A stretch of 64,000 nt of DNA from a bacterium (GTDB taxonomy: Bacteria; Patescibacteriota; Patescibacteriia; JACPHY01): assembly GCA_030646955.1 (NCBI GenBank), contig JAUSKM010000015.1:285-64284 (forward strand). Direction: 5' to 3'. The number at the start of each line of letters is the position of its first letter. Positions within the stretch are counted from its first letter, which is position 1. A program made the translations under genes and the position numbers. Shown one piece after another: positions 1 to 64,000 of this stretch. The notes under the pieces were generated by a model. It was not told the DNA's origin and made no database searches. It saw nothing but the letters and a program-made list of their open reading frames with translations.

Positions 1-483
1 ACACGTCCCGCCGGCGCTTGACGGCGTTGCCTGCTCGCACGAGAGCGCGATCCAACCATCATTGCCCAGCGCCAATACCTTTGCCCAACCCGCCGCCTGC
101 CCGGTAATCGCATTGAACCGCGCTGCCCACCCACCGGGCGGGGTTGCGCCACCGTACGCGCTACACGTCGCACCAAAGCATAGCCATCCTGCGTTACGCG
201 ACCATGCGAATCCGGAGACGTAGCCACGCGCATCAACGGTGACGCCGTACGATATATCGGCGTATGCGCCACCAAGTTCGCACGGATCATTGGTGCCAAA
301 CCGCTCACAGTTCGTCCCGTTCATCGAGATCCACCCCGCTTGCTCGTTCCACGCCCACCCCGCCACGTTGTCCGTCCCCGATGCGTCCGCCGCACGCGGC
401 GCGGCAAATACAACCACGGCCGCGACAACAGCCACGACCGACCACCAGCCGCCCCCAACATGCTTGCGGCGGTTCTCCACCAT
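1..483 (-). CDS. Secreted/anchored repeat protein, N-terminal part (3' end runs off the window start)
   Basis: Absent from the ORF track because there is no stop in the window. The reverse strand from ATG 483-481 reads MVENRRKHVGGGWWSVVAVVAAVVVFAAPRAADASGTDNVAGWAWNEQAGWISMNG...GFAWSRNAGWLCFG...GWAKVLALGNDGWIALSC and stays open for 161 codons to base 1. It has a hydrophobic signal/anchor followed by recurring GWAW..GW motifs. Third codon positions are GC-rich. Confidence 0.55.
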   Translation of the reverse strand, partial: MVENRRKHVGGGWWSVVAVVAAVVVFAAPRAADASGTDNVAGWAWNEQAGWISMNGTNCERFGTNDPCELGGAYADISYGVTVDARGYVSGFAWSRNAGWLCFGATCSAYGGATPPGGWAARFNAITGQAAGWAKVLALGNDGWIALSCEQATPSSAGGTC

Positions 484-544
484 AGTCATCCAGTGTACCA
501 CGATGTTGCACTCACCCTTTTCCCGCAACTCCCACCCCCTCTAT

Positions 545-571
545 CTCCCTCCTCCCAACGGGAGGGGGAGG
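545..571. repeat. Short G/C-tract hairpin element (family G), intergenic
   Basis: ctccctcctcccaacgggagggggagg: a C-tract arm and a G-tract arm form an inverted repeat. Same style as the elements at 14805, 21676, 44254 and 56235. Confidence 0.6.
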
Positions 572-608
572 ACCGGACTTCTGATCCCTCCCCTCCTGTG
601 CCCCACCC

Positions 609-1031
609 TCACACCGCATCCACGCGCCCCCGCGCGTCGATCGCCGCATTGACCATCCGGTCTGCATCGCAATTCTGCTCACGTCGCACATGGGTGAATG
701 TACACCGCCGAAACCGCTGCGCCAAACCGACGATGCGGACGAAGAGCGGTGCCAGGCCGGCATTCTTCACGCGGTACTGCCGATTGAGCTGCTTCACGAG
801 CAACTCGGAATCCGCAAACGCCTCCACTTCCGTCGCCCCAAGCACGTGCGCACGCTCCAACGCGGCCACCATCGCGCGGTACTCTGCCTGGTTGTTCGTC
901 ATCTCGCCCAGGTACTCACCAAACGCCGCGAGCGTCTTTCCGTCGGCATCCGTGATGAACACGCCCGTCCCCGCCGGACCCGGGTTCCCCCGCGCACCAC
1001 CATCAGTAAAAATACGAACAAGCATATCCAT
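609..1031 (-). CDS. rnhA: Ribonuclease HI
   Basis: MDMLVRIFTDGGARGNPGPAG...NNQAEYRAMVAAL...ADSELLVKQL...NCDADRM carries the RNase H DEDD residues in canonical order. The track ORF extends to 1118 through repeat-derived sequence, so the start was trimmed to the ATG at 1031. Confidence 0.85.
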   Translation of the reverse strand: MDMLVRIFTDGGARGNPGPAGTGVFITDADGKTLAAFGEYLGEMTNNQAEYRAMVAALERAHVLGATEVEAFADSELLVKQLNRQYRVKNAGLAPLFVRIVGLAQRFRRCTFTHVRREQNCDADRMVNAAIDARGRVDAV

Positions 1032-1068
1032 GAGACCGTAGAAAAAGTGGATAACACAACCCTCCTTT

Positions 1069-1266
1069 GTCATTTCGACAAGTCCGCGAGGAGAAATCTC
1101 ACCCATCCTTCCCGTCATTTCGACCGACGGAGTCCTCGAGGGAGTGGAGAAATCTCACCCATGCGTCGAACGGGCTCGAAATGACGGGGAGGAGAGCGGC
1201 GCGAGATTCCTCGGTCCCTCTTCGCGCGCGGAGCGCTTCGGAAGGACAAGCAGACCTCGGAATGAC
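1069..1266. repeat. Cluster of about 4 GTCATT..AATC repeat units (family T)
   Basis: Units: gtcatttcgacaagtccgcgaggagaaatctcac (1069-1102); gtcatttcgaccgacgg...ggagaaatctcac (1114-1158); an inverted half ctcgaaatgac (1175-1185); and an inverted long unit gcgagattcctcgg...cctcggaatgac (1201-1266). The cluster fills the rnhA-recJ spacer. Confidence 0.8.
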
Positions 1267-1300
1267 ATGCAACTTGATATCTCGATCGGATAGAAACACA

Positions 1301-3055
1301 TCACTTCGTCTCTCGCACGTCCACCACCTTCACTTGCGCATCGCGGCGGCCGTTCCACTCATTGATGTCCAGCTCGTACACGACATCAATGCGATTGCCT
1401 ATCGCGATGTTCGGGCAGATGTCCGCGTAGCGAAAGCAGACGAGCGTGTACTTTTTTCGATCCTCCTGCACGCCAATTCGGCAATGTGCGCCGGTTGCGC
1501 CCATGGTGCGCACGTCGGCAACGGTGAGCCCGCGCGCGAGAAACCGCGGCTGCGGATTGCCAATGCCAAAGGGCTCTAGCTGCTCCAACTGCTCCGCGAG
1601 CGCCAGCGTCGCATGCGCAAGTGGCAGCTCGGCATCTACCGCAATGGTCGGAACGAGGTCTGCGTCCGTCAGCGTCGCACGGGCGTACGCCTCGATGCCA
1701 TCGCGGAACGCGGGGATGGCATCCACTCCCGTCAGCGTCAGTCCGCACGCTTGCGGGTGGCCGCCGTATGCCGCCAGCGTCCCACGCACCGCGTCCAGCG
1801 CGCGGACAATGTGGAATCCGGCAATGCTGCGTCCGGATCCCGTCACGCGCCCGCCAGCGGTGGTGAGCGCGATGGCCGGCCGATGGTGTCGCTCTTTGAG
1901 CGCGCTCGCCACAAGCCCCACGATGCCCGGCGGCCACCACTCGCCTACCACCACCAGCGTCCGGCGATCGCCCAGCTCCCCCACTTGCGCAAACGCCTCC
2001 TCGTTGGCGCGCAGCACCAGCTGCTGGCGCTCGCCGTTCGTCGCGTTGATCTGGTCCGCAAGCTGCGCGGCCTCTGCTGCGTCCGTAGTGCGCAGAAGAC
2101 GCAGTGCAACCGATGCGTGGTCAATACGCCCGGATGCATTGATGCGCGGCGCGATTTGGAATCCGATGGTGCCCGGCGTGATGCGCTCCGGCACAATCTT
2201 TGCAATCTCGTAGAGCTTCTGGAGGCCGAGGCGCCGCGTTTTGGCCAACACCAGAAGCCCATAGCGCACGATGACGCGGTTCTCGCCCGTGAGCGGCCCA
2301 AAATCCGCCACGGTGGAGATCGCCGCGCAGTCGAGGAGCCATTTCGCAAATCCCTCTGGCAAACGCCGATCGCTCCGCTGCGCATCGTGCTGCACAATCG
2401 CCTCGCAGAACTTCAGTGCCACGCCGCCACCCGTCAGCTCCTGGTACGGGTACTGCTCGCCGCGCGCCTTCGGGTGCAGGATCGCAAACGCCGGCGGCAG
2501 TGCCTCGGCACCAGATGCATCTGTCGGAATAAGATGGTGATCGGTGATGACGACATCAATGCCGACCTCGCGCGCCGCTGCAACAGTTGCCGCGTTCGCA
2601 ATGCCGCAGTCGCACGTGATAATGACCGTCGCGCCCAGTGCTCGCGCGCGCGCAAGGCCGGGCTCTTTGAACCCGTACCCGTCCTCCTCGCGGTGCGGGA
2701 TGAACGCATCCGCGCTGCACCCGAATGCGGTCAGCGTCTCCGTGAGCACCGCCGCGCCCGACACGCCATCCGCGTCGTAATCGCCATGCACCAAAATGCG
2801 CTCGCCGCGCTCGCGCGCGAGAACAATTCGCTCCACGGCCTTGGCCATGTCCCGAAACAAACATGGATCGTGCCGGTGTGTATCGTAGTCCGGGTGCAAG
2901 AATGCCGCAATCGCAGCAGGAGAACGCATCCCCCGCTGGTACAACAGCTGTGCCACCGCTGGCGGCAGATCCGCATGCGCCGCCAGAAACTCCCCCGGAA
3001 CCTGCTCCGCCACCCGCCACTCCCGCGCCACGCGCTGCATCGCTGTGTACGACAT
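1301..3055 (-). CDS. recJ: Single-stranded-DNA-specific exonuclease RecJ
   Basis: 584 aa. DHH-family motifs are present: ILVHGDYDADGVSG, ITCDCG, VITDHH. A DHHA1-like region (GGHPQACG) and a C-terminal OB-like tail follow. Confidence 0.9.
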   Translation of the reverse strand: MSYTAMQRVAREWRVAEQVPGEFLAAHADLPPAVAQLLYQRGMRSPAAIAAFLHPDYDTHRHDPCLFRDMAKAVERIVLARERGERILVHGDYDADGVSGAAVLTETLTAFGCSADAFIPHREEDGYGFKEPGLARARALGATVIITCDCGIANAATVAAAREVGIDVVITDHHLIPTDASGAEALPPAFAILHPKARGEQYPYQELTGGGVALKFCEAIVQHDAQRSDRRLPEGFAKWLLDCAAISTVADFGPLTGENRVIVRYGLLVLAKTRRLGLQKLYEIAKIVPERITPGTIGFQIAPRINASGRIDHASVALRLLRTTDAAEAAQLADQINATNGERQQLVLRANEEAFAQVGELGDRRTLVVVGEWWPPGIVGLVASALKERHHRPAIALTTAGGRVTGSGRSIAGFHIVRALDAVRGTLAAYGGHPQACGLTLTGVDAIPAFRDGIEAYARATLTDADLVPTIAVDAELPLAHATLALAEQLEQLEPFGIGNPQPRFLARGLTVADVRTMGATGAHCRIGVQEDRKKYTLVCFRYADICPNIAIGNRIDVVYELDINEWNGRRDAQVKVVDVRETK

Positions 3056-3088
3056 AATGCCCGCAACCTACGCGCTCCCCGCCACCCG

Positions 3089-3187
3089 CTAAAAACTCAA
3101 CCCCACCCCCACGGTGAACGCGAGCATGCTCACAATAACGAGCACGCTGATGACGGCCCAAATGCGCTTGATGGTGTTATGGGACAT
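3089..3187 (-). CDS. Possible 32-aa single-pass membrane peptide
   Basis: Below the track's size cut-off. ATG at 3187, TAG at 3091-3089. Translation: MSHNTIKRIWAVISVLVIVSMLAFTVGVGLSF. It sits in the lepA-recJ spacer on the same strand. No homology evidence is available. Confidence 0.25.
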   Translation of the reverse strand: MSHNTIKRIWAVISVLVIVSMLAFTVGVGLSF

Positions 3188-3225
3188 ACCGTGCAACAAA
3201 AATACTACAATCCATCGTACCACGC

Positions 3226-5157
3226 TCACCGCTTGAGCACGGCGATGTAGGCCTCCGGGGGGAGGTCAACACGGCCGGTGGCGCGCATGGCTTTCTTGCC
3301 TTTCTTCTGCTTCTCCAGGAGCTTCTTCTTGCGCGTAACGTCGCCGCCGTAGAGACCGGCAGTGACGTCCTTGCGGAGCGGCGAGATGCGGGCGCTGGCG
3401 ACAATCTTGCCACCGATCGCCGCCTGAATGCGCACCTCAAACTGGTGGCGCGGGATCACGTCCTTGAGCCGCTCGACGATCCGCCGCCCCACCTGCTGCG
3501 CTTCGTCCTCGTACACAATTGTCGCGAGCGATTCCTCTGGTTCGTCCACAACAAAAATGTCGAGGCGCCGCACGTTCGCCTCGCGGTGCTCGGAAATTTC
3601 GTAATTCATGGACGCGTACCCCTGGGAAACACTCTTGAGCCGATCATAAAAATCCACCAGCACCTTCGCAAGCGGCAGCTCGTACTTCAGGAGCGCGCGC
3701 CGTTGCCCCTCGATGCCGCCGGCAAGGTACTCCGTGGTGCGGTAGGTGCCGCGGTACTCCTGGCAGAGCTGCATGAGCCCGCCCACGTACTGCTCTGGCG
3801 TCACGATGTCCATGCGCACCCACGGCTCCTCAATTGCCGCGATGGACGACGGGTCCGGCAGCTCCTGCGGCGAACGGATGACTTCTCGCGCGCTGCTGTC
3901 CGCTTGGTGTTGCCGGCGCACCCAGTATGCAACACTCGGCACCGTCACCACCACGTCCATGTTGTGCTCGCGGATAAGCCGCTCCCGGAACACGTCCAGG
4001 TGGAGGAGGCCCAAGAATCCGCAGCGGAACCCCACGCCCAGTGCCTGCGAATGCTCCGGCTCCGCGACAAGCGCAGCATCGTTGAGGCGTAGCTGATCAA
4101 TGGCATCACGGAGCTGTTCCGTTTCATCCGAGTTCTTGGGGAACACGCCAGCGAACACCATGGGCCGCACGTCCTTGTACCCGGGGAGCGGCGCGGTTGC
4201 CGCGTACTTCGCGCCCGTCATAGTATCGCCAACGCGCACGCTTCGGATGTCCTTGAGGCCCGTCACGATGTATCCGATCTCCCCCGGCCCCACCTCGTCC
4301 GTCGCATAGAGCTTGGGGTTAAACGATCCCACCTCGCTGGCCTCTACCACCGTACCGGTGGTGAAGAATTTGAGTTTATCACCGCGCGCAACCGATCCGT
4401 CCACCACGCGCACATACGCGATGACGCCCCGAAAATCGTCGTACACAGAATCAAAAATGAGTGCGCGCAATCTCCGATCCCCCACCTCATCTTGAGGGGG
4501 GGGCGTCCGCACGGGTGCCGGTACCCGCTCCACCACCGCGTCGAGCAACATCGCAACGCCCTCGCCCGTCTTTCCGGAGACGGCAAGAATCTCCTCACGC
4601 GCGCATCCCAACAGCTCCATGATTTCCTGCGCCGTGCGCTCAACGTCCGCCGCCGGCAGATCAATTTTGTTGATCGCCGGAATAATGACGAGGTCCTGCT
4701 CCATCGCCAAGTACAGGTTCGCAATCGTCTGCGCCTGCACACCCTGCGTCGCATCTACGAGCAGGATTGCTCCCTCCACTGCCGCAAGCGAACGCGAGAC
4801 CTCGTACGTGAAGTCCACATGCCCGGGCGTGTCGATGAGGTGGAATATGTACTCCTCCTGATGATCCCCCACCTCCCGCTCGTCTGCGTCCGCCGGAGCG
4901 CGGAGGGAGGAGGGGCGAGGGGGGGTGGGCGTCCGCATCGTTCCGCCATGCGCGCCCAGCGTCCATCGCATGCGGACTGGCGCCAGCTTGATCGTAATCC
5001 CCCGCTCCTGCTCCAGGTCCATCTGGTCCAGCGTTTGCTGCTTCATGTCCCGGCTACTCACCGTTCCCGTGAGCTCCAACATCCGGTCCGCCAGCGTGGA
5101 TTTGCCGTGGTCAATGTGGGCGATGATGCAAAAATTGCGAATGGATGATGATTCCAT
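3226..5157 (-). CDS. lepA: Elongation factor 4 (LepA)
   Basis: MESSSIRNFCIIAHIDHGKSTLADRML, DTPGHVDF and NKIDLP GTPase motifs, with full-length LepA-like order to the C-terminus. Start trimmed from 5394 to the ATG at 5157. It contains an extra segment of about 30 aa before DTPGH (see findings). Confidence 0.95.
   Translation of the reverse strand: MESSSIRNFCIIAHIDHGKSTLADRMLELTGTVSSRDMKQQTLDQMDLEQERGITIKLAPVRMRWTLGAHGGTMRTPTPPRPSSLRAPADADEREVGDHQEEYIFHLIDTPGHVDFTYEVSRSLAAVEGAILLVDATQGVQAQTIANLYLAMEQDLVIIPAINKIDLPAADVERTAQEIMELLGCAREEILAVSGKTGEGVAMLLDAVVERVPAPVRTPPPQDEVGDRRLRALIFDSVYDDFRGVIAYVRVVDGSVARGDKLKFFTTGTVVEASEVGSFNPKLYATDEVGPGEIGYIVTGLKDIRSVRVGDTMTGAKYAATAPLPGYKDVRPMVFAGVFPKNSDETEQLRDAIDQLRLNDAALVAEPEHSQALGVGFRCGFLGLLHLDVFRERLIREHNMDVVVTVPSVAYWVRRQHQADSSAREVIRSPQELPDPSSIAAIEEPWVRMDIVTPEQYVGGLMQLCQEYRGTYRTTEYLAGGIEGQRRALLKYELPLAKVLVDFYDRLKSVSQGYASMNYEISEHREANVRRLDIFVVDEPEESLATIVYEDEAQQVGRRIVERLKDVIPRHQFEVRIQAAIGGKIVASARISPLRKDVTAGLYGGDVTRKKKLLEKQKKGKKAMRATGRVDLPPEAYIAVLKR
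4866..4930. repeat. G/C-tract element inside lepA
   Basis: cccccacctcccgc...gcggagggaggaggggcgagggggggtgggc. Translated in the lepA frame as RTPTPPRPSSLRAPADADEREVGD. Confidence 0.6.
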
Positions 5158-5200
5158 ATATCGGGATGGTAGCAGCAACAATAGGAACCCGAAAATGGGA

Positions 5201-6802
5201 TCACCCTCGCGCCTCGTCTGCGCCACCAAAGGCACGGGGGACGGCGCGGAGGGCGTGACGACGGAGCGCGAGCGCAAGCGCGGTAATTTCATCGGATTTG
5301 AGGAGGATACCAACGGCAAGGTACGCCCCGAAGCCCAGGCCCCCTGCCAGGAAACCCTGCAACGCGATGCCGATGAATGTCTGTGTCCCCACAAGCGCGG
5401 CGATGCTGGGCTTCACCACCTGGATGACCACGCCCATGACGAGTGCAGCGATGAGGAATTTCCCGATGGCGATACCCGTACGCCGTCCATCCAGCCCGCC
5501 GGCGCGGCGACGCAATGCGACGAGGAGCGCGAGCGCCTGGACGATACCCGCGAGCGCCAACGCCAACGCGAGGCCCTGCGGACCAAATGTGCGACCCAGG
5601 AACCACGCAGCCGCGATGCCGAGCACATCCGCCGCCACGCTGATGACGAACGGCGTGCGCGTGTCCTCGAAGGCGTAAAACGCACGCGTCAAAAGCGGGA
5701 TGAGCATCGCAAAAAAGAGTCCAACGCCAAACGCCTCCACCGTTTCCAATGTTCGAACCGTATCCTCCCATCCAAACGCGCCAGCACCCAGGAGCACGCG
5801 GACGATCTGCGCTTTGAGTGCCAAGAGCATCACGACAGCAGGCAGCGCGAGGAGCGCGATCTGTCGAAACGTCGCAGAGAAATACTGCCGGAACTGTTCG
5901 ATGTCACCAGCAGCAACTGCGCTCGACAAGCGCGGGAATGCGGCGATGGCGAACGCGATGCCAATGAGCGCGATCGGCACATGTTGGATGTTCGCCGCAA
6001 ACGTAAACACCGCGAGCGATCCCGCGGCGAGCGTGGACGCAATGCCGGCGACGATGAGCAGCTGCACCTGCTGCGCGCCAAGCGATGCGACACGCGGGAG
6101 AAGGTTCACAAACAACAATCGCACCTCGCGATCGCGCCACGTTGGCGCCCACTGTACCCGCAGCCCCGTACGCGCCGCAGCCACCCATTGCATCGCAAGG
6201 TGCGCGGCAGCACCCAGCACCACGCCCCACGCGATTCCTACCGGGCCGAGCATCGGCGCCAGCGCGAGGACGCCGCCGATGATGCCAAGATTGTAGAGGA
6301 GCGGTGCCGCCGCAAACGCGAAGAAGCGCTCCTCTGCCTGCAATACGCTACCAATGACAGATGAGAGGCCTAGGAGTGCCGTCGCGATGAACAGGATGCG
6401 GCCAACCTGCACGGTGAGCGCAAGCTGCTCCGACGAAAACCCAGGCGCAATAGCCGCAAAGAGCGGCGTCGCCGCAAGTGCGCCAATGCTCCCACACAGC
6501 AGGAGGAGAAACGCGGCATTGGTGAACACCTGCGAGGCGAAACGATGTGCGCGGTCACGCCCACCCGCGCGCAGCCGAATAAAAATCGGCACGAACGCCG
6601 CGGAGAGCGCGGCGAGGCCAAGGAGGTTGAAGGCAAAATCCGGGATGCGGAATGCCGCGTAGTACGCGTCGAGTACCGACCCCGCACCAAACGTGGTGGC
6701 GAGGATGCGATCGCGCACGAGTCCCAGGATGCGGCTCGCAAGCGAGAGCGCTGCAATGAGCAGCGCGGAAGCGACGGTGGTTTGTCCCAAGCGCATAGGC
6801 AA
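5201..6802 (-). CDS. murJ: Lipid II flippase MurJ (MviN family)
   Basis: 533 aa polytopic membrane protein. The N-terminus SRILGLVRDRILATTFGAGSVLDAYYAAFRIPDF is typical of MurJ/MviN. Confidence 0.9.
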   Translation of the reverse strand: MPMRLGQTTVASALLIAALSLASRILGLVRDRILATTFGAGSVLDAYYAAFRIPDFAFNLLGLAALSAAFVPIFIRLRAGGRDRAHRFASQVFTNAAFLLLLCGSIGALAATPLFAAIAPGFSSEQLALTVQVGRILFIATALLGLSSVIGSVLQAEERFFAFAAAPLLYNLGIIGGVLALAPMLGPVGIAWGVVLGAAAHLAMQWVAAARTGLRVQWAPTWRDREVRLLFVNLLPRVASLGAQQVQLLIVAGIASTLAAGSLAVFTFAANIQHVPIALIGIAFAIAAFPRLSSAVAAGDIEQFRQYFSATFRQIALLALPAVVMLLALKAQIVRVLLGAGAFGWEDTVRTLETVEAFGVGLFFAMLIPLLTRAFYAFEDTRTPFVISVAADVLGIAAAWFLGRTFGPQGLALALALAGIVQALALLVALRRRAGGLDGRRTGIAIGKFLIAALVMGVVIQVVKPSIAALVGTQTFIGIALQGFLAGGLGFGAYLAVGILLKSDEITALALALRRHALRAVPRAFGGADEARG

Positions 6803-6820
6803 CTCCCATTGTACCGCACA

Positions 6821-6850
6821 ACACGCATCCGGCCGAAGCCGGATGCGTGT
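6821..6850. terminator. Intergenic 13-bp GC-rich hairpin between hpf and murJ
   Basis: acacgcatccggc cgaa gccggatgcgtgt, a perfect stem. The T-run is weak, so this is either a terminator or an attenuator. Confidence 0.5.
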
Positions 6851-6885
6851 TTGATGTATTGAGCCAGAAGCTAGCAGCTCGCAGC

Positions 6886-7260
6886 TTATGACGCTACTGC
6901 TTCCTCCGAAACACGCCGCGCGCTTGCTCCCGCGTGCATCCCCTGCATCGTACCGGCCACTCGGTGACGCTTGCGCATCTGAAGCACCAGTTTGTCCTTC
7001 GCGAGGTCAATCGCTTCGCGGAGCGTATGATCGTCCTCCTCCGCAAGCCACTTGTATGTATCAACCGTCAGCGTCAGGGATACCTTAAACGCCTTCTTCT
7101 TGGCAAAGCGCTCCGCCCGGAACGTCAGCAACGGCTCTTCTGTTCCTGCAGGGAGACGCAGCAACGCCCGCTCAATCGTCTTTGCCTTCACGACGAAATA
7201 CTGCCGGCAGAAATGCTGGTCAAACTCACCCACCTTCTTGTAGCTGTAGGAAACCTTCAT
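6886..7260 (-). CDS. hpf: Ribosome hibernation factor (HPF/RaiA family)
   Basis: MKVSYSYKK...FKVSLTLTVDTYKWLAEEDDHTLREAIDLAKDKLVLQMRKRH matches the HPF pattern (beta-alpha-beta core, then AIDxxxDKLxxQxxK). An alternative upstream ATG lies at 7275. Confidence 0.7.
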   Translation of the reverse strand: MKVSYSYKKVGEFDQHFCRQYFVVKAKTIERALLRLPAGTEEPLLTFRAERFAKKKAFKVSLTLTVDTYKWLAEEDDHTLREAIDLAKDKLVLQMRKRHRVAGTMQGMHAGASARRVSEEAVAS

Positions 7261-7422
7261 AGGATAGGCACTCATTACTACAGCGCGGGCCAGCCGTTTC
7301 TTTCATTTCCGCCGCCCGCGTCGCATGGACAACATACCCCGCCTGTGGAAAAACTGCAAGGAGGCCCCAAGATGCCAAAAATGGGGCGGTTCTGCGATGC
7401 CGATGATGCGGGAGGTACTTGC

Positions 7423-7815
7423 TCAATCATCAACGCGCGTATTGTTTCGTGTATCGCCGAGTACTCCGAGCGCCGCTGCTGCCATGAACAAACCAAAATC
7501 GCGCACGGCGAGATCCCCGCGTGCCACGGCAGCGAGAATGGTCAAAAGGTGAAGCGCGACAACCGCGGCAACGATACGCACTCGCCACCCCACCACCAGC
7601 AACACGCCGAGGAGCACCTCCGCCACACCCACCACGCGCAGGAACTGCACGGGATCCATCGGCAACAATCCGATCATCCACGGCGGAACAAATCCCAGCC
7701 ACGACACGGTATCTGCAATCTTGCCATATCCAAAGATGAGCAGCACTGCACCCAACCCCAAACGCAACAGCAATGCCGCAGCGCTGGGGCCCGTAAAACG
7801 AGAAAGCATCCTCAT
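7423..7815 (-). CDS. DoxX-family membrane protein
   Basis: MRMLSRFTGPSAAALLLRLGLGAVLLIFGYGKI...VAEVLLGVLLVVGWRVR: about 4 TM segments with DoxX-like composition. The track start at 7980 runs through a repeat unit, so the start was trimmed to the ATG at 7815. Confidence 0.7.
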   Translation of the reverse strand: MRMLSRFTGPSAAALLLRLGLGAVLLIFGYGKIADTVSWLGFVPPWMIGLLPMDPVQFLRVVGVAEVLLGVLLVVGWRVRIVAAVVALHLLTILAAVARGDLAVRDFGLFMAAAALGVLGDTRNNTRVDD

Positions 7816-7837
7816 ACTTTGACAATAAAATTGGTGC

Positions 7838-7868
7838 GTGTGAGATTGCTTCGCATGCTCGCAATGAC
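7838..7868. repeat. Single family-T repeat unit (TTGC/GCAA type)
   Basis: gtgtgagattgcttcgcatgctcgcaatgac. Its reverse complement is gtcattgcgagcatgcgaagcaatctcacac. Confidence 0.8.
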
Positions 7869-7924
7869 AATACTTAGGAATAAGTGGACTTAACATTTTC
7901 GACACCGTTTTCAAACACGGTCTC

Positions 7925-9187
7925 CTACGGCTTGTATAATTCATCGATGGCCGGCTCCCACACCGTGCAATGACTTGCACCGCCTATCGCGAACAGTTTT
8001 TTGTCGGGGTAGCGCTTTTTCAGCTCGCGAAACACATCGATTGCATGTTCGTCGCGAACAATATTCATGTCCCGCAAGACATCGCTGGTGACCCTTCGTT
8101 CACCGACCAACTGCGGCTCGGTCATTTCGATAATCCTGGCCCTATCTTCTTTCCTTAACTCCGGATCATCGAACCGTTTCACAAGCTCCGCCAAGGAGAA
8201 GCCCATATGCCTCTGCAGCGAGGCATCGATATTTTCATTCGTGAGTTCGATGCCTAAAGAAACTGCCTCTTCAACGCCGCCCCCCGACAAAGCAACACCA
8301 CTACGTCTGCGTATCTCGTCGGCGGAGGGCCTCACATTGGATTCATGGGGTTTATTTTCGTCATAGGATGCATGGGCCCTGCGTGCGGCATAGGTGACCA
8401 TCCAGTCGGTCACATCTTGTGGTCCGTATTTGTGCTCACCGGTGGTTTCATCTTTCAACTTAAGGACCTCGCGAATCTGCTCGATTGTACGCGTATCCCA
8501 AGTCCGGACCTCTTTCCCTTCCCGCATCGCCAATAAAGCAATGTACGGCTCCTCCCCTTTTTCCGCGATAACCCGCGCGGGATCTTTTTTCAGGATTTCG
8601 CTCAACGACTCCCCCGGGTAGAAGTCCTCAAGCGAAAGTCCGCCTTCGATCAGCACGATGTCCGGATCTTCTTGCATCAACGCATCGACCGTGGGTTGCA
8701 TCGGCTCAACTGTATTTGCGTGCGCAAAACCACGTCCAATGAACTCCGCACCGTTTTCGGAACGTTTCTTGATCTCGTTGATTTCCTTACCGCTTTCGCG
8801 GGCCGCCTTCTCTTCCTCCGGCGTCAAAAGAAGGAGATGCAATTTCTCGATCTCAAGTGCATCCAAGCGCGCGCCACGATTACGCTCCACACGCACTTGA
8901 TCGTCGACCATATGCCCGTGTATTGCCTGCTTGGATTCTTTACTAATAATTCCTAGTGCCGCCTCCAATCCATCCACTTCTCCCTGATAATCCTCTTCTA
9001 GTGTTGCGCGCATTTCAGATTCGTCTTTCGAGGAATCCGCAGCATGAGACAGAAGACGAATATCTTGATCGATTTTCGTGATCCGCTCCTTGCGCACCTG
9101 GGCAATGGTCTCCGGGGTTTTCGCTGCAACTTTTTCCGGAACAGCCCCCATCGAATCCATTTTCGGCAGTTCTTTTCCCGAGGACAT
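7925..9187 (-). CDS. Hypothetical protein, possible TraB/Tiki/ChaN-superfamily domain with an N-terminal coiled-coil extension
   Basis: 420-aa ORF in a visibly lower-GC stretch. Candidate superfamily motifs occur in order: RGFAH (GxxH), IVLIEGG (E), NIVRDEHAI (RD), FAIGGASH (GxxH). Motif-level inference only. Confidence 0.6.
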   Translation of the reverse strand: MSSGKELPKMDSMGAVPEKVAAKTPETIAQVRKERITKIDQDIRLLSHAADSSKDESEMRATLEEDYQGEVDGLEAALGIISKESKQAIHGHMVDDQVRVERNRGARLDALEIEKLHLLLLTPEEEKAARESGKEINEIKKRSENGAEFIGRGFAHANTVEPMQPTVDALMQEDPDIVLIEGGLSLEDFYPGESLSEILKKDPARVIAEKGEEPYIALLAMREGKEVRTWDTRTIEQIREVLKLKDETTGEHKYGPQDVTDWMVTYAARRAHASYDENKPHESNVRPSADEIRRRSGVALSGGGVEEAVSLGIELTNENIDASLQRHMGFSLAELVKRFDDPELRKEDRARIIEMTEPQLVGERRVTSDVLRDMNIVRDEHAIDVFRELKKRYPDKKLFAIGGASHCTVWEPAIDELYKP

Positions 9188-9205
9188 AAAAATACAACAA
9201 CCGCA

Positions 9206-9286
9206 TCAAGTCCGTTTTTCTCTCGTGCACAAACGCAACAGAAACGCCGCGATCTCGGAGCCCGTAAAGCGAAAAAACATCCTCAT
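9206..9286 (-). pseudogene. Duplicated, truncated doxX 5' end
   Basis: ATG at 9286 reads MRMFFRFTGSEIAAFLLRLCTREKRT*, compared with the doxX N-terminus MRMLSRFTGPSAAALLLRLG. Roughly 70 nt (9230-9300) matches 7761-7830 at an estimated 80 percent by eye, including the upstream leader. Confidence 0.55.
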
Positions 9287-9414
9287 ACTCTGACAATCAT
9301 CTTCGTCACCGCGTCCTGAAATACGCGAAACGCCTTCCGCCACTCTTTCTTGTGCGTGTATTGATCGTCATTGCTGACACGTACGCAGTACTGACACCCA
9401 CACCAATGATACCA

Positions 9415-9852
9415 TCAGTGTGCCTTCGGGTACGCGCAGTTTACCATCCACTGCACCCCGAACCGATCCCGAACACTCCCGTAGTAGTCACCCCATGGCT
9501 GGTCTGCAATATCCATCTCCACCGTGCCGCCGTCTGCAAGCGCATGGAAGATGCGATCCGCCTCCTCCTTGCTGTCGGGATGAATGGAAATGTACGCGTT
9601 ATTTCCCTGCACCAACTTCTGCCCAAGCGACGGCAGCGTGTCCGAAGCCATGAGCTTATCGTCGCCAACTGGAAGGCAAATGTGCATCATCCCGTTCTCC
9701 TCCTCTTTGGGAATGTGTACGCCTTCCATCGGCATGTCCTTGAACCGCACCCTGGAGCTGAACTCCCCGCCAAAGATGGAACGGTAAAACGTGAACGCCT
9801 CCTCTGCATTCCCGGCAAAGTTGAGATACGTGTTGAGTTTTATATTCTCCAT
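9415..9852 (-). CDS. VOC/glyoxalase-fold protein (PhnB-like)
   Basis: MENIKLNTYLNFAGNAEEAFTFYRSIFGG...MHICLPVGDDKLMASD...IADQPWGDYYGSVRDRFGVQWMV is the typical PhnB/VOC pattern. Start trimmed from 9981 (which runs through repeats) to the ATG at 9852. Confidence 0.8.
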   Translation of the reverse strand: MENIKLNTYLNFAGNAEEAFTFYRSIFGGEFSSRVRFKDMPMEGVHIPKEEENGMMHICLPVGDDKLMASDTLPSLGQKLVQGNNAYISIHPDSKEEADRIFHALADGGTVEMDIADQPWGDYYGSVRDRFGVQWMVNCAYPKAH

Positions 9853-9862
9853 TTTTCCATCT

Positions 9863-9942
9863 GTCATTTCGAACGCAGCGAGAAATCTCACACGATCCAA
9901 TAACTGCCGACACGCGAGATTGCTTCGCGGACTCGCAATGAC
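9863..9942. repeat. Inverted pair of family-T units (TTTC type + TTGC type)
   Basis: gtcatttcgaacgcagcgagaaatctcacacg (9863-9894) and cacgcgagattgcttcgcggactcgcaatgac (9911-9942). Confidence 0.8.
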
Positions 9943-9977
9943 AGTACGTATGTGATGCCGTGAAATTGCAATCGTTA

Positions 9978-11294
9978 TCATCCTTCGTACGCCCGCTGCA
10001 GCTGCTCCACATCAAACTTCTTCATCGCGAGAAATGCCTTCGTCACACGCGCACGACGTTCTGGATCCTCATCGCGCATCATCGCGTCCATTGCCGTGGG
10101 CACGATCTGCCAGGAAACGCCGTACGTGTCCTTGAGCCATCCGCATTGCTCTGCTTCCGGCACGGCAGAGAGCCGCTCCCAAAAATAATCGATCTCCGCC
10201 TGCGTATCGCACCGTATCAGGAACGAGAATGCCTCATTGAACGTAAACGCATGCTTATGCGCGCTGTCCATCGCTATAAACTGCTGCCCTACCAACGCAA
10301 ACTCTCCGTACATCACCGTCCCCTCCTTATCCGGCGCAGCATTCGCACCGTACCTACTCATATCGCCCACCTTCGCATCGCGAAATACTGACGCATAGAA
10401 CCGCATCGCTTCCTCTGCTTTCCCGCACCGCTCTCCAACGAACAGAAGCGATGGGGTGATGCGCTGGATACTCTTGCGACCGTCCATGCATATGAGCTGC
10501 CACGAGAGGCCATACCGGTCTTGCACCCATCCGTACCGCGTACTGAACGGATATGCACCAAGCTCCATCAGTACTTTCCCGCCATCCGCAAGCTGCTCCC
10601 AGAGCGCGTCCACCTCCGCAGGCGTTGCGCACGCGACCATGAATGAGATTGCCGGAGTAAATTGGAAGTACGGCCCTGCGCTGATGCACATGAACTCCTG
10701 CCCCGAGAGCACAAAGGACACAACATCTACCGCGCCAGAAGGCGTCCCCTGCAACGTAGTTACATACTCCACGCGCGAATCCGGAAAAAGCGACGTGTAA
10801 AATTCCGCCGCCTCTCGCGCCTCCTTGTCGTACCAAAGGTGAGGCACAATTTTTTGCATAGTGGCAACCTCCACCGTGCCGCGCTCGACGTACCGCTTGA
10901 AATTGGTGAGGATCGCCTGCCAACCATCCCGCTGCATCTGCTCCGGATTCAGCGACTCCGGATCAAACGTCTCGGTCACGTATACGTGCTCCAGCATCTG
11001 CGTGAACGTCACGCGCACATGCCGACCGTCATCCATGTCGTACTCGATCAATGCATACTTGCGAACGGCAGCATGCGTTCCCGAAAAATCAAACCTTGCG
11101 CTGCCATCCTTTGCAGCCATCACCGTCGTAAATCGTCCACCCACACGTACATCATTCTCCGCCGACGGCGCCTCCTACTCATCCGACGCAAACGCCCAGC
11201 CGACAATGTGCTCCGACTGCGTAAAACACTCCCACACCCTCGCCATGGGAGCGCGCACATCCACGTCCACTGTGATTGGCTGTTGTTTGTTCAT
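9978..11294 (-). pseudogene. SRPBCC(AHSA1-like) + 2x VOC (PF06983-like) fusion gene interrupted by an in-frame TAG
   Basis: From the ATG at 11294: MNKQQPITVDVDVRAPMARVWECFTQSEHIVGWAFASDE-TAG(11177-11175)[25 protein letters not shown]. The frame then continues through two VOC repeats ([17 protein letters not shown]...; [22 protein letters not shown]...). The same frame is used on both sides of the stop. Confidence 0.7.
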
Positions 11295-11479
11295 GTGATT
11301 CTTCACTGTAGCAGCGCCATGATGACCTTTTCGTGAATTGAATTCATCCGACCATGTCAGCGTACCACAACGCAAAACGCCCCTGCTTTCGCTCATAATA
11401 CTCTTCCCTCGCAGAGCAACGAAAAACCTACCGCCATCAATGCATACGCAGGAACACCACGTGCACTGTACTGCATGTA

Positions 11480-11517
11480 TACAAGGAAAGACCGCCCCAC
11501 GAAGGGCGGCCTTGTAC
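11480..11517 (-). terminator. Rho-independent terminator after the Asp/Cys-rich lipoprotein gene
   Basis: The minus strand reads ggtacaaggccgcccttcgtggggcggtctttccttgta: a GC stem followed by a T-rich tail. Confidence 0.55.
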
Positions 11518-11541
11518 CAACAACGGAGCACCGTACGTCGC

Positions 11542-12378
11542 TCAATCACCTGAGAGAAACTCGGCCCATGCCGCACACTCCTCGAGGTCGTCGGTATCGA
11601 TGAGGCGGTCGCAATCGTTGTCGACGTGATCATTGCACACCTCTTCATTGCACGCGGGATCGCAGGTGAGCAACGCTACAGGAGCATCACACTCCCAAAA
11701 CCCCTCCTGCAACAATCCGTCGTTCTCCCATATGCAGATCACGCCGATCCAATCACCGTCGTCCGTCACCCCGTCGCAGTCGTTGTCGACGCCATCGCAG
11801 ATTTCCATGGGACATGCTGCGGTCGAATCGAACACACAATCGCCATCATCCCAATCCACCATGCCATCGCAGTCGTTGTCGGCACGATCATGACACAACT
11901 CGACATTCTCCTCACAGGACGGACCTCCAGCGATAGGGAGCCCGCATGAGAGCGTTGTGTGTGGCACGCCCTCTGTACCGGGAGCCCCGCACGTACGCAG
12001 GCCTGCATTCACTGCATCCCAGTACTCCATGTAACACGCCTGCTCTTCCCAAGGACCATTGTCCGTGATACCGTCGCAGTCGTTATCGATACTATCGCAG
12101 CGCTCCTCAGAGCACTCGGTCGCGTCATCGCCGGAATCATCATCCGCGCTGACGGCATCATCGTCGGATGTGTCGCCGTCGTCGTTTGCGGTTGCTTGGG
12201 AGTCATCGTCGGTGATGACTCCATCGTCGTCCGCTGCCATCGTATCGTCATCGACGGAAGTTGCGACGCTATCATCGTCTCCAACCGGAAAACTTCCTTC
12301 CGGCATATCGCTCCCGCACGCCTGCACTGCCGTTATGAGCGCCGTGATCATGGAAAGAACCAACCATACGGTACGCAT
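11542..12378 (-). CDS. Asp/Cys-rich lipoprotein with four DNDCDG-type putative metal-binding repeats
   Basis: MRTVWLVLSMITALITAVQACG has a signal peptide plus lipobox. An acidic low-complexity region follows, then CDSIDNDCDGITD, CHDRADNDCDGMVD, CDGVDNDCDGVTD and CNDHVDNDCDRLID. There is a strong SD (aaggaggtgcgg) upstream of the ATG at 12378. Confidence 0.75.
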   Translation of the reverse strand: MRTVWLVLSMITALITAVQACGSDMPEGSFPVGDDDSVATSVDDDTMAADDDGVITDDDSQATANDDGDTSDDDAVSADDDSGDDATECSEERCDSIDNDCDGITDNGPWEEQACYMEYWDAVNAGLRTCGAPGTEGVPHTTLSCGLPIAGGPSCEENVELCHDRADNDCDGMVDWDDGDCVFDSTAACPMEICDGVDNDCDGVTDDGDWIGVICIWENDGLLQEGFWECDAPVALLTCDPACNEEVCNDHVDNDCDRLIDTDDLEECAAWAEFLSGD

Positions 12379-12404
12379 CCGCACCTCCTTCTTTGTTCCC
12401 CGCA

Positions 12405-12433
12405 AATATACATCCAAGCAGCCTCTCCGTCAA
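12405..12433 (-). promoter_or_regulatory. Sigma-70-like promoter for the lipoprotein gene
   Basis: Minus strand: TTGACG (12433-12428), a 17-nt spacer, then TATATT (12410-12405). This is about 27 nt upstream of the start codon. Confidence 0.5.
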
Positions 12434-12591
12434 GTTCCCCAAAATATATTCACCAAAAAGCTAATCGTTCGACGTGTTTCCACGGATGTCAAAAACCCCA
12501 CCGAAGCAGCGAGGCCATTGACATCTCCGCATCGTGAACAATGCTAGAGCCGCGGTACAGGAACATCGATAATACATCCGACTCCCCACAA

Positions 12592-13260
12592 CTAAAACTT
12601 CCTGACCTTCATGATGCAAGCATCGTCCACGCCTCCCTTTGCGCTCGCATACATCGCGTAGAGAAAGGCATCTCGGTCGATTGCATGTTGGCCGCCGAAT
12701 TCCTCACCCCAATCGGGGTCGTTGACGTAGACATTCTCTTGATCGATGCCGGTCACGACATTGAAATGAATGCTGAATCTTGGCGGGAGGTCAGTATTGT
12801 GAAGAAACCAATGTGTGAGAGGAATAAATACGGGCCGCTCTTCGTTTACTTCCACTTCGATATCACTCATGAGCGGAACCCGCGGCGTGATAGTGCCGCC
12901 TGCATCCACAAATTGAAGAAAGTGATCGAGAGCGATCGGATCACATTCTCCTTTCATGAGCGGTTTGAGCGACCAGAGATACCTCTTGAGCTCATCCGTA
13001 TTCTTGAACGATGAAAAGAGCGAAAAAAGGGATGGGTGCATCGTAATAATCTCGACCGAAAAACCTCGCTTAAGCAAGTACGTTCCGACTTGCGGGGTAA
13101 CTGTCCCCCACGAGTACGTTCCGAGTTCCTTTTTCATCTCATCAAAGGAAAACGACACCTTGTAGTACGCAAGCAACATCGCAAGACATGCGGGACCACA
13201 ATCGCTGGATCCTTCAGCTTGTCGAACAAGAGGAACAGATAGTTTCGTCATACTACCCAC
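12592..13260 (-). CDS. Stand-alone C39-like (papain-fold) cysteine peptidase
   Basis: VPLVRQAEGSSDCGPACLAMLLAYY gives the Q...C nucleophile motif, with HFNVVTGID...VYVNDP providing downstream His/Asp. The stretch is lower in GC. The track start is GTG at 13260; the first ATG is at 13251. Confidence 0.75.
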   Translation of the reverse strand: MGSMTKLSVPLVRQAEGSSDCGPACLAMLLAYYKVSFSFDEMKKELGTYSWGTVTPQVGTYLLKRGFSVEIITMHPSLFSLFSSFKNTDELKRYLWSLKPLMKGECDPIALDHFLQFVDAGGTITPRVPLMSDIEVEVNEERPVFIPLTHWFLHNTDLPPRFSIHFNVVTGIDQENVYVNDPDWGEEFGGQHAIDRDAFLYAMYASAKGGVDDACIMKVRKF

Positions 13261-13291
13261 AGTCTACCAGTTCGAATCCCATCACGGGAGC

Positions 13292-13319
13292 AAACAAAAC
13301 CCCAGCATTGCTGCTGAGG
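13292..13319 (-). terminator. Rho-independent terminator after the 225-aa membrane protein gene
   Basis: Minus strand: cctcagca gcaa tgctgggg followed by ttttgttt. Confidence 0.6.
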
Positions 13320-13417
13320 ATTTGTTGGCTCGGGCTCGTGGACCTTGATCGTCTTAACGGGTCAATTGCTCATTGGATTTCGAGAGGGCACGACTGACCA
13401 GAAATAATTAGGAAATC

Positions 13418-14095
13418 TCAAGGCAGATTGGACTCCCCCACTGCGACCAGCTTTCCATCCCGAAGATACACATGCAATGTCCAGTCTCGATGATCTTCCC
13501 AGGGGGCATAGGTTAGCACGGTGTAGCCATCGGACGCACTCGTTTTCACTGGTTCACCAAACGCTCGAAAAACAGTCACCGTATCGATTCCGACAACCTC
13601 CCCATGCGAACGCGGATCGGTAAACTTAATGAGTCGGGCACTCTTTTCATGCTGATTAGCCCGCTCTCGAAGATACTCCTTGGCATGGGAGCCACTCATC
13701 CAATACGCACGCTCCCAAAATGGAACCTGAATATGCTTTGTGACCTGTTCCCCACCTCGTCGAAGCGGATTGTCATCAATCTGTAAACGAAACTCTCGCA
13801 ACCATGGCGTCCAAACGACCATCCAAATAGTGAGCACGAACACAACGAATGCGGACGGGAGATACACAATCGCGACCGTTTTCGGCACCCGCTTCTTCAC
13901 CGTGAAAACCATGACCATGGTGAAGATGGCAACCGCGAGAATAACAGACAGCACAAGCATACCAACCTCAAACCCCACACCTCGACCCTCGAGTGCAGAA
14001 CTCCACCCCGCAAGAAAAGCACACGCGACCATGAAACCCGAGAATGCCGCCAGGAAAACCATGCAAACGCTCAACAAGTTTGGTTTTTTCATCAT
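13418..14095 (-). CDS. Hypothetical membrane protein (3 TM + soluble C-terminal domain)
   Basis: MMKKPNLLSVCMVFLAAFSGFMVACAFLAG..., followed by two more hydrophobic helices and then a domain of about 110 aa. Lower GC. No recognisable motif. Confidence 0.6.
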   Translation of the reverse strand: MMKKPNLLSVCMVFLAAFSGFMVACAFLAGWSSALEGRGVGFEVGMLVLSVILAVAIFTMVMVFTVKKRVPKTVAIVYLPSAFVVFVLTIWMVVWTPWLREFRLQIDDNPLRRGGEQVTKHIQVPFWERAYWMSGSHAKEYLRERANQHEKSARLIKFTDPRSHGEVVGIDTVTVFRAFGEPVKTSASDGYTVLTYAPWEDHRDWTLHVYLRDGKLVAVGESNLP

Positions 14096-14180
14096 AGCTT
14101 CGTGATACCTACCAAGAGGACGAAATGCTCAAGAATCGCAACGCTTCATCTTGACCGTTGTGCTCCCAAGTGTACCAAAA

Positions 14181-14212
14181 GTAATCGGACCACCCAAGGG
14201 TGATCCGATTAC
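14181..14212 (-). terminator. Terminator hairpin immediately 3' of tRNA-Gln
   Basis: gtaatcgga c caccc aa gggtg a tccgattac, followed on the minus strand by TTTTGG. Confidence 0.7.
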
Positions 14213-14214
14213 TT

Positions 14215-14285
14215 CTCGGGGACCTGGATTCGAACCAAGATAAACGGATTCAGAGTCCGTTGTCCTACCATTAGACGATCCCCGA
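14215..14285 (-). tRNA. tRNA-Gln (anticodon CUG)
   Basis: Minus strand: TCGGGGA TC GTCT AATGGTA GGAC A ACGGA CTCTGAA TCCGT TTAT CTTGG TTCGAAT CCAGG TCCCCGA G. The cloverleaf was folded by hand. The acceptor pairs 7/7. Confidence 0.9.
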
Positions 14286-14368
14286 CTACGCAGCAGCATA
14301 CACCACATCTTCAAGCAAAACCGTACCACGACCAGTTTCTTCTGACAAGCAACCCCATCAGACGCGCA

Positions 14369-16171
14369 CTACTCCATAATGGGCGCGGCTGCGGTGCCTC
14401 GTGCCGGTTCGCTCGCTGCGATGACGCGGGAAGAAGCGAACACCTCCAGGGCGGCGTCAACGGTGGTGTCGCCGGTGGCGGGGCGGCAGGCGCGGTCGAG
14501 CTCTTCAAAGTGCTCCACCGCAATCGCGACGGGATCCAGGTGGAGGGGCGTGCCGACGATGCGTGCGATGGCGCTGGTGAGCGGCTCTATGATGCCGGGC
14601 TGCCGCACTTTCTCCGCGTGGAGCTTGTAGCGGAAGCCGATGGTGAGCGTCCCGTCTGCAATGCGTTGCGGGCGACCGCCTTCCAGGAGGTACGGGATGG
14701 AGCGGTTGACGTCCGCGAGATCGCGGATGATGTGGTGCCATTGTTGCTGGACTTTCGAGAGCGCCTCGGTGGCGCTCTGGATGACGGTGGATGTTGGAAG
14801 TTGCTCCCTCCTCCCGGCGGAAGGGGGAGGAATAAAACGCACCCCCTCTGACTCCCCCTCTTGAAGAGGGGGAGGAACCGGATCGGATGTATCTGTTACC
14901 GTCGTTGGGAGTTTGATGCTTGCAGGGGTACGAGCGCGCGAGGCGTGTTGGGGGGTACGGGCTGCACCGCCGGTGGTGGCGGGTGGAGCATCGTCGTCAT
15001 TGCTCCGCGATGCGTCTCGCTGAGACGAGGCGAGCTGCGCGGGATTCATTTTGCCTGGTGATGCGCTCGCTGCGGGCGCTGCGGGAACGAATGGGGAGCG
15101 CGCGAGGAGCGTAAGGACGGCAACCTCGAGGAGGAAGAACGGACGGTCTGCACGACCGATGCGATCCAGGAGTTCCGTGAACATGCGAAGCGCGAACACC
15201 TGTGCCGTCGCAACGGCACCTTGCTGGGCGGCAGCGCGTGCGGCGCTGCGCAGCTCGTTGATGATGTCGCGACAAAACGCATCCGCATCGCATCCCTCGG
15301 CTGATGCAGCATCGAGCGTGGCCAGGGCCAATGCGGTGTCGCCGGCACCAACCGCGCGAAGCAGCGTCTGGACATGCACCATGTTTGATTGCGGGAGCAC
15401 GAGCGCGGCAACATCGGCCGTCACTCGCTTCCCGCCCACCGCCATGAGCTGCCCCAACAGGGATTCTGCGTCACGCACGGAGCCGTCTGCCGCGCGGACT
15501 ACCTGCGCGAGCACCTCGTCATCCACGGCAACATCCTCTACCCCTGCAAGCATCCGGAGCCGCTCCGTGAGCGTCCCATCCCCCACGCGCCGGAACGTAA
15601 AATGCTGGCACCGTGACGTGATCGTCTCCGGCACCTTCTGCATTTCCGTTGTCGCAAGGATGAAGTGGACGTGCTCTGGCGGCTCCTCCAGCGTCTTGAG
15701 GAGCGCATTAAAGGACGCCGTCGAGAGCATGTGCACCTCGTCAATGATGTACACCTTCTTTGCTGCAACTGCGGGGGCGATACGCACCGCCTCGATGATG
15801 TACTCACGCACCTTCTCCACCTGCGTGTTGGATGCCGCATCAATCTCCACGACATCCATGCAACGTCCTGCGGTAATTTCCTCGCACCGGATGCAGGCGT
15901 TACAAGGCACGGGAAGTGTTTGCTTCGACCGGTGCTTCGCGCGAGTTTCTTCGTCGCTCCGCTCCTCGGAATGACGAGGAGCGAGGCAATTCACCGCCTT
16001 CGCCAGGAGCCGCGCGGTGGTGGTCTTTCCAACGCCGCGCGGACCGGAGAAAAGGTACGCATGCGCAACACGACCCGCCGCGATAGCCGCGACGAGCGTG
16101 CGCGTGACATGCTCCTGCCCCACGACGTCCTCAAACGTCTGCGGGCGATGCTTACGATACAGTACGGGCAT
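14369..16171 (-). CDS. dnaX: DNA polymerase III subunit gamma/tau
   Basis: MPVLYRKHRPQTFEDVVGQEHV, Walker A GPRGVGKTT, DEVHML, TSRCQ. Start trimmed to the ATG at 16171. It carries two repeat-derived segments (features at 14805 and 15941). Confidence 0.9.
   Translation of the reverse strand: MPVLYRKHRPQTFEDVVGQEHVTRTLVAAIAAGRVAHAYLFSGPRGVGKTTTARLLAKAVNCLAPRHSEERSDEETRAKHRSKQTLPVPCNACIRCEEITAGRCMDVVEIDAASNTQVEKVREYIIEAVRIAPAVAAKKVYIIDEVHMLSTASFNALLKTLEEPPEHVHFILATTEMQKVPETITSRCQHFTFRRVGDGTLTERLRMLAGVEDVAVDDEVLAQVVRAADGSVRDAESLLGQLMAVGGKRVTADVAALVLPQSNMVHVQTLLRAVGAGDTALALATLDAASAEGCDADAFCRDIINELRSAARAAAQQGAVATAQVFALRMFTELLDRIGRADRPFFLLEVAVLTLLARSPFVPAAPAASASPGKMNPAQLASSQRDASRSNDDDAPPATTGGAARTPQHASRARTPASIKLPTTVTDTSDPVPPPLQEGESEGVRFIPPPSAGRREQLPTSTVIQSATEALSKVQQQWHHIIRDLADVNRSIPYLLEGGRPQRIADGTLTIGFRYKLHAEKVRQPGIIEPLTSAIARIVGTPLHLDPVAIAVEHFEELDRACRPATGDTTVDAALEVFASSRVIAASEPARGTAAAPIME
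14805..14874. repeat. Two adjacent G/C-tract hairpins inside the dnaX 3' half
   Basis: ctccctcctcccggcggaagggggagga and ctccccctcttgaagagggggag. Translated as PPLQEGESEGVRFIPPPSAGRRE. Confidence 0.65.
15941..15975. repeat. Family-T repeat unit inside the dnaX zinc-module region
   Basis: The reverse complement gtcattccgaggagcggagcgacgaagaaactcgcg is near-identical to the intergenic unit gtcattgcgaggagcgaagcgacgaagcaatcccgg at 24924-24961. Translated as RHSEERSDEETRA. Confidence 0.75.
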
Positions 16172-16198
16172 ACGCTGCCGGAAGCGAACAACCACCAA

Positions 16199-16969
16199 CT
16201 ATCCCCTGATGATGTTCTCCACTGCCGCCCAGGTGGAGGGAGCGTCTTTGGGGACGAGGACGACAACTTCGTCGCCGGGCTCGCCGTGGTAGTAGGTCAC
16301 CGACGCGCGAAGGATGCGGAAGCGCTTGTACTCCGTGGTGGGGAGATCACTCCCCTCTGCGATCGCGCGCGCAATACCGCTGCGCTCGCCGTCCGCATCC
16401 GGCACAATCACGACGTACTCTCCACTCACGTCATCGCGCTCCAGCACGCCGACGCGACGATCGCGCGCGATCGGGCCGATCTGCTTGTACACGAACGCGC
16501 CGCGCTGGGTGATGCGGAGCTTCAAGATGTCGCCTTCCACGAGCTTGGACTTTGATGCGTAGTTCGACGGAACGCTGTATTGCTTTCCGTCCGGACCCAC
16601 CATGTGCTGCCCATCGAACACACCTTCAATGACGCGCGCCGCATCGGTGTCGGGATTCGCGCCGCTGCTCAGCATGGGATCAAGCGGTCGAACATGCGCC
16701 ATAGTTTTTGGCATTGCTGCCCCTCCTCCAGCAGTCGCCATTGCCATCACGGGAACATTGGCAACCTCACGATCCATGAGCATGAGGAGCTGACGGATGT
16801 GCGTATCCAGCTCCCGAAGTTTTTCGCGAATCACCTCCATGGAATCTGATGTCGCGACTCCCGACGGAACCTGGAGCGCCGGGAACAGCTCTGACGGATC
16901 AAACTCCGCACCCTCGAATGACGCATCCATGGAATCGAACGGAAACGATGGCATGTTTTGGTTTTCCAT
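16199..16969 (-). CDS. Conserved-looking hypothetical protein (acidic N-terminus, beta-rich C-terminus)
   Basis: Only the last 256 codons of the 627-aa track ORF look coding: MENQNMPSFPFDSMD...VIEGVFDGQHMVGPDGKQYSVPSNYASKSKLVEGDILKL...VLVPKDAPSTWAAVENIIRG. The upstream part is Arg/Ser/Trp-rich and antisense to a better plus-strand ORF. Confidence 0.65.
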   Translation of the reverse strand: MENQNMPSFPFDSMDASFEGAEFDPSELFPALQVPSGVATSDSMEVIREKLRELDTHIRQLLMLMDREVANVPVMAMATAGGGAAMPKTMAHVRPLDPMLSSGANPDTDAARVIEGVFDGQHMVGPDGKQYSVPSNYASKSKLVEGDILKLRITQRGAFVYKQIGPIARDRRVGVLERDDVSGEYVVIVPDADGERSGIARAIAEGSDLPTTEYKRFRILRASVTYYHGEPGDEVVVLVPKDAPSTWAAVENIIRG

Positions 16970-17141
16970 GCAGAAATATTTATGAACGCATACACCCAGC
17001 ATACGTCGCACGGAGCGCGTGCGCAATGGTGGAAAAACGGTGGAGGAAACGGGCGTAGGATGAACATTCCATGAGCACGCCGAGGGGGCCTTGACAGCAT
17101 GCAGTAGCCCATGGTACGGTGCGGGCACGCTCTTTGGCAAC

Positions 17142-17858
17142 ATGCCGGTGAGTGATCGGGAGGAAATGGACATGCAAGAAGGACATGAACGGGGGGGTGA
17201 TGACACGATCGTCGAGCGGGCGTACGCGATGCGACGAGATGGGCAGCTCCTGCAGGCGCAACGGCTCCTGGAGGATGCGGCGAAACGGTATCCGCGCTCG
17301 CCACGCGTCGCGCTTGCACAATCGGACACAGCGATCCAGCTCAACCAGTTCGCCGTCGCCCTCCGCGCAGCACGGCGCGGCATCGCGACGAATCGCGATG
17401 CCGAGCGCGCGGAATGGCACCTCGCGCTCCTCATCAATGCAGGCACCGCCGCACGCGTCCTCCAACGGTTCGACGAGGCGCAGGAGTTCTTGGATACCGC
17501 ATTCCGGATCGAGGAGCACCACCCGCTGGTCAACCTCCAGCTTGCGAGCATCGCGGAGCAGACGCGACGCCCAGAGGAGGCCGCGCGATTTGCGCTCCGA
17601 GCAATCGCAAACGCGAGGAAGCTCCCCGACAGCGAACGACGCATCCTGCTTGGCGCATCCGCCATCCTCAACGCGGAGACGGTCGCGCCACGTGCGACAC
17701 GCACGCAACGCGCCGTCGCCGCCGCCGTCCGCATCATCTGCGGCGATGCCGCACTCATTGTGCGACGCCAACGTCTGCTCCGCCTCTTCGACCTGCAGCT
17801 CACGCCGATAGAGCGGCGTGCGGCAGGAACGCTCACGCACCTCCTCGGCAGTGCGTGA
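17142..17858 (+). CDS. TPR-like helical repeat protein
   Basis: ...AYAMRRDGQLLQAQRLLEDAAKRYPRSPRVALAQSDTAIQLNQFAVALRAARRGIA... shows helical-repeat periodicity with GC-rich third positions in this frame. The track start at 17091 is TTG; the first ATG is at 17142. It is convergent with the ATPase gene. Confidence 0.5.
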   Translation: MPVSDREEMDMQEGHERGGDDTIVERAYAMRRDGQLLQAQRLLEDAAKRYPRSPRVALAQSDTAIQLNQFAVALRAARRGIATNRDAERAEWHLALLINAGTAARVLQRFDEAQEFLDTAFRIEEHHPLVNLQLASIAEQTRRPEEAARFALRAIANARKLPDSERRILLGASAILNAETVAPRATRTQRAVAAAVRIICGDAALIVRRQRLLRLFDLQLTPIERRAAGTLTHLLGSA

Positions 17859-17878
17859 CGCGCACATCGGAACGACAA

Positions 17879-17901
17879 GCCCCGCACCAATGGTGCGGGG
17901 C
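17879..17901. terminator. Bidirectional hairpin between convergent genes
   Basis: gccccgcacc aat ggtgcggggc, a perfect 10-bp stem. Confidence 0.6.
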
Positions 17902-17921
17902 GATTCCATTGCCGATGCGTG

Positions 17922-20342
17922 CTACCCCAGCTGTGACCGCTCCATGATCTCCTGCTCCACGAGCATGCGATCGCGTCCGTAGGTGAGGCGCGAGAGCTGC
18001 CGAATGGCATCCGCCACCTTGGGATCGCCGTGCGGCGGCGGACGCGTGTAGAAATTGAACGGCCGCTGCGCGGTGTTGTCAATCATGAGTCGGATGTACG
18101 CATTGCGCGCCTCGATGTTCATGACATCGTGCTGCGTCACGGGCGGGCCAAGCTGTGTCGCGATGGTCTCCGCATCGTCCACACCCACGCGGAAGCTCAC
18201 AACGGAGCCCACGTTCCCAAAAATCGCATCACGCACAGCCGTGTCGTTGTTCTGCACGAGCTGGCCAATGTACTGATGCGCCATGATAAGGTTCAACCGG
18301 TACTTGCGCGCCTCGGCAAGAATGGTCGCAATGGAATCGGTTACGAAGTTCTGAAACTCGTCAATGTAGAGGTAGAAGTCCTTGCGATCCGCCTCTGGCA
18401 TGTCCGCACGCGCGAGCGCGGCGATCTGCAATTTCGTCACACAGATGAGACCCAGGAGCTTCGCGTTCATCTCGCCCACTTTGCCCTTTGAGAGGTTCAC
18501 GAGCAGAATCTTTTGCTTGTCCATTATTTCACGGAAATCAATGCCGGAATGTTGCTGACCGATGATGTTGCGCACCATCGTATTCTCAATAAACCTGCCG
18601 ATCTTTGAAACGAGGTACGGAAGCATCTCGCCCTTGGTCTGACTGCTCGTCTGGGGCAGCTCTTTCTCCCAGAAGGCGCGCACGATAGGATCCGTCACCT
18701 GCTGAAGTTTGAGCTTCTGGTACCCCTCGTCCGTAAGGATGCGTGGGATTTCCACGAGCGTCCCCGGGTTCTGCATGTCCGCCATGAGCGTAATCATCGC
18801 GTTGCGCATGTAATGCTCAAACATCGGCCCGATCATCTGCGGATCGGAGACGAGCTTGTAGAAGATTGCGATCATCTCCTGCGTCGCAAAATCAATCGCC
18901 TCCGGCGTTTTTGCTTCCAGCATGTTGAGGCCTACCGGCCGCTCAACATCGGACGGGTCAAAAACAACAACATCACCCGCGCGCTCCTTGGGGATGTTCG
19001 GAAGCACGTCCTCCACGAACGAGCCGTGCGGATCAATGACGCACACACCCTTTCCGGCGCGAATGTCCTGGATCACCATGTTCAACATGATGTTGGTCTT
19101 TCCGACGCCCGTGCTCCCGATGAGGTACATGTGCCGCTGGCGATCCTGCTGCTTCATGCGTACCGTCACGTTACGGCCGCGGTATGACGCATCGCCCAAA
19201 ATGACGCCCTCCGTGGGGAGTGATACTGGCGGTGCTGCACGCCGTGCGCCGAGCCATTCAATGTTCGGCGTCTGCGCGGACGGCAGCGGGAGATGCCACA
19301 CACTCGCCATCTCCTCTGTATTGAGCACCACACGCTGCCGCTCATCAAACTGGCGGTACACAAAGCGGCGGATGCGTGCATCATCCGCGCTGGCCTTCCC
19401 CACCACGAACATGTTGCCGTACTCGGGCATCCCGTACTGCGCAAACGCCTGCGTGATGGAATTGAGGACGAGATCTGTACGCTCTGCCGTTGCTGCAGAT
19501 GCAACGATACGGACGTTCGCATCGAGTCCAAACTTTGATGCCTTCTCCTCCAATCCCTTCACGATCTCCTGCTCCATGGGTGAGAGCTGGTGCTGCTCTT
19601 TTTCTTTCGTACCGCCACCGATACCCGCGATTGCTCTCCACGATGTGCCACCTGCGGCATCCTTCCCCTGCTGCATGTCGCGCGCTTTCTGCACCCCGCC
19701 CGAACGCCACGAGCGGCGTGCAGACCGGACGACGAACTGCATCGCCGCACCCTCCTGCTCGCCAATCTTGCTCATCGCATTCGTGAGCGCATCGAGCGGA
19801 TCGGATTCCATCTTGCGGTAGGACTTGATGGGGTAGTATCCCGCGCGCTTGAATGTCACCGTCGCACCGCGAATAACGCCGTGCGGCTGGAAAATATTGT
19901 AGTCACTCGCCTCACTCATCGAGGCATCGGGCTCCTGCGCATGGAGCTGCTCCTCAATATACCCCTGGTGCCGGCGCGGTATTGCAATGTAAAACTGTAC
20001 CTTGCCGGCGGACGCAACAATTTCGAACGCGAACGTATCATCGCGCCCAAAGAGCCAGGCCTTCAGTCCGCGCTGGGCGTGCAGTCCCGCAATCGCGGTA
20101 AAAAACGCCTCGGTCTGCGCGATGGATTCCTGAATTTGCTGCGAGTTTGCCACGCCCTGCTCCTCCTCACGACCGCGCTCGCGCGGGACAAGCACCTTGA
20201 GCACCACCAAATCAAATGTCCGCACGACGGAGACGTGGTGCCGGGCAATCGCTCGCACGATGAACAGCGCCACTATGAACGCACTGCCGGCGCCGAGAAA
20301 CACCGCGAGCGCGATGAGAATCTGGAAAATAGACAGCGTCAT
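17922..20342 (-). CDS. VirD4/TraD/TraG-like membrane-anchored AAA ATPase (type IV coupling-protein-like)
   Basis: N-terminal TM segment (ILIALAVFLGAGSAFIVALFIV), Walker A HMYLIGSTGVGKTN, Walker B DFYLYIDEFQNF, and a C-terminal AHQYIGQL...FRVG region. Start trimmed to the ATG at 20342. Confidence 0.8.
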   Translation of the reverse strand: MTLSIFQILIALAVFLGAGSAFIVALFIVRAIARHHVSVVRTFDLVVLKVLVPRERGREEEQGVANSQQIQESIAQTEAFFTAIAGLHAQRGLKAWLFGRDDTFAFEIVASAGKVQFYIAIPRRHQGYIEEQLHAQEPDASMSEASDYNIFQPHGVIRGATVTFKRAGYYPIKSYRKMESDPLDALTNAMSKIGEQEGAAMQFVVRSARRSWRSGGVQKARDMQQGKDAAGGTSWRAIAGIGGGTKEKEQHQLSPMEQEIVKGLEEKASKFGLDANVRIVASAATAERTDLVLNSITQAFAQYGMPEYGNMFVVGKASADDARIRRFVYRQFDERQRVVLNTEEMASVWHLPLPSAQTPNIEWLGARRAAPPVSLPTEGVILGDASYRGRNVTVRMKQQDRQRHMYLIGSTGVGKTNIMLNMVIQDIRAGKGVCVIDPHGSFVEDVLPNIPKERAGDVVVFDPSDVERPVGLNMLEAKTPEAIDFATQEMIAIFYKLVSDPQMIGPMFEHYMRNAMITLMADMQNPGTLVEIPRILTDEGYQKLKLQQVTDPIVRAFWEKELPQTSSQTKGEMLPYLVSKIGRFIENTMVRNIIGQQHSGIDFREIMDKQKILLVNLSKGKVGEMNAKLLGLICVTKLQIAALARADMPEADRKDFYLYIDEFQNFVTDSIATILAEARKYRLNLIMAHQYIGQLVQNNDTAVRDAIFGNVGSVVSFRVGVDDAETIATQLGPPVTQHDVMNIEARNAYIRLMIDNTAQRPFNFYTRPPPHGDPKVADAIRQLSRLTYGRDRMLVEQEIMERSQLG

Positions 20343-20359
20343 GCGTACGAGCGCGATGC

Positions 20360-20809
20360 TTACTTCTGCTTCCGGGCGAGCGCGAGGATTGCGTCGGTCT
20401 TCACCTTTGCTTCTTGCGTAAGAAACCACCGGTTGAGCCGCGGGATGACGTGCAGCCATCGAACGATGTCTCCGTGCGCTTCCCGCACATCCACCGGACC
20501 ACGCACGAACATGGCTTCAAGGCGTTCTGCAAGACGGCTGGCAGCGCCACGGAATGCTTGCTGCACCTGCGGGTCCAAACCCATGTAGAGCGCCTTGAGC
20601 TGCTCATCTGCCAATGCAATCTCAATGTCTTCACGCAATGGTGATTTCTGCACGCGCGGCGCCGCCGAGGATTGCGGAATCGACGCGCGCGCTGCAGGCG
20701 ACGCGCTGGCACGCTCCGGCGCTGCCGGGCGTTGCTCGAGCTGTTCCGTGATGCGCGCGAGGGTGCGCGGCTGCTCGACAATCGGTTGTTCCGGTGATCC
20801 GAGCGGCAT
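20360..20809 (-). CDS. Hypothetical protein (disordered N-terminus, helical C-terminus), 18 nt upstream of the ATPase gene
   Basis: 149-aa ORF on the same strand, tightly spaced with the ATPase gene. The C-terminal half is LKALYMGLDPQVQQAFRGAASRLAERLEAMF.... No motif recognised. Confidence 0.55.
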   Translation of the reverse strand: MPLGSPEQPIVEQPRTLARITEQLEQRPAAPERASASPAARASIPQSSAAPRVQKSPLREDIEIALADEQLKALYMGLDPQVQQAFRGAASRLAERLEAMFVRGPVDVREAHGDIVRWLHVIPRLNRWFLTQEAKVKTDAILALARKQK

Positions 20810-20866
20810 AGCGACGATATTCGTGCTTCCAGTATACCACTTTGGTATGCATCCCGACGACCCCGC

Positions 20867-22306
20867 CTATGCCCCCCCTCGAACCTTCGGCCCGTCTTGC
20901 GTATCTTCAACGGTGTACCCCAGCGCGGCAATCTGCGCGCGGAGACGATCAGCGCGTGCCCAATCCTTCTCGGTGCGTGCGTGCTCTCGCGCACGCACGA
21001 GCTCCAGCACCTCCGGCGGAACGACGAATGGTTTACCCAAAACGTCGCGCAGCCCTAGTGCAAATACCTCATCCGCATACGCAACGAACGCGCTCTGCTC
21101 CACGGTTCGCTCGCTCTTCTTGAGGCATTCCCAGAGCAACGCGAGCGCTTTTGGCGTGTCGAGATCGTCGTTCATGGCATCCAAGAACCGCTCGGTGGTC
21201 TTGTGCACCTTCACCTTCAGCTGCGCGCTCACGCGTACCGGCGGCTTGGGGAATTCGCGGCACTGTGTTCGCAGATGCTCCAGCGCATGCTGCGCAGCGG
21301 TGAGGGATTCCCAGGTAAAGTTGAGCGGCGAACGGTAGTGCGCGCCCAGCACCAAATACCGATATGCAAGCGGATCAATCCCCCGCTCAATCAACTGCGT
21401 GATGGTAATGAGGTTCCCCTCGGACTTCCCCATGCGCTTGCCGTCCACGGTCAGGAATGCGCCATGGAGCCAATACGCTGCGAGCGGCTTCCCGTACGCC
21501 GCTTCGGACTGCGCAATCTCGTTCGTGTGATGGACGGGAATGTGATCAATCCCGCCCGTGTGGATATCAAACGGCTGCCCCAACAGCTCACGGCTCATGA
21601 CGGAGCACTCCAAATGCCACCCGGGGAACCCTGTCCCCCACGGCGATTCCCACTCCTGCTGACGTTTCCTCTGTTCCCCCCCCTCCCGCTGGAAGGGGGG
21701 GCTGGGGGGGGTAGGGTTTGAAAGTTTCCACAGCGCGAAATCGTGCGGCAATCGCTTCTCGCCCACCGCAACGCGCATACCGCCCGCCTTCTCCTCCAGC
21801 TTCTGACCGCGGAACGCCGTGCCGTAGGACGCGAGCTTCGCGGTGTCAAAATACACACCGTCCGATGTCGTATAGGTGTACCCCTGCTTCTCCAAACGCT
21901 CTACCAGCGCAATCTGCTGCGCGATGTACTCCGTTGCCTTGGGCATCGCGTCTGGTGTGAGGATGTGCAGCCGCTCAAGGTCCTGCAGGAATGCCTGCGT
22001 GTAAAAATCCGCCAGTTCCCGCGCAGACTGCTTGCGCTGCGCAGCTGCGCGTTCCAATTTATCCTCGCCGGTATCCGCGTCGCCCACGAGATGTCCTACG
22101 TCCGTAATGTTCATGACGTGCTTCACCCGCAACCCATTGAGCAGGAGCGTCCGCCGAAGCACATCCGCAAACACGTACGACCGCAAATTCCCAACGTGCG
22201 CAAAATCGTACACCGTCGGCCCGCACGTGTACACGCGAACGCTCCGACCGCGCAGCGGCCGGAACGGTTCGATCGTCTTGGTGAGGGAGTTATGGAGCGC
22301 GAGCAT
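20867..22306 (-). CDS. cysS: Cysteine--tRNA ligase
   Basis: VYTCGPTVYDFAHVGNLRSY gives the HIGH-type motif, GWHLECS the zinc site and KRMGKS the KMSKS-type motif. Start trimmed to the ATG at 22306. It contains a repeat-derived insert (feature at 21676). Confidence 0.92.
   Translation of the reverse strand: MLALHNSLTKTIEPFRPLRGRSVRVYTCGPTVYDFAHVGNLRSYVFADVLRRTLLLNGLRVKHVMNITDVGHLVGDADTGEDKLERAAAQRKQSARELADFYTQAFLQDLERLHILTPDAMPKATEYIAQQIALVERLEKQGYTYTTSDGVYFDTAKLASYGTAFRGQKLEEKAGGMRVAVGEKRLPHDFALWKLSNPTPPSPPFQREGGEQRKRQQEWESPWGTGFPGWHLECSVMSRELLGQPFDIHTGGIDHIPVHHTNEIAQSEAAYGKPLAAYWLHGAFLTVDGKRMGKSEGNLITITQLIERGIDPLAYRYLVLGAHYRSPLNFTWESLTAAQHALEHLRTQCREFPKPPVRVSAQLKVKVHKTTERFLDAMNDDLDTPKALALLWECLKKSERTVEQSAFVAYADEVFALGLRDVLGKPFVVPPEVLELVRAREHARTEKDWARADRLRAQIAALGYTVEDTQDGPKVRGGA
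21676..21716. repeat. G/C-tract element inside cysS
   Basis: ccccccccctcccgctggaagggggggctggggggggtaggg. Translated as NPTPPSPPFQREGGEQ. Near-identical to the element in rfbD at 56235. Confidence 0.75.
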
Positions 22307-22307
22307 G

Positions 22308-23927
22308 CTAAGGTGCGAGGCGGGCGCAAATGGCGTACGATGTTGCTGTTCTGTTGAAAGCGGTGCCATTTCGATACCCGCATCCCCAGCTCTGACCTGT
22401 GGTAACTGGATACGAATGCAGTAGTTGCATCGCTCCGGACCCGTCATCTTTACATCCGCCACCGATCCTTTGGCCGGCGGCACAAGTCACGACCCCAGAC
22501 GCAGTTACTGCATTTGCTGGAACACTGAAAGAGCTTTCAATGATTGTGAGACCGATGGATAGATTTCCATCGATCGTTGTATTTCCGTACACGTGCAGCT
22601 TTGCTGTATCGGTTCCCAAGAATCCACCAATGCCCAACCGATCATCGATGCGCTCGTCTCCATACACACGCAACTTCACCCCGGAAGGCGCTGCACCACC
22701 AATACCAACACCCAACGCACCACCCCCGACATGGAGTCGGTTGATCGTACCCAACGCATTCGAGAGCTTCAATTCACCCTCTTCGCTCACTTCCAATATC
22801 GGATCCGCCTGTAGGGGGGTGTAGCTATTGTGCTGCCCCAACACCCTAAACCAACTCGCTCCAACGTCATTCCCATCCGCATCAATCTGCACCTCCGCAT
22901 TTGCGGTGCTGGACATCACAAGAGGCGCGGTAACGTTGAGGGTAGATGCATGCACAAATCCCAATTGCGCACTCTTGTCATCGCGCAGCCGTAACGTAGA
23001 TGTTCCATCAGACGTCGCCACCGTCAATGCGCTCCCAGGATTCGCGTTTGTTGCATTCACCTTGAATTGAATATTTCCACTCGCATCAACATAGAAATTT
23101 CCGGCCGTTACATCAAGATTGGCCTGTGTCCCATTCCCCGCGATTTCCACTTTTCCCGCACGCGCAGTTCCCGCAATCCAGAGGTCACTCCCGCTGGTGC
23201 TCGTCTGCCCCGCTGGTGCGATGACGAGATCCGTAAGGGATACAAAATCGCCCGTTGCACCCGCTGCCGGCCACGCGCCGCGGCAGTCGCCCTGGAGACA
23301 GAGCTGGCCGGTGGTGGCGATGTCGCCCGCGACCCACAGCTTCCTGCTCGCATCCGGCGTAGCGCCGATGCCAACGTTACCCGTGACACCACTCACGTGC
23401 ATGCGCACCGCGGCACTCGTTCCAGAAACGGTACTCAACGTGAGATCTGCTGGAGGTGCCGATGACGACGCTGGCATGGCGACAATCGAGCCCCCCTGAA
23501 CGTAGAGTGCTGGTCCGACAAGTACCCCTTTCCCCGCCTGTCCGTACGCGTAGAGAAATCCGTTAGCGCTCGAAACGTACGCATCACCCGCGGCGTTCTG
23601 CACGCTGAAGTCGGACGAGCCCCGCATGATGAATCTCTCATTTTCCCCGTACAGATACCCGGATCCTTCGCTGCCCTGCAGGATGATGTTCCCACTCGCA
23701 AGGACGTTTGCCGCTTGCAATGCACCGCTGATGACAATGTTGCCCGTTTGCGTCTCTGGGGTCCCTGCGCCCCCCTGCAACCATACAAACCCCGGCGGAT
23801 TACCGGACGGAGGCGCTTGCCCTGGCTCCTGCCACTGCGCGTACGCGGACGATGCAAGTCCCGCAACCCCGAGGAAGAGGGCGACCACAAACATTGCGTA
23901 TGGGTGGTGACGGTTGGATGATTGCAT
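22308..23927 (-). CDS. Secreted tail-fibre-like repeat surface protein
   Basis: Signal peptide MFVVALFLGVAGLASSAYA. Recurring GNVGIGATPDASRKLWVAGD and KLHVYGNTTIDGNLSIG type repeats. An LCLQGDCRGAWP motif and a Cys-containing C-terminal domain. The stop TAG (22310-22308) abuts the cysS ATG (22306). Confidence 0.65.
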   Translation of the reverse strand: MQSSNRHHPYAMFVVALFLGVAGLASSAYAQWQEPGQAPPSGNPPGFVWLQGGAGTPETQTGNIVISGALQAANVLASGNIILQGSEGSGYLYGENERFIMRGSSDFSVQNAAGDAYVSSANGFLYAYGQAGKGVLVGPALYVQGGSIVAMPASSSAPPADLTLSTVSGTSAAVRMHVSGVTGNVGIGATPDASRKLWVAGDIATTGQLCLQGDCRGAWPAAGATGDFVSLTDLVIAPAGQTSTSGSDLWIAGTARAGKVEIAGNGTQANLDVTAGNFYVDASGNIQFKVNATNANPGSALTVATSDGTSTLRLRDDKSAQLGFVHASTLNVTAPLVMSSTANAEVQIDADGNDVGASWFRVLGQHNSYTPLQADPILEVSEEGELKLSNALGTINRLHVGGGALGVGIGGAAPSGVKLRVYGDERIDDRLGIGGFLGTDTAKLHVYGNTTIDGNLSIGLTIIESSFSVPANAVTASGVVTCAAGQRIGGGCKDDGSGAMQLLHSYPVTTGQSWGCGYRNGTAFNRTATSYAICARLAP

Positions 23928-24176
23928 TCCTAGCTGCTCCACGCGAGATCCCTGGACGATCCTCGGAATGACGAGGAAAGGAAACTCTGTATGACGGGAG
24001 ATTAAAAGGGGGACCTCTGCAAAAGTTGTGTTATTGCGAGCCGAACCCGTGAAGCGTGGCAATCCCGGCGTTAGGTTGACCGAGATTGCGGAGCCTGTCC
24101 CGAGTACGCGATGGATCCGCGTGTGTGACTCCTCACCATGACACCGTAGGGTTTTTTGGAGGTCTCAAGGGACAAT

Positions 24177-24704
24177 CTACATCCGCTCCTCCCGTGGCCG
24201 ACGCGCGAGCACCATCGTGAGAATGGGGAGCACGATCCAAAGTGAACGCGCGGTATCCGTGAGGAACGCAGCGCGGGTCACCGGCGCGAACTGCTGCGTG
24301 ATGGTGGCGGGGAGGAACGAGAGCGTCACGGACACGAGCAATCCAACGTGGAGGATACTGAATACGAACACCTGCCAGAACGGCCCATCGTACCCGCCAA
24401 TCGCCCACGACATCGCGCTGCGGGAGAGCAGGAAAAAAATGAAGAGCAGCACGCCGAGGAATACCGTCACACGGAACACGAACGATGGCCCCACCGCTAC
24501 CTGCACCATTGTTCCGCTCACCTCATGGAACCACGGCACGGTGTGTACAACCGCGAGCGCCATGTAAATGGCCACGATGATCGCCAAAATCCGGTCACGT
24601 CCCAACGAGACGCCGTAGAGCAAAGAAAAAACGACAAAGAACAGGATGATGAAGAGATCCCACGTTGGCGAAGCAAAATTGAACTGAGGAAGCCAAGAAG
24701 ACAT
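24177..24704 (-). CDS. Hypothetical polytopic membrane protein
   Basis: 175 aa with about 5 hydrophobic helices (WDLFIILFFVVFSLLYGV..., ILAIIVAIYMALAVV...). No motif recognised. Confidence 0.55.
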   Translation of the reverse strand: MSSWLPQFNFASPTWDLFIILFFVVFSLLYGVSLGRDRILAIIVAIYMALAVVHTVPWFHEVSGTMVQVAVGPSFVFRVTVFLGVLLFIFFLLSRSAMSWAIGGYDGPFWQVFVFSILHVGLLVSVTLSFLPATITQQFAPVTRAAFLTDTARSLWIVLPILTMVLARRPREERM

Positions 24705-24803
24705 ACTACTGCGCAGTCATCCACAGTATAGCACGCTGGGCAGAGTACGCACCGTAGAAATAATTTCTGAACGGGATAGAGGACGTTGTGGGTACCCTTG
24801 ATA

Positions 24804-24961
24804 GCCGGAATTGCCACGTCGAGGACTCCTCGCAATGACAATACCGGTGTCATTGCGAGTCCGCGAAGCAATCCCGGCCATGTGCAGCACTGTGCTGCGT
24901 CGCCATCGCAAGAGTCCTGCTATGGCCGGGATTGCTTCGTCGCTTCGCTCCTCGCAATGAC
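24804..24961. repeat. Three family-T units, two of which form a long hairpin
   Basis: gccggaattgccacgtcgaggactcctcgcaatgac (24804-24839) faces gtcattgcgagtccgcgaagcaatcccggcc (24849-24879). A third, inverted unit ggccgggattgcttcgtcgcttcgctcctcgcaatgac lies at 24924-24961. Confidence 0.85.
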
Positions 24962-24998
24962 AACGTGGGCGTGACGAGGGGAATGACGGCTTCACGTA

Positions 24999-26090
24999 TT
25001 ACTCCGCGCTCCGTAGATCCTCCCACAGTTGCTTTGCTTTCCGCGAGAGCTTCTCGGGGATCTTCACGTCTACGGTGACGATGTGATCGCCGCGGCTGCC
25101 ACTGCGCCTTGGCACGCCCTTATGTTTCAATCGAAGCTGATCACCGGGCTGCGTGCCCGTAGGGATTTTGAGCGCGACATCGCCGTCCACCGTGGGAACA
25201 TCCACGGTGTCCCCAAGTGCCGCTTGCGGCGCGCTGACTGCCACCTGCGACCGAATCGTCTCGCCGTCGCGCGTGAACCGTGCATCGGGACGCACGCGAA
25301 GACGTACGTAGAGGCTCCCCGCCGCGCCGCCACGCCCTGCTGCTTCCCCGCCGCCACGCATCTCCAGCACGGTGCCGTCGTCCACGCCCGGAGGAACCTC
25401 AATCGCGAGGTCATCCGAGCGCACCTGCGTCCCGCTCCCACGGCACGTCGCGCACTTCGTTTTTGGTACCTTGCCCGCACCCTCGCACGCCGGACACGCA
25501 CGCACCTGCTGGAATGCGCCAAAGATGGTCTGCTGGACCTGTCGCACACGACCTGCGCCGCCGCATTGGCTGCACGATTGCACGTCCGTCCCCTTCTCCG
25601 CGCCGGTCCCGTGGCACTCTCGACACTCCACCCGCCGCTCCAACGTGAGTGTTTTGCGCACGCCAAAAATCGCCTCCGCAAAATGAATCTCCATCGCAAC
25701 TTCCAAATCCCGCCCGCGCCGCTGTCGAGCGCCGCCGCGCTGCCCCATCCCAAAGATGTCGCCGAGGCCGCCGCTAAAAGCCCCCGAGAAGAGGTCCTCA
25801 AAGTTCACGCCGGTCGCCTCCGCCCAATTGGAAAAATCGCCGAAGCCCTCAAAGCCCCGGAACCCGCCCTGCGCGCGCGCCTGCTCAAACGTGTGGCCGT
25901 ACTGATCGTACTGCTGGCGCTTCTCCACGTTTGAGAGAATCTGGTACGCCTCGCTGATTTCCTTGAATTTTTCCGGATCCCCACCCTTGTCCGGATGATG
26001 CTGCTGCGCGAGCTTCCGAAATGCGCGCTTCACCTCATCCGCCGATGCGGATTTAGCAACGCCGAGTGTATTGTAGTAGTCCTTGGCCAT
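24999..26090 (-). CDS. dnaJ: Chaperone DnaJ
   Basis: J domain (YYNTLGV...HHPDKGGD), a G/F region, four CxxCxGxG zinc motifs and a C-terminal substrate-binding domain. Confidence 0.95.
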   Translation of the reverse strand: MAKDYYNTLGVAKSASADEVKRAFRKLAQQHHPDKGGDPEKFKEISEAYQILSNVEKRQQYDQYGHTFEQARAQGGFRGFEGFGDFSNWAEATGVNFEDLFSGAFSGGLGDIFGMGQRGGARQRRGRDLEVAMEIHFAEAIFGVRKTLTLERRVECRECHGTGAEKGTDVQSCSQCGGAGRVRQVQQTIFGAFQQVRACPACEGAGKVPKTKCATCRGSGTQVRSDDLAIEVPPGVDDGTVLEMRGGGEAAGRGGAAGSLYVRLRVRPDARFTRDGETIRSQVAVSAPQAALGDTVDVPTVDGDVALKIPTGTQPGDQLRLKHKGVPRRSGSRGDHIVTVDVKIPEKLSRKAKQLWEDLRSAE

Positions 26091-26099
26091 AGGGAAGAT

Positions 26100-26141
26100 G
26101 CTAGCTGCTGGCTGCTAGCAGCTAGCAGCTAGATACTAGCA
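26100..26141. repeat. Six heptamer-periodic GCTAGCW-like units directly upstream of dnaJ
   Basis: gctagct gctggct gctagca gctagca gctagat actagca. The tract starts 10 nt from the dnaJ start codon and is also self-complementary (gctagctgc / gcagctagc). Confidence 0.7.
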
Positions 26142-26239
26142 CCATCGCTCATCACCGTAGCATGCTGCTGCGCGATGGACAATCATTTCCCCTCCCTCTC
26201 CGCTTCCAGGGGAGCGGTGGTGCGATACCGCGCCACCGC

Positions 26240-26310
26240 ACAGTCATACATGGCCACCTCTCCCCCTCTAGCTCCCCCTCCCCCCATGAGTACGTGCGGG
26301 GAGGGGGAGG
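26240..26310 (+). repeat. About 72-bp G/C-tract element, long form, copy A
   Basis: acagtcatacatggccacctctccccctctagctccccctccccccatgagtacgtgcggggagggggagg aligns along its length with 45806-45878 and with the reverse complement of 60164-60235. Confidence 0.85.
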
Positions 26311-26417
26311 ACAAGAACATCGGAGTCGCTGGAGACACTTTTCGCATCCGCCACAAATGGAAGCGCCAGCGCGATACCAAGCATCGCGAGGATCAACACC
26401 TTCGTACGACGTTGCAT
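26268..26417 (-). CDS. Possible 49-aa secreted peptide in the dnaK-dnaJ spacer
   Basis: MQRRTKVLILAMLGIALALPFVADAKSVSSDSDVLVLPLPARTHGGRGS has a signal-peptide-like N-terminus, but the last third is encoded by the repeat element. Speculative. Confidence 0.2.
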   Translation of the reverse strand: MQRRTKVLILAMLGIALALPFVADAKSVSSDSDVLVLPLPARTHGGRGS

Positions 26418-26527
26418 ACAAAACTGCGGAAAATAAAAAAGCCGTCCGGCACAACGGCACAGGCGCGGCGTGCCTATACACTGTTGATGGTATACCCCCC
26501 CACAACACTGTAAAGGGTACGTCACGC

Positions 26528-26561
26528 ACACCAGCGGAGCCGTTTCCGGCTCCGCTGGTGT
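26528..26561 (-). terminator. 15-bp perfect hairpin just downstream of dnaK
   Basis: acaccagcggagccg tttc cggctccgctggtgt. No strong T tract, so this may be a partial terminator or a processing site. Confidence 0.55.
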
Positions 26562-26579
26562 CGCGTTATGCACTGCGCG

Positions 26580-28427
26580 TTATTCTTTCTCCTTGAAATC
26601 CGCATCCTTCGCCGCATCTTCTCCATCCGGCTTCTTCTCGGGTTCCTTGTCCCCCGTTCCTTGTTCCTTGTTCTCCTTGTACATCGCCTCGCCGATCTTG
26701 GAGAGTGCCGGTTGCAGCTCGTCCAATGCGCGCGTGATCGCGGCAATATCCTGACCATCTTTCACCTCGCGCAGCGCGCGCACTTTTGTCTCCACCTCGG
26801 TCTTCACCGTAGCATCCACCTTGTCGCCAAGATCGCGCAACGATTTCTCGGCGGTGTGGATGATCGTCTCCGCCTGATTGCGCAGCTCGATCAGTTCCTT
26901 GAGCTTCTTGTCCTCCTCGGCGTGCGCATCGGCGTCCTTCTTCATACGCCCCACTTCCGCATCGGAGAGCTTTGCGGAACCGGAGATGGTAATCTTCTGC
27001 TCCTTGCTGGTTGCCTTGTCCTTCGCGGACACCGTGAGGATGCCGTTCGCATCAATGTCGAACGTCACCTCCACCTGCGGGATGCCGCGCGGTGCGGGCG
27101 GGATGCCGTCGAGCATGAACCGACCGAGCGATTTATTATCCTTCGCCATGGGCCGCTCACCCTGCAGCACATGCACCTCCACGCCCGTCTGGTTGTCCGC
27201 AGCGGTGGAGAACACCTGCGATTTGCTGGTGGGGATCGTTGCGTTGCGCTCGATGAGCGGCGTTGCAACGCCGCCGAGCGTTTCAATGGAGAGCGTGAGC
27301 GGCGTGACATCCAGGAGCAGGATATCCTTCGCGCTGGAGTCCTCGCCAGAGAGCACGCTCGCCTGAATCGCCGCGCCCTTCGCGACGCACTCCATGGGAT
27401 CCACGCCGTGCTCAATCTTCTTGCCCACAATGCTCTCCACAAGCTGCTGAACGACGGGCATGCGCGTGGGACCGCCGACCAGGATGACGCGCTCGACGGT
27501 CTGCGGCGTAATGCCTGCGTCTTTCAGCGCCCGCTCCACCGGCGCGCGGCACCGATCCACCGTGGGACGCACCAGCTCTTCCAACGTCGCGCGCGTCACC
27601 TTCACCAACAGATGTTTGGGACCATCCGCCGTCGCGGAGATAAACGGGAGGTTCACCTCCGTCTCCATGGTGGTGGAGAGTTCGATCTTTGCCTTCTCCG
27701 CCGCCTCGTGGAGGCGCTGGAGCGCCATCGCGTCCTTGCGCAAATCCACGCCGTTCGTACGATGGAACTCATCCGCAATATAGTTGAGGAGCACCTCGTC
27801 CATGTCGCGGCCACCCAGTTGCGTATCGCCAGAGGTCGAACGCACCTCAAAGACACCCTGGCTGAAATTCATGACGGTCACGTCCAGTGTGCCGCCGCCC
27901 AAATCGAACACCACCACTTGTTGCTCCTTATCCGTCACCTTATCCAGACCGTACGCGAGCGCTGCCGCGGTTGGCTCGTTGATGATACGCACCACCTCCA
28001 ACCCCGCAATGCGCCCCGCGTCCTTCGTCGCCTGGCGCTGATCGTCATCAAAGTACGCCGGCACGGTAATGACGGCTTTCTCTACTGGCTCACCAAGATA
28101 CTTCTCGGCATCCTGCTTGATCTTCTGCAACACGAACGCGGAGAGCTGCTGCGGCGTGTAGTCCTTGTCCCCCGTCTTTGCCTTCCAATCCGTCCCCATC
28201 CGACGCTTGAACCCGTGGAACGTACGATCCGGGTTGGACACCGCCTGCCGCCGCGCCGGCTCCCCCACCAACCGCTGTCCGTCCTTGGTGAACGCAACGT
28301 ACGACGGAAACGCCTTCCCGCCGATCGTGGACCCTTCCGCCGCCGGAATGATGTTCACGCTCCCCCCCTGCATCACCGCCGCGGCGGAGTTGGACGTCCC
28401 CAGGTCAATACCGATGATCTTTGGCAT
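26580..28427 (-). CDS. dnaK: Chaperone DnaK (Hsp70)
   Basis: [37 protein letters not shown], plus the substrate-binding and lid regions. Start trimmed to the ATG at 28427. Confidence 0.97.
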
Positions 28428-28495
28428 AGTTTTCTTGTGTGACTTCACCTACCCCGTCTTATCATTGCACGTGAAAATCTGAAGGCCTCCATCGT

Positions 28496-28981
28496 TCATG
28501 CGGTATCGCTCACGGGGATCGATTCTGCTGCCACAATGACCTTCGCCGGGCGCAGGCAGCGATCGTGCAATGCGTATCCCTGCTGGGCGACGCGGACGAT
28601 GGCCCCGGGTGCTGTATCTGGATACGACTCCTGGCCCACAATCTCGTGCAGCAGGTAGTCCACCGTCACGCCCTCCTGCGCGGTTGGCGTGACGCGGTGC
28701 TCGGCGAGGAACCGCTCCAATTGACTGGCAATGGCCTCGCACTCGTGGAGGTGCGCTGCGGCCGCCTGCACCGAGTCCACAATAGGCAGGAGCGCTCGAA
28801 GCACGTCCGCGGCCGCAAACTTCGCGTGCTCCTGGCGCGCGCGCTCGTGCTGCTTCTCCGCGTTCACGAGATCCGCAAGCGCGCGTTTCCACTTTTGCTC
28901 CAGCTCCGCAATACGCGCCTGGCACGCGGTGTGGTCTGGCACTTCCGCTTGTGGCGCATCTGCTGGTTGGGTGTCACTCAT
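28496..28981 (-). CDS. grpE: Nucleotide exchange factor GrpE
   Basis: Coiled-coil N-terminus (IAELEQKWKRALADLVNAEKQHER), then LLPIVDS...HEIVGQE...VRVAQQGYALHDRCLRPAKV. Its ATG overlaps the hrcA stop (ATGA at 28981-28978). Confidence 0.9.
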   Translation of the reverse strand: MSDTQPADAPQAEVPDHTACQARIAELEQKWKRALADLVNAEKQHERARQEHAKFAAADVLRALLPIVDSVQAAAAHLHECEAIASQLERFLAEHRVTPTAQEGVTVDYLLHEIVGQESYPDTAPGAIVRVAQQGYALHDRCLRPAKVIVAAESIPVSDTA

Positions 28982-29688
28982 ACGATTCCCATTGCCGCAT
29001 ATCGAATATCTCGAAGCAACTCGAACTGCCGATCGTACGCCATGCGCATGGGCCCCGCAATGCCGATGGTCAATCGATGTCCTTCAGGGAGTGCGAGGTG
29101 CCCCGCAACCGTGCCACACTGGCCGCCGAACGGGTTCCCGTCCCCCAGGATGGCCGCCGCATCTCCCGTGAGCTGCGCATCAATAACTGCAATGGTATTG
29201 TCGAGATCATCGAAGCCCGCCGTGAATGCGTAGAGCGTCTCGCGATCATGGAACTCCGGCTGCACGACGACGTACGAAAGTCCTGTCGCGTACGCGTCGC
29301 CGTGTGCGATCCCCACCACCACTGCCTGCCGCGCCTCGCTGGCGAGCGCGCGCGCAATCGCGTGGCCGGCAAGCCGCACGTCCGCCGCAACCTCCGCGAT
29401 GAGCCGCGCAAACCGCTCCACGCGCTCCGCCGCAATGCGCGCTGCTTGCTGTTGGATGTGCTCCACGTACAGCTCGTACGCCGCGGGCGTTGGCGCACGG
29501 CCGGCAGACGTGTGCGGCTGTACCAGATACCCCTGCGCCTCCAGCGCGGCAAGCTCTGCGCGGATGGTCGCCGGACTCGCGTCAACCCCACGCCGGGCAA
29601 TTTCGCCCGACGACACCGGCTCCGCCGCCTCGACGTATGCCGAGATGACCTCAAAGAGAATGGTTACTTGACGATTGGTGAGCGACAT
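28978..29688 (-). CDS. hrcA: Heat-inducible repressor HrcA (short form, 236 aa)
   Basis: The N-terminal winged helix LTNRQVTILFEVISAYVEAAEPVSSGEIAR...SPATIRAELAALEAQGYLVQPHTSAGRAPT is typical of HrcA. Supported by operon context and an upstream CIRCE. Confidence 0.8.
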   Translation of the reverse strand: MSLTNRQVTILFEVISAYVEAAEPVSSGEIARRGVDASPATIRAELAALEAQGYLVQPHTSAGRAPTPAAYELYVEHIQQQAARIAAERVERFARLIAEVAADVRLAGHAIARALASEARQAVVVGIAHGDAYATGLSYVVVQPEFHDRETLYAFTAGFDDLDNTIAVIDAQLTGDAAAILGDGNPFGGQCGTVAGHLALPEGHRLTIGIAGPMRMAYDRQFELLRDIRYAAMGIV

Positions 29689-29701
29689 ATCCTCTCCCTA
29701 C

Positions 29702-29731
29702 AGCATAAAAAAGTATTGGCACTCTCGTCAA
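29702..29731 (-). promoter_or_regulatory. Candidate sigma-70-like promoter of the hrcA operon, overlapping CIRCE
   Basis: Minus strand: TTGACG (29731-29726), an 18-nt spacer, then TATGCT (29707-29702). A GGGAGAGGA SD follows, then the ATG at 29688. Confidence 0.45.
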
Positions 29732-29742
29732 GAGAGTGCCAA
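29716..29742. promoter_or_regulatory. CIRCE operator (HrcA binding site), variant
   Basis: TTGGCACTC-tcgtcaaga-GAGTGCCAA is a perfect 9-bp inverted repeat with a 9-nt spacer. The canonical form is TTAGCACTC-N9-GAGTGCTAA. Confidence 0.85.
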
Positions 29743-29776
29743 TACTCTCGGCGATTCGCTCGGTTTCCCCGGTGTA

Positions 29777-29857
29777 TCCTTTGCGAGTCCGTGAGGGCGC
29801 AGCAATCTCTCTGCCTGATTGGCCGGGATTACCACGTCGCGGACTCCTCGCAATGAC
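29777..29857. repeat. Two family-T units (one degenerate, one inverted)
   Basis: cctttgcgagtccgtgagggcgcagcaatctctc and ggccgggattaccacgtcgcggactcctcgcaatgac. Confidence 0.7.
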
Positions 29858-29943
29858 ACAAACATACGAAATTCTACCTCTCAAAAAGAACGAGACCCGC
29901 ACTTTCGTACGGGTCTCAGGTAATACTCCTCGAAGTTTGCGGC

Positions 29944-31782
29944 TTACATCATCGACATGTCCAGGATGATCTGCACGGCATCGACGAGGCTCTTGCACGG
30001 CTTCATGTTCGGCTTCTGACGTAGGCTCCTGGTGGAGAGCACGTAGGCCGGAACCGGACCGTAGCCCTCGATCAGAACGGTCGGCTTCCCGGCCTCCAGC
30101 GCGAGAAGCACTTCGCGGAGCGTGCCTTCCTCACCGCCGAGGGTCAGAACGACGTTGCTGTCGGCGATCATCTGCTGACGCATGTCGTCCTTCTCACCCA
30201 CAAACATGACGGGCACCCCGCCGAACGAGTCTTCCGCCCTGCCCTGCATGTAGCTGGGCTGGTAGAGACGCACTTCCGGCTGGGCAACCTTGTCGCTCGC
30301 GAGAGCCGCCCTGAGGACCGCACCCGGATTTCCGCCCGGCGTTCCGGCGAAGAACGAGCAGTGGGAACTGAGGTTGTCGGCCACGAACTGCGCCGCGCCC
30401 TGCGGAAGATCGGGCTGCTTCCCGGATCCGACCACGAGCACGTTGTGACGCGCGTGATTTGCTCCGTTCGGCACGGTCGCCGGCAACGGTTCCTCGGGCA
30501 GGGCGATGAAGTCGGCGACGAGCTTCTTCCACCGCTTGCTGGACGTGATTTTCTTGAGCTTGCGCTCTATCTTCTCGCGCTTGCGCCGCTCGGTGTCCTC
30601 GGCCTTGGCCTGCTTCTGCTGCTCCTTGAACTCGGCCACTTCCTTCTCGTGTTCGGCCCTTCCCTCGGCGACCTGCTGAACGTGTTCCGCGCGCCGATTC
30701 TTCTGACGCTCAGCCCACTTCTTGTGCTGCTCTTCGATCTGGTTGTCGATGTCGGCGGCCACGTAGATGTAGCCATCGGGGACTGCAAGCAGACACCTGC
30801 GGATCGTCTCGGACGCTTTCGTGGGACGCTCCACGACCTTGGCGTAGGTACCGGGGGCGTAGTCGATGCCCATCAGTTCGGGTTTGTCCTCGAAGGTGTT
30901 GTCCGGATCGACGCCCCAGTTGACGTTGCGGTGGTGGTCGAGATCCTGGCCGTACTCGTTCGAGCCGACGATGCTCCAGCTCGAGTGACCGATCCGGTTG
31001 CGCCACGCGTCTGCATCGAAGTATTTGACCAGCACCCGGATCTGACGACCGGAATCGACCGTCGAATCCACGAAGAGGACGTGCTTGCCCCGGAGCGTTC
31101 CCTTCTTGGCGAACTCCTCGAGCTTGTCCTCGTCGAGCTGACCACCGCCCTGATCCACCTTGATGCTGAACATCTCGGTGAGACCGAGAGCGCGCCGCAG
31201 GATGATGCAGGGAAGACGACCACCGCGGTCGATGGACACGAGCACGGTCTGCTCGATGCTCACCTTATGGGAACGACGCAGATGTTTGACGACCGTCTGA
31301 TGCAGGCCGTAGTACGGAATCGCACGGGCGATGCGCTCCATCTCGCCGACCGACTCGAGCATAGCGATTGCCCGCTCGTACTCGGCGCGGCTGATGCGCT
31401 TCTTGATCTTGTCGATCCCATCGTCGGCGTCCATGATGTTGCGGTCGCGCAGGAGGGGGATCTTGAAATAGCCCTTCTTCTTGTCGTCGTCCTCGTCGAT
31501 GCCGCGCGTGTAGGCGAAGCGAAAGACCTCGTTAGCATCGTCCACGAGGCGCATGCGCTCGACGTGGCTCAAGGACTCGAAATCCTCGATCCTACTCTGC
31601 TCGAGCTTGAGGCGCGGAGTGAAGTCCTCCTTCTCGAACGTCGGCTCGACGTAGGGCGGGAGCCCGATGATCCCGTTCCGATACGCCTGCAGGAGGCTCC
31701 ACTGGATCTCCGGCATGGCCACGACGAGACGCTGAGCGAGAGACTGACGACATCCGAGAGACATGTGCATGCCGAATGACAT
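29944..31782 (-). CDS. Multidomain protein: unknown N-domain + type I phosphoribosyltransferase core + Lys/Glu-rich coiled coil + LOG/SLOG Rossmann domain
   Basis: 612 aa. PRT motifs: VSIDRGGRLPCIIL and GKHVLFVDSTVDSGRQ (aa 233-247). Coiled coil roughly aa 345-420 (EEQHKKWAERQKNRRAEH...KREKIERKLKK). LOG-type motifs: NVLVVGSGK, TPGGNPGAVL, LTLGGEEGTLRE (aa 546-557), KPTVLIEG. The stop codon is TAA. Confidence 0.75.
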   Translation of the reverse strand: MSFGMHMSLGCRQSLAQRLVVAMPEIQWSLLQAYRNGIIGLPPYVEPTFEKEDFTPRLKLEQSRIEDFESLSHVERMRLVDDANEVFRFAYTRGIDEDDDKKKGYFKIPLLRDRNIMDADDGIDKIKKRISRAEYERAIAMLESVGEMERIARAIPYYGLHQTVVKHLRRSHKVSIEQTVLVSIDRGGRLPCIILRRALGLTEMFSIKVDQGGGQLDEDKLEEFAKKGTLRGKHVLFVDSTVDSGRQIRVLVKYFDADAWRNRIGHSSWSIVGSNEYGQDLDHHRNVNWGVDPDNTFEDKPELMGIDYAPGTYAKVVERPTKASETIRRCLLAVPDGYIYVAADIDNQIEEQHKKWAERQKNRRAEHVQQVAEGRAEHEKEVAEFKEQQKQAKAEDTERRKREKIERKLKKITSSKRWKKLVADFIALPEEPLPATVPNGANHARHNVLVVGSGKQPDLPQGAAQFVADNLSSHCSFFAGTPGGNPGAVLRAALASDKVAQPEVRLYQPSYMQGRAEDSFGGVPVMFVGEKDDMRQQMIADSNVVLTLGGEEGTLREVLLALEAGKPTVLIEGYGPVPAYVLSTRSLRQKPNMKPCKSLVDAVQIILDMSMM

Positions 31783-31863
31783 GGATCACCTCTTGTGGGA
31801 CGCGTGGTTGGAATGAAAAGAACCGTACAGCCACCATGACTGTACGGGACAACGTGCTTTTTG

Positions 31864-33195
31864 TCAAGCAGGGACGCCACGCACGTTCCGGACGATTGCC
31901 AACGGCGTCTGCTCGCTGCTCTGACCCAGTGGATTGTCTCGAAATACTGCACGAATACGCGCACGATCCACGCCCTCGGACACGCCCAACACCTCGACGC
32001 CAAGATCATTAGCATCGATAATCGCAATGCCAACACCAATACGTCGCGCGAGGCGCTCCGCAACGGCATCGGGGTCCTTGGGCCCCAGGACGGCATACGC
32101 GTTGTACGGCGGGAGCGTGTACGAGCACGGCCCATCAATCGCATTCACGCTGTGCCCTGCCAAACGGTAGAAAAGCCCGGAGATACCAAATGGTTTTGTG
32201 ACGGCCGCGACGGCTGCGGCGAGCAGGATGCGCAACGTGCCGGCTTCGCGCAGCGCAAGTTCCATCGTCTCCGGCCGCGCAAGCCCGATGCCGGCAGGAT
32301 TCTTGGTGACGAACCGCACGAGCTGTGTTGCCAGCCACCGCGGACGAATCTCGTCCACGCGGTATGCACGCCCCTGTGTGATCGCCACCACGCGCTCGGA
32401 AATCGCCAGCACGTCATCCGGCCGCAGGTACTCCGTGGTGTGCTTCGTCACCAGCTCCAAGAGATCATCGTGCGGCAGCACGACGTTTGTCCTCACCGGA
32501 TAGCGCGCAAGACGCTCCTCCTGATCCCGCACGTAGCTCACCACAAGCTCCTTGCCCGCGTTTGGCACGAACGGAGGATCTGCGTCACCCGCAAAATGCG
32601 TGCGACGAACCGCGTCCAATGCCGCATCCAACAGCCGCTCGGCATCGCTGCCAAGCGAAGCAATGATGGTGCGTCCCCAGCGGCTGTACCCATAGAGCGC
32701 GCGCAGGGCGATGCGACGCCCCACCGATGGCGTCGCAGCATGATCGCGCGCGTTATCAATGATGTCCGCTGCCTTCACCATTCGAACGGCCCGCGGCGCA
32801 TCCAAAAACGCGCGTGCTTGCGACCACTTGGCATCGCGCCCTGGCGTCCAGGTGAGCCAACGCACCGCACCTGCAACCGCGTCGCCGAATGCGGTAGCGA
32901 TATCGTCTACCCGAACGCCGCAATCCTCCACCACGTCATGGAGCAGCGCGGCAGCAATCGCATCAGCATCGCGCACGCGGAATTCCTCCAACAACGATAC
33001 CGCGACCCGCATGGGATGAATGATGTACGGAATCGCCGGATTCCCTTTCCGCGTCTGTCCCGCATGCGCATCACGAGCAAAGGACAACGCCGTGCGAATA
33101 CGGTGTTGCTCTGCTTCGTTGCATGACGCAAGCGCCCGATCAAATCGAGCTTCCTGGGCAGCACAATCAACAAATTCCTTCCACGACACGGGCAT
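31864..33195 (-). CDS. Fusion of a RelA/SpoT-type HD hydrolase domain and a CofE (F420-0:gamma-glutamyl ligase)-like domain
   Basis: HD domain: AHAGQTRKGNPAIPYIIHPMRVAVSLL...AALLHDVVEDCGV...FGDAVAGAV. C-terminal half: DDVLAISERVVAITQGRAY...VGIAIIDANDLG...NPLGQSSEQTPLAIV. The track start at 33219 is GTG; the first ATG is at 33195. Confidence 0.7.
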   Translation of the reverse strand: MPVSWKEFVDCAAQEARFDRALASCNEAEQHRIRTALSFARDAHAGQTRKGNPAIPYIIHPMRVAVSLLEEFRVRDADAIAAALLHDVVEDCGVRVDDIATAFGDAVAGAVRWLTWTPGRDAKWSQARAFLDAPRAVRMVKAADIIDNARDHAATPSVGRRIALRALYGYSRWGRTIIASLGSDAERLLDAALDAVRRTHFAGDADPPFVPNAGKELVVSYVRDQEERLARYPVRTNVVLPHDDLLELVTKHTTEYLRPDDVLAISERVVAITQGRAYRVDEIRPRWLATQLVRFVTKNPAGIGLARPETMELALREAGTLRILLAAAVAAVTKPFGISGLFYRLAGHSVNAIDGPCSYTLPPYNAYAVLGPKDPDAVAERLARRIGVGIAIIDANDLGVEVLGVSEGVDRARIRAVFRDNPLGQSSEQTPLAIVRNVRGVPA

Positions 33196-33272
33196 ACATA
33201 TTCTAGTGTAGCACGACACTGCACTTGACGAACTCCCAGAAGTCGCTACGCTGGTAATGCATACACACTGCT

Positions 33273-33344
33273 GGCCCCATCGTCTAGCGGCTAGGACGGT
33301 GCCCTCTCACGGCACAAACCCGGGTTCGATTCCCGGTGGGGTCA
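33273..33344 (+). tRNA. tRNA-Glu (anticodon CUC)
   Basis: GGCCCCA TC GTCT AGCGGCTA GGAC G GTGCC CTCTCAC GGCAC AAAC CCGGG TTCGATT CCCGG TGGGGTC A. Folded by hand. Confidence 0.9.
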
Positions 33345-33347
33345 TAT

Positions 33348-33381
33348 GAAAACCGCCCTCCGATTTCGGAGGGCGGTTTTC
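33348..33381. terminator. Bidirectional rho-independent terminator (tRNA-Glu / murF)
   Basis: gaaaaccgccctccga tt tcggagggcggttttc is a perfect 16-bp stem flanked by A and T runs. It abuts the murF stop at 33383. Confidence 0.85.
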
Positions 33382-33382
33382 A

Positions 33383-34708
33383 TTATGCGGTCCACGCGCG
33401 GTCCTGGCGGCAGAGGAGTGCTGGTGCGCGGAGGGGATCGGCCATGAGCTCACGGACGATGCGCTCGAGACGGACGCCTTGGGAACCCTTGATGAGTACC
33501 ACGTCGCCGGGTGCCAGAAGATCCTGCACAAAGCGGCCCGCCTCCTGGGCGCGGGAAAATTCTAGGATGCGATCCGCGGGCATGCCCGCTGCGCGCGCGG
33601 CAGCGGCGGTCTGGCGGCTGGCGGCGCCCACACAGATCAGGTACGCAAGCGACTGCGCCGCGGCCAACCGCCCGATCCGCTCGTGCTCCTGAATCGTGAG
33701 CGTCCCCAGTTCCAACATGTCCCCAAGCACCGCGATGGCACGGCCCGGCACCGTACGCTGCTCCAGCGCGTGCAGGGCAACGGCAACCGCGAGCGGCGAT
33801 GCATTGTAGCTGTCATCCAAAAGCGCCGTCTCCTTGATGCCGGGGATGATACGCATGCGACCCGGCGCCGGTTGGTACTGCCGCAGCGCGTGCGAAATCT
33901 CCACGAGGTGCATGCCCAGTCCCAAACCCACCGCCGCCGCGGCAAGCGCCGCGTGCATGTGCCCTGCCCCCAGACACCCCGGGAGATGCACCGGCACCGT
34001 TGCGCCCCCTGCAACAATTTTGAACGTCATCCCGCCCGGAAGCACAAATCCTCCTGTCGTTCCTTGTTCCTTGTCCCTTACCCCTTGTGCTCCAGAGGTA
34101 ACTCGGTACTCGATCCCGCGTACGTCCGCATCCTCGTGCGTGCCGTACGAAATGACGCGCGCCTTCGTGCGCTCCGTCATCGCCCACACATGGATATCAT
34201 CACGGTTGAGTACTGCGATGTCATCGCGGCTGAGCACGCTGACGAGCTTGCGTTTCTCGCTCGCCACGCGGTCCACGGACTTAAAGAATTCCGTGTGCGC
34301 TGCGCCAACCGCCGTGACGACAGCAACGTGCGGACGCGCAATGCGTAGGAGGTAGCTCAAATCGCCTGGATGGTCCGCGCCATACTCCAGCACGAGCGCC
34401 TCCGGGTACCGCAACCCACGCACGGCTGCGTACCACTTCCCCCGCGCAAGCAACGCAACCCAGCGCCACGGCGACCGGCCGGGCGCCCGCCCTCCGATGA
34501 TCGCCACCGGCAACCCAATCTCGTTGTTGTAGTTCTTCGGCGCAGCGCGAACGTCCCAATCGGCGTCCAACACCGCACGGATTGCCTCACGCGCCGACGT
34601 TTTCCCCACACTGCCCGTGATACCCACGATCAGCGGTTGCTGCCGCCGCACCACTGCACGGGCGAGGAAGGCGAGGAGTGATTCCAAGAATGTACGCATA
34701 GCGATCAA
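33383..34708 (-). CDS. murF: UDP-MurNAc-tripeptide--D-Ala-D-Ala ligase
   Basis: GITGSVGKTSAREAI P-loop, the Mur ligase middle and C-terminal domains, and dcw context after ftsI. Confidence 0.9.
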   Translation of the reverse strand: MIAMRTFLESLLAFLARAVVRRQQPLIVGITGSVGKTSAREAIRAVLDADWDVRAAPKNYNNEIGLPVAIIGGRAPGRSPWRWVALLARGKWYAAVRGLRYPEALVLEYGADHPGDLSYLLRIARPHVAVVTAVGAAHTEFFKSVDRVASEKRKLVSVLSRDDIAVLNRDDIHVWAMTERTKARVISYGTHEDADVRGIEYRVTSGAQGVRDKEQGTTGGFVLPGGMTFKIVAGGATVPVHLPGCLGAGHMHAALAAAAVGLGLGMHLVEISHALRQYQPAPGRMRIIPGIKETALLDDSYNASPLAVAVALHALEQRTVPGRAIAVLGDMLELGTLTIQEHERIGRLAAAQSLAYLICVGAASRQTAAAARAAGMPADRILEFSRAQEAGRFVQDLLAPGDVVLIKGSQGVRLERIVRELMADPLRAPALLCRQDRAWTA

Positions 34709-34714
34709 CGCACG

Positions 34715-36496
34715 TTACTCCACCCGCGGCGGAACGCCGTCATACTGGACGATATACGCTGCGAGGTCGCCGAACAAGGGGGCGGCAGTGGAATCCGCAA
34801 AGAGCCGCTGTGCACGGTCAATGCGAACAACCATGGAAAAGGTTGGCCGATCCACCGGTCCGATTCCTACGAACGTATGGATCGTGTCATCTGAATAGCC
34901 CGGTCGATCACGGTACGGAATCTGCGCCGTGCCGGTTTTCCCGCCAATGAGGTACCCGCGCACCCCCGCGCTCTTGGCGTACCCGTCTCGCACCACGCTC
35001 ACCAGCATGCCCTGGAGTATCACCGCTGCGCGTTGACTCACCGCGCGATGCACAATGCGCGGCGCAAAGGTTTTGCGTGTGCCATCCGGCGCCACAACCG
35101 CCTCCACGATGCGCGGCTCCATGAGGTTCCCGCCGTTTGCGATTGCTGCGTACGCTACGGCAAGCTGAAGCTGCGTGGCGGTAATGCCCTGCCCAAACGA
35201 CGCGGTGGCGAGATAGATGTCGCCGCGCTGCACGAGGTTCGCAATGTTCCCGGGCGACTCCGCATCGAGCGCGATCCCCGTCCGCGCACCAAACCCAAAC
35301 CGCTCGATGGCCTCGCGGAACCGATCACGCCCCAGCTGCATCGCCGCGTACACGGTTCCCGTATTAATCGAAAATCGAAGCACGTCCGTCATCGTCGAAC
35401 GCCCGTAGACCTTATGGAGCGAGTTTGTGATGGTGTGATTATTCAACGTGACGCTGCCGGTGTCCGTAAACTCTGTATTTGGCCCTACCGCATCCGCTTC
35501 GATTGCCGCAGCCATGGTGACGGCCTTGAACACCGAGCCGGGCTCGTATGCGTCCGATACGGCTGGGGTCTGGTACACGCCGATATCCTCCACATCGCCA
35601 TACCGATTGGGATCGAACGCCGGCACGGCGCACATTGCACGCACGGCACCGGTCACGGGATGGAGGATGACAATAGATCCGCTGGCCGCGCCGTGTTTTG
35701 TAACCGCATCCTCCAGCCGGCGGCACACTTCCAGTTGGAGCTCCCGTTCAATAGTAAGGTACACGTCCGACCCATGTTCCGCCTGGCGGCCATCGCGTTT
35801 CCCAAACACGATGAGGCGACCGGCGGCATCGCGCTCCCCCTCCAGGAATCCCGAGGTGCCGGCGAGCACGTCTTCGAACGCGCCCTCGACGCCGTACCGT
35901 CCCGCGATGCGCGAATCCTCGTCTGCGCCAACGAAACCCGTAAGGTGCGCCATGCGCGTCCCATCGGGATAGAAGCGCGCGATCGTGGGCTGCGTATGGA
36001 TGCCGGGCAGCGCGAGCGCGAGCACCGAATCGCGCAGCTCCGCAGATGCATCGCGCGTGACGGGCTCGTAGGGGTCATTGGGTTTGCTCAGACGCTCCGC
36101 AAGCGCAACCTCTGCCGCCTCGTCCAACTGCAGCAGTGGCGCCAGGAGCCCTGCGGCGCGCTTGGGCTGTGCGATCTCCGTCGGCACCGCGTAGACGGTG
36201 TACGTTCGCTGATTCGTCGCCACCGGGAAGTACCCGTCACTCGCCTGCCGATCGTGTACAAAAATTTCACCACGCTCCGCCGTGAGCTGCCGGAACACCT
36301 CGTGCTGCCCGGCCGCAAGCCCCGTGTACCACTCGTGGTCGCGCACCTGCACAATCCAGAGCCGCACGACCACCACCGCCCACAGCAACACGAACACGCC
36401 CGCGACCACCACGAGGCGCGGATCCCGGCCGCCGCGCGGACGCGCCGCAGCCCGCCCCGCCCCCCATCCATTCCGCATCATGCGCGCGGCTGCCAT
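34715..36496 (-). CDS. ftsI: Class B penicillin-binding protein / transpeptidase (FtsI-like)
   Basis: TM anchor (LVVVAGVFVLLWAVVVV), SxxK (GSVFKAV), SxN (FSINTG), KTG (GGKTGTA). Start placed at the ATG at 36496, just after the upstream stop. Confidence 0.85.
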   Translation of the reverse strand: MAAARMMRNGWGAGRAAARPRGGRDPRLVVVAGVFVLLWAVVVVRLWIVQVRDHEWYTGLAAGQHEVFRQLTAERGEIFVHDRQASDGYFPVATNQRTYTVYAVPTEIAQPKRAAGLLAPLLQLDEAAEVALAERLSKPNDPYEPVTRDASAELRDSVLALALPGIHTQPTIARFYPDGTRMAHLTGFVGADEDSRIAGRYGVEGAFEDVLAGTSGFLEGERDAAGRLIVFGKRDGRQAEHGSDVYLTIERELQLEVCRRLEDAVTKHGAASGSIVILHPVTGAVRAMCAVPAFDPNRYGDVEDIGVYQTPAVSDAYEPGSVFKAVTMAAAIEADAVGPNTEFTDTGSVTLNNHTITNSLHKVYGRSTMTDVLRFSINTGTVYAAMQLGRDRFREAIERFGFGARTGIALDAESPGNIANLVQRGDIYLATASFGQGITATQLQLAVAYAAIANGGNLMEPRIVEAVVAPDGTRKTFAPRIVHRAVSQRAAVILQGMLVSVVRDGYAKSAGVRGYLIGGKTGTAQIPYRDRPGYSDDTIHTFVGIGPVDRPTFSMVVRIDRAQRLFADSTAAPLFGDLAAYIVQYDGVPPRVE

Positions 36497-36503
36497 AGGT
36501 TCT

Positions 36504-37664
36504 TCACAATCTCCCCTCTCCCACCGGGCTGTAGCCATTGCGAACCTCCTCGCCATCGGTGTAGCCGTCGCCGTCACTGTCCCGGCTGTTCAGGTCACTG
36601 CCGTACAACGCCTCGCGAACGTCGGAAAGACCGTCGGCATCGGCATCGGAACCTGCGGGCAATGCGTGCGACGGCTGCGGTTGCACGCCGAAGAGCTGCT
36701 CGATGACATCGTCGAGCGGGAGCGCGCTCGGAGGCGGCGCCATGGTCACGGGAACGTTCCAATCTGACCACTGGATGTCTGCGGTGCCGGTGAGGCGGAT
36801 GTTCGTTGCGTCCTCGCGCACCGCGAACGGGAACTGCGCGCGCACGAACGCACCCGCGCCCGTGAGCCACACATCGATCGTAATGTCCCGCACCCGCGGA
36901 ACGACTGCGGTCTGGAGCAATGCGGCCAGCGTCTCCCCACTCTCGCTTCCTGCGAGGAGCGCGATGAGCGCAGCGAGCGCTTGCTCGTTGATCGTCGTGC
37001 GGAGGTGCCGCGCGCGGACGCCGTCTACGCGCTCGCGCCCGAGATCCTCCTGGAACATGAGCAGTGGGTGCGTCCGCGCTTGTTCACGCAGCGCCGCGGC
37101 GCGACTCGCGTCGTACGGTGCGCTGGGTGCTGCCGCGCCTCCTATGCGCTGCTGGAGCCGCGCAAAGGTTGCACTATCCGCCACTACCCACCGCTCGCCG
37201 AGCATGCCCTGGACGATGCCCGCGCCGAGCGCCACGGCAGGCGCCGATGTCCCGCCGAGGAACGAAAAATCCCGCAGTCGGAGGTACTGCATCTCGCCAA
37301 TCGCTCGCGTGTCGAGCAGGAAGCCCAGCGTCGCATCACCGATCGCGCCCGCTGCCGTGATCGTCCCATCGCTTGCACGCGCGCCATCGTGCTCGCCGCG
37401 CCGTCCGTCATACGTCAGATGGAGCGACGCGGATTGCTCGTCCTGCTCCCACGCGATGCGCACGTCCGCGCGTGTGCGCACGGACACCGCCTCGACGGCC
37501 TGCACCCACGCACGATCGAGCGCCACCTGCGGATGCCGCGCCACCGCGCTCCACGGCCCCGCGCCCATCACCGCCGCGACCGTGCCAGCGGCTGCCGCGA
37601 CAATAATCGCAACAACTGCGGGCACGATGCCTCTTGGTTCCGTACCGTGTCGAAGCATAGTCAT
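36504..37664 (-). CDS. Membrane-anchored hypothetical protein with a C-terminal TSP3-like calcium-binding repeat
   Basis: N-terminal anchor VPAVVAIIVAAAAGTVAAV. The C-terminus is GSDADADGLSDVREALYGSDLNSRDSDGDGYTDGEE (a DxDxDG pattern). Confidence 0.6.
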   Translation of the reverse strand: MTMLRHGTEPRGIVPAVVAIIVAAAAGTVAAVMGAGPWSAVARHPQVALDRAWVQAVEAVSVRTRADVRIAWEQDEQSASLHLTYDGRRGEHDGARASDGTITAAGAIGDATLGFLLDTRAIGEMQYLRLRDFSFLGGTSAPAVALGAGIVQGMLGERWVVADSATFARLQQRIGGAAAPSAPYDASRAAALREQARTHPLLMFQEDLGRERVDGVRARHLRTTINEQALAALIALLAGSESGETLAALLQTAVVPRVRDITIDVWLTGAGAFVRAQFPFAVREDATNIRLTGTADIQWSDWNVPVTMAPPPSALPLDDVIEQLFGVQPQPSHALPAGSDADADGLSDVREALYGSDLNSRDSDGDGYTDGEEVRNGYSPVGEGRL

Positions 37665-37990
37665 GATGTCAATGCATTCGCTTCAATCGTGCACCATTCG
37701 CCCTGCTCCGCATCCCATCGAAATGCGCGAAGGAACGACACGAGATCATTGGTATCGTACATTTTTTGCACTGCCGTTTCTCCACCGATGCGCCGCGATC
37801 CCAACGCATGCTCACCGATGGTGCGCGGCTTGGTGACGTATTCCAACCGCACTCGTCCCATCGGCGCCTCAAATTCTACGAACGCCACCGTGCTCAATGG
37901 CACGCCCTCCAGTTCGGTTCTGCCTTCCTCTGCAATCACGAACCGCTCGGCAATGCGATCCAGGAGATCCGCCCATTGGGATGGTTGCAT
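37661..37990 (-). CDS. Small hypothetical cytoplasmic protein
   Basis: MQPSQWADLLDRIAERFVIAEEGRTELEGVPLSTVAFVEFEAPMGRVRLEYV.... Its stop overlaps the next gene's start by 4 nt. No motif recognised. Confidence 0.45.
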   Translation of the reverse strand: MQPSQWADLLDRIAERFVIAEEGRTELEGVPLSTVAFVEFEAPMGRVRLEYVTKPRTIGEHALGSRRIGGETAVQKMYDTNDLVSFLRAFRWDAEQGEWCTIEANALTS

Positions 37991-38009
37991 ACAAAAACAA
38001 TGCGATGCC

Positions 38010-41000
38010 TTACGGTTCCTCGCGTGATACTGCCGCTGCCGGCGCCTCGGCAATACCGGGTGATACCGTCATATCCTGCGGAGCCGTCGTCCCCGCATCG
38101 CGGAGTGCCCCGGTGTGCACACTCGGGTGCAGCGCGAGATCCACGCCAACAATGCCCTCGCGTTTGCGCATGTCCAGCGTACTCGAGCGCGCCGGGTCAT
38201 ACCCCCCCTTCTGCGCCGTCACATAGTAGACGCTCTTGCCCGCAAGGAACTGGTAACGGCCGTATCGGTCGGTCGCCGCGGTCTCCAGAAGTTTTCCAAA
38301 CTCAATATCGAACAGACGGACAACCGCGAGGTGGAGCGGGTGCTTAGAAACCACATCCCGAATCGCACCCCAGGATTTCACGGCGCGCGCGCGGATAGCA
38401 AGTCGCCGGAAGAGCACGTAGAAGAGGAGGTTGATGCCCAGCACGGCACCGATGAGCGGACGCGGCGAAATGGCGAAGGATGCGATGGAGAGCACGAGGC
38501 CGACATCCGAAACCGCGCCACTGATGATGCGCCCGTAGTGGTTGCGCAGGACATGCTTGTCGAGCGTCATCGTCCGCTCCGCTTTCGCGTCCAGCGGGAT
38601 ACTCTTGATGACGAACCCGCCACCCTCCGGCACCGCGAACGGCTCGCCGTAGGTGCAATCGAGGAAGTCGCCATCCTCGCGGCGCCCCGCAAGGCGCGTG
38701 GAGGGGTATGCGTACTGCGGATGGCGCACGTCCAATCGGTACGATCCTGCTTGCTTCACCGCAAAGTTGTACCGCCCCAGGTGGTCCGTCACCTCGGTGG
38801 CAACCACGCGACCCGTCGCAACATCCAGAAGCCGGACGGTAGCGAGATCCACCGGCCGCTTCGAGAGCGCGCCATACACCGTCCCCCACGCGGTACGCTT
38901 GCGTCGCGAAAAGAGGCGGCTTGGCGAGAGAAGGAAGCCAACGAGGTACTGCGCGTACGCGAGGAGCTGAAACCCGTGCACGGCGGTCGCGGTGTTCGTC
39001 GCGACGGCAACCACCACCGCTGGCGCAACGACACGCTCCGTCGTTGTCTCAACGGCAGGGTTGTCCAGCACGCGTTCCTGCACCGCCACGGCGGTCTTCT
39101 CCGCGGCCTTCGCCGTTGCCTTCGCGGTGGTCTGCGTTGCACTGACGACGGCCTTCGCGGTCGCGGTGGTTGCCTCGGCAACCACCGTCGCGGTACGCGC
39201 CGCGATGCCTTCCGTTTCCTCGGTGCGATCAAACGCGCTCGCGCAGTCAGGATCCGCTGGGTAGTCCAGGAGCGCGTCGCCATCGTTATCCATACCATCT
39301 GCGCATGCGGCTGGCGCGATCGCAAACGGGAGCACCTGCGGGAGCGGCGAGACGTTCCCTGCGGAATCGCGCGCGGCGACGCGGATGGTGGAGCCGCCTG
39401 GTGGGAGTGCGAGCGTTGTACGGAACTCCCATGCGACACTCGTCACGCGGTGCGTAAAGGTTGCCGATTCTCCGCCGATGGTAATGAGGATCGCATCAAC
39501 ATCTCCTGCCGATGCCGCAGGGATGATACCGGCGAGCTGAATCAGCACGTCGAACGCGTCCGCGCGCGATGCCGCAATCCCCTGCTTCGTTGTCCGAACC
39601 TCGCGAACCTCCGGCGTTCCTGGCGGCGTGCGATCCACCACAAACGGAGCAGCCGCCGTCAGCGTCAGCCCTCCAGCGACAACCGCATCGCCGCGCACCT
39701 CATGTGCTCCTTCTGCCACGATGCCGGGGAGGAGTGCCGTGAAACCGCCGAGCGCGTCCGTCTCCACGGAAGCAATGGGGGTACCGTCGAGCGCAATACG
39801 TACCATGGTCTCCGATGGTCCGCGCCCACTCACCACAACGGTTTGCGCATTGGTTGCAGAGCCCGCGATGGGTGCCGTGAGCGTGAGATCGCGCAAGGGC
39901 GGCGATACCATACGCACCTGCGCAGCAGTAGATTGCCCGCTCGTTGTCACACTGATGCGATGCGATCCCTCGCTCACATTGCGAATGGTCAACGAGAAGC
40001 TCTGATCCGCAGCCGCAGTGAGATTCCAATGCGTCCGATCGTCAAGCGAGACCGTCACCGATGCATCGGATGATGCCGCACCACGAATGACGAGATCACC
40101 CGCAGGCAACACCGCGCCATCAACAGGCGCGAGGAGCGCGAACATCGTCGCCGCGTTTGCGCGCGTGACGCCGGGCGCGGGGGACGCCGTGCCCGGCGCT
40201 GCTGACGTGCCCGGCGCAGCAACGTCTGGAATCGGGACCACCGGCGGTGCTCCCGGTTGCTGCGGAGGCGGCGTTGGCTGCGGCGTAACAGTAAGCGGTG
40301 CGCCAACGGGCTCCGCCGGAGGCGCCTCCTGCGGCGGCACTGGTTGTTGCGGCGGCGCTGTGTCCGGCGGAGGAGCAAGCGGCCCAATGACGCTGAACGT
40401 GAGCGGCGCGAGTGCAACCGTACGCGGCGCCACATCCGCAAGGGGCACATATGCCATAGTCGGCGCAACCGTGAGGGATGCGCCCGCAGCTGCCGTTGTC
40501 CGGAAATCAATGCCGAACACCGCCGTTGCACCGATGCCGAGCGTGGCAAGTCGGAATGTCGCAACACCCGGCGCAGTGGCGCCAACATCCGCAGCATCCG
40601 CGTCGCCTGCATCCGATGCACGGACGCCGTTGACTACGAGCGTGCCCGGCATTGGCACGGCACCTGCCGGGATAGGGATAGAAACAACAAGATTGCGCAC
40701 GATGCCGGTCCCCGCATGCGCAACACGCACCACGACGGGAATGCGATCATCCGTACGAACATCCGGAGATGCGAGCGTGGTCTGCACCTGCGCGGACGCA
40801 TCGCCGCGATCGCTGCCGACGGTGGTACTCACAATGGTCGTCGCGGAGCACGCTGATGGCACGCCAACGTGATTGCGCGCCTCGGCACAAAACGCGTAGG
40901 TATGATCCGGCTCAAGGCCAATGACAAGCACGCGGCCGCGCTCCCACTCTGCGAACGTCCGCCATACGGCATCAGGCGTACCAAAAAGCCCGTCTGCAGC

Positions 41001-42851
41001 AACGTACCGGCCAGATTGTTTATCCTTGATCGCATACCGAATGTCGTCCGCGTTCCCGCTGCCAGCACCAAACGCAATGACCGCGCTCGATCGCGTCACA
41101 TCTGATGCGGTCGCTGCTCCCGGCACGACGGCAAGCGTCACCGCACAGGGATACGAATCGGAAACTGGCGAGATCTTCGTGCCGCTCAACGCGACAACGC
41201 GCCGGCCGCAGTACTCGGTGTCCGGCGCGAGCGCACGTTCCTCCACGAATGTTGCCGCGGGATCGTCCGTCCGCGCCAGCTCCTTCCCATCCGCGTCACG
41301 AATCGCAAACCCCGATGCCGCACCCCCGCTATTCGCAAATGGCCATCGGATGCTCGTGGCGGCGGGCACCGGCGTTGCAATCGTTGGCGCCCCGATGGTG
41401 TCATCTACCGTGTACGCAATACGCAACGCGGTGAGGCGCGGATCCGCCTCGCCGTTCGTTGAAATGAGCGTTGCGCGCCACCGCAGCGATGAACCCGTTA
41501 CCGTGAACGTCCATACCGTCCCGGGCGTGACCGGACCCTCCCACCGTGCGGCACCATCCGCTGCGCTCACCTCGTAGGTGATTGCCGCGCCTGCCGGCAC
41601 GGTCGCCGTGGGCGTGAGCGTCGCGGTAAGGATGCGATGCGGAGTGTCATCAACGGGGTTCGCGGTCAACGCGATACCAGGGGATGCGAGGCCGGACATC
41701 AGGACGTTCGCGCCGTCCGCCCGTCCCGCAATGACGCTCCCGTGCGCGGGGTATGTTGGCGCAATGCCAAACGCGGACGGCGCACTGCCAACCCATCCGA
41801 GGGCAAGCGCGGTGGCAGTCCCGCCCTCCACGCGGGCAACGCCGCCACTCCTCCCAACCAGGAGCTGCCCGCCGGGGCCGTATGCAATCGCGCTGGCGTC
41901 CTCGCTGCGATACGCGATACTCCACCCAGCGCCGCCGTCCGTTGTCTCGTACACGCCATCAAGGAACAGTGCGGCAACGCGCCCCGTACTGCTCGCGGCA
42001 AGCGCGGTCGCATACGGCACGGAGATGCCAGCCGGATTGCGCAGCGTCCACGTGGTACCAGCGTCCACGGAACGGTACAGGCCATCGCGCAATGTCGAAA
42101 GGAAGACCGTATGGTTCGTCTGGTACGCAGGATCCACCGCAACGGCGCGGATGTCACCGTTCACGCGCACTGCATCAGACACGCCGGAGGAAATATCGAA
42201 CCATGATACGCCGCTATCTTGGCTTCGCAGCACGCGATCGAACGCCGCGACAAATACCGTGCGGTCTGTCGCGTACGCCGGCGAGAATGCGATACCAAAT
42301 CCATTCACGCTCCCGTCTACCTGCAGCCACGTCACACCGCCATCAATCGTACGCCAAAGGCCGCTCCCGTTTGTCATGGCAAACGCGATCCCATCGCCGG
42401 AGAATGTTGGGGAAACCGCAACCGCAACCGCCTCGCTGCCCGTCGCAAGCATGCGCAGCCACGTTGATCCTCCGTCCGTGGTGCGATACACGCCGTCGCT
42501 TGCAGCGATGAATGCCGTACGACTTGCGGCGTACTCTGGCGTATACGCGACACCGCTGACGCGGCGGCCATCAAACGCGGCGGCGGTCACCCAGACATTC
42601 CCGTTGTCAACCGCGCGACGCAGACGTACGTCCCCTGCTGCACTGTCCCAAGACGCACTCCAACCCGAAGCGAGCGCAGCGGGCACCGAGGAAAATTCCT
42701 CGACGTACACGCGCTCTGTTGCCGCATCAATTTTGGTGACGACGGCACCCGCAAGAACGAGAAGGAGCGCGGCGACTCCAAAGCCAAGCGCATGGTGACG
42801 CGGGAACAATGCAGCCATAGGAACAACAAACAGCCGAGCACGCAGCTCCAT
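38010..42851 (-). CDS. Giant multidomain surface protein (BNR/Asp-box propeller, FN3/Ig-like domains, Pro-rich linker, DNDGD motif, TM segments, 2x carboxypeptidase-regulatory-like domains)
   Basis: About 1613 aa from the ATG at 42851. Five Asp-box repeats: TTDGGSTW, TIDGGVTW, SQDSGVSW, SVDAGTTW, TTDGGAGW. Pro-rich stretch PPPDTAPPQQPVPPQEAPP. CADGMDNDGDALLDYPADPDC. Two segments like VRLLDVATGRVVATEVTDHLGRYNF, separated by TM helices. Confidence 0.8.
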   Translation of the reverse strand: MELRARLFVVPMAALFPRHHALGFGVAALLLVLAGAVVTKIDAATERVYVEEFSSVPAALASGWSASWDSAAGDVRLRRAVDNGNVWVTAAAFDGRRVSGVAYTPEYAASRTAFIAASDGVYRTTDGGSTWLRMLATGSEAVAVAVSPTFSGDGIAFAMTNGSGLWRTIDGGVTWLQVDGSVNGFGIAFSPAYATDRTVFVAAFDRVLRSQDSGVSWFDISSGVSDAVRVNGDIRAVAVDPAYQTNHTVFLSTLRDGLYRSVDAGTTWTLRNPAGISVPYATALAASSTGRVAALFLDGVYETTDGGAGWSIAYRSEDASAIAYGPGGQLLVGRSGGVARVEGGTATALALGWVGSAPSAFGIAPTYPAHGSVIAGRADGANVLMSGLASPGIALTANPVDDTPHRILTATLTPTATVPAGAAITYEVSAADGAARWEGPVTPGTVWTFTVTGSSLRWRATLISTNGEADPRLTALRIAYTVDDTIGAPTIATPVPAATSIRWPFANSGGAASGFAIRDADGKELARTDDPAATFVEERALAPDTEYCGRRVVALSGTKISPVSDSYPCAVTLAVVPGAATASDVTRSSAVIAFGAGSGNADDIRYAIKDKQSGRYVAADGLFGTPDAVWRTFAEWERGRVLVIGLEPDHTYAFCAEARNHVGVPSACSATTIVSTTVGSDRGDASAQVQTTLASPDVRTDDRIPVVVRVAHAGTGIVRNLVVSIPIPAGAVPMPGTLVVNGVRASDAGDADAADVGATAPGVATFRLATLGIGATAVFGIDFRTTAAAGASLTVAPTMAYVPLADVAPRTVALAPLTFSVIGPLAPPPDTAPPQQPVPPQEAPPAEPVGAPLTVTPQPTPPPQQPGAPPVVPIPDVAAPGTSAAPGTASPAPGVTRANAATMFALLAPVDGAVLPAGDLVIRGAASSDASVTVSLDDRTHWNLTAAADQSFSLTIRNVSEGSHRISVTTSGQSTAAQVRMVSPPLRDLTLTAPIAGSATNAQTVVVSGRGPSETMVRIALDGTPIASVETDALGGFTALLPGIVAEGAHEVRGDAVVAGGLTLTAAAPFVVDRTPPGTPEVREVRTTKQGIAASRADAFDVLIQLAGIIPAASAGDVDAILITIGGESATFTHRVTSVAWEFRTTLALPPGGSTIRVAARDSAGNVSPLPQVLPFAIAPAACADGMDNDGDALLDYPADPDCASAFDRTEETEGIAARTATVVAEATTATAKAVVSATQTTAKATAKAAEKTAVAVQERVLDNPAVETTTERVVAPAVVVAVATNTATAVHGFQLLAYAQYLVGFLLSPSRLFSRRKRTAWGTVYGALSKRPVDLATVRLLDVATGRVVATEVTDHLGRYNFAVKQAGSYRLDVRHPQYAYPSTRLAGRREDGDFLDCTYGEPFAVPEGGGFVIKSIPLDAKAERTMTLDKHVLRNHYGRIISGAVSDVGLVLSIASFAISPRPLIGAVLGINLLFYVLFRRLAIRARAVKSWGAIRDVVSKHPLHLAVVRLFDIEFGKLLETAATDRYGRYQFLAGKSVYYVTAQKGGYDPARSSTLDMRKREGIVGVDLALHPSVHTGALRDAGTTAPQDMTVSPGIAEAPAAAVSREEP

Positions 42852-43002
42852 TGCCGATGCGTGCGCGAACGGCTCACGGAACAATCTTTTGTTAGTATAC
42901 CACGCAAATTTCTCTTGCGCCCACAGGGTACTGGGCGGTACAATGGCAATGTGCATGCGTGACACTGCACGGGGCACGCTCCCGCGCACCACGACTCCAT
43001 CC

Positions 43003-43758
43003 ATGTTCAATCATCAGGATTTTTTCACACTCGAGCGCCGTGCAAAGCAGCAACGCGTTGCCGCGATTGCAGGCAGCGCGCTCGCCGCGATCCTGCTCGT
43101 GACCTTCGCAACCGCGACCGACGCGTCCCGGGCTGTGGATAGCGCATCGCTCGCGCTGGTGTCCGCGGATTGCGCGCCGGTCGTACGCGGCCGCACCATC
43201 CACGTCGCCTGGGAGACCACCGTCGCAGCGGATGAAAATTCCGTCATGGTTGGATCGGACGACATGTTCGGCACCACCGTCGCCGCAACGCCGGGGACGC
43301 GCCACGCAGCAGTCATCGCAGACCTCCCCAGCGGCGCGACCGTCCACTATCGCGTCACATCGCGACGTACTGCCACGGAGGAGACCGCCGCATCCGGTAC
43401 CTGCGTGGTCACGGTGGATGGCCTCGACACCGCCGCGCCACGCTTCACCGATGTCATTGTGGACAGTGTTGTCACCGATGCGGCCGCGGTCCACTTCGCA
43501 ACCAACGAACCCGCCGCGCTCCTCGTTACCGTGACATCCTTTGATGCAGACGGCGCCATCGTCACCGCATCGGAGACCACCGCCACCCAGGATATCGTGT
43601 CGCCTCCCGCCCACCGCATCGTCCTCTCCGGCCTCACCCCCGGCACGCGCTACACCGTCCGCGCAGACGCCATCGACAACGCTGGCAACTCCACCACCTT
43701 GACACCCCCCATCGAATTCCGTACGCTGCATGTGCCCGCCCCCGTAGCTCAGTGGTAG
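43003..43758 (+). CDS. Membrane-anchored protein with two FN3-like domains
   Basis: MFNHQDFFTLERRAKQQRVAAIAGSALAAILLVTFA provides the anchor. Two beta-sandwich-like repeats end in GATVHYRVTS and GTRYTVRADAIDNAGNS. The ORF has no stop until 43758, which is 21 nt inside tRNA-Lys. Confidence 0.6.
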   Translation: MFNHQDFFTLERRAKQQRVAAIAGSALAAILLVTFATATDASRAVDSASLALVSADCAPVVRGRTIHVAWETTVAADENSVMVGSDDMFGTTVAATPGTRHAAVIADLPSGATVHYRVTSRRTATEETAASGTCVVTVDGLDTAAPRFTDVIVDSVVTDAAAVHFATNEPAALLVTVTSFDADGAIVTASETTATQDIVSPPAHRIVLSGLTPGTRYTVRADAIDNAGNSTTLTPPIEFRTLHVPAPVAQW

Positions 43759-43809
43759 AGCAGCGGCCTTTTAAGCCGAATGTCGCAGGTCCGATCCCTG
43801 CCGGGGGCA
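43738..43809 (+). tRNA. tRNA-Lys (anticodon UUU)
   Basis: GCCCCCG TA GCTC AGTGGTA GAGC A GCGGC CTTTTAA GCCGA ATGTC GCAGG TCCGATC CCTGC CGGGGGC A. Folded by hand. There is one G-A mismatch at the top of the anticodon stem. Confidence 0.88.
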
Positions 43810-43830
43810 TAGATACAACCACGCGCAGCA

Positions 43831-43872
43831 CAACAAAACACCCACCCCAGCAATGGGGTGGGTGTTTTGTTG
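43831..43872. terminator. Bidirectional rho-independent terminator (tRNA-Lys / murG)
   Basis: caacaaaacacccacccc agcaat ggggtgggtgttttgttg is an 18-bp perfect stem, followed by gttttt. Confidence 0.85.
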
Positions 43873-43884
43873 GTTTTTCGCCCG

Positions 43885-44952
43885 TCACTGCGCTGCTTGC
43901 ATGACCACGCGCGCAAGCGTGGCGGCGGCGTTGTCGGGAAACATGGTGGCGATGGAACGACCGAGTTTGGCGCGACGGTTGGCATCCTCGAGAAGCGCAT
44001 GGATGCGTTGTGTGAAGACGCCGGGCGCGACGAGGGCCCGCGAATTCCAAACCTCCGCAGCACCGCGCTCGTTGAGTTGCTGCGCGTTGTCTTCCTGGTG
44101 AGTGGATGGCATGGGCACCAGCACCGTCGGTTTACCCAGGCACCCCAGCTCCGCGATCGTCCCCATGCCCGCACGACTCACCACAAGATCCGCAGCAGCG
44201 AGCGCGGGAATCATATCGTCGGCGAGAAACTCAAATTGTCGATAGGATCCGGCCCACTCCCCCTTCCCAGCGGGAGTGGGGGGAACATTGCCCTGCTTCC
44301 CTTTCCCCGTCACATGAATCACGTCGGCAATCGCCGTCAGCTCGGGCAATGCGGCCCAGACAAGGTGGTTGAGCGCCATTGCGCCGGTGCCACCGCCAAG
44401 AATGAGGAGTACGTGTCGATTTCCGGAGAATCCAAAATGCCGCTGTGCTTCGCGCACATCCGCCACGCACGCATCGCGCACGGCGGCACGCACCGGCACG
44501 CCGATGCCCTCAGCGCCAAATGTCGCCGTCCGCGCGGACGAAAACCGCGCCACAAGCGTGTTGGCCAATGATGGACGCGCGTCCAGTTGGTGGATGACGA
44601 TCGGGATGCGCAGCACGCGCGCCGCAAGCATCACCGGCACCTGCACGTATGACCCCGCGCCCACCACCGTATCTGGCCGCTCCCGACGCAGAAACGCAAG
44701 TGCGCGCACGAACGCCCATGCAATTGCAAACGCATCCACGATATTCCGCCCATCCAGGTACCGTCGCAGCTTGCCTGCCGGAAACGCGATGAACCGGATC
44801 CCGTCGCGCTCCACCAACACCCGCTCCGGCCCCCGCCGCGTCCCAATCCACATCATCACCGCCCGCGGCCGCACATGCCGAATCTCCTCCGCGACAGCCA
44901 AGAGCGGGGTCACCGATCCCAATGTTCCGCCGCCGGTGAAGAGGATGGTCAT
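43885..44952 (-). CDS. murG: UDP-GlcNAc--lipid I GlcNAc transferase MurG
   Basis: MTILFTGGGTLGSVTPLLAVAEE glycine-rich loop, a GT28 two-domain layout, and C-terminal RAGMGTIAEL. Confidence 0.9.
   Translation of the reverse strand: MTILFTGGGTLGSVTPLLAVAEEIRHVRPRAVMMWIGTRRGPERVLVERDGIRFIAFPAGKLRRYLDGRNIVDAFAIAWAFVRALAFLRRERPDTVVGAGSYVQVPVMLAARVLRIPIVIHQLDARPSLANTLVARFSSARTATFGAEGIGVPVRAAVRDACVADVREAQRHFGFSGNRHVLLILGGGTGAMALNHLVWAALPELTAIADVIHVTGKGKQGNVPPTPAGKGEWAGSYRQFEFLADDMIPALAAADLVVSRAGMGTIAELGCLGKPTVLVPMPSTHQEDNAQQLNERGAAEVWNSRALVAPGVFTQRIHALLEDANRRAKLGRSIATMFPDNAAATLARVVMQAAQ
44254..44284. repeat. G/C-tract hairpin inside murG
   Basis: cccactccc ccttcccagc gggagtggg has a 9-bp perfect stem. 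Translated as PPTPAGKGEWAG. Confidence 0.6.
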
Positions 44953-45656
44953 GCGTGGGCGTGAAGATACATACTCCGAGCATCGCTCGGCAGCCGCTCG
45001 ATGGCGGAGCGAAGCATGGTGCGGGGCATCGCTGCGGCGTGCAGACGGAGGAATGTTTCGAGGGCGGCCGTGGAACGCTTCCCGGCCTCACGCAGCATCC
45101 AACCGGTTGCTTTGTGGATGAGGTCATGCGGATCGCGTAGGAGGATCTGCGCGATGCGAAACGTGTCCGTCAACTGGCCATGCCGAATGAACGCGTACGT
45201 CGCGACGATGGCGATGCGCCGCTCCCAGAGCTGCGGCGAGCGTGCGAGACGGGCCAGCACACCGCGCGGACGACGCAGGAGGTATGCGCCGACGATGTGG
45301 TACGCAGAAGTGTCCACGAGATCCCAGTTGTTCACGCGCACGGTATTGTGGAGGTAACACTGGTACACCGCGCGCTGCTCCCGCGCATCGCCGCCGTTGA
45401 ACCGCGCGATGAGCAGCAGGAGCGCCACGAAACGATCCTCATGGGAGCGCGATTGCAGCAACTGCTCCGCGTGCGTGAACGAGCATGCGTGGTACTGCTT
45501 CGCAATCGTGCGCATCGTTGGGACAGTAACGCCAAGAAATTGATCCCCCTGTGCGTATTCCCCTGCTCCGGTCTTAAAAAACCGCGCACACGCTGCCGCA
45601 CGCGACGGATCCGCCGCACTCCGTATCGCGCGTTTGATCGTGGGAAGAGAGGCCAT
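44949..45656 (-). CDS. DNA alkylation repair protein (AlkD-like HEAT-repeat family)
   Basis: RAAACARFFKTGAGEYAQGDQFLGVTVPTMRTIAKQY...NNWDLVDTSAYHIVG...WERRIAIVATYAFI matches the AlkD/PF08713 pattern. Its stop overlaps the murG ATG (ATGA). Confidence 0.8.
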   Translation of the reverse strand: MASLPTIKRAIRSAADPSRAAACARFFKTGAGEYAQGDQFLGVTVPTMRTIAKQYHACSFTHAEQLLQSRSHEDRFVALLLLIARFNGGDAREQRAVYQCYLHNTVRVNNWDLVDTSAYHIVGAYLLRRPRGVLARLARSPQLWERRIAIVATYAFIRHGQLTDTFRIAQILLRDPHDLIHKATGWMLREAGKRSTAALETFLRLHAAAMPRTMLRSAIERLPSDARSMYLHAHA

Positions 45657-45729
45657 AGTGCGCTCCTTGATGCTCGGTGCTCGGAATCTGGGCTCTTCGC
45701 CCTTTTCTGTCGCTCATGCTCTGTTTGAT

Positions 45730-45878
45730 CCCCTCCCTCCCCGCGCGTACTCGCGGGGGGAGGGAGGGTTAGGGAGGGAGAGGTGGGACGGAATGGCAAC
45801 ATGGTACAGCCCATCCATAGCCACCTCTCCCCCTCCTGCTCCCCCTCTCCCCACGAGTACGTGCGGGGAGGGGGAGGG
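45730..45878. repeat. Inverted pair of long G/C-tract elements (about 150-bp composite palindrome)
   Basis: 45730-45803 (cccctccctccccgcgcgtactcgcggggggagggaggg...) is in the same orientation as 60164-60235. 45806-45878 (acagcccatccatagccacctctccccctcctgctccccctctccccacgagtacgtgcggggagggggaggg) is in the opposite orientation. Confidence 0.85.
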
Positions 45879-45885
45879 TAAGGAG

Positions 45886-47022
45886 CTAGCGCCGATGCCG
45901 TGCCGCCGTGCCGCGCGTCCGGCTAAGGTTGAGCACGATACCAGCCGCACCCAGCGAGACCGCCAACGCGGTGCCGCCAGAGGAGACGAACGGCAGCGGC
46001 AAGCCCGTGAGCGGGAGCATGCCGACCATCGCGCCAATGTTCACGACGGACTGCACGCCCCACCACGCAGCGATGCCGACAAGCACGAGGCGGTCAAACT
46101 CATCTGTCGCATCCATGGCATTGCGCAGCACGCGCGCAATGACGTACGCAATCAGCGCGAGAAACGCGAGCGAGAAGATGAAACCGATTTCCTCGGCGAC
46201 AATCGCGAAGATGGAGTCCGAGATGACCTCCGGGAGGAACGCAAACTTCTGCCGCGAGTGCCCCAGGCCAACGCCAAACCATCCGCCCGATCCTACAGCG
46301 AGGAGCGCCTGGTTTACCTGATACCCGATGCCCTGGGGATCTAGCTCCGGGTGCAGGAACGCGGTGAGCCGCGCGACGCGGTACGGCGCGGCCGCGATGA
46401 GCGCAGTGAGCGCCGCGATGCCGCCCAACGCGAGGAGGCCGAGGTGGCGCAACTGCATCCCCCCCACGAACGCCATCGCCACGCCAATCGCCGCGATAAT
46501 CAGCATCGTACCGAGGTCTGGTTGGAGCCCGATGATGCCCAGTACGCCACCAAGAACGCCGAGGAACGGCAGGAATCCCCTCGCCCACGCCTTCGGATGG
46601 AACCACAACGGACGCCGCACCGTTGCCCACGACGCGAGCGCGAGGATGAGTCCAACTTTTGCAAGCTCTGCGGGCTGGAACGTCACGAAACCGATATCGA
46701 GCCAGCTCTGCGCCCCACCGCGCGTCACGCCGAGGCCCGGAATGAGCACCGCAATGAGGAGCACCACACTCCCTGCGAGCGCCCAGAGCCCGCACCGCTC
46801 CAGAACAGGCCGCCGCAGCCGCGCGGCGAGCACGAGGAGGACCGCGCCCGGGAGCACGCCGGACCAGAGCTGATGGACCAAGTAGTACGACCGCGAGCCG
46901 TACCGTTCGTACGCGAGCGGCGCAGAGACGGACGAGAGAAAAATGAGCCCCAGTGCCACGAGCAGCGCGACCGCAGCAAAGAACCGCGTGTCCGTCTCCT
47001 GGAGGAATCGCGGCATGCGCAT
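45886..47022 (-). CDS. ftsW: SEDS-family peptidoglycan polymerase FtsW/RodA
   Basis: 378 aa with about 10 TM segments. Motifs FQPAELAK, LQPDLGT and LPLTGLPLPFVSSGGT. Confidence 0.9.
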   Translation of the reverse strand: MRMPRFLQETDTRFFAAVALLVALGLIFLSSVSAPLAYERYGSRSYYLVHQLWSGVLPGAVLLVLAARLRRPVLERCGLWALAGSVVLLIAVLIPGLGVTRGGAQSWLDIGFVTFQPAELAKVGLILALASWATVRRPLWFHPKAWARGFLPFLGVLGGVLGIIGLQPDLGTMLIIAAIGVAMAFVGGMQLRHLGLLALGGIAALTALIAAAPYRVARLTAFLHPELDPQGIGYQVNQALLAVGSGGWFGVGLGHSRQKFAFLPEVISDSIFAIVAEEIGFIFSLAFLALIAYVIARVLRNAMDATDEFDRLVLVGIAAWWGVQSVVNIGAMVGMLPLTGLPLPFVSSGGTALAVSLGAAGIVLNLSRTRGTAARHRR

Positions 47023-47024
47023 AG

Positions 47025-48074
47025 CTACAACCCGTGATCAAGGAGGTAGAGGATAAGCCCGAGGACGGCAGTGACGCCGGCGATGACCCAGAAGCGCATG
47101 ACGATCTTCGCCTCTGGCCACCCGATGGCCTCCAGATGGTGATGGAACGGCGTCGAGCGGAAGAGCTTTCTCCCTACGAAGCGCTTCGCGGTCATCTGCA
47201 CAACGACGGACGCGGACTCTGCCACGAACGGGAGGCCGATGACGAGGAGCAGAAACGGCTCGTTCGTGAGCAGCGCGATGATGCCGAGTGTTGTCCCCAG
47301 CGCCATGGCACCGGTATCGCCCATGAAGAACCGCGCGGGCGGAATGTTGAACCAAAGAAACGCGAGGAGCGCGCCGACGATCACACCCACGAACGCCGCG
47401 AGATCGTATCGCTCCAGAAGAAACGCAATCGCGCCGTATGCGCCAAACGCGGTGAGGAGCGTCCCGCCAGCCAGACCATCCAAACCATCCGTAATGTTCA
47501 CGGAGTGCATGGTCGCAATGAGCACGAGCGCCGCGAAGAGAAAGTAGAGTATGGGCCCAAGATCAGCAATGCCGATGAACGGCACAGAGAGCGTGGTCCA
47601 CTCCAGCTTCACAACGAACCACCACGCGATTCCAGCGGCGACGAGCGCGTACAGAAAGAGCCGGTGGCGCATGGTGAGGCCGCCGCCCTTGGGGCCAACG
47701 CCAAGGACATTGAGCAGGTCGTCGCCAAACCCGATGAGTGCCGCAGCAACGAGCGCGCCCAGCGGGAGGAGCGTCTCCGCACGGGAAAGGAAATTCAACT
47801 GTGCGAGGAACGGAACATCAAACGCGTACGCGGCACCAAACAACACCGCGAGCGCGAGCGTGGTCCCCCACACGAGCACCCCGCCCATGGTGGGCGTCCC
47901 CTGTTTGTGCGCGTGCATCCTCGCGTACACCGGCGCCTCGGACGCAAGGCGGATGTTCTTACCCAACTTATACTTATACAACATCCGCGTGAGCGCCGGC
48001 GTCCAGAGCATCGTCACGACGAACGCGAGTGTGGTGAGGACAAATATTTTGACAATGGGATCCATGAGGTTCAA
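47025..48074 (-). CDS. mraY: Phospho-N-acetylmuramoyl-pentapeptide transferase
   Basis: HSVNITDGLDGLAGG, FMGDTGAMALG and PFHHHLE motifs. Confidence 0.95.
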   Translation of the reverse strand: MNLMDPIVKIFVLTTLAFVVTMLWTPALTRMLYKYKLGKNIRLASEAPVYARMHAHKQGTPTMGGVLVWGTTLALAVLFGAAYAFDVPFLAQLNFLSRAETLLPLGALVAAALIGFGDDLLNVLGVGPKGGGLTMRHRLFLYALVAAGIAWWFVVKLEWTTLSVPFIGIADLGPILYFLFAALVLIATMHSVNITDGLDGLAGGTLLTAFGAYGAIAFLLERYDLAAFVGVIVGALLAFLWFNIPPARFFMGDTGAMALGTTLGIIALLTNEPFLLLVIGLPFVAESASVVVQMTAKRFVGRKLFRSTPFHHHLEAIGWPEAKIVMRFWVIAGVTAVLGLILYLLDHGL

Positions 48075-48084
48075 TAGATGTTTC

Positions 48085-48242
48085 CGTCACCTTCGAGCGA
48101 TACTTCACTTCCGTCATTTCGAGCGCAGCGAGAAATCTCACACGCAATACTCTATCGAACACGATACGGTTGACATGTACTGCTTACGAATGTTTCTCAA
48201 CCCCCACATCATGTGAGATTCCTCGGCCGACCTCGGAATGAC
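48085..48242. repeat. Family-T units upstream of mraY (one degenerate, one TTTC type, one inverted TTCC type)
   Basis: gtcatttcgagcgcagcgagaaatctcacacg (48113-48144) and tgtgagattcctcggccgacctcggaatgac (48212-48242). Confidence 0.8.
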
Positions 48243-48720
48243 GAGCAGAAGCATACCCCACCCCATTCATATTCCAGAGCAGCACGGTACCCACAAGCGC
48301 GGCGAATGCGAGGAGTACTGCGGCAGCGAGGAGGAACACAGATGCCGTGGCGGGCGCAGGCGCGTTGCGGGGCGTGAGACCAAATGCGAGCGCAATGTTG
48401 AATGCGATGAACGCCGAGCCCGTGCGAGCGATGCGCGCGAGATCATGCCATGAACCAAAGGCATCGATCCCAAACGTGGTAGTGTAATGCGTCACGAGCG
48501 ATGCCGCGTCCGGCACATTTGGCACCGCGAGCGCCGCAATCCATGCACCCGCGAGCAGTGCACCGGCCGCGACGGCCATCCAGCGCGTTTGCGAATTCGC
48601 GAGCAGTGGATGCGAAAACGCGCACACGCGCCGCACGCATGCACGCTGCACCCGCCCAACTGCCGTCCATAGCTCCCCCTCGCTCCGGGATGGAGCATCC
48701 GGGGAGATGCGGTCATCCAT
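48184..48720 (-). CDS. Hypothetical membrane protein (3 TM); C-terminal 20 aa encoded by a repeat unit
   Basis: MDDRISPD...[20 protein letters not shown]...[23 protein letters not shown]...[20 protein letters not shown]. Start uncertain. The tail is family-T sequence. Confidence 0.45.
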
Positions 48721-48774
48721 ATGCCTCATCCTATGCCCATCCGCTCTCTCCAGCGTAGCATTGTCCCACCGTTC

Positions 48775-48803
48775 TTGACATCTCCGGAGCCGTGTGATGG
48801 AAT
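48775..48803 (+). promoter_or_regulatory. Candidate promoter for rpmA
   Basis: TTGACA (48775-48780), a 17-nt spacer, then TGGAAT (48798-48803). About 100 nt upstream of rpmA. The -10 is weak. Confidence 0.3.
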
Positions 48804-48900
48804 ATATCCAGGAGATGCATACGATAGCATCGCTTTTTTGTTGCAGCCGCCCGCCCCGCGAAACATTCGCGAAGCATGGCCGGCTTGCAGCTCGTTTTTT

Positions 48901-49185
48901 ATGGCACATAAAAAGGCAGGTGGCTCAACACGGTTGGGCCGCGATTCCCAGGGGCAGCGGCTTGGCGTGAAGCGCTCTGACGGGCAAGTTGTCCGTTCGG
49001 GCAACATCATCGTCCGGCAGCGCGGAACATCGTTCCGCCCGGGCACCAACGTCCAGCGCGGCAAGGATGACACACTCTTCGCGGTCGCCGATGGCGTCGT
49101 GAAGTTCGTCAAACGCACCCGCTTGACGTTCGCCGGAAAGAAGGTGGTGCGGAATGTCGTCTCGGTGGAGCAGCCGCGCGGCTAA
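48901..49185 (+). CDS. rpmA: 50S ribosomal protein L27
   Basis: [61 protein letters not shown] is a near-canonical L27. Start trimmed to the ATG at 48901. Confidence 0.95.
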
Positions 49186-49209
49186 CGCACGGATCCGCAA
49201 ACAAGAAGC

Positions 49210-49235
49210 AGCGCCCGCTCGAAAGAGCGGGCGCT
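49210..49235 (+). terminator. Terminator after rpmA
   Basis: a gcgcccgctc gaaa gagcgggcgc t, followed by tgcgtgttg. Confidence 0.6.
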
Positions 49236-49255
49236 TGCGTGTTGCAGCCAAACGA

Positions 49256-49525
49256 TCACGAACCGTCGAGGTCCTCCGTTGCCTGCGGTGCTCGGTGGTG
49301 CTCGTCTTTTACTATTTGGATGAATGTGTCCAAGATCGTCGCGCTGGCGGTGATGCAGCACACACCTCCAACAAGGAACCAGGCAGAGAGGAGTACCCTC
49401 GGTGTTGGGAAAAGCATGTGAATGACATACGCGACAGCGCAATACACCACCCACAAAAGTACGAACGACAAAAGCATCAGTGCAGCTGCGCTGCTCGGGC
49501 GCTGCTCGGGCGAATGTTCCATCAC
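49256..49525 (-). CDS. Small hypothetical 2-TM membrane protein
   Basis: 89 aa with helices ALMLLSFVLLWVVYCAVAYVIHMLF and LLSAWFLVGGVCCITASATIL. No homology evidence. Confidence 0.4.
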   Translation of the reverse strand: MMEHSPEQRPSSAAALMLLSFVLLWVVYCAVAYVIHMLFPTPRVLLSAWFLVGGVCCITASATILDTFIQIVKDEHHRAPQATEDLDGS

Positions 49526-49564
49526 GCACCTCCTGCGAATACCCTACACGAGCCCATACCGCTG

Positions 49565-51232
49565 TCAAGCACCACGCTTCTCGGCGGCCTTGATGAGACC
49601 CAGGAAGAGCGGCTGGGGGTCGAGGGGGCGGCTCTTGAATTCGGGGTGGAATTGAGCGGCAACGAAGTACGGGTGCGTCTGTTTGGGCAGCTCTATTATT
49701 TCCGCGAGATCGCGCTCGGGGTTGACGCCGGAGAAGACCATGCCCGCGGCCTCGCACCGCTCACGGTACGCGTTATTAAATTCGTAGCGGTGCCGATGAC
49801 GCTCCGAGATGCGTAGGTCGCCATTGGCGTACCGCTTGCTCACCCATGACGTATCCGCATAGGCGCGCGCTGCGTGTGTTCCCGCGCGCACGCGACAATC
49901 ATACGCGCCCAGGCGCATGGTGCCGCCGTACGCATCCTTCGCCAGCCGCGCCTTCTGCTCTTCCATGACATCAATGATGGGGTCTGCCGTGTCCGGCACA
50001 ATCTCGGTGGTATGCGCGCCGGGCAGTCCCAATACGTTGCGCGCGAACTCGACGCACGCGAGTTGCATGCCGTAGCAGATACCAAGGAACGGAATGCCGT
50101 GCTCGCGGAGGTACTGGATTGTGCGAATCTTCCCCTCAACGCCGCGCGACCCAAATCCCCCAGGAATGACAACACCATCACATTGTCCGAGTTGCTTCAG
50201 CTTCTTGTTGTCCTGCTCGTACTCCTCCGTATTCACCCACTCCAGCACCGGCGTGCGCTTCCGCGCCCACGCAGCATGCTTCACCGCCTCAATGACGGAG
50301 AGGTACACGTCCGAGAGCACAAAATCGCCTGTTGAAAAATACTTCCCCACGATCGCAATGCGAACCGGTGCATACTGCCGCTCCGAGGTGCGCACCATCG
50401 CGCGCCACTGCCGCAAATCTTTCCCGCGCGGCGCAAGACCCAACTTTTCCAATACGCGCTCCGCAACGTGCTCGCGCTCAAAATTGACCGGCACATGATA
50501 GATGGATGCCACATCCGGCGCCGCAATCACATCGTCCGCCTGGACGTTACAGAACACCGCCAGCTTCTTGCGTCGCACAGCGTCCAACGCTTGCGATCCG
50601 CGCGCAACGATGAAATCCGGCTGAATGCCCGCAGCTTGCAGCTGTCTGGTCGCATGTTGCGTGGGCTTCGTTTTCATCTCGCCGATATGACCCGGGATTG
50701 GAAGGTACGACACGAGCAGCGTAATGACATCGTCCGGCCGCTGCTGTTTGAGCAATCGCGCGGCTTCCAAGAAGAGCACGTTCTGGTACTCACCGACGGT
50801 TCCACCGATCTCAATGAGCACGATCTCCGCACGCCGCGCCTCTACGCACGCATGAATGCGATGGAGTACCTCCTCGGGAAGATGCGGCACCACCTCCACG
50901 CACTTGCCCTTGTACCCCAAATTCCGCTCGCGCTCAATGACCGAGAGGTACACCCGCCCGGTGGTCATGTAATTGATTTTCCCCAGATCCTGACCCAGGA
51001 ACCGTTCGTAGCTTCCGATGTCCAGGTCCGTCTCGTCACCATCATCCGTCACAAATACTTCGCCATGCTCCGTGGGGTTCATGGTGCCCGCGTCTACGTT
51101 CACATAGGGATCAATCTTCATCGCGGTGACGCGAAATCCCTTCGCCTGCAGCAGTACACCCAGCGATGCCGTAACCGTCCCCTTCCCAACGCCAGACAAC
51201 ACCCCGCCGGCAACGAAAATATATTTGGGCAT
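49565..51232 (-). CDS. pyrG: CTP synthase
   Basis: MPKYIFVAGGVLSGVGKG starts the synthetase domain, and the GATase domain carries GICYGMQL and HRHRYE. Start trimmed to the ATG at 51232, with an AGGAG SD 8 nt upstream. Confidence 0.95.
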   Translation of the reverse strand: MPKYIFVAGGVLSGVGKGTVTASLGVLLQAKGFRVTAMKIDPYVNVDAGTMNPTEHGEVFVTDDGDETDLDIGSYERFLGQDLGKINYMTTGRVYLSVIERERNLGYKGKCVEVVPHLPEEVLHRIHACVEARRAEIVLIEIGGTVGEYQNVLFLEAARLLKQQRPDDVITLLVSYLPIPGHIGEMKTKPTQHATRQLQAAGIQPDFIVARGSQALDAVRRKKLAVFCNVQADDVIAAPDVASIYHVPVNFEREHVAERVLEKLGLAPRGKDLRQWRAMVRTSERQYAPVRIAIVGKYFSTGDFVLSDVYLSVIEAVKHAAWARKRTPVLEWVNTEEYEQDNKKLKQLGQCDGVVIPGGFGSRGVEGKIRTIQYLREHGIPFLGICYGMQLACVEFARNVLGLPGAHTTEIVPDTADPIIDVMEEQKARLAKDAYGGTMRLGAYDCRVRAGTHAARAYADTSWVSKRYANGDLRISERHRHRYEFNNAYRERCEAAGMVFSGVNPERDLAEIIELPKQTHPYFVAAQFHPEFKSRPLDPQPLFLGLIKAAEKRGA

Positions 51233-51270
51233 ACCGTACGCTCCTAGCTGCTGGCTCAGAAAACGATTCA

Positions 51271-51717
51271 TCACGAAACTTCTTCCACGATAACGCGTCC
51301 TTCCGCCTCAATGCCGTGCGGCATGCTAAAACGGATATCGTACTCTCCTGGTTCTTCGATTGGCGCATCGAGACGCACCCACGCAGCATCGATGTGCGTG
51401 CCATCAGCAGCGAGCTGCGCGGCGATGCGTGCGGCATCGATAACGCTGGAGAGCGTCCCGTTTGCGTTCACCTTCACCGATACGATGAGTTCGCACCCAT
51501 CAAGCACTTCGGCAATCCGCTGGAGCTCGGTAAGCTCATGCTCGGCTGCCTGCCGCTGCTCCTCTGCGCGCGCCGCGACCTCCGCGAGCGCGGTCTCCGT
51601 TGCCGGAACCGCGAGGTGCTGCGGGAAGAGGATGGTACGCGCGTGCCCATCGGACACTTCGACGATATCGCCCTCGTCGCCAACGTTAGCAACGTCGGCA
51701 AGAAGCATGACTTTCAT
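51271..51717 (-). CDS. rplI: 50S ribosomal protein L9
   Basis: MKVMLLADVANVGDEGDIVEVSDGHARTILFPQHLAVPAT, then a long connecting helix and a C-terminal domain. Start trimmed to the ATG at 51717. Confidence 0.85.
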   Translation of the reverse strand: MKVMLLADVANVGDEGDIVEVSDGHARTILFPQHLAVPATETALAEVAARAEEQRQAAEHELTELQRIAEVLDGCELIVSVKVNANGTLSSVIDAARIAAQLAADGTHIDAAWVRLDAPIEEPGEYDIRFSMPHGIEAEGRVIVEEVS

Positions 51718-51724
51718 ATATTCC

Positions 51725-52984
51725 TTATGGTGCGCGCTCCACCATCGTCGCCAGCTCTGCCATCGCGCGCGCATGCTGCGGATCGCGCTCGGCCTTGCTG
51801 TCATCTTCGGTGAGCGCAACTGCCATATCGGGCGTGATGCCATTCCCCTCAATAGATCGGCCTGCGGGCGTGAGCCATTCGGCAATCGTCAATTTGAGCG
51901 CGGATCCATCGCGCAGATTCGCGAGGTGTTGCACGGTCCCTTTCCCAAATGTCTGCGCTCCGATGACGCGCGCACGCCCGGTGTCTTGCAACGCGCCCGC
52001 GACGATCTCTGATGCAGATGCACTCCCCTCGTTGACGAGCACCACCGTCGGAAGGTGCTGGAGCCGCGCGAGCCCACTGGACCGATGCTCCTGCACGCGG
52101 CCATCATTCGTACGCTCCTGGACGATAACATCGCGCTCGATCCACTCCCCCGCAATCGCGATGGCTGCTTCCAAGAAGCCCCCGGGGTTATTCCGCAAAT
52201 CGAGCACGACCGCACGATCGCCCCGCGCGAGAAGCGTACGCACCGCAGCATCAAATCGTTCCACCGTGTCGCCGTTGAAATGTGAGATGTGCACCACCGC
52301 AACCGCCTTGCCGGTACTGGTCCGCTGCTGCTCCACGGTCACACTCTCGATTGCAATGACATCGCGCACGATGGAGACCTCACGCGGCGTCGCTTCTTTC
52401 CCGGACTGCACGAGGAGCTTTACCGCGGTACCGCGCTCACCACGAATACGCGCAACCGCTTCCTCCAACGAGAGATCCAGCGTCGGTTCTTCATCCACCG
52501 CGAGGATGCTATCCCCAGACCGCAGCCCCGCGCGCGCGGCGGGCGTACCGGGGAGCGGCGCGATGACCGTAAGCACGTCGCCACGAATGCCGATCTCCGC
52601 CCCGATACCCTGAAGCGATCCGGAGAGATCCTCACGAAACAACTCCGCGCGCTCCGGATCGAAGAACGCGGAATAGGGATCTTCGAGCGCATCCACCATG
52701 CCCGCAATGGATCCGTAGAAGCGGTCGCGCGTATCCACGGGCTGCCGGAGGAAATCGCGCTCGAGGAGCGACCACACCTCCCAGTACAAACCAAAATCAA
52801 GGTCACGAGCTGCCTCGGGCGCCCCCACATCGCGGTTGACAACACGCGCTGGCGCTCCTCCACCGGCAGATGGATCCGCGTATCGGCCAGCGAAATACCC
52901 AACCCAATAGCTCGCCGCGAGCACGGCAATGCCGACGAGCATCTGGAGGTGTCTGCGGGTAATCGTCACCATAGTACTCCCCAT
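51725..52984 (-). CDS. ctpA: Carboxy-terminal processing (S41) protease with PDZ domain
   Basis: TM anchor, PDZ domain (GIGAEIG...APLPGTPAARAGLRSGDSILAVD), catalytic GSASASEI (Ser) and TFGKGTVQ (Lys). An alternative ATG lies at 52972. Confidence 0.85.
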   Translation of the reverse strand: MGSTMVTITRRHLQMLVGIAVLAASYWVGYFAGRYADPSAGGGAPARVVNRDVGAPEAARDLDFGLYWEVWSLLERDFLRQPVDTRDRFYGSIAGMVDALEDPYSAFFDPERAELFREDLSGSLQGIGAEIGIRGDVLTVIAPLPGTPAARAGLRSGDSILAVDEEPTLDLSLEEAVARIRGERGTAVKLLVQSGKEATPREVSIVRDVIAIESVTVEQQRTSTGKAVAVVHISHFNGDTVERFDAAVRTLLARGDRAVVLDLRNNPGGFLEAAIAIAGEWIERDVIVQERTNDGRVQEHRSSGLARLQHLPTVVLVNEGSASASEIVAGALQDTGRARVIGAQTFGKGTVQHLANLRDGSALKLTIAEWLTPAGRSIEGNGITPDMAVALTEDDSKAERDPQHARAMAELATMVERAP

Positions 52985-53060
52985 GCGTACGTTACTCCTC
53001 CACGCTACCACATTCCGCAACGGTGTGAACGTCTGGGTATCTCCGACCCCACAACGCTGC

Positions 53061-54332
53061 TCATGTTTCCGTACGACGAATATCCACACCAATAGCACGC
53101 AGTCGTTGCTCAATCTGCTCAAAGCCGCGATCGATCTGGGAGACGTTGTGGATGGTGCTCACGCCCTGGGCCGCGGCAGCTGCAATGACCAGCGCAATGC
53201 CGGCGCGGATATCCGGCGAACCCAGCGTTGCAGCGGCGAGTGGCCGCGGCCCCTCCACAACGCACCGATGCGGATCGCACAGGATGATGTTGGCCCCCAT
53301 CTTGTTCAGACGGTCAATGTAGAAGAGCCGCCCCTCATAGATGGTCTCGTGAACCAGCGCAACGCCGTGCGCCTGCGTCAGCGCCACCGTGAGCGGCGGC
53401 TGGAAGTCCGTCGCCATTCCTGGATACTCGTGCGTCCGCAACGGCATCGCGCGCAACGGGCCGTCTACGCGGATGTGCATGCTCCCGGTAGCCGCGTCCG
53501 CATCAATCGCCGCTCCCATGGAGCGCAGGAATGCAATGGGCACCTGGAGGTGCGCGGGATCGCAGCCGGTAATGGTCAACGATCCGCCACAGCTCGCGGT
53601 GAGGGCGGCGAATGTGACCGCCTCGACGCGATCCGGAATGCAGGCCACCTCGCCCCCCGAGAGCCGATCCACACCCACGACGCGCATCGTGGGTGTCCCC
53701 AGGCCAGTGATACGCGCACCACATGCATTGAGGAACTCACCCAACGCGACCACCTCGGGCTCCATCGCGACGTTCTCAAGGATCGTCGTACCGGGGACGC
53801 GCACAGCGAAGAGCATGAGCGCCTCGGTGCCGGTGACGCTCACGAAAGGAAAGACGAAGTGCGCGGGCGCGAGGGCGCGGGCAGTGAATCGAACTGCGTC
53901 CGCCTCCTCCTCCACCTGGACGCCGAACGCGCGGAATCCCTGTATGAAAAAATCGATTGGCCGACGCCCAATAGCGTCGCCGCCGGGAAGCGGCAGCGTG
54001 AGCGTGCCGAAACGATGGAGGAGCGGACCGATCATCACGAGGCCGGCACGAAGCTTCCCCATGCGTTCTGCGGGAAGCTCCGCATTCCGCAGCGTTGCTG
54101 CGTCAATGGTATACTCGTGAGGACCAGCCGTCACCGTTGCGCCAAGCGCACGAACGATCTCCGCCATATGGCGGACGTCCTCAATATCCGGCACGCGACG
54201 GATCGTGACGGGGCCATCCGAAAGCAGCGCTGCTGCAAAAAGCTTCAGCGCCTCATTTTTTGCCCCACCCACTGCCACCGTGCCGTGGATCGCAGATGGG
54301 CCGGTCACGATGAACGATGCATCAGCTCCCAT
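53061..54332 (-). CDS. murA: UDP-N-acetylglucosamine 1-carboxyvinyltransferase
   Basis: 423 aa with N-terminal GTVAVGGAKNEALKLFAAALL. Full-length MurA-like two-domain order. Confidence 0.95.
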   Translation of the reverse strand: MGADASFIVTGPSAIHGTVAVGGAKNEALKLFAAALLSDGPVTIRRVPDIEDVRHMAEIVRALGATVTAGPHEYTIDAATLRNAELPAERMGKLRAGLVMIGPLLHRFGTLTLPLPGGDAIGRRPIDFFIQGFRAFGVQVEEEADAVRFTARALAPAHFVFPFVSVTGTEALMLFAVRVPGTTILENVAMEPEVVALGEFLNACGARITGLGTPTMRVVGVDRLSGGEVACIPDRVEAVTFAALTASCGGSLTITGCDPAHLQVPIAFLRSMGAAIDADAATGSMHIRVDGPLRAMPLRTHEYPGMATDFQPPLTVALTQAHGVALVHETIYEGRLFYIDRLNKMGANIILCDPHRCVVEGPRPLAAATLGSPDIRAGIALVIAAAAAQGVSTIHNVSQIDRGFEQIEQRLRAIGVDIRRTET

Positions 54333-54341
54333 ATCGATTCT

Positions 54342-55679
54342 ATGCCGCTCGCATTACGACGATTACTCTACAGCGCGTTCATCGCAGTATTCCTCGCGGT
54401 GGCGCCACTCTTGGTAGTATACAGCATGGGCTATCGCTACCATCCCGAGAAGCACCGATTTGAGCGGACGGGGCTTATCGTGCTCGATGGAACGCCGGAG
54501 CAGGCGACGGTGCTCGTGGACGGCACCGTGCGGGCGACGCGGCTCCCTGCTCGCATCGGAGGCCTGGGCGAAAACGTCTACACCTTGCGCGTCGAACAAT
54601 CAGGGTTCCACCCGTGGGAGCAGCGCGTGAGCGTGACGAGCGGCCACACGACGTTCGCAACCGCATTACGCCTCTTCCGCATCGCAGATCCCGTTCGCAT
54701 CGCCACAGGAACAACCGCACGACTTGCAACCAGCGCCGACGGTCACTGGGCGGCATGGGTACGCACGGAGCAAGGATTTGAGGAACTCTGGTTACACGAT
54801 CTCGTCCGCGATACGCGCACGCTCGTCTACCGCGCGCCGCCGCAGGGCATCACCATCACTTGGTCGCCGCAAGATGCCATGCTCCTCCTGCACACCGCGG
54901 CCGACACGCTTGTGGTGGACCCCGATGCGCCGCGCGTGCTCCTGTCACTCCGCACGCTCCTGTCACATGTGCCGAACGCCGTTCAGTGGGAACTCGAATC
55001 CAGCAGCGCCGTCATTGCCGTCGCGGAAGGCCGCCTCTCCCGCGTGCACCTGGCGACTGCGCGTGCCGTGACGCTGCCCGTGCCGGTTCCGGAAACGCCG
55101 TTTGCCGTTGCACGAGCCACACTGTACGTCGTCCGCCAACTCGCGAATCCGCACGACCGGGATTCGGAGATCGTCGCGGTCCCGCTTGACGGAAGTGCAC
55201 CGCACACGATCACGACGTTCCCGGGATCCATCGCACGCTTCGTGGGCATGCGCGATACCACGCTCATCGCGGAGCAGGACACGCCGCTCGGCGTTGCAAC
55301 CATGGATATCGACACGACCGACGGCACCATCGTCATACAAAACGGATACGCACGGGATGCGCGTGGAGATGCGGTGCTCTGGCGGACCAACGCGAACGAA
55401 CTCTGGATGGAGCGCGGGAAGCCACCAACCGCCACCCTCCTGGTCCGCCGCGACGCCCCGCTCGTGGACACACGCTGGCTCCCTGATGCCCCGTACGCGA
55501 TGCTCGCAACCGATCGGGACATCCACGCGGTCGCCCTTGACCACCCAACGCCAAATCGCACGACGCTCCTCGCCACATTTGACCACATCATCGGCGCAAC
55601 GGTCCTTGCCGATTCCAGTACCCTCCTCATTGCTGGCACCCACAATGACGAAGACGGCCTCTGGCGCCTCCCCCTCTAG
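54342..55679 (+). CDS. Membrane-anchored PEGA-domain protein with a beta-propeller-like C-terminus
   Basis: Only the last 445 codons of the 916-aa track ORF are credible. MPLALRRLLYSAFIAVFLAVAPLLVVY provides the anchor, and LIVLDGTPEQATVLVDGT...YTLRVEQSGFHPWEQRVSV the PEGA domain. The upstream part is antisense to murA. Confidence 0.65.
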   Translation: MPLALRRLLYSAFIAVFLAVAPLLVVYSMGYRYHPEKHRFERTGLIVLDGTPEQATVLVDGTVRATRLPARIGGLGENVYTLRVEQSGFHPWEQRVSVTSGHTTFATALRLFRIADPVRIATGTTARLATSADGHWAAWVRTEQGFEELWLHDLVRDTRTLVYRAPPQGITITWSPQDAMLLLHTAADTLVVDPDAPRVLLSLRTLLSHVPNAVQWELESSSAVIAVAEGRLSRVHLATARAVTLPVPVPETPFAVARATLYVVRQLANPHDRDSEIVAVPLDGSAPHTITTFPGSIARFVGMRDTTLIAEQDTPLGVATMDIDTTDGTIVIQNGYARDARGDAVLWRTNANELWMERGKPPTATLLVRRDAPLVDTRWLPDAPYAMLATDRDIHAVALDHPTPNRTTLLATFDHIIGATVLADSSTLLIAGTHNDEDGLWRLPL

Positions 55680-55697
55680 CGATACGCGCTGCGCACC

Positions 55698-56600
55698 TCA
55701 CCGATGACCGAGGTACTCCGCAAGCGCCTGCTCCCATCCGCGCAAGGGTGGGAGCTTTGTCGTGCGGAGTACCGAGTGCGTGGGGCGTCTGGCAGCGCGC
55801 GGAAACTGCGACGCGGAGACGGGAACTAGCGTCCCACGCCACCCAGCGCACGTGAGCGCCTCCTGCGCAAAACGGTACCAGGTACACGCCCCGTCGTTCG
55901 TGCGATGATAGATGCCGCTCTCCGTAGTGCGCGCCACCAGATCCCGGGTTGCTTGCGCGAGGTCTGGCGCATACGTTGGCGATGCCCGCTCATCATCCAC
56001 CACTTCCAACCGATCGCTCGCCGCCGCTCGCTCGATAATCACGTCCACGAACGAACGCTTTCCGCCTGCCGACTGCGCCGCTGTACCAAAGAGCCGCGAG
56101 AGCCGGATGATGTGCCACTGCCATCCTGGATGCGCAGCCGCAACACGCTGCACCTCCTGCTCGCCCAGGAACTTTGACCGTCCATAGGCGGAGCAAGGAT
56201 CCGGTATCGCATCCTCGGCATATCCCGCTCCTATCCCCCCTCCCGCTGGGAGGGGGGGAAGGGGGGGGAGGTCCTGCAGCGCTCCAAACACATAATCCGT
56301 CGAATAGTGCACGAACGCCGCTCCAACAGCAGCGGCTGCATCTGCCAAATGCCCAACCGCGTATCCGTTCACCGCATCGGCAACGGCTTGCTCCTCCTCT
56401 GCGCGGTCCACCGCATTATACGCCGCCGCGTTGATGAGGATCTCCGGTGCAGCCGCCGCGATACGCGCCCGCACCTGCACCGCATTGGTGATGTCGAGAT
56501 TACTGCGATCCCACGCGATCACCTCGCAATCAGAAAACGCTCGGACGAGTGCGTGTCCGAGCATCCCCCTTGCACCCACAATGCAGACGCGCATACTCAT
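55698..56600 (-). CDS. rfbD: dTDP-4-dehydrorhamnose reductase
   Basis: VCIVGARGMLG Rossmann motif, STDYVF, YGRSKFLGE. It contains a repeat-derived insert (feature at 56235). Confidence 0.85.
   Translation of the reverse strand: MSMRVCIVGARGMLGHALVRAFSDCEVIAWDRSNLDITNAVQVRARIAAAAPEILINAAAYNAVDRAEEEQAVADAVNGYAVGHLADAAAAVGAAFVHYSTDYVFGALQDLPPLPPLPAGGGIGAGYAEDAIPDPCSAYGRSKFLGEQEVQRVAAAHPGWQWHIIRLSRLFGTAAQSAGGKRSFVDVIIERAAASDRLEVVDDERASPTYAPDLAQATRDLVARTTESGIYHRTNDGACTWYRFAQEALTCAGWRGTLVPVSASQFPRAARRPTHSVLRTTKLPPLRGWEQALAEYLGHR
56235..56271. repeat. G/C-tract element inside rfbD
   Basis: cccccctcccgctgggagggggggaaggggggggagg. Translated as DLPPLPPLPAGGGIG. It matches the cysS copy at 21676. Confidence 0.75.
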
Positions 56601-57355
56601 CGCTGCACTGGCGCACTTACGCCGAACGCGCCGGCGGCATGAAGCTCCGCCACGCGCTGATTTGCGCGTAGGAGCTCATCATGCGAAGTGCCCGCATCAA
56701 TCCAGAACCCCGGAAGTTCCACGGCCTCCAGGATCCCCTGCTGGACGTACCACATATTGAGATCGGTCACCTCTAATTCGCCGCGGCCCGACGGCACCAG
56801 CGAGTGGATGGCCTGGAACACCTGCGGATCGTAACAGTAGATACCCGTCTGCGCGAAGTGTGACTTCGGGTGCTGCGGTTTCTCCTCGATCGAACGGACG
56901 TTGCCGCGTTCATCAAACTCCACGACGCCGCACTGACGCGGATCCTCCACGCGCGTCACGAAGATCAACGCGCCACGCTCGCGCGCCATGAATCGCTGGA
57001 GATACGGTCGGAGATCTGCAGTAAAAATATTGTCGCCGAGGAGCATCATGATGTGCTCGCCCCCCGCGAATCGCTCCGCGAGCGCCATCGCCTGCGCAAT
57101 TCCGCCGGCCTCTTCCTGGATCTCGTACTGTAACCGTAACCCAAACTGCGCGCCCGACCGCAGGAGGTTGAGGAAGCTCCCCGCGTGCTCTGGCCCCGTG
57201 ATGAGCAGCACGTCCTCAATCCCCGCAGTCGCCATGGCCTGCAGCGGATAGTAAATCATGGGCCGATCGTAAATCGGCAGGAGGTGCTTATTGGTGACGT
57301 ACGTCAACGGCCGCAGCCGCGTCGCCCGCCCACCGGCAAGGATGACACCACGCAT
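56597..57355 (-). CDS. rfbA: Glucose-1-phosphate thymidylyltransferase
   Basis: MRGVILAGGRATRLRPLTYVTNKHLLPIYDRPMIYYPL. Start trimmed to the ATG at 57355. Its stop overlaps the rfbD start. Confidence 0.9.
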   Translation of the reverse strand: MRGVILAGGRATRLRPLTYVTNKHLLPIYDRPMIYYPLQAMATAGIEDVLLITGPEHAGSFLNLLRSGAQFGLRLQYEIQEEAGGIAQAMALAERFAGGEHIMMLLGDNIFTADLRPYLQRFMARERGALIFVTRVEDPRQCGVVEFDERGNVRSIEEKPQHPKSHFAQTGIYCYDPQVFQAIHSLVPSGRGELEVTDLNMWYVQQGILEAVELPGFWIDAGTSHDELLRANQRVAELHAAGAFGVSAPVQR

Positions 57356-57392
57356 AGAAAGATACCGTAGCACGCCCGGGCGCGCGACCCAA

Positions 57393-58220
57393 TCATCGCC
57401 GCAGTGCCCACTTCACCTGGTACTGCACGAGGGACTTCAGGTGCGTGCGGGTGAGCGGATTCTGCACGAGGGATTTAAGACCGGGCACCTGTGCCGAAGA
57501 GCGCTCGTGACCATGCTCTACGATAATGTCGCCCTTGTAGTACACCGGCCACCCGCGCGCCCAGAATGTCCGGCAGAGGTCGCAGTCCTCAAAATACATG
57601 AAGTACCGCTCGTCAAATCCACCGATCTCGCGCAGGTAACTCCCGCGGATGAACTGGGCCGCAGACACTGCCCAATCAATCGGCCGCGTCTGCGCGTGAT
57701 CCATGTCATCCATGTGAATACGGTCCACACGCCGGCGCGCCCAACGGTACTTGCGGTGGAGATCCAGTCGGTGGATCGGCTGATCAAGGAACGCAGGGAA
57801 CCGCATGCACGAGGGCTGCGTTGCTCCGCTGGGCAGCTGCAGGCGCGGTGCTGCCATCCCTATCTCCGGATTCGTTTCCATGTAGGCATGGAGCCGCTGC
57901 ACGACTTGCGGATGATCAGGAAGAAACACGATATCCGGATTCACGAGGAAGTAGTACCGCGCAGCAATCTGCCGGAGCGCGATGTTATTGCCGGATCCAA
58001 ATCCACGGTTCGACGGCGCTGCAATGACGATCGGCTCCGGCTGATAGCCATGAAACTCCCGCGCGATCGCGTCCGCGATACCGTCGCCGGACGCATTGTC
58101 CACAATGACCGGCTGCACCGCAAGCCCGCTCCCCGCGACATCACGATAGAGCGATCGCAGCATCGCGAGCACTTTCTCCTTCATCTGGTAGTTTACGGTC
58201 ACGGTGACGATGTCGTTCAT
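57393..58220 (-). CDS. Family 2 glycosyltransferase
   Basis: VTVTVNYQ...VIVDNASGDG...NRGFGSGNN...DCDLC is a GT-A/GT2 pattern. Confidence 0.8.
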   Translation of the reverse strand: MNDIVTVTVNYQMKEKVLAMLRSLYRDVAGSGLAVQPVIVDNASGDGIADAIAREFHGYQPEPIVIAAPSNRGFGSGNNIALRQIAARYYFLVNPDIVFLPDHPQVVQRLHAYMETNPEIGMAAPRLQLPSGATQPSCMRFPAFLDQPIHRLDLHRKYRWARRRVDRIHMDDMDHAQTRPIDWAVSAAQFIRGSYLREIGGFDERYFMYFEDCDLCRTFWARGWPVYYKGDIIVEHGHERSSAQVPGLKSLVQNPLTRTHLKSLVQYQVKWALRR

Positions 58221-58233
58221 ATCTTGAGCACGC

Positions 58234-59232
58234 TCACGCTGCCGTCTTCACAAACCACTGCCGCACCTCCTCCGGTGGTACGCGATAGCGCGCCATGACC
58301 TCCTTGCGGCGCTGGACCATTGCGGGCGCAAGCCGCCAGAGATCCACGAGGCCGCGGAGCGTCCCCCACTCCGCGAGCAGAAGGTACGCGAGTTTTTTCC
58401 CCTCGTACCAGAGCAGGGGCGCACTATCCACCCGCAGCGTCTTCCCGTGCTCATTCTTCAGGAGCATGAGGAGATGATTACGGTACGAGCAGCGCCGCTC
58501 AAACGCGCTGCGGCTTCCCCGCCGCCGGTGCGCAGCGGCCGTCCGATCATGCCATGCGCGCGCCGCGGGAACGAGGTGCGCCTTCCATCCTGCGCTCCGC
58601 AGACGGTACGCAAGGTCCACGTCCTCCTTGTAGCTAAAAAACTGCTCATCAAAAATCTCATTGCCGTGTGCCACCGCACGCAGCGCCGCGCGACGGTACA
58701 TCGGCAACGCGCCGGACACGCCGAACACCTCGCTGAATGCGACGCTCCCGTACGCCTCGCCAACGCCAAGCTCCGTCACATTCCGCGACCGATCCACGCG
58801 CAACCCCATCGAATCTACCGTATCCGTGCGCACATCCCGCTGCACGTCCCACCGGCAGAGCGCACCCTGCACGGCAGCGGTGGTCGGATGCGTATCCAGG
58901 AATGCACGACACCGCGCAATGTAATCCGGTGCGAGTACCGTGTCCTGATTGAGAAGCTGTACGAATACGCTCTCGGACAACGCGAACGCCTGATTATGAC
59001 CGGCGGCAAACCCGCGATTTATTGCATTGCGCACCACACGCACCCGCTGTGATCCCGATGCACGAAACCGTGCGACGTCCTGCTCAAGTGCGGCGAACGC
59101 CTCATCCGTGGATCCATTATCCACGACAACAAAATCCCAATCCTTCGCGGTCTGCTTGCGCAGCGAGGCGAAGAGATGGGGGTAGTACATCGCGCCATTC
59201 CACGCTACGAGTTGGACGGTGAGCGTTGCCAT
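58234..59232 (-). CDS. Family 2 glycosyltransferase
   Basis: TVQLVAWNG...VVVDNGSTDE...NRGFAAGHN...EDVDLAYR. Confidence 0.8.
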   Translation of the reverse strand: MATLTVQLVAWNGAMYYPHLFASLRKQTAKDWDFVVVDNGSTDEAFAALEQDVARFRASGSQRVRVVRNAINRGFAAGHNQAFALSESVFVQLLNQDTVLAPDYIARCRAFLDTHPTTAAVQGALCRWDVQRDVRTDTVDSMGLRVDRSRNVTELGVGEAYGSVAFSEVFGVSGALPMYRRAALRAVAHGNEIFDEQFFSYKEDVDLAYRLRSAGWKAHLVPAARAWHDRTAAAHRRRGSRSAFERRCSYRNHLLMLLKNEHGKTLRVDSAPLLWYEGKKLAYLLLAEWGTLRGLVDLWRLAPAMVQRRKEVMARYRVPPEEVRQWFVKTAA

Positions 59233-60071
59233 AGATCAGCGATACGCGTTGTGCCGATCGCAAACGGCCGCACGAACGCAAGAACCGCACGCTTCCACGG
59301 CGCATGGTGCTTTCCAAAGTACCGCACCATGCTCTGCGTGAATATCCGCTGTTTCGCGCTGCGTCGCACCTGCGCAAAGGATCGCCCCACGGCGTCCACG
59401 CAGGAGACGCGCGGCGTGTACGCGATCTCCCACCCCGCATCATGCGCGCGCTTACAGAAATCCACTTCCTCAAACCACAAGAAAAAATGATCATCAAGCA
59501 ACCCGATGTCGTCTATGACACGACGCCGGATGCAGAAGAAGGAACCGCGAAGAGAATCCACACGCGCCTCGCGTGCATAATCAAAATCCCGCACGAGATA
59601 CCGATCGAGCACGCGCGGAAACACATGCGGGACCTTCATGAGCAACGCCAGCTGGTCCGCGAGCTCTGGAAACCGCCGCACATGCGGCAACACTGCACCG
59701 TGCTCATCGAGCAGTCGGCACCCCGCAACGCCAACGCGCGCATTGCGTTCCTCCTGCATGAACGCGACCATGTCCGGCAACGCCCCCGGCAACACGCGCA
59801 TGTCCGGATTCAGCAACAGGACGAATGCCGCATCATGTGCAGCTGCAATCCCTTGATTGCACGCTGCTGCAAACCCCCGATTCGTATCGTTGCCAATGCA
59901 CCGGACCCGCGGGAAGGCATCACGAACCATCTCCGCGCTGCCGTCCGATGATGCGTTATCAACCACGACAACCTCGTGCGTGAGGTTGCCAGCGTGCGCC
60001 GCGATGGACTCCAGACACGTCCGCAGCCGCTCCCGCACGTTCCACGAGACGATGACGATGCACAGGTCCAT
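59205..60071 (-). CDS. Family 2 glycosyltransferase
   Basis: MDLCIVIVSWNV...VVVDNASSDGS...NRGFAAACN...EEVDFCKR. Start trimmed to the ATG at 60071. Confidence 0.8.
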   Translation of the reverse strand: MDLCIVIVSWNVRERLRTCLESIAAHAGNLTHEVVVVDNASSDGSAEMVRDAFPRVRCIGNDTNRGFAAACNQGIAAAHDAAFVLLLNPDMRVLPGALPDMVAFMQEERNARVGVAGCRLLDEHGAVLPHVRRFPELADQLALLMKVPHVFPRVLDRYLVRDFDYAREARVDSLRGSFFCIRRRVIDDIGLLDDHFFLWFEEVDFCKRAHDAGWEIAYTPRVSCVDAVGRSFAQVRRSAKQRIFTQSMVRYFGKHHAPWKRAVLAFVRPFAIGTTRIADLWQRSPSNS

Positions 60072-60163
60072 ACCGTCTCCATTCTCGCACACGAACGGCG
60101 CCAAAGCAACTCCTCAAAAAAGTAGGTTCTTCCGGCTTTCGTGTCGCCGAGTACGCTTCTTAT

Positions 60164-60235
60164 CCTCCCCCTCCCCGCACGTACTCGTGGGGGGAGGGGG
60201 AGCGAGAGGGGGAGGGGTGGCTATGGATGGGCTGT
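60164..60235 (-). repeat. About 72-bp G/C-tract element, long form, copy C
   Basis: The reverse complement acagcccatccatagccacccctccccctctcgctccccctccccccacgagtacgtgcggggagggggagg is nearly identical to 45806-45878. Confidence 0.85.
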
Positions 60236-60311
60236 GTGATCGTGCGATGCAGATGGGGCGACAACCGACAGGAAAGCCGGAAGAACCAAAAAAGTACGAC
60301 ATCGCGCCGCA

Positions 60312-60881
60312 TCACGCGTGAATCCCGTACTGCGCAACGCGCTCCGCGCAACCATGGACGGTCTGCCATGGCGTGCGCACCACATCCTCCAATTCGTGCG
60401 AAACCGATGCAGCCGCCAGCACGGAAACCGGAGCTTCCGTGAGCGGCCAAAACACATGATAGACACCCGTCGGCACGATGGCGCGCACCATATCAATATC
60501 TGCCAACACGTACACGGGATCCGGCACTGCATCACGCGGCCGATCCGCTCCTAGCACGCACGCATACTGATGCCCACGCGTGGGTGAGTCCTCTCGGAGA
60601 TCAGAAAAATACCACAACGCGCAGCCCGAGAGCGTAAAAAACCGCTCAAGATTATTCGTGTGGTGGTGCCCCGCGCGCGCGATGTGCTTCCCCATTGCGA
60701 TGGAAACGTAGAGGTTCCCCAACCCCGCACCCAAGATCGGATTCGCGCTCCCGTTACGGATAAGCTCCGCCAACATCCCACGACTATCCCCCACCACCTT
60801 CGTATGGTGCAATTCCAATCCCGCAATGGTCGTCGTCTCGACGCGAGCGTCGGCAATCACATTCGTATCGCTGTGCGTCAT
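60312..60881 (-). CDS. rfbC: dTDP-4-dehydrorhamnose 3,5-epimerase-like cupin
   Basis: VGDSRGMLAEL, GHHHT, WYFSDLREDSPTRGHQYACVL and IVPTGVYHVF fit the RmlC-type cupin pattern but are divergent. The rfb context supports the call. Confidence 0.65.
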   Translation of the reverse strand: MTHSDTNVIADARVETTTIAGLELHHTKVVGDSRGMLAELIRNGSANPILGAGLGNLYVSIAMGKHIARAGHHHTNNLERFFTLSGCALWYFSDLREDSPTRGHQYACVLGADRPRDAVPDPVYVLADIDMVRAIVPTGVYHVFWPLTEAPVSVLAAASVSHELEDVVRTPWQTVHGCAERVAQYGIHA

Positions 60882-60902
60882 ACCCCACGTATTGCTAGCA
60901 GC

Positions 60903-61925
60903 TTACCGCGGCAGGTGTGCGTTAATCTCCTCACTGCGTGTGCGGAGCTGCTCCACCCAAGCACGGTGCTCTTGATACCAGCGCACGGTGCGCTCGAGTC
61001 CTTCATGGAACCGATCGCGCGTGTACACCGGCTTCCACCCCAGCGCCTCGATCTTCGTGGCATCAATTGCGTACCGGCGATCGTGCCCCGGACGATCCTC
61101 GACAAACTGCATGAGCGATCGCGGTTTCCCAAGAATCTCAAGAATTGCGCCCACGACATCAAGATTGTTCCGCTCATTGTCCACGCCAATATTGTACACC
61201 GCCCCCGGAATCCCCGTACGGAGGAGCGTATCGAGCGCCGCGCAGTGATCCTCCACATGAATCCAGTCGCGCACGTTCTTACCATCGCCATAGATCGGCA
61301 CTGGCTGGCCAGCCATGGCGCGGAAAATCACAAACGGAATCAGCTTCTCTGGGAATTGGTACGGGCCGTAGTTATTGGAGCAGTGCGTCACGATCACCGG
61401 TGCCTTATGCGTCACGACGTAGGAACGACAGAGCAAATCACCGCCCGCTTTTGCCGCGGCGTACGGAACATTGGGTGCAAACGCGGTGTCCTCCGTGAAC
61501 CGTAATCCGTCATCCAATGCGAGCGTCCCGTACACCTCATCCGTCGAGACCTGTACGAACCGCTCGATGCCCTCCTGGCGAACCACATCAAGCAGGGTGC
61601 AGACGCCGAGGACGTTCGTGGTGACGAATGCCCGTGCACCAAGGTGAATGGAGCGATCCACATGCGTCTCTGCTGCAAAGTTGATGATGGTATTGATGTG
61701 GTGTTCCCGCACCGTCTGCAGCACCTGCGTCGCATCGGTGACGTCACCCCGCACGAACGCGTAACGCGGACCAAACTGCGCCTCAACATCCGCGAGGTTT
61801 TCAGGATTCGCTGCGTACGTCAACGCATCGAAGTTCACGATCGTCACATCCGCGTGCGCGTTGAGCACAGAGCGGATGAAATTCGAGCCGATGAATCCGG
61901 CGCCGCCGGTGACGAGCAGTCGCAT
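60903..61925 (-). CDS. rfbB: dTDP-glucose 4,6-dehydratase
   Basis: MRLLVTGGAGFIGSNF, VSTDEVYG, PYAAAKAGGD. Start trimmed to the ATG at 61925. Confidence 0.92.
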   Translation of the reverse strand: MRLLVTGGAGFIGSNFIRSVLNAHADVTIVNFDALTYAANPENLADVEAQFGPRYAFVRGDVTDATQVLQTVREHHINTIINFAAETHVDRSIHLGARAFVTTNVLGVCTLLDVVRQEGIERFVQVSTDEVYGTLALDDGLRFTEDTAFAPNVPYAAAKAGGDLLCRSYVVTHKAPVIVTHCSNNYGPYQFPEKLIPFVIFRAMAGQPVPIYGDGKNVRDWIHVEDHCAALDTLLRTGIPGAVYNIGVDNERNNLDVVGAILEILGKPRSLMQFVEDRPGHDRRYAIDATKIEALGWKPVYTRDRFHEGLERTVRWYQEHRAWVEQLRTRSEEINAHLPR

Positions 61926-61944
61926 ACGGGAAAACAACGGACGG

Positions 61945-62331
61945 TCATGAAATATCGTGACGCAACGCAAGCGCCAGCGATGCCACCGCAACCGTGGTGA
62001 GCAGTGCCATCACCGCACCCAGCGTGCCAAAACCAAGTTGCCACCACACCCATGCGCCGGCAGCAAGCGCCGCAACGATACCCCAACACACAACCATCCG
62101 GGACGGCACGGACGGCTGCGCGGACTTTGGTGCCAGCATAGCTACCCCAATGAGCGCGAGCAAGAACGCGTGCGGATTGACGACGCTGCGGACGAATCCC
62201 GGTTCAAGATCGTCCAACAACAGAAGGAGCGGGTAGAGCACGAGCAACACCGGCAGCGCCTCGCCCGCGAGGAAGTGAACGAACTGCAGCGACGAGTGAC
62301 GCATACGGTGACGCATCATCATAGACACCAT
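61945..62331 (-). CDS. Hypothetical small membrane protein
   Basis: 128 aa with about 3-4 hydrophobic helices. Start uncertain. It overlaps the upstream gene's end by 13 nt. Confidence 0.4.
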   Translation of the reverse strand: MVSMMMRHRMRHSSLQFVHFLAGEALPVLLVLYPLLLLLDDLEPGFVRSVVNPHAFLLALIGVAMLAPKSAQPSVPSRMVVCWGIVAALAAGAWVWWQLGFGTLGAVMALLTTVAVASLALALRHDIS

Positions 62332-62918
62332 GGACCCAGACAGAAGGGGTCACGTTCGGCAGTCACCGAGAGAGCACGGATGCGAATCGGACGCGCCGGA
62401 GACACCCCCGGCGCGGAAAAAATGACCCGATACACGTTCCGCTCCACCTGCCAGGCACGCTGGAGCGTGAATGGAATCTGGACCACACCAACCTCGCCAG
62501 GCAACCCGGCGCGCACGACATCCGGATGCTGCACGAGTACGGCATCACCAACAACGCCCCCATCCACGGTCTTCACATCAAACTCCCACCGCTCCGGATG
62601 CGTCCGCACGCCCACGCGGAATGGCACCTGGTGCTCATTATCGTACCGTAGCGTCACCGTGATGCGACGGAACCACCGCGGGAGCCGTAGGTTCACATAC
62701 ACCGGCTCGCCCACCAGGAACACCTCGGACTGCTCCGGCTGTCGCGCAACGCGCGGCGGCGGTCCAAATGCGGTCAGGTACGGCGTTGTGCGATTACGCA
62801 CCACGTCCGCCTCCACCGTCACCGTTCGGTCCAGCTGCACATCACGCAACGCGAGCACGACAAGGAGCGCTGCAGCAGCAGCCCAGAGCACCGCTCGAAG
62901 TACGCGCTGCTTCGTCAT
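62319..62918 (-). CDS. Hypothetical anchored/exported protein
   Basis: MTKQRVLRAVLWAAAAALLVVLAL provides the anchor, followed by a beta-rich domain. Its start overlaps the GT39-like gene's stop by 4 nt (coupled). Confidence 0.5.
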   Translation of the reverse strand: MTKQRVLRAVLWAAAAALLVVLALRDVQLDRTVTVEADVVRNRTTPYLTAFGPPPRVARQPEQSEVFLVGEPVYVNLRLPRWFRRITVTLRYDNEHQVPFRVGVRTHPERWEFDVKTVDGGVVGDAVLVQHPDVVRAGLPGEVGVVQIPFTLQRAWQVERNVYRVIFSAPGVSPARPIRIRALSVTAERDPFCLGPWCL

Positions 62919-64000
62919 AGCAATCCCATGCGATAGAGCTGTTCGCCGAACGGCATCGTTCCAACGGACGTGAACGCAAATCCGACAACTGCGGGCCTGC
63001 TTGGAGCGTACCAGTAGACAGGCGCCGTTTCCACAAGGACAGCAAGATGTCGCAGGAAGTCCGCGTCGGGTTCCTCTGAAACAAAGACGACTGCGCGTTC
63101 CGGGAAGAACGTCTTGTCCATACGGTGCGAGACGATGATCGCATCGTCGGGCGTTTCCGCAATGACCGCGCGGGCGCGTGTGCGGTGCTCAACGATCCCC
63201 CGACGCTGCTGGGCAAGCCCTTCGGTTGTACCAGTGACGATCTGCTGACTGCTCACGAGCGCGATGCCGAGCACCAGGAGCATCGCAATGATCTGCCGGA
63301 GGCGCCCGACGCGCGACACGATCCGCAAAAACCCTGTCGCCGCCCATGGCGCAAGAAGGAACACCATCGGCAGCCAGTACCGTGCGTACGAAATCGTGAA
63401 CACATTTGTTGCTCGCACCAATGGATCCGCAAGCGTCCAGGATCCGTAGAACACCATAAGCCACGCTGACAATAGAACGGTGATCATTCCTTCCCGCTTG
63501 CAGCTTGCGGCTTGCAGCTTGCGGCTTGCAGTGAACAATCCAACAATCGCAAGCGCCATGAACCACCAATACGGCACCACCATGTACTGCCAGAAGCGCT
63601 GGAGCGACGCGACAATATCCACGCCGAACGGAAAGAGGAACGCACGAATCATGCCGCCCGATCCCGCAAACTCTGTCGGCGGCGCACCGCCTGCATGCAG
63701 GAGTGCATAGCCGGTGGTGAACGGGGATCCGTACAGTTGTGCATTGAGGATGAGAATCGGAATGAACGGCAGCACAAGGCCAACAACAGCGGCAACACCC
63801 TGCGCCACTGTTGCGCGCTGCCGCCATGCGATGGCGCCTGCGAGCGTCAAGACCCAGAGTGCCTCATGCGTGCGGAACGTCAGTGCAAAGCCGATCAGAA
63901 GTCCGCCGCACAACCACCACGCCACATGCCCCCGTTTGTGCAATACGGCAGCCAATCCCATGAGGAGCAGCGCCAGGAATGGAATATTCGGCAGGAACGC
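62915..64000 (-). CDS. GT39/ArnT-like polytopic glycosyltransferase, C-terminal part (5' end beyond the window)
   Basis: Multiple TM helices followed by a soluble C-terminal domain. The frame stays open upstream of the track's Met (63961) to base 64000 (..AFLPNIPFLALLL-MGLAAV..). Family assignment rests on architecture and context only. Confidence 0.6.
   Translation of the reverse strand, partial: AFLPNIPFLALLLMGLAAVLHKRGHVAWWLCGGLLIGFALTFRTHEALWVLTLAGAIAWRQRATVAQGVAAVVGLVLPFIPILILNAQLYGSPFTTGYALLHAGGAPPTEFAGSGGMIRAFLFPFGVDIVASLQRFWQYMVVPYWWFMALAIVGLFTASRKLQAASCKREGMITVLLSAWLMVFYGSWTLADPLVRATNVFTISYARYWLPMVFLLAPWAATGFLRIVSRVGRLRQIIAMLLVLGIALVSSQQIVTGTTEGLAQQRRGIVEHRTRARAVIAETPDDAIIVSHRMDKTFFPERAVVFVSEEPDADFLRHLAVLVETAPVYWYAPSRPAVVGFAFTSVGTMPFGEQLYRMGLL
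63496..63531. repeat. Heptanucleotide tandem repeat (5 copies) inside the GT39-like CDS
   Basis: The coding strand reads ctgcaag ccgcaag ctgcaag ccgcaag ctgcaag (equivalently a 14-mer x 2.5). Translated as TASRKLQAASCK. Confidence 0.85.

Follow-up and report, generated by a model that had tools for sequence, protein, structure and literature searches.

The stretch of DNA analysed here (64 kb of a 73-kb contig, referred to as the window) contains four long copies of a palindromic repeat, all of them extragenic and placed in spacers within co-directional gene strings. The positions and strands given for them in the original prediction, including those of an inverted pair, are borne out, and the homology among the copies reaches slightly beyond the 72 bp described there, covering about 80 nt from (C)ACAG to GAYAAGAA(GC). 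The copies are listed below with their matches to a covariance model (see below).

26240-26318 (homology from 26239), + strand, C-rich on +: long copy 1, in the dnaK-dnaJ spacer; C-tract1 at 26254-26268, hairpin at 26272-26309; model match 26258-26315, 35.8 bits, E = 1.4e-9
45728-45803, - strand, C-rich on -: long copy 3, left half of a head-to-head doublet; hairpin at 45731-45768; model match 45725-45782, 13.7 bits, E = 0.011
45806-45885 (homology to 45886), + strand, C-rich on +: long copy 2, right half of the doublet, adjoining the ftsW stop codon (45886-45888); hairpin at 45839-45876; model match 21.8 bits, E = 3.4e-5; reproduced in Logan contig L001
45730-45878: the head-to-head doublet (REPIN-like), a 149-bp palindrome with a 34-nt spacer
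60155-60236, - strand, C-rich on -: long copy 4, between a gene for 189 aa and a GT2 gene; hairpin at 60165-60202; model match 32.2 bits, E = 1.9e-8; reproduced in part in Logan contig L116

Read on the C-rich strand, the unit has the layout C-tract1-NN-C-arm-loop-G-arm: a pyrimidine tract (C-tract1), itself an imperfect repeat of the C-arm, is followed after a 2-3-nt linker by a 12+4-bp hairpin formed from the C-arm and the G-arm. The 12-bp C-tract/G-tract stem reported earlier for each copy is part of this larger hairpin, where it is followed by a 1x1 C/C mismatch, a 4-bp stem, and an AGTA loop, with a predicted energy of -35 to -38 kcal/mol. The hairpin is retained in every long copy, with three double changes and stem pairing intact in 64 of 64 cells across the four. 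Copy 3, the shortest and most diverged (45728-45786, plus a weak left part extending to 45803), has three compensatory stem changes. A possible pseudoknot, pairing the loop of copy 4 (CGAGTACG) with its 3' flank (CGTACTCG), was dropped, as the other copies do not have it. The element encodes no protein, in agreement with the lack of coding capacity noted before.

Pairwise identity among the long copies is 79-92% over 57-94 nt. A 23-nt core, GAGTACGTGCGGGGAGGGGGAGG, has four matches in the window (at most 3 mismatches) against 0.00 expected from 100 shuffles, and matches to the two remaining parts of the long element are confined to the long-copy sites. The window comes from a metagenome-assembled genome, and short-read assemblies break at such repeats, which would favor an assembly artefact, or else a chance likeness of low-complexity sequence. 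Against this stand the zero expectation in shuffles, the mutual differences of the copies at 8-21% of positions, their unique flanks, and the presence of the family in one isolate genome and 30 other assemblies. In addition, two independent Logan contigs (SRR13727527), identical to the window at 100% over 2347 and 2620 bp, enter the copies at 45806-45878 and 60164-60218 and end there; such breaks are expected at a true repeat. The long copies are thus no product of misassembly, and the artefact or chance explanation, whose probability we consider negligible, is already refuted within the reach of the tools used.

Two of the long copies (26240 and 60164) are singlets, and the other two form the head-to-head doublet between the ftsW stop on one side and the start of the alkD-like gene on the other. 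The doublet has 57-nt arms that are 79% complementary, and its left and right copies complement each other in G-tract2 (45772-45786) and C-tract1 (45821-45835), respectively. Because C-tract1 pairs with the partner's G-tract in this arrangement, the pair makes up one long palindrome. Its fold is a single long palindrome at -126.7 kcal/mol (z = -7.8), which confirms the composite palindrome of about 150 bp proposed for the alkD-like/ftsW spacer. In five relatives (65-74% FtsW identity), ftsW adjoins murG, and both the alkD-like gene and the element pair are missing.

Shorter members of the family lie inside genes, at the following positions.

527-576, + strand: short copy in a 233-aa ORF without a Pfam match; 39.3 bits, E = 1.2e-10
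4866-4933, + strand, G-rich on +: degenerate long-loop copy inside lepA; 4.2 bits, below threshold
14804-14833: B-like hairpin, adjoining the next copy in dnaX
14834-14880, + strand: short copy, in frame in the C-terminal part of dnaX; 49.2 bits, E = 1e-13
21671-21719, - strand: short copy, in frame in cysS; 24.4 bits, E = 5.2e-6
44253-44287, - strand: degenerate hairpin copy inside murG, in frame, at a variable loop (VPPTPAGKGEW); below model threshold
56230-56274, - strand: short copy, in frame in rmlD; 15.6 bits, E = 0.0029

Among the shorter relatives named originally, those at 527-576, 14834-14880, 21671-21719, and 56230-56274 are thus significant, and those at 4866 and 44254 are degenerate and fall below the threshold. 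What the original prediction had overlooked is the nature of the short relatives, which are inserted in frame within housekeeping genes. The cysS copy forms a 13-aa insertion relative to solved CysRS structures; the rmlD copy forms a 12-14-aa insertion that is found neither in two relatives nor in solved RmlD structures; and the lepA copy accounts for an insertion of about 30 aa in the G domain (aa 146-180). All three insertions (12-30 aa relative to solved structures) coincide exactly with elements. The murG loop insertion, of about 10 aa, is present in one relative and missing from four. Judged by these comparisons, CysS, RmlD, LepA, and MurG carry in-frame insertions of the element, and DnaX probably does as well. 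We rejected the idea that purine and pyrimidine arms keep all six frames free of stops and hence make the element tolerable in genes: 10% of elements are stop-free in six frames versus 31% after shuffling, since TAA, TAG, or TGA codons frequently arise in the linker and loop.

The covariance model was built from 24 elements of other genomes, all with 3-nt loops, and contains no window sequence; it was limited to such elements because MAFFT misaligned the G-arms when loop length varied. In the 64-kb window it recovers the four long and four short copies, with E values from 1e-13 to 0.011. This density, eight model matches in 64 kb, would extrapolate to roughly 100 per Mb; REPs and REPINs reach copy numbers of about 100 and upward in a genome. 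At least 31 genomes have multiple copies of the core motif, CCCCCTCT-NN-CTCCCCCTC-loop-GAGGGGGAG, and the 108 sequence blocks examined, from 31 genomes of 31-70% GC, contain 141 exact matches to it. Among its carriers are CPR lineages, the isolate Alcanivorax hongdengensis, and MAGs whose labels assign them to at least six other phylum-level groups. The core measures 31-33 nt with a 9-12-bp stem, compared with 72-80 nt for the long form, and is flanked by CA or GA upstream and by AAA, GAC, or GAT downstream. In other genomes the inner stem differs by lineage, still tending to extend the palindrome.

The claim that the element is specific to this lineage is not supported by these searches, given a core that is multi-copy across several phyla and a window-free model that recovers all four long copies. 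What appears to be private to the lineage is the long form: its loop core, CCCCNNGAGTACGYGCGGGGAGGG, has no match in 185,579 species genomes or in the JGI metagenomes, and its 20-nt left arm, CATNCATRGCCACCYCTCCCCCTC, has none in the JGI metagenomes. As judged from these matches, only the enlarged loop and the left arm are private, and the core is widespread.

Elements in other genomes occur as singlets, as head-to-head or tail-to-tail doublets, and in alternating arrays. An inverted partner lies within 150 nt of 38 of the 141 matches (27%) versus 2% of random windows. In an Alphaproteobacteria MAG, 8 of 12 matches stand head-to-head across spacers of 32-40 nt, an arrangement shared with the doublet in the window and its 34 nt; in an Uhrbacteria MAG, 8 of 11 are tail-to-tail; and A. 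hongdengensis has alternating arrays of 9 and 7 units. A second, B-type hairpin (CTCCCCT-loop-AGGGGAG-G-NNNGG-NGGGGT) combines with the A-type core in composites, much as Y and Z units are combined in the BIMEs of E. coli.

Several searches for associated sequences gave nothing in their respective ranges. The core motif has no match in 2.9 million viral contigs, and all-against-all BLASTP of ORFs from the 108 loci found no gene consistently beside the elements; a Pfam scan of ORFs bracketed by elements in other genomes returned housekeeping enzymes only. A literature search (Uhrbacteria, Alcanivorax, and Patescibacteria repeats, REPIN/RAYT) found no published description of the family. A paper on G4 repeats in Xanthomonas and Nostoc deals with heptamer simple repeats unrelated to the element.

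These arrangements place the family closest to the REPs, which are known as singlets, as head-to-head or tail-to-tail dimers, and as alternating tandem arrays (PMC2817692, PMC3733652, PMC3116915). Like REPs and REPINs, the element occurs in all of these forms, is a short imperfect palindrome (31-33-nt core) with an additional asymmetric motif, and is found in operon spacers, non-coding and without a target duplication. It departs from REPs in its homopyrimidine and homopurine arms, in its many intragenic copies, where classical REPs are extragenic, and, for the long form in the window, in its 72-80 nt, above the usual size, and its secondary inner stem. At one end, REPs typically bear a conserved tag, GTAG or CGTC, that stays unpaired (PMC3733652), whereas the element has no consistent GTAG/CTAC or CGTC/GACG tag. 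A further difference is that an identical sequence is common to several phyla. A REP sequence is normally confined to one species or genus, which makes the same motif in CPR bacteria, a cultured Alcanivorax, and MAGs of other phyla unusual.

On this evidence we favor, with a probability of about 0.7, the reading that the long copies belong to a widespread family of REP-like stem-loop repeats, as a member with an enlarged loop and an extension on the left. On this reading the element is a REP-like repeat, mobile or spread by recombination, in an Uhrbacteria-like bacterium with a small genome. Since presence and absence differ among relatives, and REP/BIME-like doublets and arrays occur elsewhere, the family is shown to have inserted or spread in the host lineage, both in operon spacers and in frame within coding regions. 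The same two lines of evidence uphold the earlier description of a non-autonomous, spreading repeat. There is no exact empty site at nucleotide resolution, so transposition is not separable from recombination or gene conversion. By analogy with REPINs, the head-to-head doublet is likely the replicative unit.

REP doublets (REPINs) are mobilized by RAYT tyrosine transposases, and a RAYT is a single-copy Y1 gene flanked by REPs. For this family, no RAYT or other Y1 transposase linked to copies turned up in the window or in the roughly 700 kb of sequence surrounding copies in other genomes. A phmmer search with IS200 TnpA (approximate query sequence) found one Y1 transposase near a copy (L027), which we rejected as the mobilizing enzyme because it is flanked by its own, different repeats. 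Nor did any of the 50 window ORFs scanned contain a transposase-type Pfam domain. If the analogy with REP/RAYT and IS200/IS605 holds, copying would work on single-stranded DNA hairpins and would be carried out by an enzyme acting in trans from a gene elsewhere in the genome, with no target duplication left behind.

A more far-reaching proposal is that the A-type (CCCCCTCT-NN-CTCCCCCTC...GAGGGGGAG) and B-type hairpins form one ancient or horizontally travelling two-component REP/BIME-like system, common to CPR and free-living Proteobacteria. It would be kept by a putative trans-acting protein or nucleic-acid-guided enzyme that recognizes the exact hairpin, would colonize essential genes in frame in ultra-small genomes, and would have the long form as a recent derivative. 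We regard this as unlikely. The distribution across phyla might conceivably be due to convergence within the small pyrimidine/purine sequence space, in which case the element would be an ordinary REP-like repeat.

The surroundings of copy 4 differ from those of the other long copies.

60115-60296: outer unit, with a 10-bp direct repeat, CAAAAAAGTA, at 60115-60124 and 60287-60296
60125-60146 and 60266-60287: inverted repeats of the outer unit, 21-22 bp, 95% complementary

The copy is situated inside a 162-bp unit (60125-60286) bounded by the inverted repeat GGTTCTTCCGGCTTTC, and the direct repeat outside it matches at 10 of 10 positions. What is duplicated is the T-run belonging to a small hairpin that resembles a terminator, and from its sequence the outer unit looks like a MITE insertion into this T-run. 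Elsewhere, the ends of the homology among the copies, (C)ACAG and GAYAAGAA, bear neither terminal inverted repeats nor a duplication. The earlier statement that IS or MITE terminal features are missing is therefore right for three copies and wrong for the one at 60164. All four copies could accordingly be thought to derive from a MITE of about 162 bp, mobilized by a DDE transposase, that ends in inverted repeats of 21-22 bp and duplicates 10 bp of its target, the three others being truncated or decayed remnants. The T-run would be a plausible target, and a weak likeness to the right inverted repeat can be made out by eye at the same offset after copy 45730. However, the inverted repeat has no second occurrence in the window or in the loci examined from other genomes, local alignments among the four copies stop at about 80 nt, and ends of this kind are missing from the short members, both here and in 31 other genomes. 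We therefore consider this derivation improbable; the most economical view is that an independent MITE either carries one copy of the family or was hit by one, and the outer unit would indicate that this event, at least, had another mechanism, of the DDE type. Known MITEs (Correia, Nezha, ERIC) resemble the element in being small, non-autonomous, intergenic, and open to co-transcription, and resemble the unit at 60125-60286 in its terminal inverted repeats and 10-bp duplication, features that the family unit itself does not have.

A second alternative is that the repeat is a cis-acting structured RNA, such as a terminator, an attenuator, an mRNA stabilizer, or a switch between C-tract1:G-arm and C-arm:G-arm pairing, selected to regulate the flanking operons. 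The hairpin is very stable on the C-rich strand (z = -1.9 to -3.8 versus shuffles), its stem shows compensatory changes, every long copy sits in the spacer of a co-directional gene string, and the two C-tracts competing for one G-tract are reminiscent of attenuator logic. Yet two of the window copies are sense and two antisense to transcription, and in other genomes the orientations divide 18 versus 17 (crude gene calls). Members also lie within coding sequences, and two one-sided C-to-T changes in the stem give G.T pairs on the untranscribed strand. In DNA palindromes, compensatory changes can also arise through hairpin-templated repair.

Searches of Rfam also count against an RNA. At the gathering threshold the window yields three tRNAs only, none at the elements; relaxed thresholds add only eukaryotic microRNA-hairpin models far below threshold; and elements in 10 other loci match nothing. 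As for terminators, the element resembles intrinsic ones in being a G+C-rich hairpin downstream of genes, copy 45806 lying directly after the ftsW stop. It differs from them in its occurrence in both orientations, in stems much longer than usual, and in the missing T-run: the hairpin is flanked by GACAAGAAC, GGTAAGGAG, and GATAAGAAG on one strand and by GCTAGAGG or GCGAGAGG on the other, and consensus scans found no terminator at the element hairpins. A bias of orientation relative to local GC skew is likewise absent (62 versus 70, p = 0.54). Taken together, both orientations, the missing U-tract, the lack of an Rfam match, and members in coding regions speak against reading the element as a strand-specific regulatory RNA, and we give a dedicated RNA element only a small chance. 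A passive role at the RNA level is probable by analogy with REPs: in transcripts of the dnaK-dnaJ, ftsW-alkD-murG, and sugar-gene strings, the hairpins would act as barriers to 3' exonucleases or, alternatively, as decouplers of transcription and translation, both described for REPs, and not as a dedicated regulator.

Finally, the tracts could act as a non-B structure in DNA or RNA (a G-quadruplex, an i-motif, or an intramolecular Py*Pu-Py triplex) with an influence on replication, recombination, or transcription. The potential for a G-quadruplex noted previously is borne out only in part, with G4Hunter scores of 2.4-2.6 on the G-rich strand of all four long copies; a canonical motif (four runs of G3 or more, loops of 1-7 nt) is present in those at 60164 and 45730 and absent from those at 26240 and 45806. 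Family elements account for six of the ten canonical motifs in the window, and the mirror-symmetric purine arm GAGGGGGAG, with a second pyrimidine tract 2-3 nt upstream, has the layout that a triplex would require. Besides the canonical motif being limited to two of four long copies, the G-arm is fully sequestered by the 16-bp hairpin (about -35 kcal/mol), C-tract1 is more simply explained as a pairing partner in doublets, and C+.G-C triplets require acidic conditions. Such a structure as the basis of the element is, in our estimate, even less probable than a MITE or a regulatory RNA, and the REP-like repeat remains the preferred reading.

Palindromic insertions within genes have a counterpart in the Rickettsia palindromic elements (RPE), which lie in frame in protein-coding genes and add a short peptide loop (PMC10969869, PMC1779305). 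The family shares with RPE the palindromic in-frame insertion in a small-genome, host-dependent bacterium, as seen in CysS, RmlD, LepA, MurG, and probably DnaX. RPE are about 100-150 bp, AT-rich, and restricted to Rickettsia, whereas the element is 30-50 nt, about 80% G+C, and spread over several phyla; on this comparison of composition and size, there is no apparent sequence relationship and membership in RPE is implausible. The in-frame insertions show the element to work like an RPE, from which identity with RPE does not follow.

Genomes of CPR/Patescibacteria are small and tightly packed, so that a hairpin repeat multiplying in operon spacers and in frame in cysS, lepA, rmlD, murG, and dnaX is a visible force in their evolution. 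The motif common to several phyla provides a handle for finding the enzyme or host factor that recognizes it, and raises the question of element movement between epibiotic bacteria and other cells. The repeat also has a practical side, since it breaks contigs and leads to mis-called genes in metagenome-assembled genomes.

A conserved hairpin repeat of the C/G-tract type is present in the window, where all four predicted long copies, named here by their starts (26240, 45806, 45730, and 60164), were found with the claimed coordinates and strands. The 23-nt core GAGTACGTGCGGGGAGGGGGAGG has four window matches at no more than three mismatches and none in shuffled sequences, and the left parts of the long element were equally specific in the same kind of match test. 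By repeat finding and local alignment, the long copies are 79-92% identical and share a unit of ~80 nt, running from (C)ACAG to GAYAAGAA(GC).

Extents of the long copies by alignment
26239-26318, plus strand: long copy 26240
45806-45886, plus strand: long copy 45806
60155-60236, minus strand: long copy 60164
45728-45786, minus strand: fourth, more diverged long copy (45730), whose left part, reaching 45803, is weak

The doubt that these copies are assembly artifacts is answered by two Logan contigs of SRR13727527, which match the window at 100% identity across 2347 and 2620 bp, enter the copies at 45806-45878 and 60164-60218, and stop there. Hence, the reads themselves contain the repeats, which interrupt short-read assemblies in the manner of true repeats.

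Parts of the long copy, in order on the C-rich strand
Part 1: 20-nt left arm, ACAGCCCATCCATAGCCACC
Part 2: C-tract1, CTCTCCCCCTC
Part 3: linker of 2-3 nt
Part 4: hairpin with a 12-bp C-arm/G-arm stem, a 1x1 C/C mismatch, a 4-bp inner stem, and an AGTA loop

The inner stem is CAYG/CGTG (CGCG/CGCG in copy 45730), and the hairpin has a predicted energy of -35 to -38 kcal/mol. Standard pairs fill 64 of 64 stem cells over the four long copies, with three pairs changed on both sides, every one in copy 45730. At two further stem pairs, a C-to-T change yields G.T on the C-rich strand; because this strand is not transcribed at either locus, these changes give no pointer to RNA selection. As predicted, the element encodes nothing, and the inverted copies at 45730-45878 form a head-to-head composite palindrome, with a single fold of -126.7 kcal/mol (z = -7.8). 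In this doublet, which has a spacer of 34 nt, the G-tract adjoining the left hairpin complements the right copy's C-tract1. The proposed G-quadruplex is in line with high G4Hunter scores (2.4-2.6), but a canonical motif occurs in only two of the four long copies, and the hairpin sequesters the G-arm.

The repeat is part of a widespread family with REP-like organization and not, as originally predicted, specific to this lineage. Relatives carry short elements of the same layout, CCACCCCCTCT-NN-CTCCCCCTCCC. Scanning 185,579 species genomes with the pattern CCCCCTCTNNCTCCCCCTCN{3,26}GAGGGGGAG gave at least 108 matching stretches, and the fetched blocks, ranging from 31% to 70% GC, hold at least 141 exact matches from at least 31 genomes. 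Going by labels in record titles, the matches listed include Uhrbacteria, Andersenbacteria, Saccharibacteria, Liptonbacteria, and other Patescibacteria (CPR); cultured Alcanivorax hongdengensis, two other Alcanivoracaceae, and Alpha- and Gammaproteobacteria MAGs; and Chloroflexi, Bacteroidota, Spirochaetes, and Acidobacteriota. Among these matches, the inner part of the hairpin varies with lineage, tending to lengthen the stem, and the 20-nt inner part of the window's long form is the longest that itself makes stem. A covariance model trained on 24 elements, all from other genomes, recovered eight members in the window.

Window matches to the covariance model
14834-14880: 49.2 bits
527-576: 39.3 bits
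26258-26315: 35.8 bits
60159-60212: 32.2 bits
21671-21719: 24.4 bits
45821-45878: 21.8 bits
56230-56274: 15.6 bits
45725-45782: 13.7 bits

The long copies are therefore family members with an enlarged loop of 19-20 nt and an added left arm. This long form itself was not found elsewhere in exact searches of the 185,579 species genomes and of metagenome contigs.

Elements of this motif (A type) recur as pairs. Of the 141 matches listed, 38 have an inverted partner no more than 150 nt away, versus 2% of random windows. In an Alphaproteobacteria MAG, 8 of the 12 listed have this partner upstream at a spacer of 32-40 nt, head-to-head like the window pair and with the left half's G-tract complementary to the right half's C-tract1; the doublet organization thus explains the three-part layout. 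In an Uhrbacteria MAG, 8 of the 11 matches listed lie tail-to-tail with a second, B-type hairpin, CTCCCCT-loop-AGGGGAG-G-NNNGG-NGGGGT, which CPR lineages and Alcanivorax have in common, with similar loops. In A. hongdengensis, A and B elements alternate in tandem arrays of nine and seven units, resembling BIME-2 clusters. In strain A-11-3, these occupy L046 3922-4638 (nine units, period 98 bp) and L073 6644-7200 (seven units, period ~88 bp), two fetched loci, with A and B hairpins in opposite orientation. Singlets, head-to-head and tail-to-tail dimers, and alternating arrays, all displayed by this family, are hallmarks of REP/BIME/REPIN palindromic repeats (PMC2817692, PMC3733652, PMC3116915). 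The likeness between phyla may alternatively reflect convergence within a small pyrimidine/purine sequence space, since self-complementary, repeated arms carry less information than the 26 fixed bases suggest; the B-type loops and tails common to phyla point instead to common descent, horizontal transfer, or a common recognition factor. In an Uhrbacteria relative (L004), a diversity-generating retroelement (bAvd plus reverse transcriptase) lies between two family elements (features at 4973-5015, 5380-5420, and 5396-6803).

The closest named homologs of the FtsW beside the doublet are from Candidatus Uhrbacteria (65-69% identity; one Logan sequence reaches 74%), and the window therefore represents a high-GC (~62%) CPR genome. 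The gene content is consistent with this origin: recJ, lepA, dnaX, a VirD4-like coupling protein, cysS, grpE-dnaK-dnaJ, a Mur ligase, PBP, a giant surface protein, murG, mraY, ftsW, rml genes, and GT2 genes. Every long copy is found in a spacer within a minus-strand gene string; two are sense and two antisense to transcription.

Spacers holding the long copies, all between minus-strand genes
Copy 26240: between dnaK and dnaJ
Doublet 45730-45878: between ftsW and an alkD-like gene, with murG next
Copy 60164: between a gene of 189 aa and a GT2 gene

The AlkD-like DNA alkylation repair gene (44949-45656, minus strand) is located between ftsW and murG, with a 4-nt overlap at the murG start. In five relatives (FtsW 65-74% identity), murG directly follows ftsW, with neither alkD-like gene nor element; the gene was therefore acquired into the cell-wall/division cluster with or before the doublet. 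In the dnaK-dnaJ spacer, the dnaK stop is followed by a perfect 15-bp hairpin (GAAA loop), a terminator-like hairpin with T-run occupies 26441-26458, and the dnaJ start is closely preceded by a near-perfect palindrome (CTAGCTGCTGGCTGCTAGC / GCTAGCAGCTAGCAGCTAG). Given these three features (26096-26132, 26441-26458, and 26528-26561), dnaJ seems separated from grpE-dnaK. A 49-codon ORF in this spacer (26268-26417, minus strand; MQRRTKVLILAMLGIALALPFVADAKSVSSDSDVLVLPLPARTHGGRGS*) has an N-terminus resembling a signal peptide; the final 14 codons plus the stop fall within copy 26240, and the element may therefore stand in place of the original 3' end.

The shorter relatives claimed for the window do exist, and they sit mostly within genes, in frame. 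RmlD has a 12-14-aa insertion, DLPPLPPLPAGGGI, missing from two relatives and from solved structures, and CysS has a 13-aa insertion versus solved CysRS structures. In LepA/EF4, ~30 extra residues (146-180) are encoded by a degenerate long-loop copy. MurG shares a loop insertion with one relative, which has a second one, and four others lack it; DnaX carries two neighboring hairpins within its variable C-terminal part. The element has thus been gained at several sites, in-frame positions in genes among them, the same behavior as that of Rickettsia palindromic elements. A stop-free hypothesis for this tolerance was rejected. LepA/EF4 (3226-5394, minus strand; 722 aa) also has an ~80-aa N-terminal extension ahead of the G domain.

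The suggestion of a regulatory RNA found no support. At the elements, whether in the window or at other loci, there is no Rfam match at threshold, and relaxed thresholds returned only generic microRNA-hairpin models far below cut-offs. The element hairpins, unlike intrinsic terminators, have no T-run after them, and orientation is even relative both to flanking genes (18 versus 17, by crude gene calls) and to GC skew (62 versus 70). Within mRNA, the hairpins might act as passive stabilizers or decouplers, as reported for REPs.

The element kind is an already known one, REP/REPIN/BIME with RPE-like in-frame insertions; no description of this family was found in the literature, and it has no Rfam entry. 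Unusual are its presence in CPR genomes, its colonization of essential genes, and the same A and B motifs in distant phyla. Spread would proceed via a trans-acting enzyme of the RAYT (REP transposase) or IS200/IS605 kind recognizing single-stranded hairpins, or else by recombination between copies, presumably leaving no target duplication; the doublet would be the active unit and singlets its remnants. A Pfam scan of 50 window ORFs showed no transposase-type domain, ORFs around the fetched loci include no recurrent neighboring protein, and the core motif has no match in 2.9 million viral contigs. The only Y1 transposase gene near a copy (IS200-like; fetched locus L027, 1547-1975, minus strand) was discarded as the linked enzyme, since its flanks are different repeats: two structured direct repeats of ~90 bp each (unit at 1433-2187), with a three-part element 57 nt past the right-hand one.

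A 162-bp unit encloses copy 60164. Its inverted repeats, 21-22 bp long, are at 60125-60146 and 60266-60287, and flanking it is a perfect 10-bp direct repeat, CAAAAAAGTA, which corresponds to the T-run of a small terminator-like hairpin; the locus as a whole spans 60115-60296. This unit resembles a classical MITE insertion. However, long-copy homology ends at ~80 nt, short of the 162 bp, and the window and fetched loci contain no other occurrence of the inverted repeat. We read 60115-60296 as a separate small element carrying, or struck by, a family copy.

The window also holds a second, unrelated repeat family, TGTCATTGCGAG-N4-CGAAGCAATC, with three exact pattern matches versus zero expected.

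Members of the second repeat family
24804-24878: inverted pair
7830-7876, 9862-9950, 29822-29858, 48113-48146: singlets

A 77-nt direct repeat (7759-7835 and 9230-9306, 78% identity), its copies 1.5 kb apart, belongs to a stretch (region 8000-14000) that is lower in G+C (52-57% versus ~62%) and carries duplicated glyoxalase/3-demethylubiquinone-methyltransferase-like genes and a MopE-type metal-binding repeat protein.

Follow-up and report, generated by a model that had tools for sequence, protein, structure and literature searches.

The two neighbouring genes analysed here, in a 64,000-nucleotide window from a relative of Candidatus Uhrbacteria within the CPR (Patescibacteria), look like two independent, uncharacterised fusion proteins, because they are adjacent only in this genome and are seemingly transcribed separately. 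Gene 1 encodes a fusion of a MESH1/small-alarmone-hydrolase-type HD domain with a CofE-fold ligase domain, while gene 2 encodes a family-specific N-domain, a phosphoribosyltransferase (PRTase)-like domain, a long helix and a SLOG cluster-4 domain, in that order. We consider it probable that they are independent transcription units, neighbours only in this lineage, and that gene 2 serves purine/nucleotide salvage or homeostasis. Neither architecture could be named in an earlier note on this DNA, and this still holds: the gene 2-type protein is called 'hypothetical protein' at NCBI and the gene 1-type 'HD domain-containing protein'; neither reaches the cutoff of any NCBIfam model.

ORF calling recovered both genes as that note had described them, on the minus strand between tRNA-Glu and hrcA and separated by a spacer of 81 nt. 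Gene 1 (31864..33195; supported by ORF calling, Pfam and AlphaFold) encodes 443 aa if translated from the ATG at 33195 and 451 aa if from the GTG farther upstream at 33219; the ATG agrees better with the starts of its homologues (alignment A2). Gene 2 (29944..31782) encodes 612 aa, starts with ATG and ends, as previously stated, in TAA. The tRNA-Glu(CTC) gene (33272..33345) lies on the plus strand, opposite to gene 1, and hrcA occupies 28978-29688.

The stand-alone family that includes gene 2 is rare, strongly conserved and without a name, and is found mainly in metagenome-assembled genomes (MAGs) of CPR bacteria and DPANN archaea. The 119 homologues of gene 2 are mostly full length, with 31-85% identity across the whole protein, and the AlphaFold model has a pLDDT of 91.9. 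The family is sporadic (18 loci in 185,579 species-representative genomes), a distribution that suits an accessory gene more than a core enzyme of salvage. A disordered N-terminal peptide, Gly/Met/Ser-rich and then Gln/Leu-rich, precedes the mixed alpha/beta N-domain (31345..31734, minus strand, residues 17-146), which could not be assigned before and still has no Pfam or NCBIfam match. A profile search with this domain returned only 30 matches among 1.84 billion representative proteins; when eight of these were scanned, seven contained a SLOG4 domain, four of them with a weak PRTase match as well.

The PRTase and SLOG assignments, already proposed in the earlier note, hold up in searches with profiles and against solved structures and folds, and the positions that it gave for one motif in each domain are right. 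The type I PRTase-like domain (30763..31344, minus strand, residues 147-340) can be aligned to 4trb and 1vdm, and its fold matches include HPRT and 6-oxopurine PRTase. It contains a VDRGGR PPi loop, the PRPP loop FVDSTVDSGRQ and an invariant hood segment, GSNE...NWGVDPDxTFED..LMGxDY; nt 31042-31080 encode residues 235-247, VLFVDSTVDSGRQ. The SLOG cluster-4 (TM1055/Moco-carrier/LOG-like) domain (29950..30447, minus strand, residues 446-611) has the motifs GTPxGNPG and LGGxxGTLxE, the latter as LGGEEGTLRE at residues 548-557 (nt 30112-30141), and a conserved Arg535; the Pfam LOG-family model PF03641 (Lysine_decarbox) gave no match in the window protein. Between the two domains, the segment formerly described as a predicted coiled coil is indeed Lys/Glu-rich and helical, and the model shows one long helix over residues 345-413 (whole segment 30511..30750, minus strand, residues 345-424; DSSP of the model and columns 450-530 of alignment A1). 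The length of this segment differs across the family, with about 45 residues missing in many relatives.

The role of gene 2 is most likely in purine/nucleotide salvage or homeostasis, judging from sequence and context. Hints of this are an Uhrbacteria orthologue (P0012) flanked by genes for a PNP_UDP_1 nucleoside phosphorylase and a UPRTase, a context seen at one locus only, as well as the mainly CPR/DPANN distribution, a codon bias similar to that of dnaK and the absence of defence or viral signals. In organisms dependent on scavenged nucleotides, the Gpt/archaeal-type PRTase domain would use PRPP to phosphoribosylate a base bound in the family-specific invariant hood pocket, and the C-terminal SLOG domain would cleave or sense a phosphorylated nucleotide-like ligand. 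Catalysis by the PRTase domain is not assured, because an invariant Ser (FVDS, not DD/ED) takes the place of the second acidic PRPP-loop residue in every member of alignment A1. This residue also favours a different role, in which gene 2 acts chiefly in sensing or regulation and not as an enzyme, its PRTase fold binding PRPP or a nucleotide in the manner of Bacillus subtilis PurR and PyrR, its SLOG domain binding a second ligand and its long helix transmitting the signal. The PRTase domain could be such a PRPP or nucleotide sensor, and the SLOG domain is closest to the ligand-binding Moco carrier proteins and TM1055. The pTM of the model (0.66) suggests mobile domains, and two relatives carry additions: P0249 has a 1,100-aa helical tail and P0251 two Fis-type HTH_8 domains, a hint of a regulatory role that counts against salvage. 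Nevertheless, Pfam shows no output domain, DNA-binding or otherwise, in the window protein, and conservation as in active enzymes extends to the PPi loop, the D-S-G segment's Asp and the large invariant hood pocket. Moreover, a D-P motif at the same PRPP-loop position does not prevent activity in uracil PRTases. We therefore regard a mainly regulatory gene 2 as unlikely, though it is the alternative that survives best, and retain salvage or homeostasis as the preferred role.

The earlier note had joined the two genes into one nucleotide-centred module. As a lineage-specific unit, gene 1 would remove an alarmone that controls the nucleotide-salvage or -depletion activity of gene 2. The common strand and the short spacer speak for such a link, as does the fact that each recognisable domain of the two proteins handles nucleotides. 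Among the targets of (p)ppGpp are purine PRTases and PpnN of the LOG family, and PpnN (9hs1) is one of the fold matches of gene 2. The adjacency, however, is missing at all other loci examined: by tblastn, neither the HD half nor the CofE half of gene 1 is encoded at any of 63 other loci with a gene 2 relative, 27 of which are flanked by at least 2 kb on either side. In GCA_030647005.1, the nearest genome, the orthologues of gene 2 (80% identity) and gene 1 (73%) are on different contigs. An 83%-identical gene 2 orthologue has no gene in the 244 nt upstream, where all three same-strand frames contain stop codons, and an RNase J-like gene downstream. Homologues of the two genes thus never co-localise, the outcome that the earlier note itself had named as refuting its proposal. 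No gene recurs beside gene 2 (the most frequent family among its neighbours is present at 6 of the 63 loci), and gene 2 relatives occur in Parcubacteria, Peregrinibacteria and DPANN, lineages where the gene 1-type fusion was not found. Gene 1 orthologues in Uhrbacteria keep the order PBP-murF-...-gene 1-X-hrcA-grpE-dnaK, in which X is an HPPK or AAA_33 kinase gene in other Uhrbacteria and gene 2 here; gene 1 has a fixed chromosomal place there, between murF and hrcA.

The signals between the genes also argue against a common unit. A consensus scan, together with reading of the sequence, placed in the spacer a terminator-like hairpin (31823..31847, minus strand) with an 11-bp stem followed by a T tract, and the scan found a promoter-like site ahead of gene 2 (31839..31867, minus strand; TTGACA-17-TACAGT, 10/12 matches), 3' of which lies the ribosome-binding site AAGAGGTG, a few bases 5' of the ATG. 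Another terminator-like hairpin (29891..29918, minus strand; 12-bp stem, then a T tract) directly follows gene 2, and a CIRCE-like inverted repeat (HrcA operator; 29712..29746, no strand assigned) ahead of hrcA marks where the separate heat-shock operon starts. No riboswitch was found at the locus. Adjacency in this one lineage could still permit read-through co-expression. Overall GC is not deviant. The codon bias of the two genes is opposite, with a GC3 of 0.84 in gene 2, the highest of 19 window genes, and of 0.67 in gene 1, the lowest. Gene 2 is rich in Lys (6.9%), but dnaK exceeds it with 8.7%. Taken together, we consider a functional module improbable and independent units the better account.

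The HD domain of gene 1 (32575..33147, minus strand, about residues 25-215 in the 451-aa numbering) was previously described as SpoT-type, in agreement with our searches. It scores 46.1 bits against Pfam HD_4 (gathering cutoff 27.2), and its profile finds MESH1 (3nr1) in the PDB with E 3e-20, together with SAH, RelH and Rel hydrolase domains. Foldseek gives target-normalised TM-scores of about 0.8 (0.75-0.81) against MESH1 and small alarmone hydrolases, on a model with a pLDDT of 91.3. The motifs H.GQ.RK, PYIIHP, LLHDVVED and KAADIIDN are conserved, and the catalytic set RK / H / HD / ED / D..N is complete and aligns with MESH1. Because the catalytic residues are intact, we infer a hydrolase whose most likely substrates are nucleotides of the (p)ppGpp class or related 3'-phosphorylated ones; it would be an Mn-dependent 3'-(pyro)phosphohydrolase of the MESH1/small-alarmone-hydrolase type. 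We found this fusion in about 21 proteins only, all from Uhrbacteria-like genomes.

The CofE-like region, also recognised before, corresponds to a CofE-fold (F420_ligase-like) domain (31885..32544, minus strand, residues 226-445), which scores 46.6 bits against Pfam F420_ligase (PF01996; cutoff 25) over profile positions 2-134 of 218 and matches CofE (2phn) in Foldseek with E 5e-7 and a target-normalised TM-score of 0.56. It is predicted to be an amide ligase, probably nucleotide-dependent, against which the HD domain would pack. The domain shares 50-60% identity with stand-alone proteins, some of them NCBI-named as Bacillota, Clostridia, Limnochordia or Chloroflexi MAGs. A pterin/folate-pathway enzyme is conceivable instead of an alarmone enzyme, with the CofE-fold domain glutamylating dihydropteroate or folate, as in Chlamydia FolC2, and the HD domain removing pyrophosphate from dihydroneopterin triphosphate. 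The COG1478 CofE homologue CT611/FolC2 complements an Escherichia coli folC mutant (PMC1971073, PMC4161248), no F420 biosynthesis genes were seen near gene 1, and the orthologue in GCA_030647005.1 adjoins an HPPK (folK) gene. Yet this HPPK neighbour occurs in one genome only and not in our window, the FolC2-type NCBIfam model TIGR04132 gives only 13.4 bits (cutoff 350), the stand-alone homologues instead pair with ATPgrasp_ST genes (two independent contexts) or lie near cell-division/cell-wall (dcw) genes, and the HD domain is closest to MESH1 and small alarmone hydrolases, so that a folate role seems to us doubtful at best.

PRTase-SLOG pairings recur in conflict systems, as YpsA-PRTase gene pairs (PMC6459960) and as the ShosT PRTase with DprA-like ShosA (PMC11961720). 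It is nonetheless very unlikely that the pair, offered earlier as a possible defence system, or gene 2 alone, acts in anti-phage defence or conflict as a nucleotide-depleting PRTase/SLOG effector like ShosTA or the ThsA protein of Thoeris, gene 1 being the signal degrader: ShosA (8zva) and the ThsA SLOG domain (7uxs) are among the fold matches of gene 2, its sporadic spread crosses the bacteria/archaea boundary, and one chain with both a PRTase and an N-glycosidase might, in principle, consume PRPP, but PADLOC gave nothing at E up to 1, IMG/VR viral contigs contain no homologues, gene 2 has no conserved partner gene and no flanking mobile-element repeats, its neighbours are housekeeping genes (dnaK operon, dcw cluster, parAB-topA and others), and it is highly conserved with dnaK-like codon usage.

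Compared with known systems, gene 2 resembles ShosTA in combining a PRTase with a SLOG-superfamily domain and in having another domain N-terminal to the PRTase (PMC11961720), and ShosA is a weak fold match. It differs in being one polypeptide rather than two genes, in its SLOG cluster 4 rather than DprA domain, and in having no PADLOC ShosT or ShosA match and a context of housekeeping genes. Its SLOG domain is nearer to the binder/unknown-function branch of TM1055 (1rcu) and the Moco carriers than to proven LOG enzymes, and, in contrast to LOG phosphoribohydrolases, is fused to a PRTase. With xanthine-guanine PRTase (Gpt) and the archaeal purine PRTases (Sulfolobus solfataricus GpT-1, 4trb; Pyrococcus horikoshii, 1vdm) gene 2 shares the type I PRTase fold, the S/D-R-G-G PPi loop and a PRPP loop of a hydrophobic strand and D-x-x-x-D-S/T-G, whereas the invariant Ser, the long invariant hood insert and the placement after a novel N-domain and ahead of a helix-SLOG tail set it apart. 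In gene 1, the ligase domain has the fold of CofE (F420-0:gamma-glutamyl ligase) and exceeds the Pfam cutoff, and, as for Chlamydia FolC2 (CT611, COG1478), its host has no visible F420 pathway (PMC1971073). It stays below both equivalog cutoffs (for TIGR01916, 28 against 181 bits; for TIGR04132, as above) and falls into a distinct, highly conserved subfamily whose proteins are 250-290 aa long. The HD domain of gene 1, like MESH1 (HDDC3), SAH and RelH, is a single hydrolase domain of about 180 aa that keeps all metal-binding and catalytic motifs, but in contrast to them it is covalently fused to the CofE-fold domain, against which it is predicted to pack (pTM 0.89).

The two minus-strand open reading frames described in the earlier note are real, and lie between the gene for tRNA-Glu(CTC), located by the tRNA scan at 33272-33345 on the plus strand, and hrcA (28978-29688), which flanks the pair on the other side. 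Gene 1 extends from 31864 to 33219 when read from the first GTG, and the ATG at 33195, giving a protein of 443 aa, fits the starts of its homologues better than this upstream GTG (33219). Gene 2 (29944-31782, minus strand, 612 aa) follows after a spacer of 81 nt, and the positions reported for its motifs proved exact, with VLFVDSTVDSGRQ corresponding to residues 235-247 and LGGEEGTLRE to residues 548-557. The gene 2 protein is identical to the NCBI MAG protein Q7T01_01390 (labelled 'bacterium'), and for both genes the closest relatives with a name belong to Candidatus Uhrbacteria (CPR/Patescibacteria). The two genes encode uncharacterised fusion proteins made of known domains. Of the two, gene 2 is of greater interest, since it represents a rare, unnamed family and contains a domain found almost nowhere else.

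The window is overall of housekeeping character, with recJ, lepA, dnaX, cysS, dnaJ-dnaK-grpE-hrcA, murF, a PBP gene, murG, ftsW, mraY and pyrG. Immediately upstream of hrcA there is a CIRCE-like perfect 15-nt inverted repeat (29712-29746, core TTGGCACTC-N9-GAGTGCCAA), and a promoter-like site is present ahead of the same gene at 29731-29702; the repeat is the predicted HrcA operator of the hrcA-grpE-dnaK-dnaJ heat-shock operon. The window also includes a gene resembling type IV secretion coupling proteins, with TrwB/TraG domains (17922-20459), and a 1,666-aa open reading frame (38010-43010), which is adjoined, like the dcw (cell-division/cell-wall) genes, by the gene of a TSP3-repeat protein (36504-37664).

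The N-terminal half of gene 1 belongs to the MESH1/SAH group of HD-domain hydrolases, as judged by profile, fold and catalytic residues. The Pfam HD_4 model matches residues 44-160 with 46.1 bits (cutoff 27.2), and the family profile aligns over the whole domain with human and fly MESH1 (E 3e-20 to 2e-18; 3nr1, E 3e-20), as well as with Rel/SpoT hydrolase domains and bacterial small alarmone hydrolases. In the AlphaFold model (pLDDT 91.3, pTM 0.89) this half superimposes on the MESH1/SAH fold with a target-normalised TM-score of about 0.8 (Foldseek). The catalytic set is complete, comprising Arg-Lys, His, His-Asp, Glu-Asp and Asp...Asn (GQTRK, IHP, LHDVVED, AADIIDN). In the alignment with MESH1, the motifs H.GQ.RK, PYIIHP, LLHDVVED and KAADIIDN fall on the residues that bind metal and perform catalysis, so the domain is likely to be an active 3'-(pyro)phosphohydrolase; gene 1 would then hydrolyse 3'-(pyro)phosphorylated nucleotides in the manner of MESH1/SAH enzymes.

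The C-terminal half of gene 1 has the CofE fold: the Pfam F420_ligase model matches residues 242-394 (46.6 bits, cutoff 25), and Foldseek retrieves Archaeoglobus fulgidus CofE (2phn, E 5e-7). This superfamily model is the only CofE-type model that the protein passes. CofE proper was rejected (TIGR01916, 28.3 bits against 180.65; PRK13293, 19.1 against 274), and no F420 biosynthesis genes were noted in the part of the window scanned or around gene 1 at three orthologous loci. CofE homologues can act outside F420 synthesis, as the folate glutamate ligase CT611/FolC2 of Chlamydia does (PMC1971073, PMC4161248). A folate role for this half is a minority reading, which draws on the adjacency of HPPK to gene 1 in one relative only, and the FolC2 model TIGR04132 gives 13.4 bits, far under its cutoff of 350. 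The CofE-like half shares 50-60% identity with stand-alone proteins of 250-290 aa, some of which NCBI assigns to Bacillota, Clostridia, Limnochordia or Chloroflexi MAGs, and is, by these alignments, a member of a very conserved subfamily. The fusion of HD and CofE-like domains was found by homologue search in about 21 proteins only, each labelled Uhrbacteria or plain 'bacterium'. In this fusion the hydrolase would be joined to a nucleotide-dependent amide ligase. A conserved, unstudied CofE-like ligase subfamily, whose members occur where no F420 pathway is visible, can thus be linked physically to a hydrolase of the alarmone type, and the fusion gives a clue to the class of substrate that the subfamily uses.

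The stand-alone genes of this subfamily have neighbours of their own. In two independent contexts (L027:4976-6795 and L071-L073:6001-8470, contigs carrying CofE-like homologues) a CofE-like gene (50-56% identity) overlaps an ATPgrasp_ST gene, in both orders, and in L071-L073 a DUF1643 gene follows the pair; the overlap suggests a conserved, undescribed two-ligase pathway. On another contig, possibly of CPR origin (L074:8001-13822), a stand-alone CofE-like gene adjoins nrdR-mraZ-rsmH-PBP, and the order PBP-murF-gene 1 is present in the window (31864-36577) and at two Uhrbacteria loci (L020, L026). The position beside division and cell-wall genes may reflect function or mere synteny.

The earlier note had proposed that the two genes form a module, acting either as an alarmone switch or as a defence pair, and had itself named a lack of co-localisation in other genomes as a refutation. 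The proposal is not supported by the neighbourhoods. We collected 63 loci encoding a gene 2 relative, 18 from species-representative genomes, 40 from metagenome contigs and five from look-ups of encoding contigs; the sequence on each side reaches 2 kb or more in 27 of the 63 and 5 kb or more in 19. Neither half of gene 1, used separately as a tblastn query, was found at any of the 63, and gene 2 was absent from all six gene 1/CofE-like loci. In GCA_030647005.1, the closest relative sequenced, the two orthologues are on separate contigs: that of gene 2 (80% identity) has a DsbD/thioredoxin gene on one side and a gene of no known function on the other, and that of gene 1 (73% identity) stands in the order PBP-murF-...-YceI-gene 1-HPPK-hrcA-grpE-dnaK. 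A second Uhrbacteria genome has murF-gene 1-AAA_33 kinase-hrcA. The place of gene 1 is therefore fixed, while the slot adjoining hrcA is variable, being occupied by HPPK, an AAA_33 kinase or gene 2. Likewise, gene 1 is not adjacent to an 83%-identical gene 2 orthologue, whose 244 nt of upstream sequence have stops in all three same-strand frames and which is followed downstream by an RNase J-like gene. Neighbour clustering over the 63 loci revealed no recurrent partner of gene 2: the commonest family occurs at 6 of them, families present at 5 loci correspond to synteny in one Micrarchaeota lineage, and nucleoside phosphorylase, UPRTase, HPPK, YceI and AAA_33 neighbours are each confined to their own locus (tblastn against the window and all loci). 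This is a negative worth having, as the 'two-gene switch or defence pair' fails co-localisation and should not be propagated.

Genes for beta-CASP/metallo-beta-lactamase RNases (RNase J-like or aCPSF1-like) adjoin gene 2 homologues in a close CPR relative and on several DPANN contigs (L070:2155-3504; L025:10391-12280; L050, L053, L058), which may be coincidence.

By consensus matches alone, the spacer between the two genes carries transcription signals that co-transcription would not lead one to expect: on the minus strand it has a terminator-like hairpin with an 11-bp stem and a T tract (31847-31823) and a promoter-like site, TTGACA-17-TACAGT (31867-31839). A further terminator-like hairpin (12-bp stem, 29918-29891, minus strand) follows gene 2. 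No riboswitch for PRPP, ppGpp or other ligands was detected by Rfam in 29500-33600, where the tRNA alone is over threshold; the other matches are at chance level, and one of them (29707-29750) coincides with the CIRCE palindrome. The GC3 of gene 2 is the highest of 19 window genes (0.84) and that of gene 1 the lowest (0.67), and the lysine codons of gene 2 (AAG/AAA 37/5) are used much as in dnaK. A foreign origin judged by GC was rejected, as the overall GC is flat and the GC3 of gene 2, though high, is like that of dnaK and ftsW, and so does not point to foreign DNA. No meaningful direct or inverted repeats of the kind left by mobile insertions flank the gene.

Homologues of gene 2 (n = 119) are mostly full length (526-630 aa), share 31-85% identity and have among their named sources Uhrbacteria, Yanofskybacteria, Parcubacteria, Peregrinibacteria, Micrarchaeota, Woesearchaeota, Nanoarchaeota and Diapherotrites, with a few contigs binned as Gammaproteobacteria, Nitrospira, Methylomirabilis or Oligoflexia. 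The AlphaFold model (pLDDT 91.9, pTM 0.66) starts with a disordered peptide at the N-terminus, continues with an N-domain of mixed alpha/beta structure (residues 17-146) and a PRTase fold (about 147-340), and then forms a single long helix (345-413), variable in length among family members, before a Rossmann-like SLOG domain (446-611).

Pfam places both recognisable domains just under its cutoffs, namely Pribosyltran at residues 174-252 (19.4 against 26.3) and SLOG LDcluster4 (23.4 against 26.3), and PF00156 is on record for many homologues. A profile of 33 members retrieves archaeal purine PRTases with their loops aligned (4trb, E 4e-4; 1vdm, E 9e-4), and the fold search returned HPRT matches. 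Gene 2 thus has the fold, PPi loop and PRPP loop of type I purine PRTases, the loops DRGGR and FVDSTVDSGRQ being invariant; however, it lacks the adjacent acidic pair of the PRPP motif, since Ser replaces the second acidic residue (D239-S240 in 33 of 33 aligned members). The hood segment is long and invariant (GSNE...NWGxDPDxTFED..LMGxDY). The SLOG domain, which has the SLOG fold and fits the LDcluster4 profile, falls in cluster 4 of the superfamily, whose cluster definitions reportedly originate from Burroughs et al. 2015. It conserves GTPxGNPG, Arg535 and GGxxGTLxE with Glu557; these Arg and Glu residues align with the RK/PGGxGTxxE region of LOG proteins at a one-residue offset, the gene 2 motif being GGxxGTxxE. 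The LOG family model PF03641 has no match in the protein, and the nearest structures are TM1055 (1rcu, profile E 5e-6) and Moco carrier proteins.

The N-domain has no match in Pfam or NCBIfam, and its profile finds 30 of 1.84 billion representative proteins; seven of eight such proteins scanned carry SLOG4, and four of those seven also give a weak PRTase match. Residues 1-16 (31735-31782) form a peptide, MGMSMGLSLRQSL.QRL..LP..NWSLV, that is rich first in Gly/Met/Ser and then in Gln/Leu and is present in every family member. A few relatives carry an N-terminal extension of about 140 aa, in some of which (P0244, P0246-P0248, P0115) Gln/Leu-rich segments are repeated. A relation of this N-terminus to region I of sigma-54 was discarded as a superficial likeness, with no Pfam support at E <=0.01 in the long-extension relatives. 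Two larger relatives add to the N-domain/PRTase/SLOG4 core: P0251 (991 aa) ends in two Fis-type HTH_8 domains and P0249 (1700 aa) in a helical tail of about 1,100 aa, which hints at a regulatory or scaffold role in some lineages.

We consider gene 2 most likely a protein of nucleotide salvage or homeostasis, acting in episymbiotic CPR and DPANN cells. CPR bacteria and DPANN archaea are generally held not to synthesise nucleotides de novo, and their processing of scavenged ones is understood in part only. At one Uhrbacteria locus the orthologue is flanked by genes for a nucleoside phosphorylase and a UPRTase, and this locus, the restriction to lineages held to lack de novo synthesis and the dnaK-like codon bias are the hints that favour a salvage role. 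We favour a PRTase that is active with a specific acceptor, given the Gpt/archaeal-type core, the PPi loop, the general-base Asp and the large invariant hood, and the SLOG domain would cleave or sense a phosphorylated nucleotide-like ligand. A sensor or regulator is kept alive by the Ser in the PRPP loop, by a SLOG domain closer to binder-type SLOG proteins, by relatives with HTH domains and by the sporadic distribution of the family (18 loci among 185,579 species-representative genomes). It is improbable that gene 2 represents a class of single-chain enzymes so far undescribed and exchanged by CPR bacteria and DPANN archaea, with a PRTase and a LOG-like N-glycosidase working in tandem. Such an enzyme might replace one base by another on phosphoribosyl or consume PRPP/NMP in a controlled cycle, with the unique N-domain and the conserved Gly/Met/Ser- and Gln/Leu-rich peptide gating the reaction, and would serve either to scavenge nucleotides in a way specific to this lifestyle or, as a self-contained conflict protein, to deplete them. 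As a strongly conserved protein, mainly of CPR and DPANN, that joins a purine-PRTase-like, a LOG/SLOG and a near-unique domain, gene 2 is a concrete candidate for a step of nucleotide handling tied to that lifestyle, and salvage or homeostasis is the role we prefer for it.

The defence pair finds no support, as neither protein matches a PADLOC model at E up to 1, none of the 15 pattern matches that the gene 2 family alignment gave on IMG/VR viral contigs was confirmed, and all neighbourhoods viewed are housekeeping and devoid of a TIR, SIR2 or DprA partner. Related domains do occur together in conflict systems: a PRTase gene is paired with a member of the YpsA branch of SLOG proteins (PMC6459960), and in ShosTA the toxin ShosT, a hydrolase-PRTase that disrupts purine metabolism, is accompanied by the DprA-like SLOG protein ShosA (PMC11961720). 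The likeness of gene 2 to ShosTA is one of domain combination only, whereas gene 2 matches none of the ShosTA models, consists of a single chain and carries a SLOG domain of the cluster 4 branch.

Follow-up and report, generated by a model that had tools for sequence, protein, structure and literature searches.

The window analysed here (the whole stretch of DNA, 64 kb in length) contains, at 38010..42851 of the minus strand (stop codon 38010-38012), the gene for a 1613-aa surface protein, referred to below as the giant. The reading frame is uninterrupted over 38010..43010 (-), and the 1613 residues are counted from an ATG at 42851; the product is identical to the NCBI MAG protein Q7T01_01425 (P0001), whose annotated start makes it 35 codons longer (1648 aa). 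An alignment of six orthologs (P0001-P0006) and the divergent spacers of 99-160 bp in the orthologous loci lead us to favour the start at 42851, or a Met 11 codons further in, over the NCBI start. The comparison among related genomes that the first-pass annotation had proposed brought out five full-length orthologs, at 42-58% identity and in a recurrent setting. The multidomain gene described there was found again in all its parts: open frame, signal peptide, propeller, sandwiches, linker, acidic motif and C-terminal module. The giant is a real cell-surface protein of an ultrasmall CPR/Patescibacteria bacterium.

Upstream of the giant lie ftsW, an alkD-like gene and murG, and downstream an ftsI-type PBP and a Mur ligase. 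The divergent FN3 partner claimed earlier is a 251-aa TM-anchored protein with FN3 / Pur_ac_phosph_N-like domains (43003..43758, (+)), which recurs in orthologous loci wherever the contig reaches (L001, L002, L003, L084 and L086). Between this gene and murG, a hairpin terminator with a 19-bp stem (43831..43872) splits the murG unit from that of the giant. The giant had been said to interrupt the dcw cluster, and its position within the cluster stands, but simple interruption does not describe it, since the murG unit stops at this strong terminator and a new co-directional block, which includes ftsI, starts with the giant. Located 19 nt downstream of the giant is a lineage-specific gene for a 109-aa soluble protein (37661..37990, (-)), with neither signal peptide nor TM helix, which has no match in Pfam, NCBIfam or the PDB; its homologs form 7 clusters only, found solely on contigs with the giant or its module. 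The following gene, whose start overlaps the 109-aa gene by 4 nt, precedes ftsI and encodes a 386-aa membrane-anchored protein that carries a TSP3 (Ca-binding) repeat at its C-terminus (36504..37664, (-)); its position is conserved in L002, L003, L084 and L085. The order FN3(divergent)/giant/109-aa/TSP3/ftsI/Mur ligase recurs in the five orthologous loci examined, except that the 109-aa gene is absent in L001 (the Uhrbacteria ortholog) and that the L086 contig ends past the 109-aa gene; in some of these loci the contig is too short to cover the whole arrangement. Two further ORFs, 36703..37836 on the plus strand and 42892..43731 on the minus strand, have Arg/Ser/Ala-rich translations without matches and were for that reason discounted as antisense shadows of genuine genes.

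The exported head and stalk

Residues 1-45 (42717..42851, (-)) form an N-terminal signal peptide or anchor (Kyte-Doolittle peak 2.41) with a hydrophobic core at aa 23-40 and a conserved VDAA/IDAA site; across the six orthologs, a short basic n-region and an h-region are followed by (K/R)(V/I/L)DAA. The signal peptide with its VDAA site, the acidic ectodomain (pI 4.8), the BNR propeller, the Ig/FN3 domains and the Cys-bracketed acidic motif all agree with the earlier view that the bulk of the protein is extracellular, and the giant would be a long, Sec-exported cell-surface protein of an Uhrbacteria-like Patescibacterium. A motif scan for LPXTG-type sequences ([LI]P.[TSA][GNA]) found none anywhere in the giant. 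An S-layer identity was considered as well and dropped, as Pfam and NCBIfam searches gave no match to an SLH or S-layer family.

The signal peptide is followed by a 7-bladed BNR/Asp-box beta-propeller (aa ~66-396; 41664..42656, (-)), delimited by Pfam, NCBIfam, the Asp-boxes and AF2. The five S/T-x-D-x-G-x-x-W Asp-boxes that had been read in the first ~400 aa were counted at aa 124, 168, 210, 261 and 303, with ~45-residue spacing, far above the shuffle expectation (mean 0.016, max 1 in 5000 shuffles of the giant). The Pfam model Sortilin-Vps10 (PF15902) passes marginally (E 1.9e-8, 34.0 bits against a cutoff of 33), and the AF2 model of aa 46-500 (pLDDT 89, pTM 0.77) consists of a 7-bladed propeller and a beta-sandwich, with about 28 strands. 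This sandwich, packed behind the propeller at aa ~400-485 (41397..41654, (-); AF2 strands at model positions 361-438, pLDDT ~90), is well conserved in the orthologs (49-60%). The distal head would be a single propeller with its attached sandwich.

Propellers of the BNR/Asp-box clan occur in glycoside hydrolases too, among them the GH74 enzymes, which have two tandem seven-bladed propellers with a cleft between them (structures 2cn2, 6p2k). Foldseek aligned the propeller model to 7-bladed propellers with a TMt of up to 0.77, the best specific matches being GH74 halves and Ycf48; 5oj3, 6p2k and 7kn8 were found at E ~1e-11 and 13-19% sequence identity, with half of the GH74 chains aligned (TMt 0.25-0.34). 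A PDB sequence search with the whole giant gave weak propeller matches alone (Ycf48 8am5 at E 0.0018), and the best NCBIfam match, the F510_1955 family glycosylhydrolase NF045728 (E 1e-15), scores 57.7 bits against a cutoff of 175. The head thus resembles Ycf48/HCF136 and a single propeller of the GH74 xyloglucanases in being a seven-bladed Asp-box propeller. Unlike GH74 enzymes, the giant has one propeller and then a sandwich, and it differs from both in that this propeller is fused to a stalk of >1000 residues and a membrane anchor.

The stalk begins with two FN3-like modules (aa ~488-680, boundaries approximate; 40812..41390, (-)), placed by Pfam fn3, the orthologs and the alignment. The fn3 match in the giant is weak (E 0.085, aa 577-663); PF00041 is recorded for orthologs P0003-P0006, and W and C positions are kept across the ortholog alignment. 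The variable Ig/DUF11-like module at aa ~690-830 (40362..40784, (-)), with a DUF11 match in P0002, is the least conserved region of the giant (24-42%) and is deleted in P0005. The Pro-rich spacer reported before is visible by direct reading of the sequence as a Pro/Gln/Ala-rich linker at aa ~831-900 (40152..40361, (-)), the length of which differs among orthologs. Three Ig-like sandwiches follow at aa ~903-1178 (39318..40145, (-)), including a Glucodextran_B-like stretch (988-1039) and a Big_13 domain (1114-1169). The FN3/Ig-like nature attributed to these segments is borne out by Big_13, which passes in the giant itself (30.1 bits against a cutoff of 27), while fn3, Glucodextran_B and other sandwich models are sub-threshold there and stronger in orthologs (P0002 in the case of the Ig-like sandwiches).

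Beyond the sandwiches lies an acidic, Cys-bracketed C...DNDGD...C motif, CADGMDNDGDALLDYPADPDC (aa 1183-1203; 39243..39305, (-)), in which C1183, D1188, D1190, D1192 and C1203 are invariant in the six orthologs. The NCBIfam model acid_disulf_rpt (NF033662) matches it at E 4.7e-6 with 26.2 bits, below its cutoff of 41. With the MopE-like or acidic double-disulfide 'CxDxxDNDCDGxxD' metal-binding repeats of that model the giant shares an acidic D-N-D-x-D core between Cys, and the knot is probably Ca-binding; compared with these four-Cys repeats, the giant has one copy with two Cys, the outer pair only. The first-pass annotation had heard in DNDGD an echo of the lipoprotein at 11542..12417 (-), and the likeness is there (four C..DNDCD.. 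motifs), but the copies in the lipoprotein are fuller. An Ala/Thr/Lys-rich stretch at aa ~1210-1254 (39090..39224, (-)), predicted with low confidence as a helical stalk, leads into an acidic VLDNPxVE segment. In this arrangement, about seven Ig/FN3-type sandwiches, a ~70-residue Pro-rich spacer, the acidic knot and the Ala/Thr-rich helix would together make up the stalk, which could reach with its head well past the wall.

A conserved C-terminal anchor module

The best-conserved long region of the giant among its orthologs (55-70%) is a C-terminal module of ~325 aa (aa 1255-1580; 38112..39089, (-)), delimited by profile search and conservation, which occurs once in the window and ends 33 residues ahead of the stop. 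It contains a first uncharged stretch at aa 1274-1314 (38910..39032, (-)), consisting of H1 (VVAPAVVVAVATNTATAV) and H2 (FQLLAYAQYLVGFLLSPSRLF), and then RRKR at aa 1316-1319, where K/R occupancy is 92-99% in 161 family members. Next comes a transthyretin-like / CarboxypepD_reg domain (D1, aa 1322-1421; 38589..38888, (-); PF13620 at aa 1322-1381, AF2 pLDDT 85-92), which opens with WG, closes with IPLD and leads Foldseek to transthyretin-like and CnaB domains. A helical hairpin, H3-SPRP-H4 (aa 1443-1481; 38409..38525, (-)), recognised by hydrophobicity, alignment and AF2, has K/R-rich segments on both sides and is followed by a second domain of the same kind (D2, aa 1494-1576; 38124..38372, (-); AF2 pLDDT ~90), with the second PF13620 stretch and a Pfam bMG3 match at 1497-1550.

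The two PF13620 stretches (E 1e-11, 45.5 bits against a cutoff of 32.3) and the hydrophobic segments between and before them agree with the C-terminus as it had been described, that is, two CarboxypepD_reg-like domains flanked by hydrophobic stretches. The AlphaFold check suggested at the time likewise gave two seven-stranded transthyretin-like sandwiches (pLDDT ~90), matching transthyretin-like, carboxypeptidase-D regulatory and CnaB domains (for 5aq0, a carboxypeptidase D transthyretin-like domain, TM 0.82 and rmsd 2.1). Pfam, alignment, hydrophobicity and AF2 are all in line with anchoring by a multi-helix module in which sandwiches alternate with hydrophobic helices. In a PDB fold search with the module, isolated sandwiches were matched, never helices and sandwiches together. 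The possibility that domain searches would reveal a single well-known family had been raised, and here Pfam and NCBIfam recognise the two beta-sandwiches only and hold no model of the whole module.

The family is uncurated and is defined here by a 14-member alignment (A2) and a 161-member set. Its layout begins with an acidic lead-in containing AP, ~40 uncharged residues, RRKRK-WG and a first sandwich ending in NIPLD, and continues with a K/R-rich segment, the H3-SP-H4 hairpin, RR..K-WG and a second sandwich; the giant keeps these motifs with local variants (e.g. DCTYGE for DLYHGE), and the 161-member HMM aligns to aa 1277-1631 of its long ORF with E 1.7e-118. A profile of 14 modules found 12375 cluster representatives at E<=1e-3, 5634 at E<=1e-10 and 2360 at E<=1e-30, and the best 150 matches all span the whole module. 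The word 'unusual', which had been applied to the module, is apt only in that it is unannotated; it is not peculiar to the giant and belongs to a very large family. A scan of a genome collection with five closer family members (A3) gave 183 matches, a number that undercounts the family because the scan was limited to two peptide patterns. Named loci among 80 genome matches belong mostly to Magasanik-, Falkow-, Uhr- and Buchananbacteria, Parcubacteria and 'Patescibacteria group', and about a third of them carry the unverified label 'uncultured Gammaproteobacteria'.

In almost all carriers the module sits at the C-terminus of a signal-peptide protein from Patescibacteria, with fewer than 20 residues behind it in 108 of the 161 members; other members continue past D2 with charged, disordered tails in which short motifs are conserved. 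The N-termini are mostly classic signal peptides, and several are GFTLxE prepilin motifs; the partners of the module include type IV pilin-like heads and proteins of Pam-type pilus operons. Judged from its sequence, the module is an undescribed anchor common to thousands of surface proteins across CPR/Patescibacteria, which would reuse it for adhesin-like giants, type IV pilin-like heads and the large subunit of Pam-type pilus operons. A free-standing module protein was dropped as a candidate form, since the examples of 328-346 aa that were looked up are fragments on 1.4-kb contigs. A literature search linking Patescibacteria with CarboxypepD_reg or PF13620 returned nothing specific.

The weight of the finding rests on the module more than on the giant. 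Patescibacteria may make up a large share of bacterial diversity, and their cultivated members live attached to other cells; comparatively little is understood of the way in which their surface apparatus is assembled and kept in place. The one module stands at the end of thousands of surface proteins that are otherwise unrelated, partners of the newly described Pam pili and pilin-like heads among them, and its profile offers a single-search handle on the Patescibacteria surface proteome. It also offers a way into how fibres are anchored with no outer membrane or (apparently) sortase linkage, and a way to ask whether surface contacts couple to the cytoplasm. The module merits a family model of its own, given that its carriers are now named 'carboxypeptidase regulatory-like domain-containing' or 'hypothetical' only.

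Membrane topology and function

Averaged over the 161 members, K+R counts are 2.35 before H1 (D+E 3.7), 0.02 in the H1-H2 turn and 5.15 after H2, and then 5.28 before H3, 0.35 in the H3-H4 loop and 4.2 after H4, and the median pI in the family is 4.5 for the ectodomains, 6.9 for D1 and 9.0 for D2. By the positive-inside rule and composition, the module is predicted to cross the membrane three times, with both beta-sandwiches cytoplasmic. Specifically, the first uncharged stretch would cross once and RRKR would halt transfer, D1 would then be cytoplasmic, H3-SPRP-H4 would dip out and back, and D2 and the short tail would be cytoplasmic as well. The two mechanically stable sandwiches and the basic collars on the inner face may serve as stoppers or docking points, and because of such proposed inner stoppers a surface fibre would not be pulled from the membrane even when it is not covalently attached to the wall. 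The first-pass annotation left the side of the sandwiches unstated; their cytoplasmic placement alters how the module would work. The hydrophobic moment (0.24 for H2, 0.23 for H3) was not used as evidence, because H2 and true TM helices cannot be told apart by it. In characterised proteins, domains of the transthyretin-like, CnaB and CarboxypepD_reg types usually lie outside the cytoplasm, and the predicted topology, if true, would be an unusual use of such a fold. If unit 1 formed a complete hairpin, as unit 2 does, the two sandwiches would end up outside, and this is a point against three crossings.

The same anatomy can be drawn with the module extracytoplasmic except for two tight cytoplasmic turns; H1-H2 and H3-H4 would then each form a full or re-entrant hairpin, and D1 and D2 would serve as spacers close to the membrane and beneath the wall, their basic collars binding anionic lipids or wall polymers. 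The AF2 prediction has two helix-turn-helix hairpins, although the ~41-residue first uncharged stretch is drawn as two helices with low confidence (pLDDT 43-58), the sandwich fold is typical of Gram-positive surface stalks (SdrD B, SpaA, CnaB), and the like layout of units 1 and 2 (~40 uncharged residues, basic cluster, WG, sandwich) suggests a duplication with equal topology. However, about 15 K/R residues of each protein would then face the outside and hardly any the inside, which reverses the positive-inside rule throughout the 161 members; the RRKRK right behind H2 is a classic stop-transfer signal, and D1 and D2 are neutral or basic where the ectodomains are strongly acidic. On these grounds we consider an outside module rather unlikely. 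With cytoplasmic sandwiches, the module might even be a hitherto overlooked device for transmembrane coupling, used throughout the Patescibacteria and analogous to the outside-in links of integrins: D1, D2 and, in many members, long motif-bearing tails would lock surface fibres, pilin-like heads and giants to internal partners (in this lineage including the 109-aa protein and the ftsI operon) and could signal to them; this is possible, though we hold it to be doubtful.

As to the giant itself, it could primarily be an enzyme, its propeller a GH74-, sialidase- or F510_1955-like hydrolase that acts on wall or host glycans and is co-expressed with ftsI for envelope remodelling at division. The F510_1955 glycosylhydrolase does top the NCBIfam list and GH74 xyloglucanases are among the top Foldseek matches; moreover, the giant heads a co-directional block with ftsI and the Mur ligase, with no strong terminator in between, and its position before ftsI recurs in the orthologous loci whose contigs reach ftsI. 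But the F510_1955 score is far under the cutoff, the single propeller is like that of the non-catalytic Ycf48 and not the GH74 tandem pair, and a long stalk with a Pro-rich spacer fits reach better than catalysis within the wall, all of which makes a primarily enzymatic giant improbable. Still less credible is a structural protein of the envelope or divisome, where the cytoplasmic domains of the module would form a complex with the 109-aa and TSP3 proteins and couple an external structure to septal wall synthesis. Conservation of the order giant/109-aa/TSP3/ftsI/Mur ligase at 42-58% identity of the giant, the tight spacing (the 19-nt gap and the 4-nt overlap) and the restriction of the soluble 109-aa protein to contigs bearing the giant or module would fit this; yet synteny in one narrow lineage may be inherited and not functional, the Uhrbacteria ortholog does without the small gene, other module proteins occur in unrelated contexts such as pilus operons, and no divisome-type domain was detected in the giant, the 109-aa or the TSP3 protein. 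Binding of a glycan or partner surface, rather than cleavage, seems the most likely function of the head. The giant is best read as a long adhesin-like or putatively glycan-binding surface fibre held by a CPR-wide anchor, and the role in host or partner attachment put forward earlier is plausible. The overall best explanation, which joins the anatomy, a shared anchor with cytoplasmic sandwiches, their stopper role and a binding head, is one towards which we lean slightly. Its anatomy was established directly here, as were the family size, the taxonomy labels and the synteny; the topology, the stopper role and the binding function are inferred.

Comparison with known anchoring systems

Sortase-dependent LPXTG proteins of Gram-positive bacteria (SdrD B, SpaA, CnaB pilins) also have long stalks of Ig-, transthyretin- or CnaB-like sandwiches and a distal binding head, and the sandwiches of the module match SdrD, SpaA and CnaB2 structures in Foldseek. 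Unlike them, the giant has an integral membrane module where they have a motif for covalent attachment to the wall, and the prediction puts the sandwiches that match in the cytoplasm. Mollicute cytadhesins (e.g. P1 of Mycoplasma pneumoniae) are large adhesins of small host-dependent bacteria with a C-terminal membrane segment and a cytoplasmic tail that is often Pro-rich and thought to be linked to internal structures. Compared with the giant, they have a single TM helix and no cytoplasmic beta-sandwiches, and no sequence or fold relation between the two was found.

Closer at hand is PamR, a protein with two FnIII domains and one TM helix at its C-terminus that has been proposed to terminate and anchor the Pam pilus of CPR bacteria (Troman et al., bioRxiv 10.64898/2026.03.03.709456); the anchor module is not mentioned in that preprint. 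PamR and the module proteins are alike as CPR-specific, Sec-exported beta-sandwich proteins whose C-terminus tethers, or in the case of the module would tether, a surface structure to the cytoplasmic membrane, but the module has ~4 hydrophobic helices and two transthyretin-like domains instead of the single helix. The giant scores 12.2 bits on the NCBIfam PamR model (CPR_pilus_PamR), against a cutoff of 300; no Pam pilin is encoded beside it, and its FN3, 109-aa and TSP3 neighbours match no Pam model. Elsewhere in the family, many module proteins directly follow a Pam-type pilin and a TM-anchored protein of ~300 aa, the former (NCBIfam CPR_Pam_pilin_C, E 7e-44) lying just upstream of the module gene in 40 of 83 loci and the latter in 48 of the 83.

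The C-terminal module as a large family

The 1613-residue surface protein encoded at 38010-42851 on the reverse strand (hereafter the giant) is a lineage-restricted, adhesin-like multidomain protein, unremarkable for its phylum, and the main finding is rather the family of its C-terminal module, the function and topology of which we infer. The composition described in the first-pass annotation (the reading frame, five Asp-boxes, FN3/Ig sandwiches, Pro-rich spacer, DNDGD motif and two CarboxypepD_reg domains with helices) was borne out, and its interpretation was largely right but too narrow, as the module belongs to a very large family.

The module begins at about aa 1255 with an acidic lead-in (VLDNPAVE..ER), followed by an uncharged stretch of about 41 residues that opens with an invariant AP, by RRKR and then WG, by a first CarboxypepD_reg domain (D1) with a terminal IPLD, by a K/R-rich segment, by a helix pair linked through SPRP, by RRLAIRAR..K and then WG, and by a second CarboxypepD_reg domain (D2), after which a 33-residue tail leads to the end of the giant. 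It is the best-conserved long region among the six orthologs (55-70% identity, versus 24-60% in ectodomain regions). In an AF2 model of the module both sandwiches reached a pLDDT of about 90 and the helices 45-75, with an overall pTM of 0.38, and Foldseek matched the sandwiches alone, to the carboxypeptidase D transthyretin-like domain, CnaB, SpaA and SdrD B.

A word-indexed search with the module as query returned fragments of the giant, proteins of about 520 aa with a prepilin motif, a GspG-like head and the module, and proteins with other heads. An exhaustive search with a profile built from 14 aligned modules matched 12375 representatives at E<=1e-3, 5634 at E<=1e-10 and 2360 at E<=1e-30, and the best 150 matches all covered the whole profile, with E of about 1e-100. 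The proteins found by the profile are 330-6300 aa long and mainly begin with textbook signal peptides, and in 108 of the 161 aligned family members the module is followed by fewer than 20 residues. Stand-alone module proteins were also considered; the short examples checked proved to be contig fragments.

Among species-representative genomes, a scan limited by its search pattern confirmed 183 module sites. Of the best 80, those with a named record are mostly Magasanikbacteria, Falkowbacteria, Uhrbacteria, Buchananbacteria, Parcubacteria or 'Patescibacteria group', and about a third of the 80 bear the label 'uncultured Gammaproteobacteria' (e.g. loci L012, which is OZ246416.1, L004, L016 and L017), one record so labelled being a complete chromosome of 886 kb. 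These labels are probably wrong and stand as placeholders for Patescibacteria, and the few matches labelled Binatia, Methylomirabilis or Vicinamibacterales may be mis-binned contigs. Neither Pfam (2025) nor NCBIfam (June 2026) holds a model of the whole module, only the sandwiches being recognised, and a literature search found no account of it. The module forms a very large, uncurated anchor family, apparently specific to Patescibacteria.

Membrane topology

Mean charges were taken per segment over the 161 members, relative to the four predicted hydrophobic helices (H1-H4), of which H1 has a conserved Asn and H4 a conserved Gln/Asn. The segment before H1 carries 2.35 K+R and 3.70 D+E, and the H1-H2 turn is practically uncharged (0.02 and 0.03). 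Positive charge dominates after H2 (5.15 K+R, 0.32 D+E), before H3 (5.28 and 1.69) and after H4 (4.21 and 0.20), and the H3-H4 loop has 0.35 and 0.01. The positive-inside rule predicts a cytoplasmic location for the three positively charged segments (after H2, before H3 and after H4); if so, D1, D2 and the tail would lie inside the cell, and the first uncharged stretch would need an odd number of membrane crossings.

The alternative is an arrangement of four transmembrane helices with both sandwiches outside the cell. Against the cytoplasmic arrangement, AF2 shows H1-H2 as a hairpin (with low confidence) and the two units of the module resemble duplicates; the hydrophobic moment of the helices, listed on the same side, is uninformative. 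Consistent with a cytoplasmic location are the K or R found at the middle of H2 in 35% of module members, the median pI (4.5 for ectodomains, 6.9 for D1 and 9.0 for D2), and the tails past D2 in other members, which are disordered and charged and carry short conserved motifs. On balance both sandwiches are probably cytoplasmic, with the external arrangement the less likely of the two. Transthyretin-like domains with this probable cytoplasmic placement suggest a stopper or coupling role.

Pro/Glu/Lys-rich disordered tails (e.g. in the homologs P0094, P0096, P0116, P0117, P0121, P0133, P0145, P0151, P0158, P0165 and P0188) carry the recurrent motifs (I/V)PWELQxLQK, D(V/F)E(H/S)AHP and a terminal (N/S)IFG. 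These motifs look like docking motifs for some partner; the giant's own tail is short and has no motif of the PWELQxLQK, AHP or IFG type.

Pilus-type operons and pilin-like proteins

Pam is a CPR-specific donor-strand-exchange pilus with membrane-anchored chaperones, described in 2026, in which the proposed terminator PamR tethers the fibre through one TM helix (bioRxiv 10.64898/2026.03.03.709456); the module is not mentioned in that preprint. When neighbouring genes were clustered across 83 module loci, a protein of about 300 aa with a signal peptide and a C-terminal TM helix was encoded directly upstream of the module gene in 48, and a protein of about 237 aa one gene further upstream in 40. 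The latter is PamT-like, matching the NCBIfam Pam pilus pilin domain over its cutoff (E 7e-44). Magasanik- and Falkowbacteria-type genomes carry a minimal three-gene operon (L033:1-6000; about 40 loci, e.g. L004, L013, L016 and L020) of the PamT-like pilin, the ~300-aa protein and a module protein of about 900-1300 aa. The ~300-aa protein has no family match and is a candidate PamC/D-type chaperone. This arrangement suggests the module as the anchor of Pam-like fibres outside Saccharimonadia and Microgenomatia.

The module closes three kinds of protein, namely (i) the large subunit of Pam-like operons, (ii) proteins with pilin-like heads and (iii) adhesin-like giants, and the common denominator is the anchoring of an external structure. 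Proteins of the second kind (P0083, P0084, P0086, P0088, P0113, P0138, P0200, P0210 and P0220; about 520-700 aa) combine a prepilin GFTLxE N-terminus, a GspG-like head and the module. A pilin of this design would have a tether at each end, and hence could be a pilus base or terminator.

Gene start and ectodomain of the giant

The reading frame is uninterrupted over 38010-43010 on the reverse strand and gives 1613 residues when read from the ATG at 42851. In the NCBI copy (P0001, a hypothetical protein from a MAG listed as an unclassified 'bacterium') the start lies 35 codons upstream; the extra N-terminus (42852-42956, beginning MHIAIV) would leave 46 bp to the divergent gene. Since the alignment shows all five orthologs starting only a few residues from the hydrophobic core, and the 151-bp spacer left by the 42851 start fits the 99-160 bp of orthologous loci, the true start is more likely to be the 42851 ATG or Met 12. 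A basic n-region, a hydrophobic core (Kyte-Doolittle 2.41) and a conserved (V/I)DAA site mark the N-terminus as a Sec signal peptide or a signal anchor.

Strict Asp-boxes occur five times, at aa 124, 168, 210, 261 and 303 (mean 0.016 in the shuffled protein). Pfam gave Sortilin-Vps10 marginally over cutoff, NCBIfam a sub-threshold F510_1955 glycosylhydrolase match and Ycf48, and a PDB sequence search weak matches to Ycf48 and GH74. The AF2 model of aa 46-500 (20 aligned sequences; pLDDT 89, pTM 0.77) shows a propeller and then a sandwich, and Foldseek matched 7-bladed propellers generally, with GH74 halves and Ycf48 as specific relatives. GH74 enzymes need two propellers, whereas the giant has one, and we therefore read the modelled head as a predicted binding module, with catalysis as the alternative. 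Downstream follow FN3-like and Ig-like sandwiches (including a variable module missing from one ortholog), a Pro/Gln-rich spacer at aa ~831-900, three more Ig-like sandwiches including Big_13, and an invariant C-x4-DNDxD-x3-D-x-x-D-P-D-C motif; the ectodomain is acidic (pI 4.8).

Elsewhere in the window, a lipoprotein-like protein (11542-12417, reverse strand) without a reported Pfam or NCBIfam family contains four DNDCD motifs, of which the giant's acidic motif is a reduced relative. The N-terminal part of the lipoprotein-like protein is long, Asp-rich and of low complexity, and its four motifs have the form C..DNDCDG..D..C, of the MopE-like metal-binding type.

Genomic neighbourhood

On the reverse strand the order starts with ftsW, an AlkD-like gene and murG, after which a very strong terminator with a 19-bp-stem hairpin (43831-43872) stands between murG and the convergent FN3 gene, so that the dcw genes form two transcription units. 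The divergent TM+FN3 gene lies between terminator and giant. Only 19 nt past the giant's stop codon, a 109-aa protein (37661-37990, reverse strand) is encoded, which is soluble, lacks a signal peptide or TM helix, and has no relative in Pfam, NCBIfam or PDB; it has only 7 homolog clusters, at least 5 of them on contigs that also bear the giant or the module. The next gene (36504-37664, reverse strand), overlapping it by 4 nt, encodes a 386-aa protein with an N-terminal anchor, a weak SCO4651-lipoprotein-like core and a C-terminal bacterial TSP3 (Ca-binding) repeat, and is followed by an ftsI-type PBP and a Mur ligase. It occupies the usual place of ftsL ahead of ftsI, a place kept in orthologous loci. 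A larger forward-strand reading frame at 36703-37836 is an antisense shadow.

All five orthologous loci that were compared, with giants 42-58% identical to the window's, repeat the arrangement, except that one Uhrbacteria genome lacks the 109-aa gene, no FN3 gene is called in L085, and the contig of L086 stops before ftsI. No strong terminator was seen between giant and ftsI, and thus their co-transcription is possible.

The AlkD-like DNA alkylation repair gene (44949-45656, reverse strand; PF08713, E 2e-60) is inserted between ftsW and murG, and in the Uhrbacteria locus L001 murG directly follows ftsW, with no such gene between. Downstream of the Mur ligase, an HD_4 and F420-0:gamma-glutamyl ligase-like fusion is encoded (31864-33219, reverse strand), and L001 has the same fusion in the same relative position.
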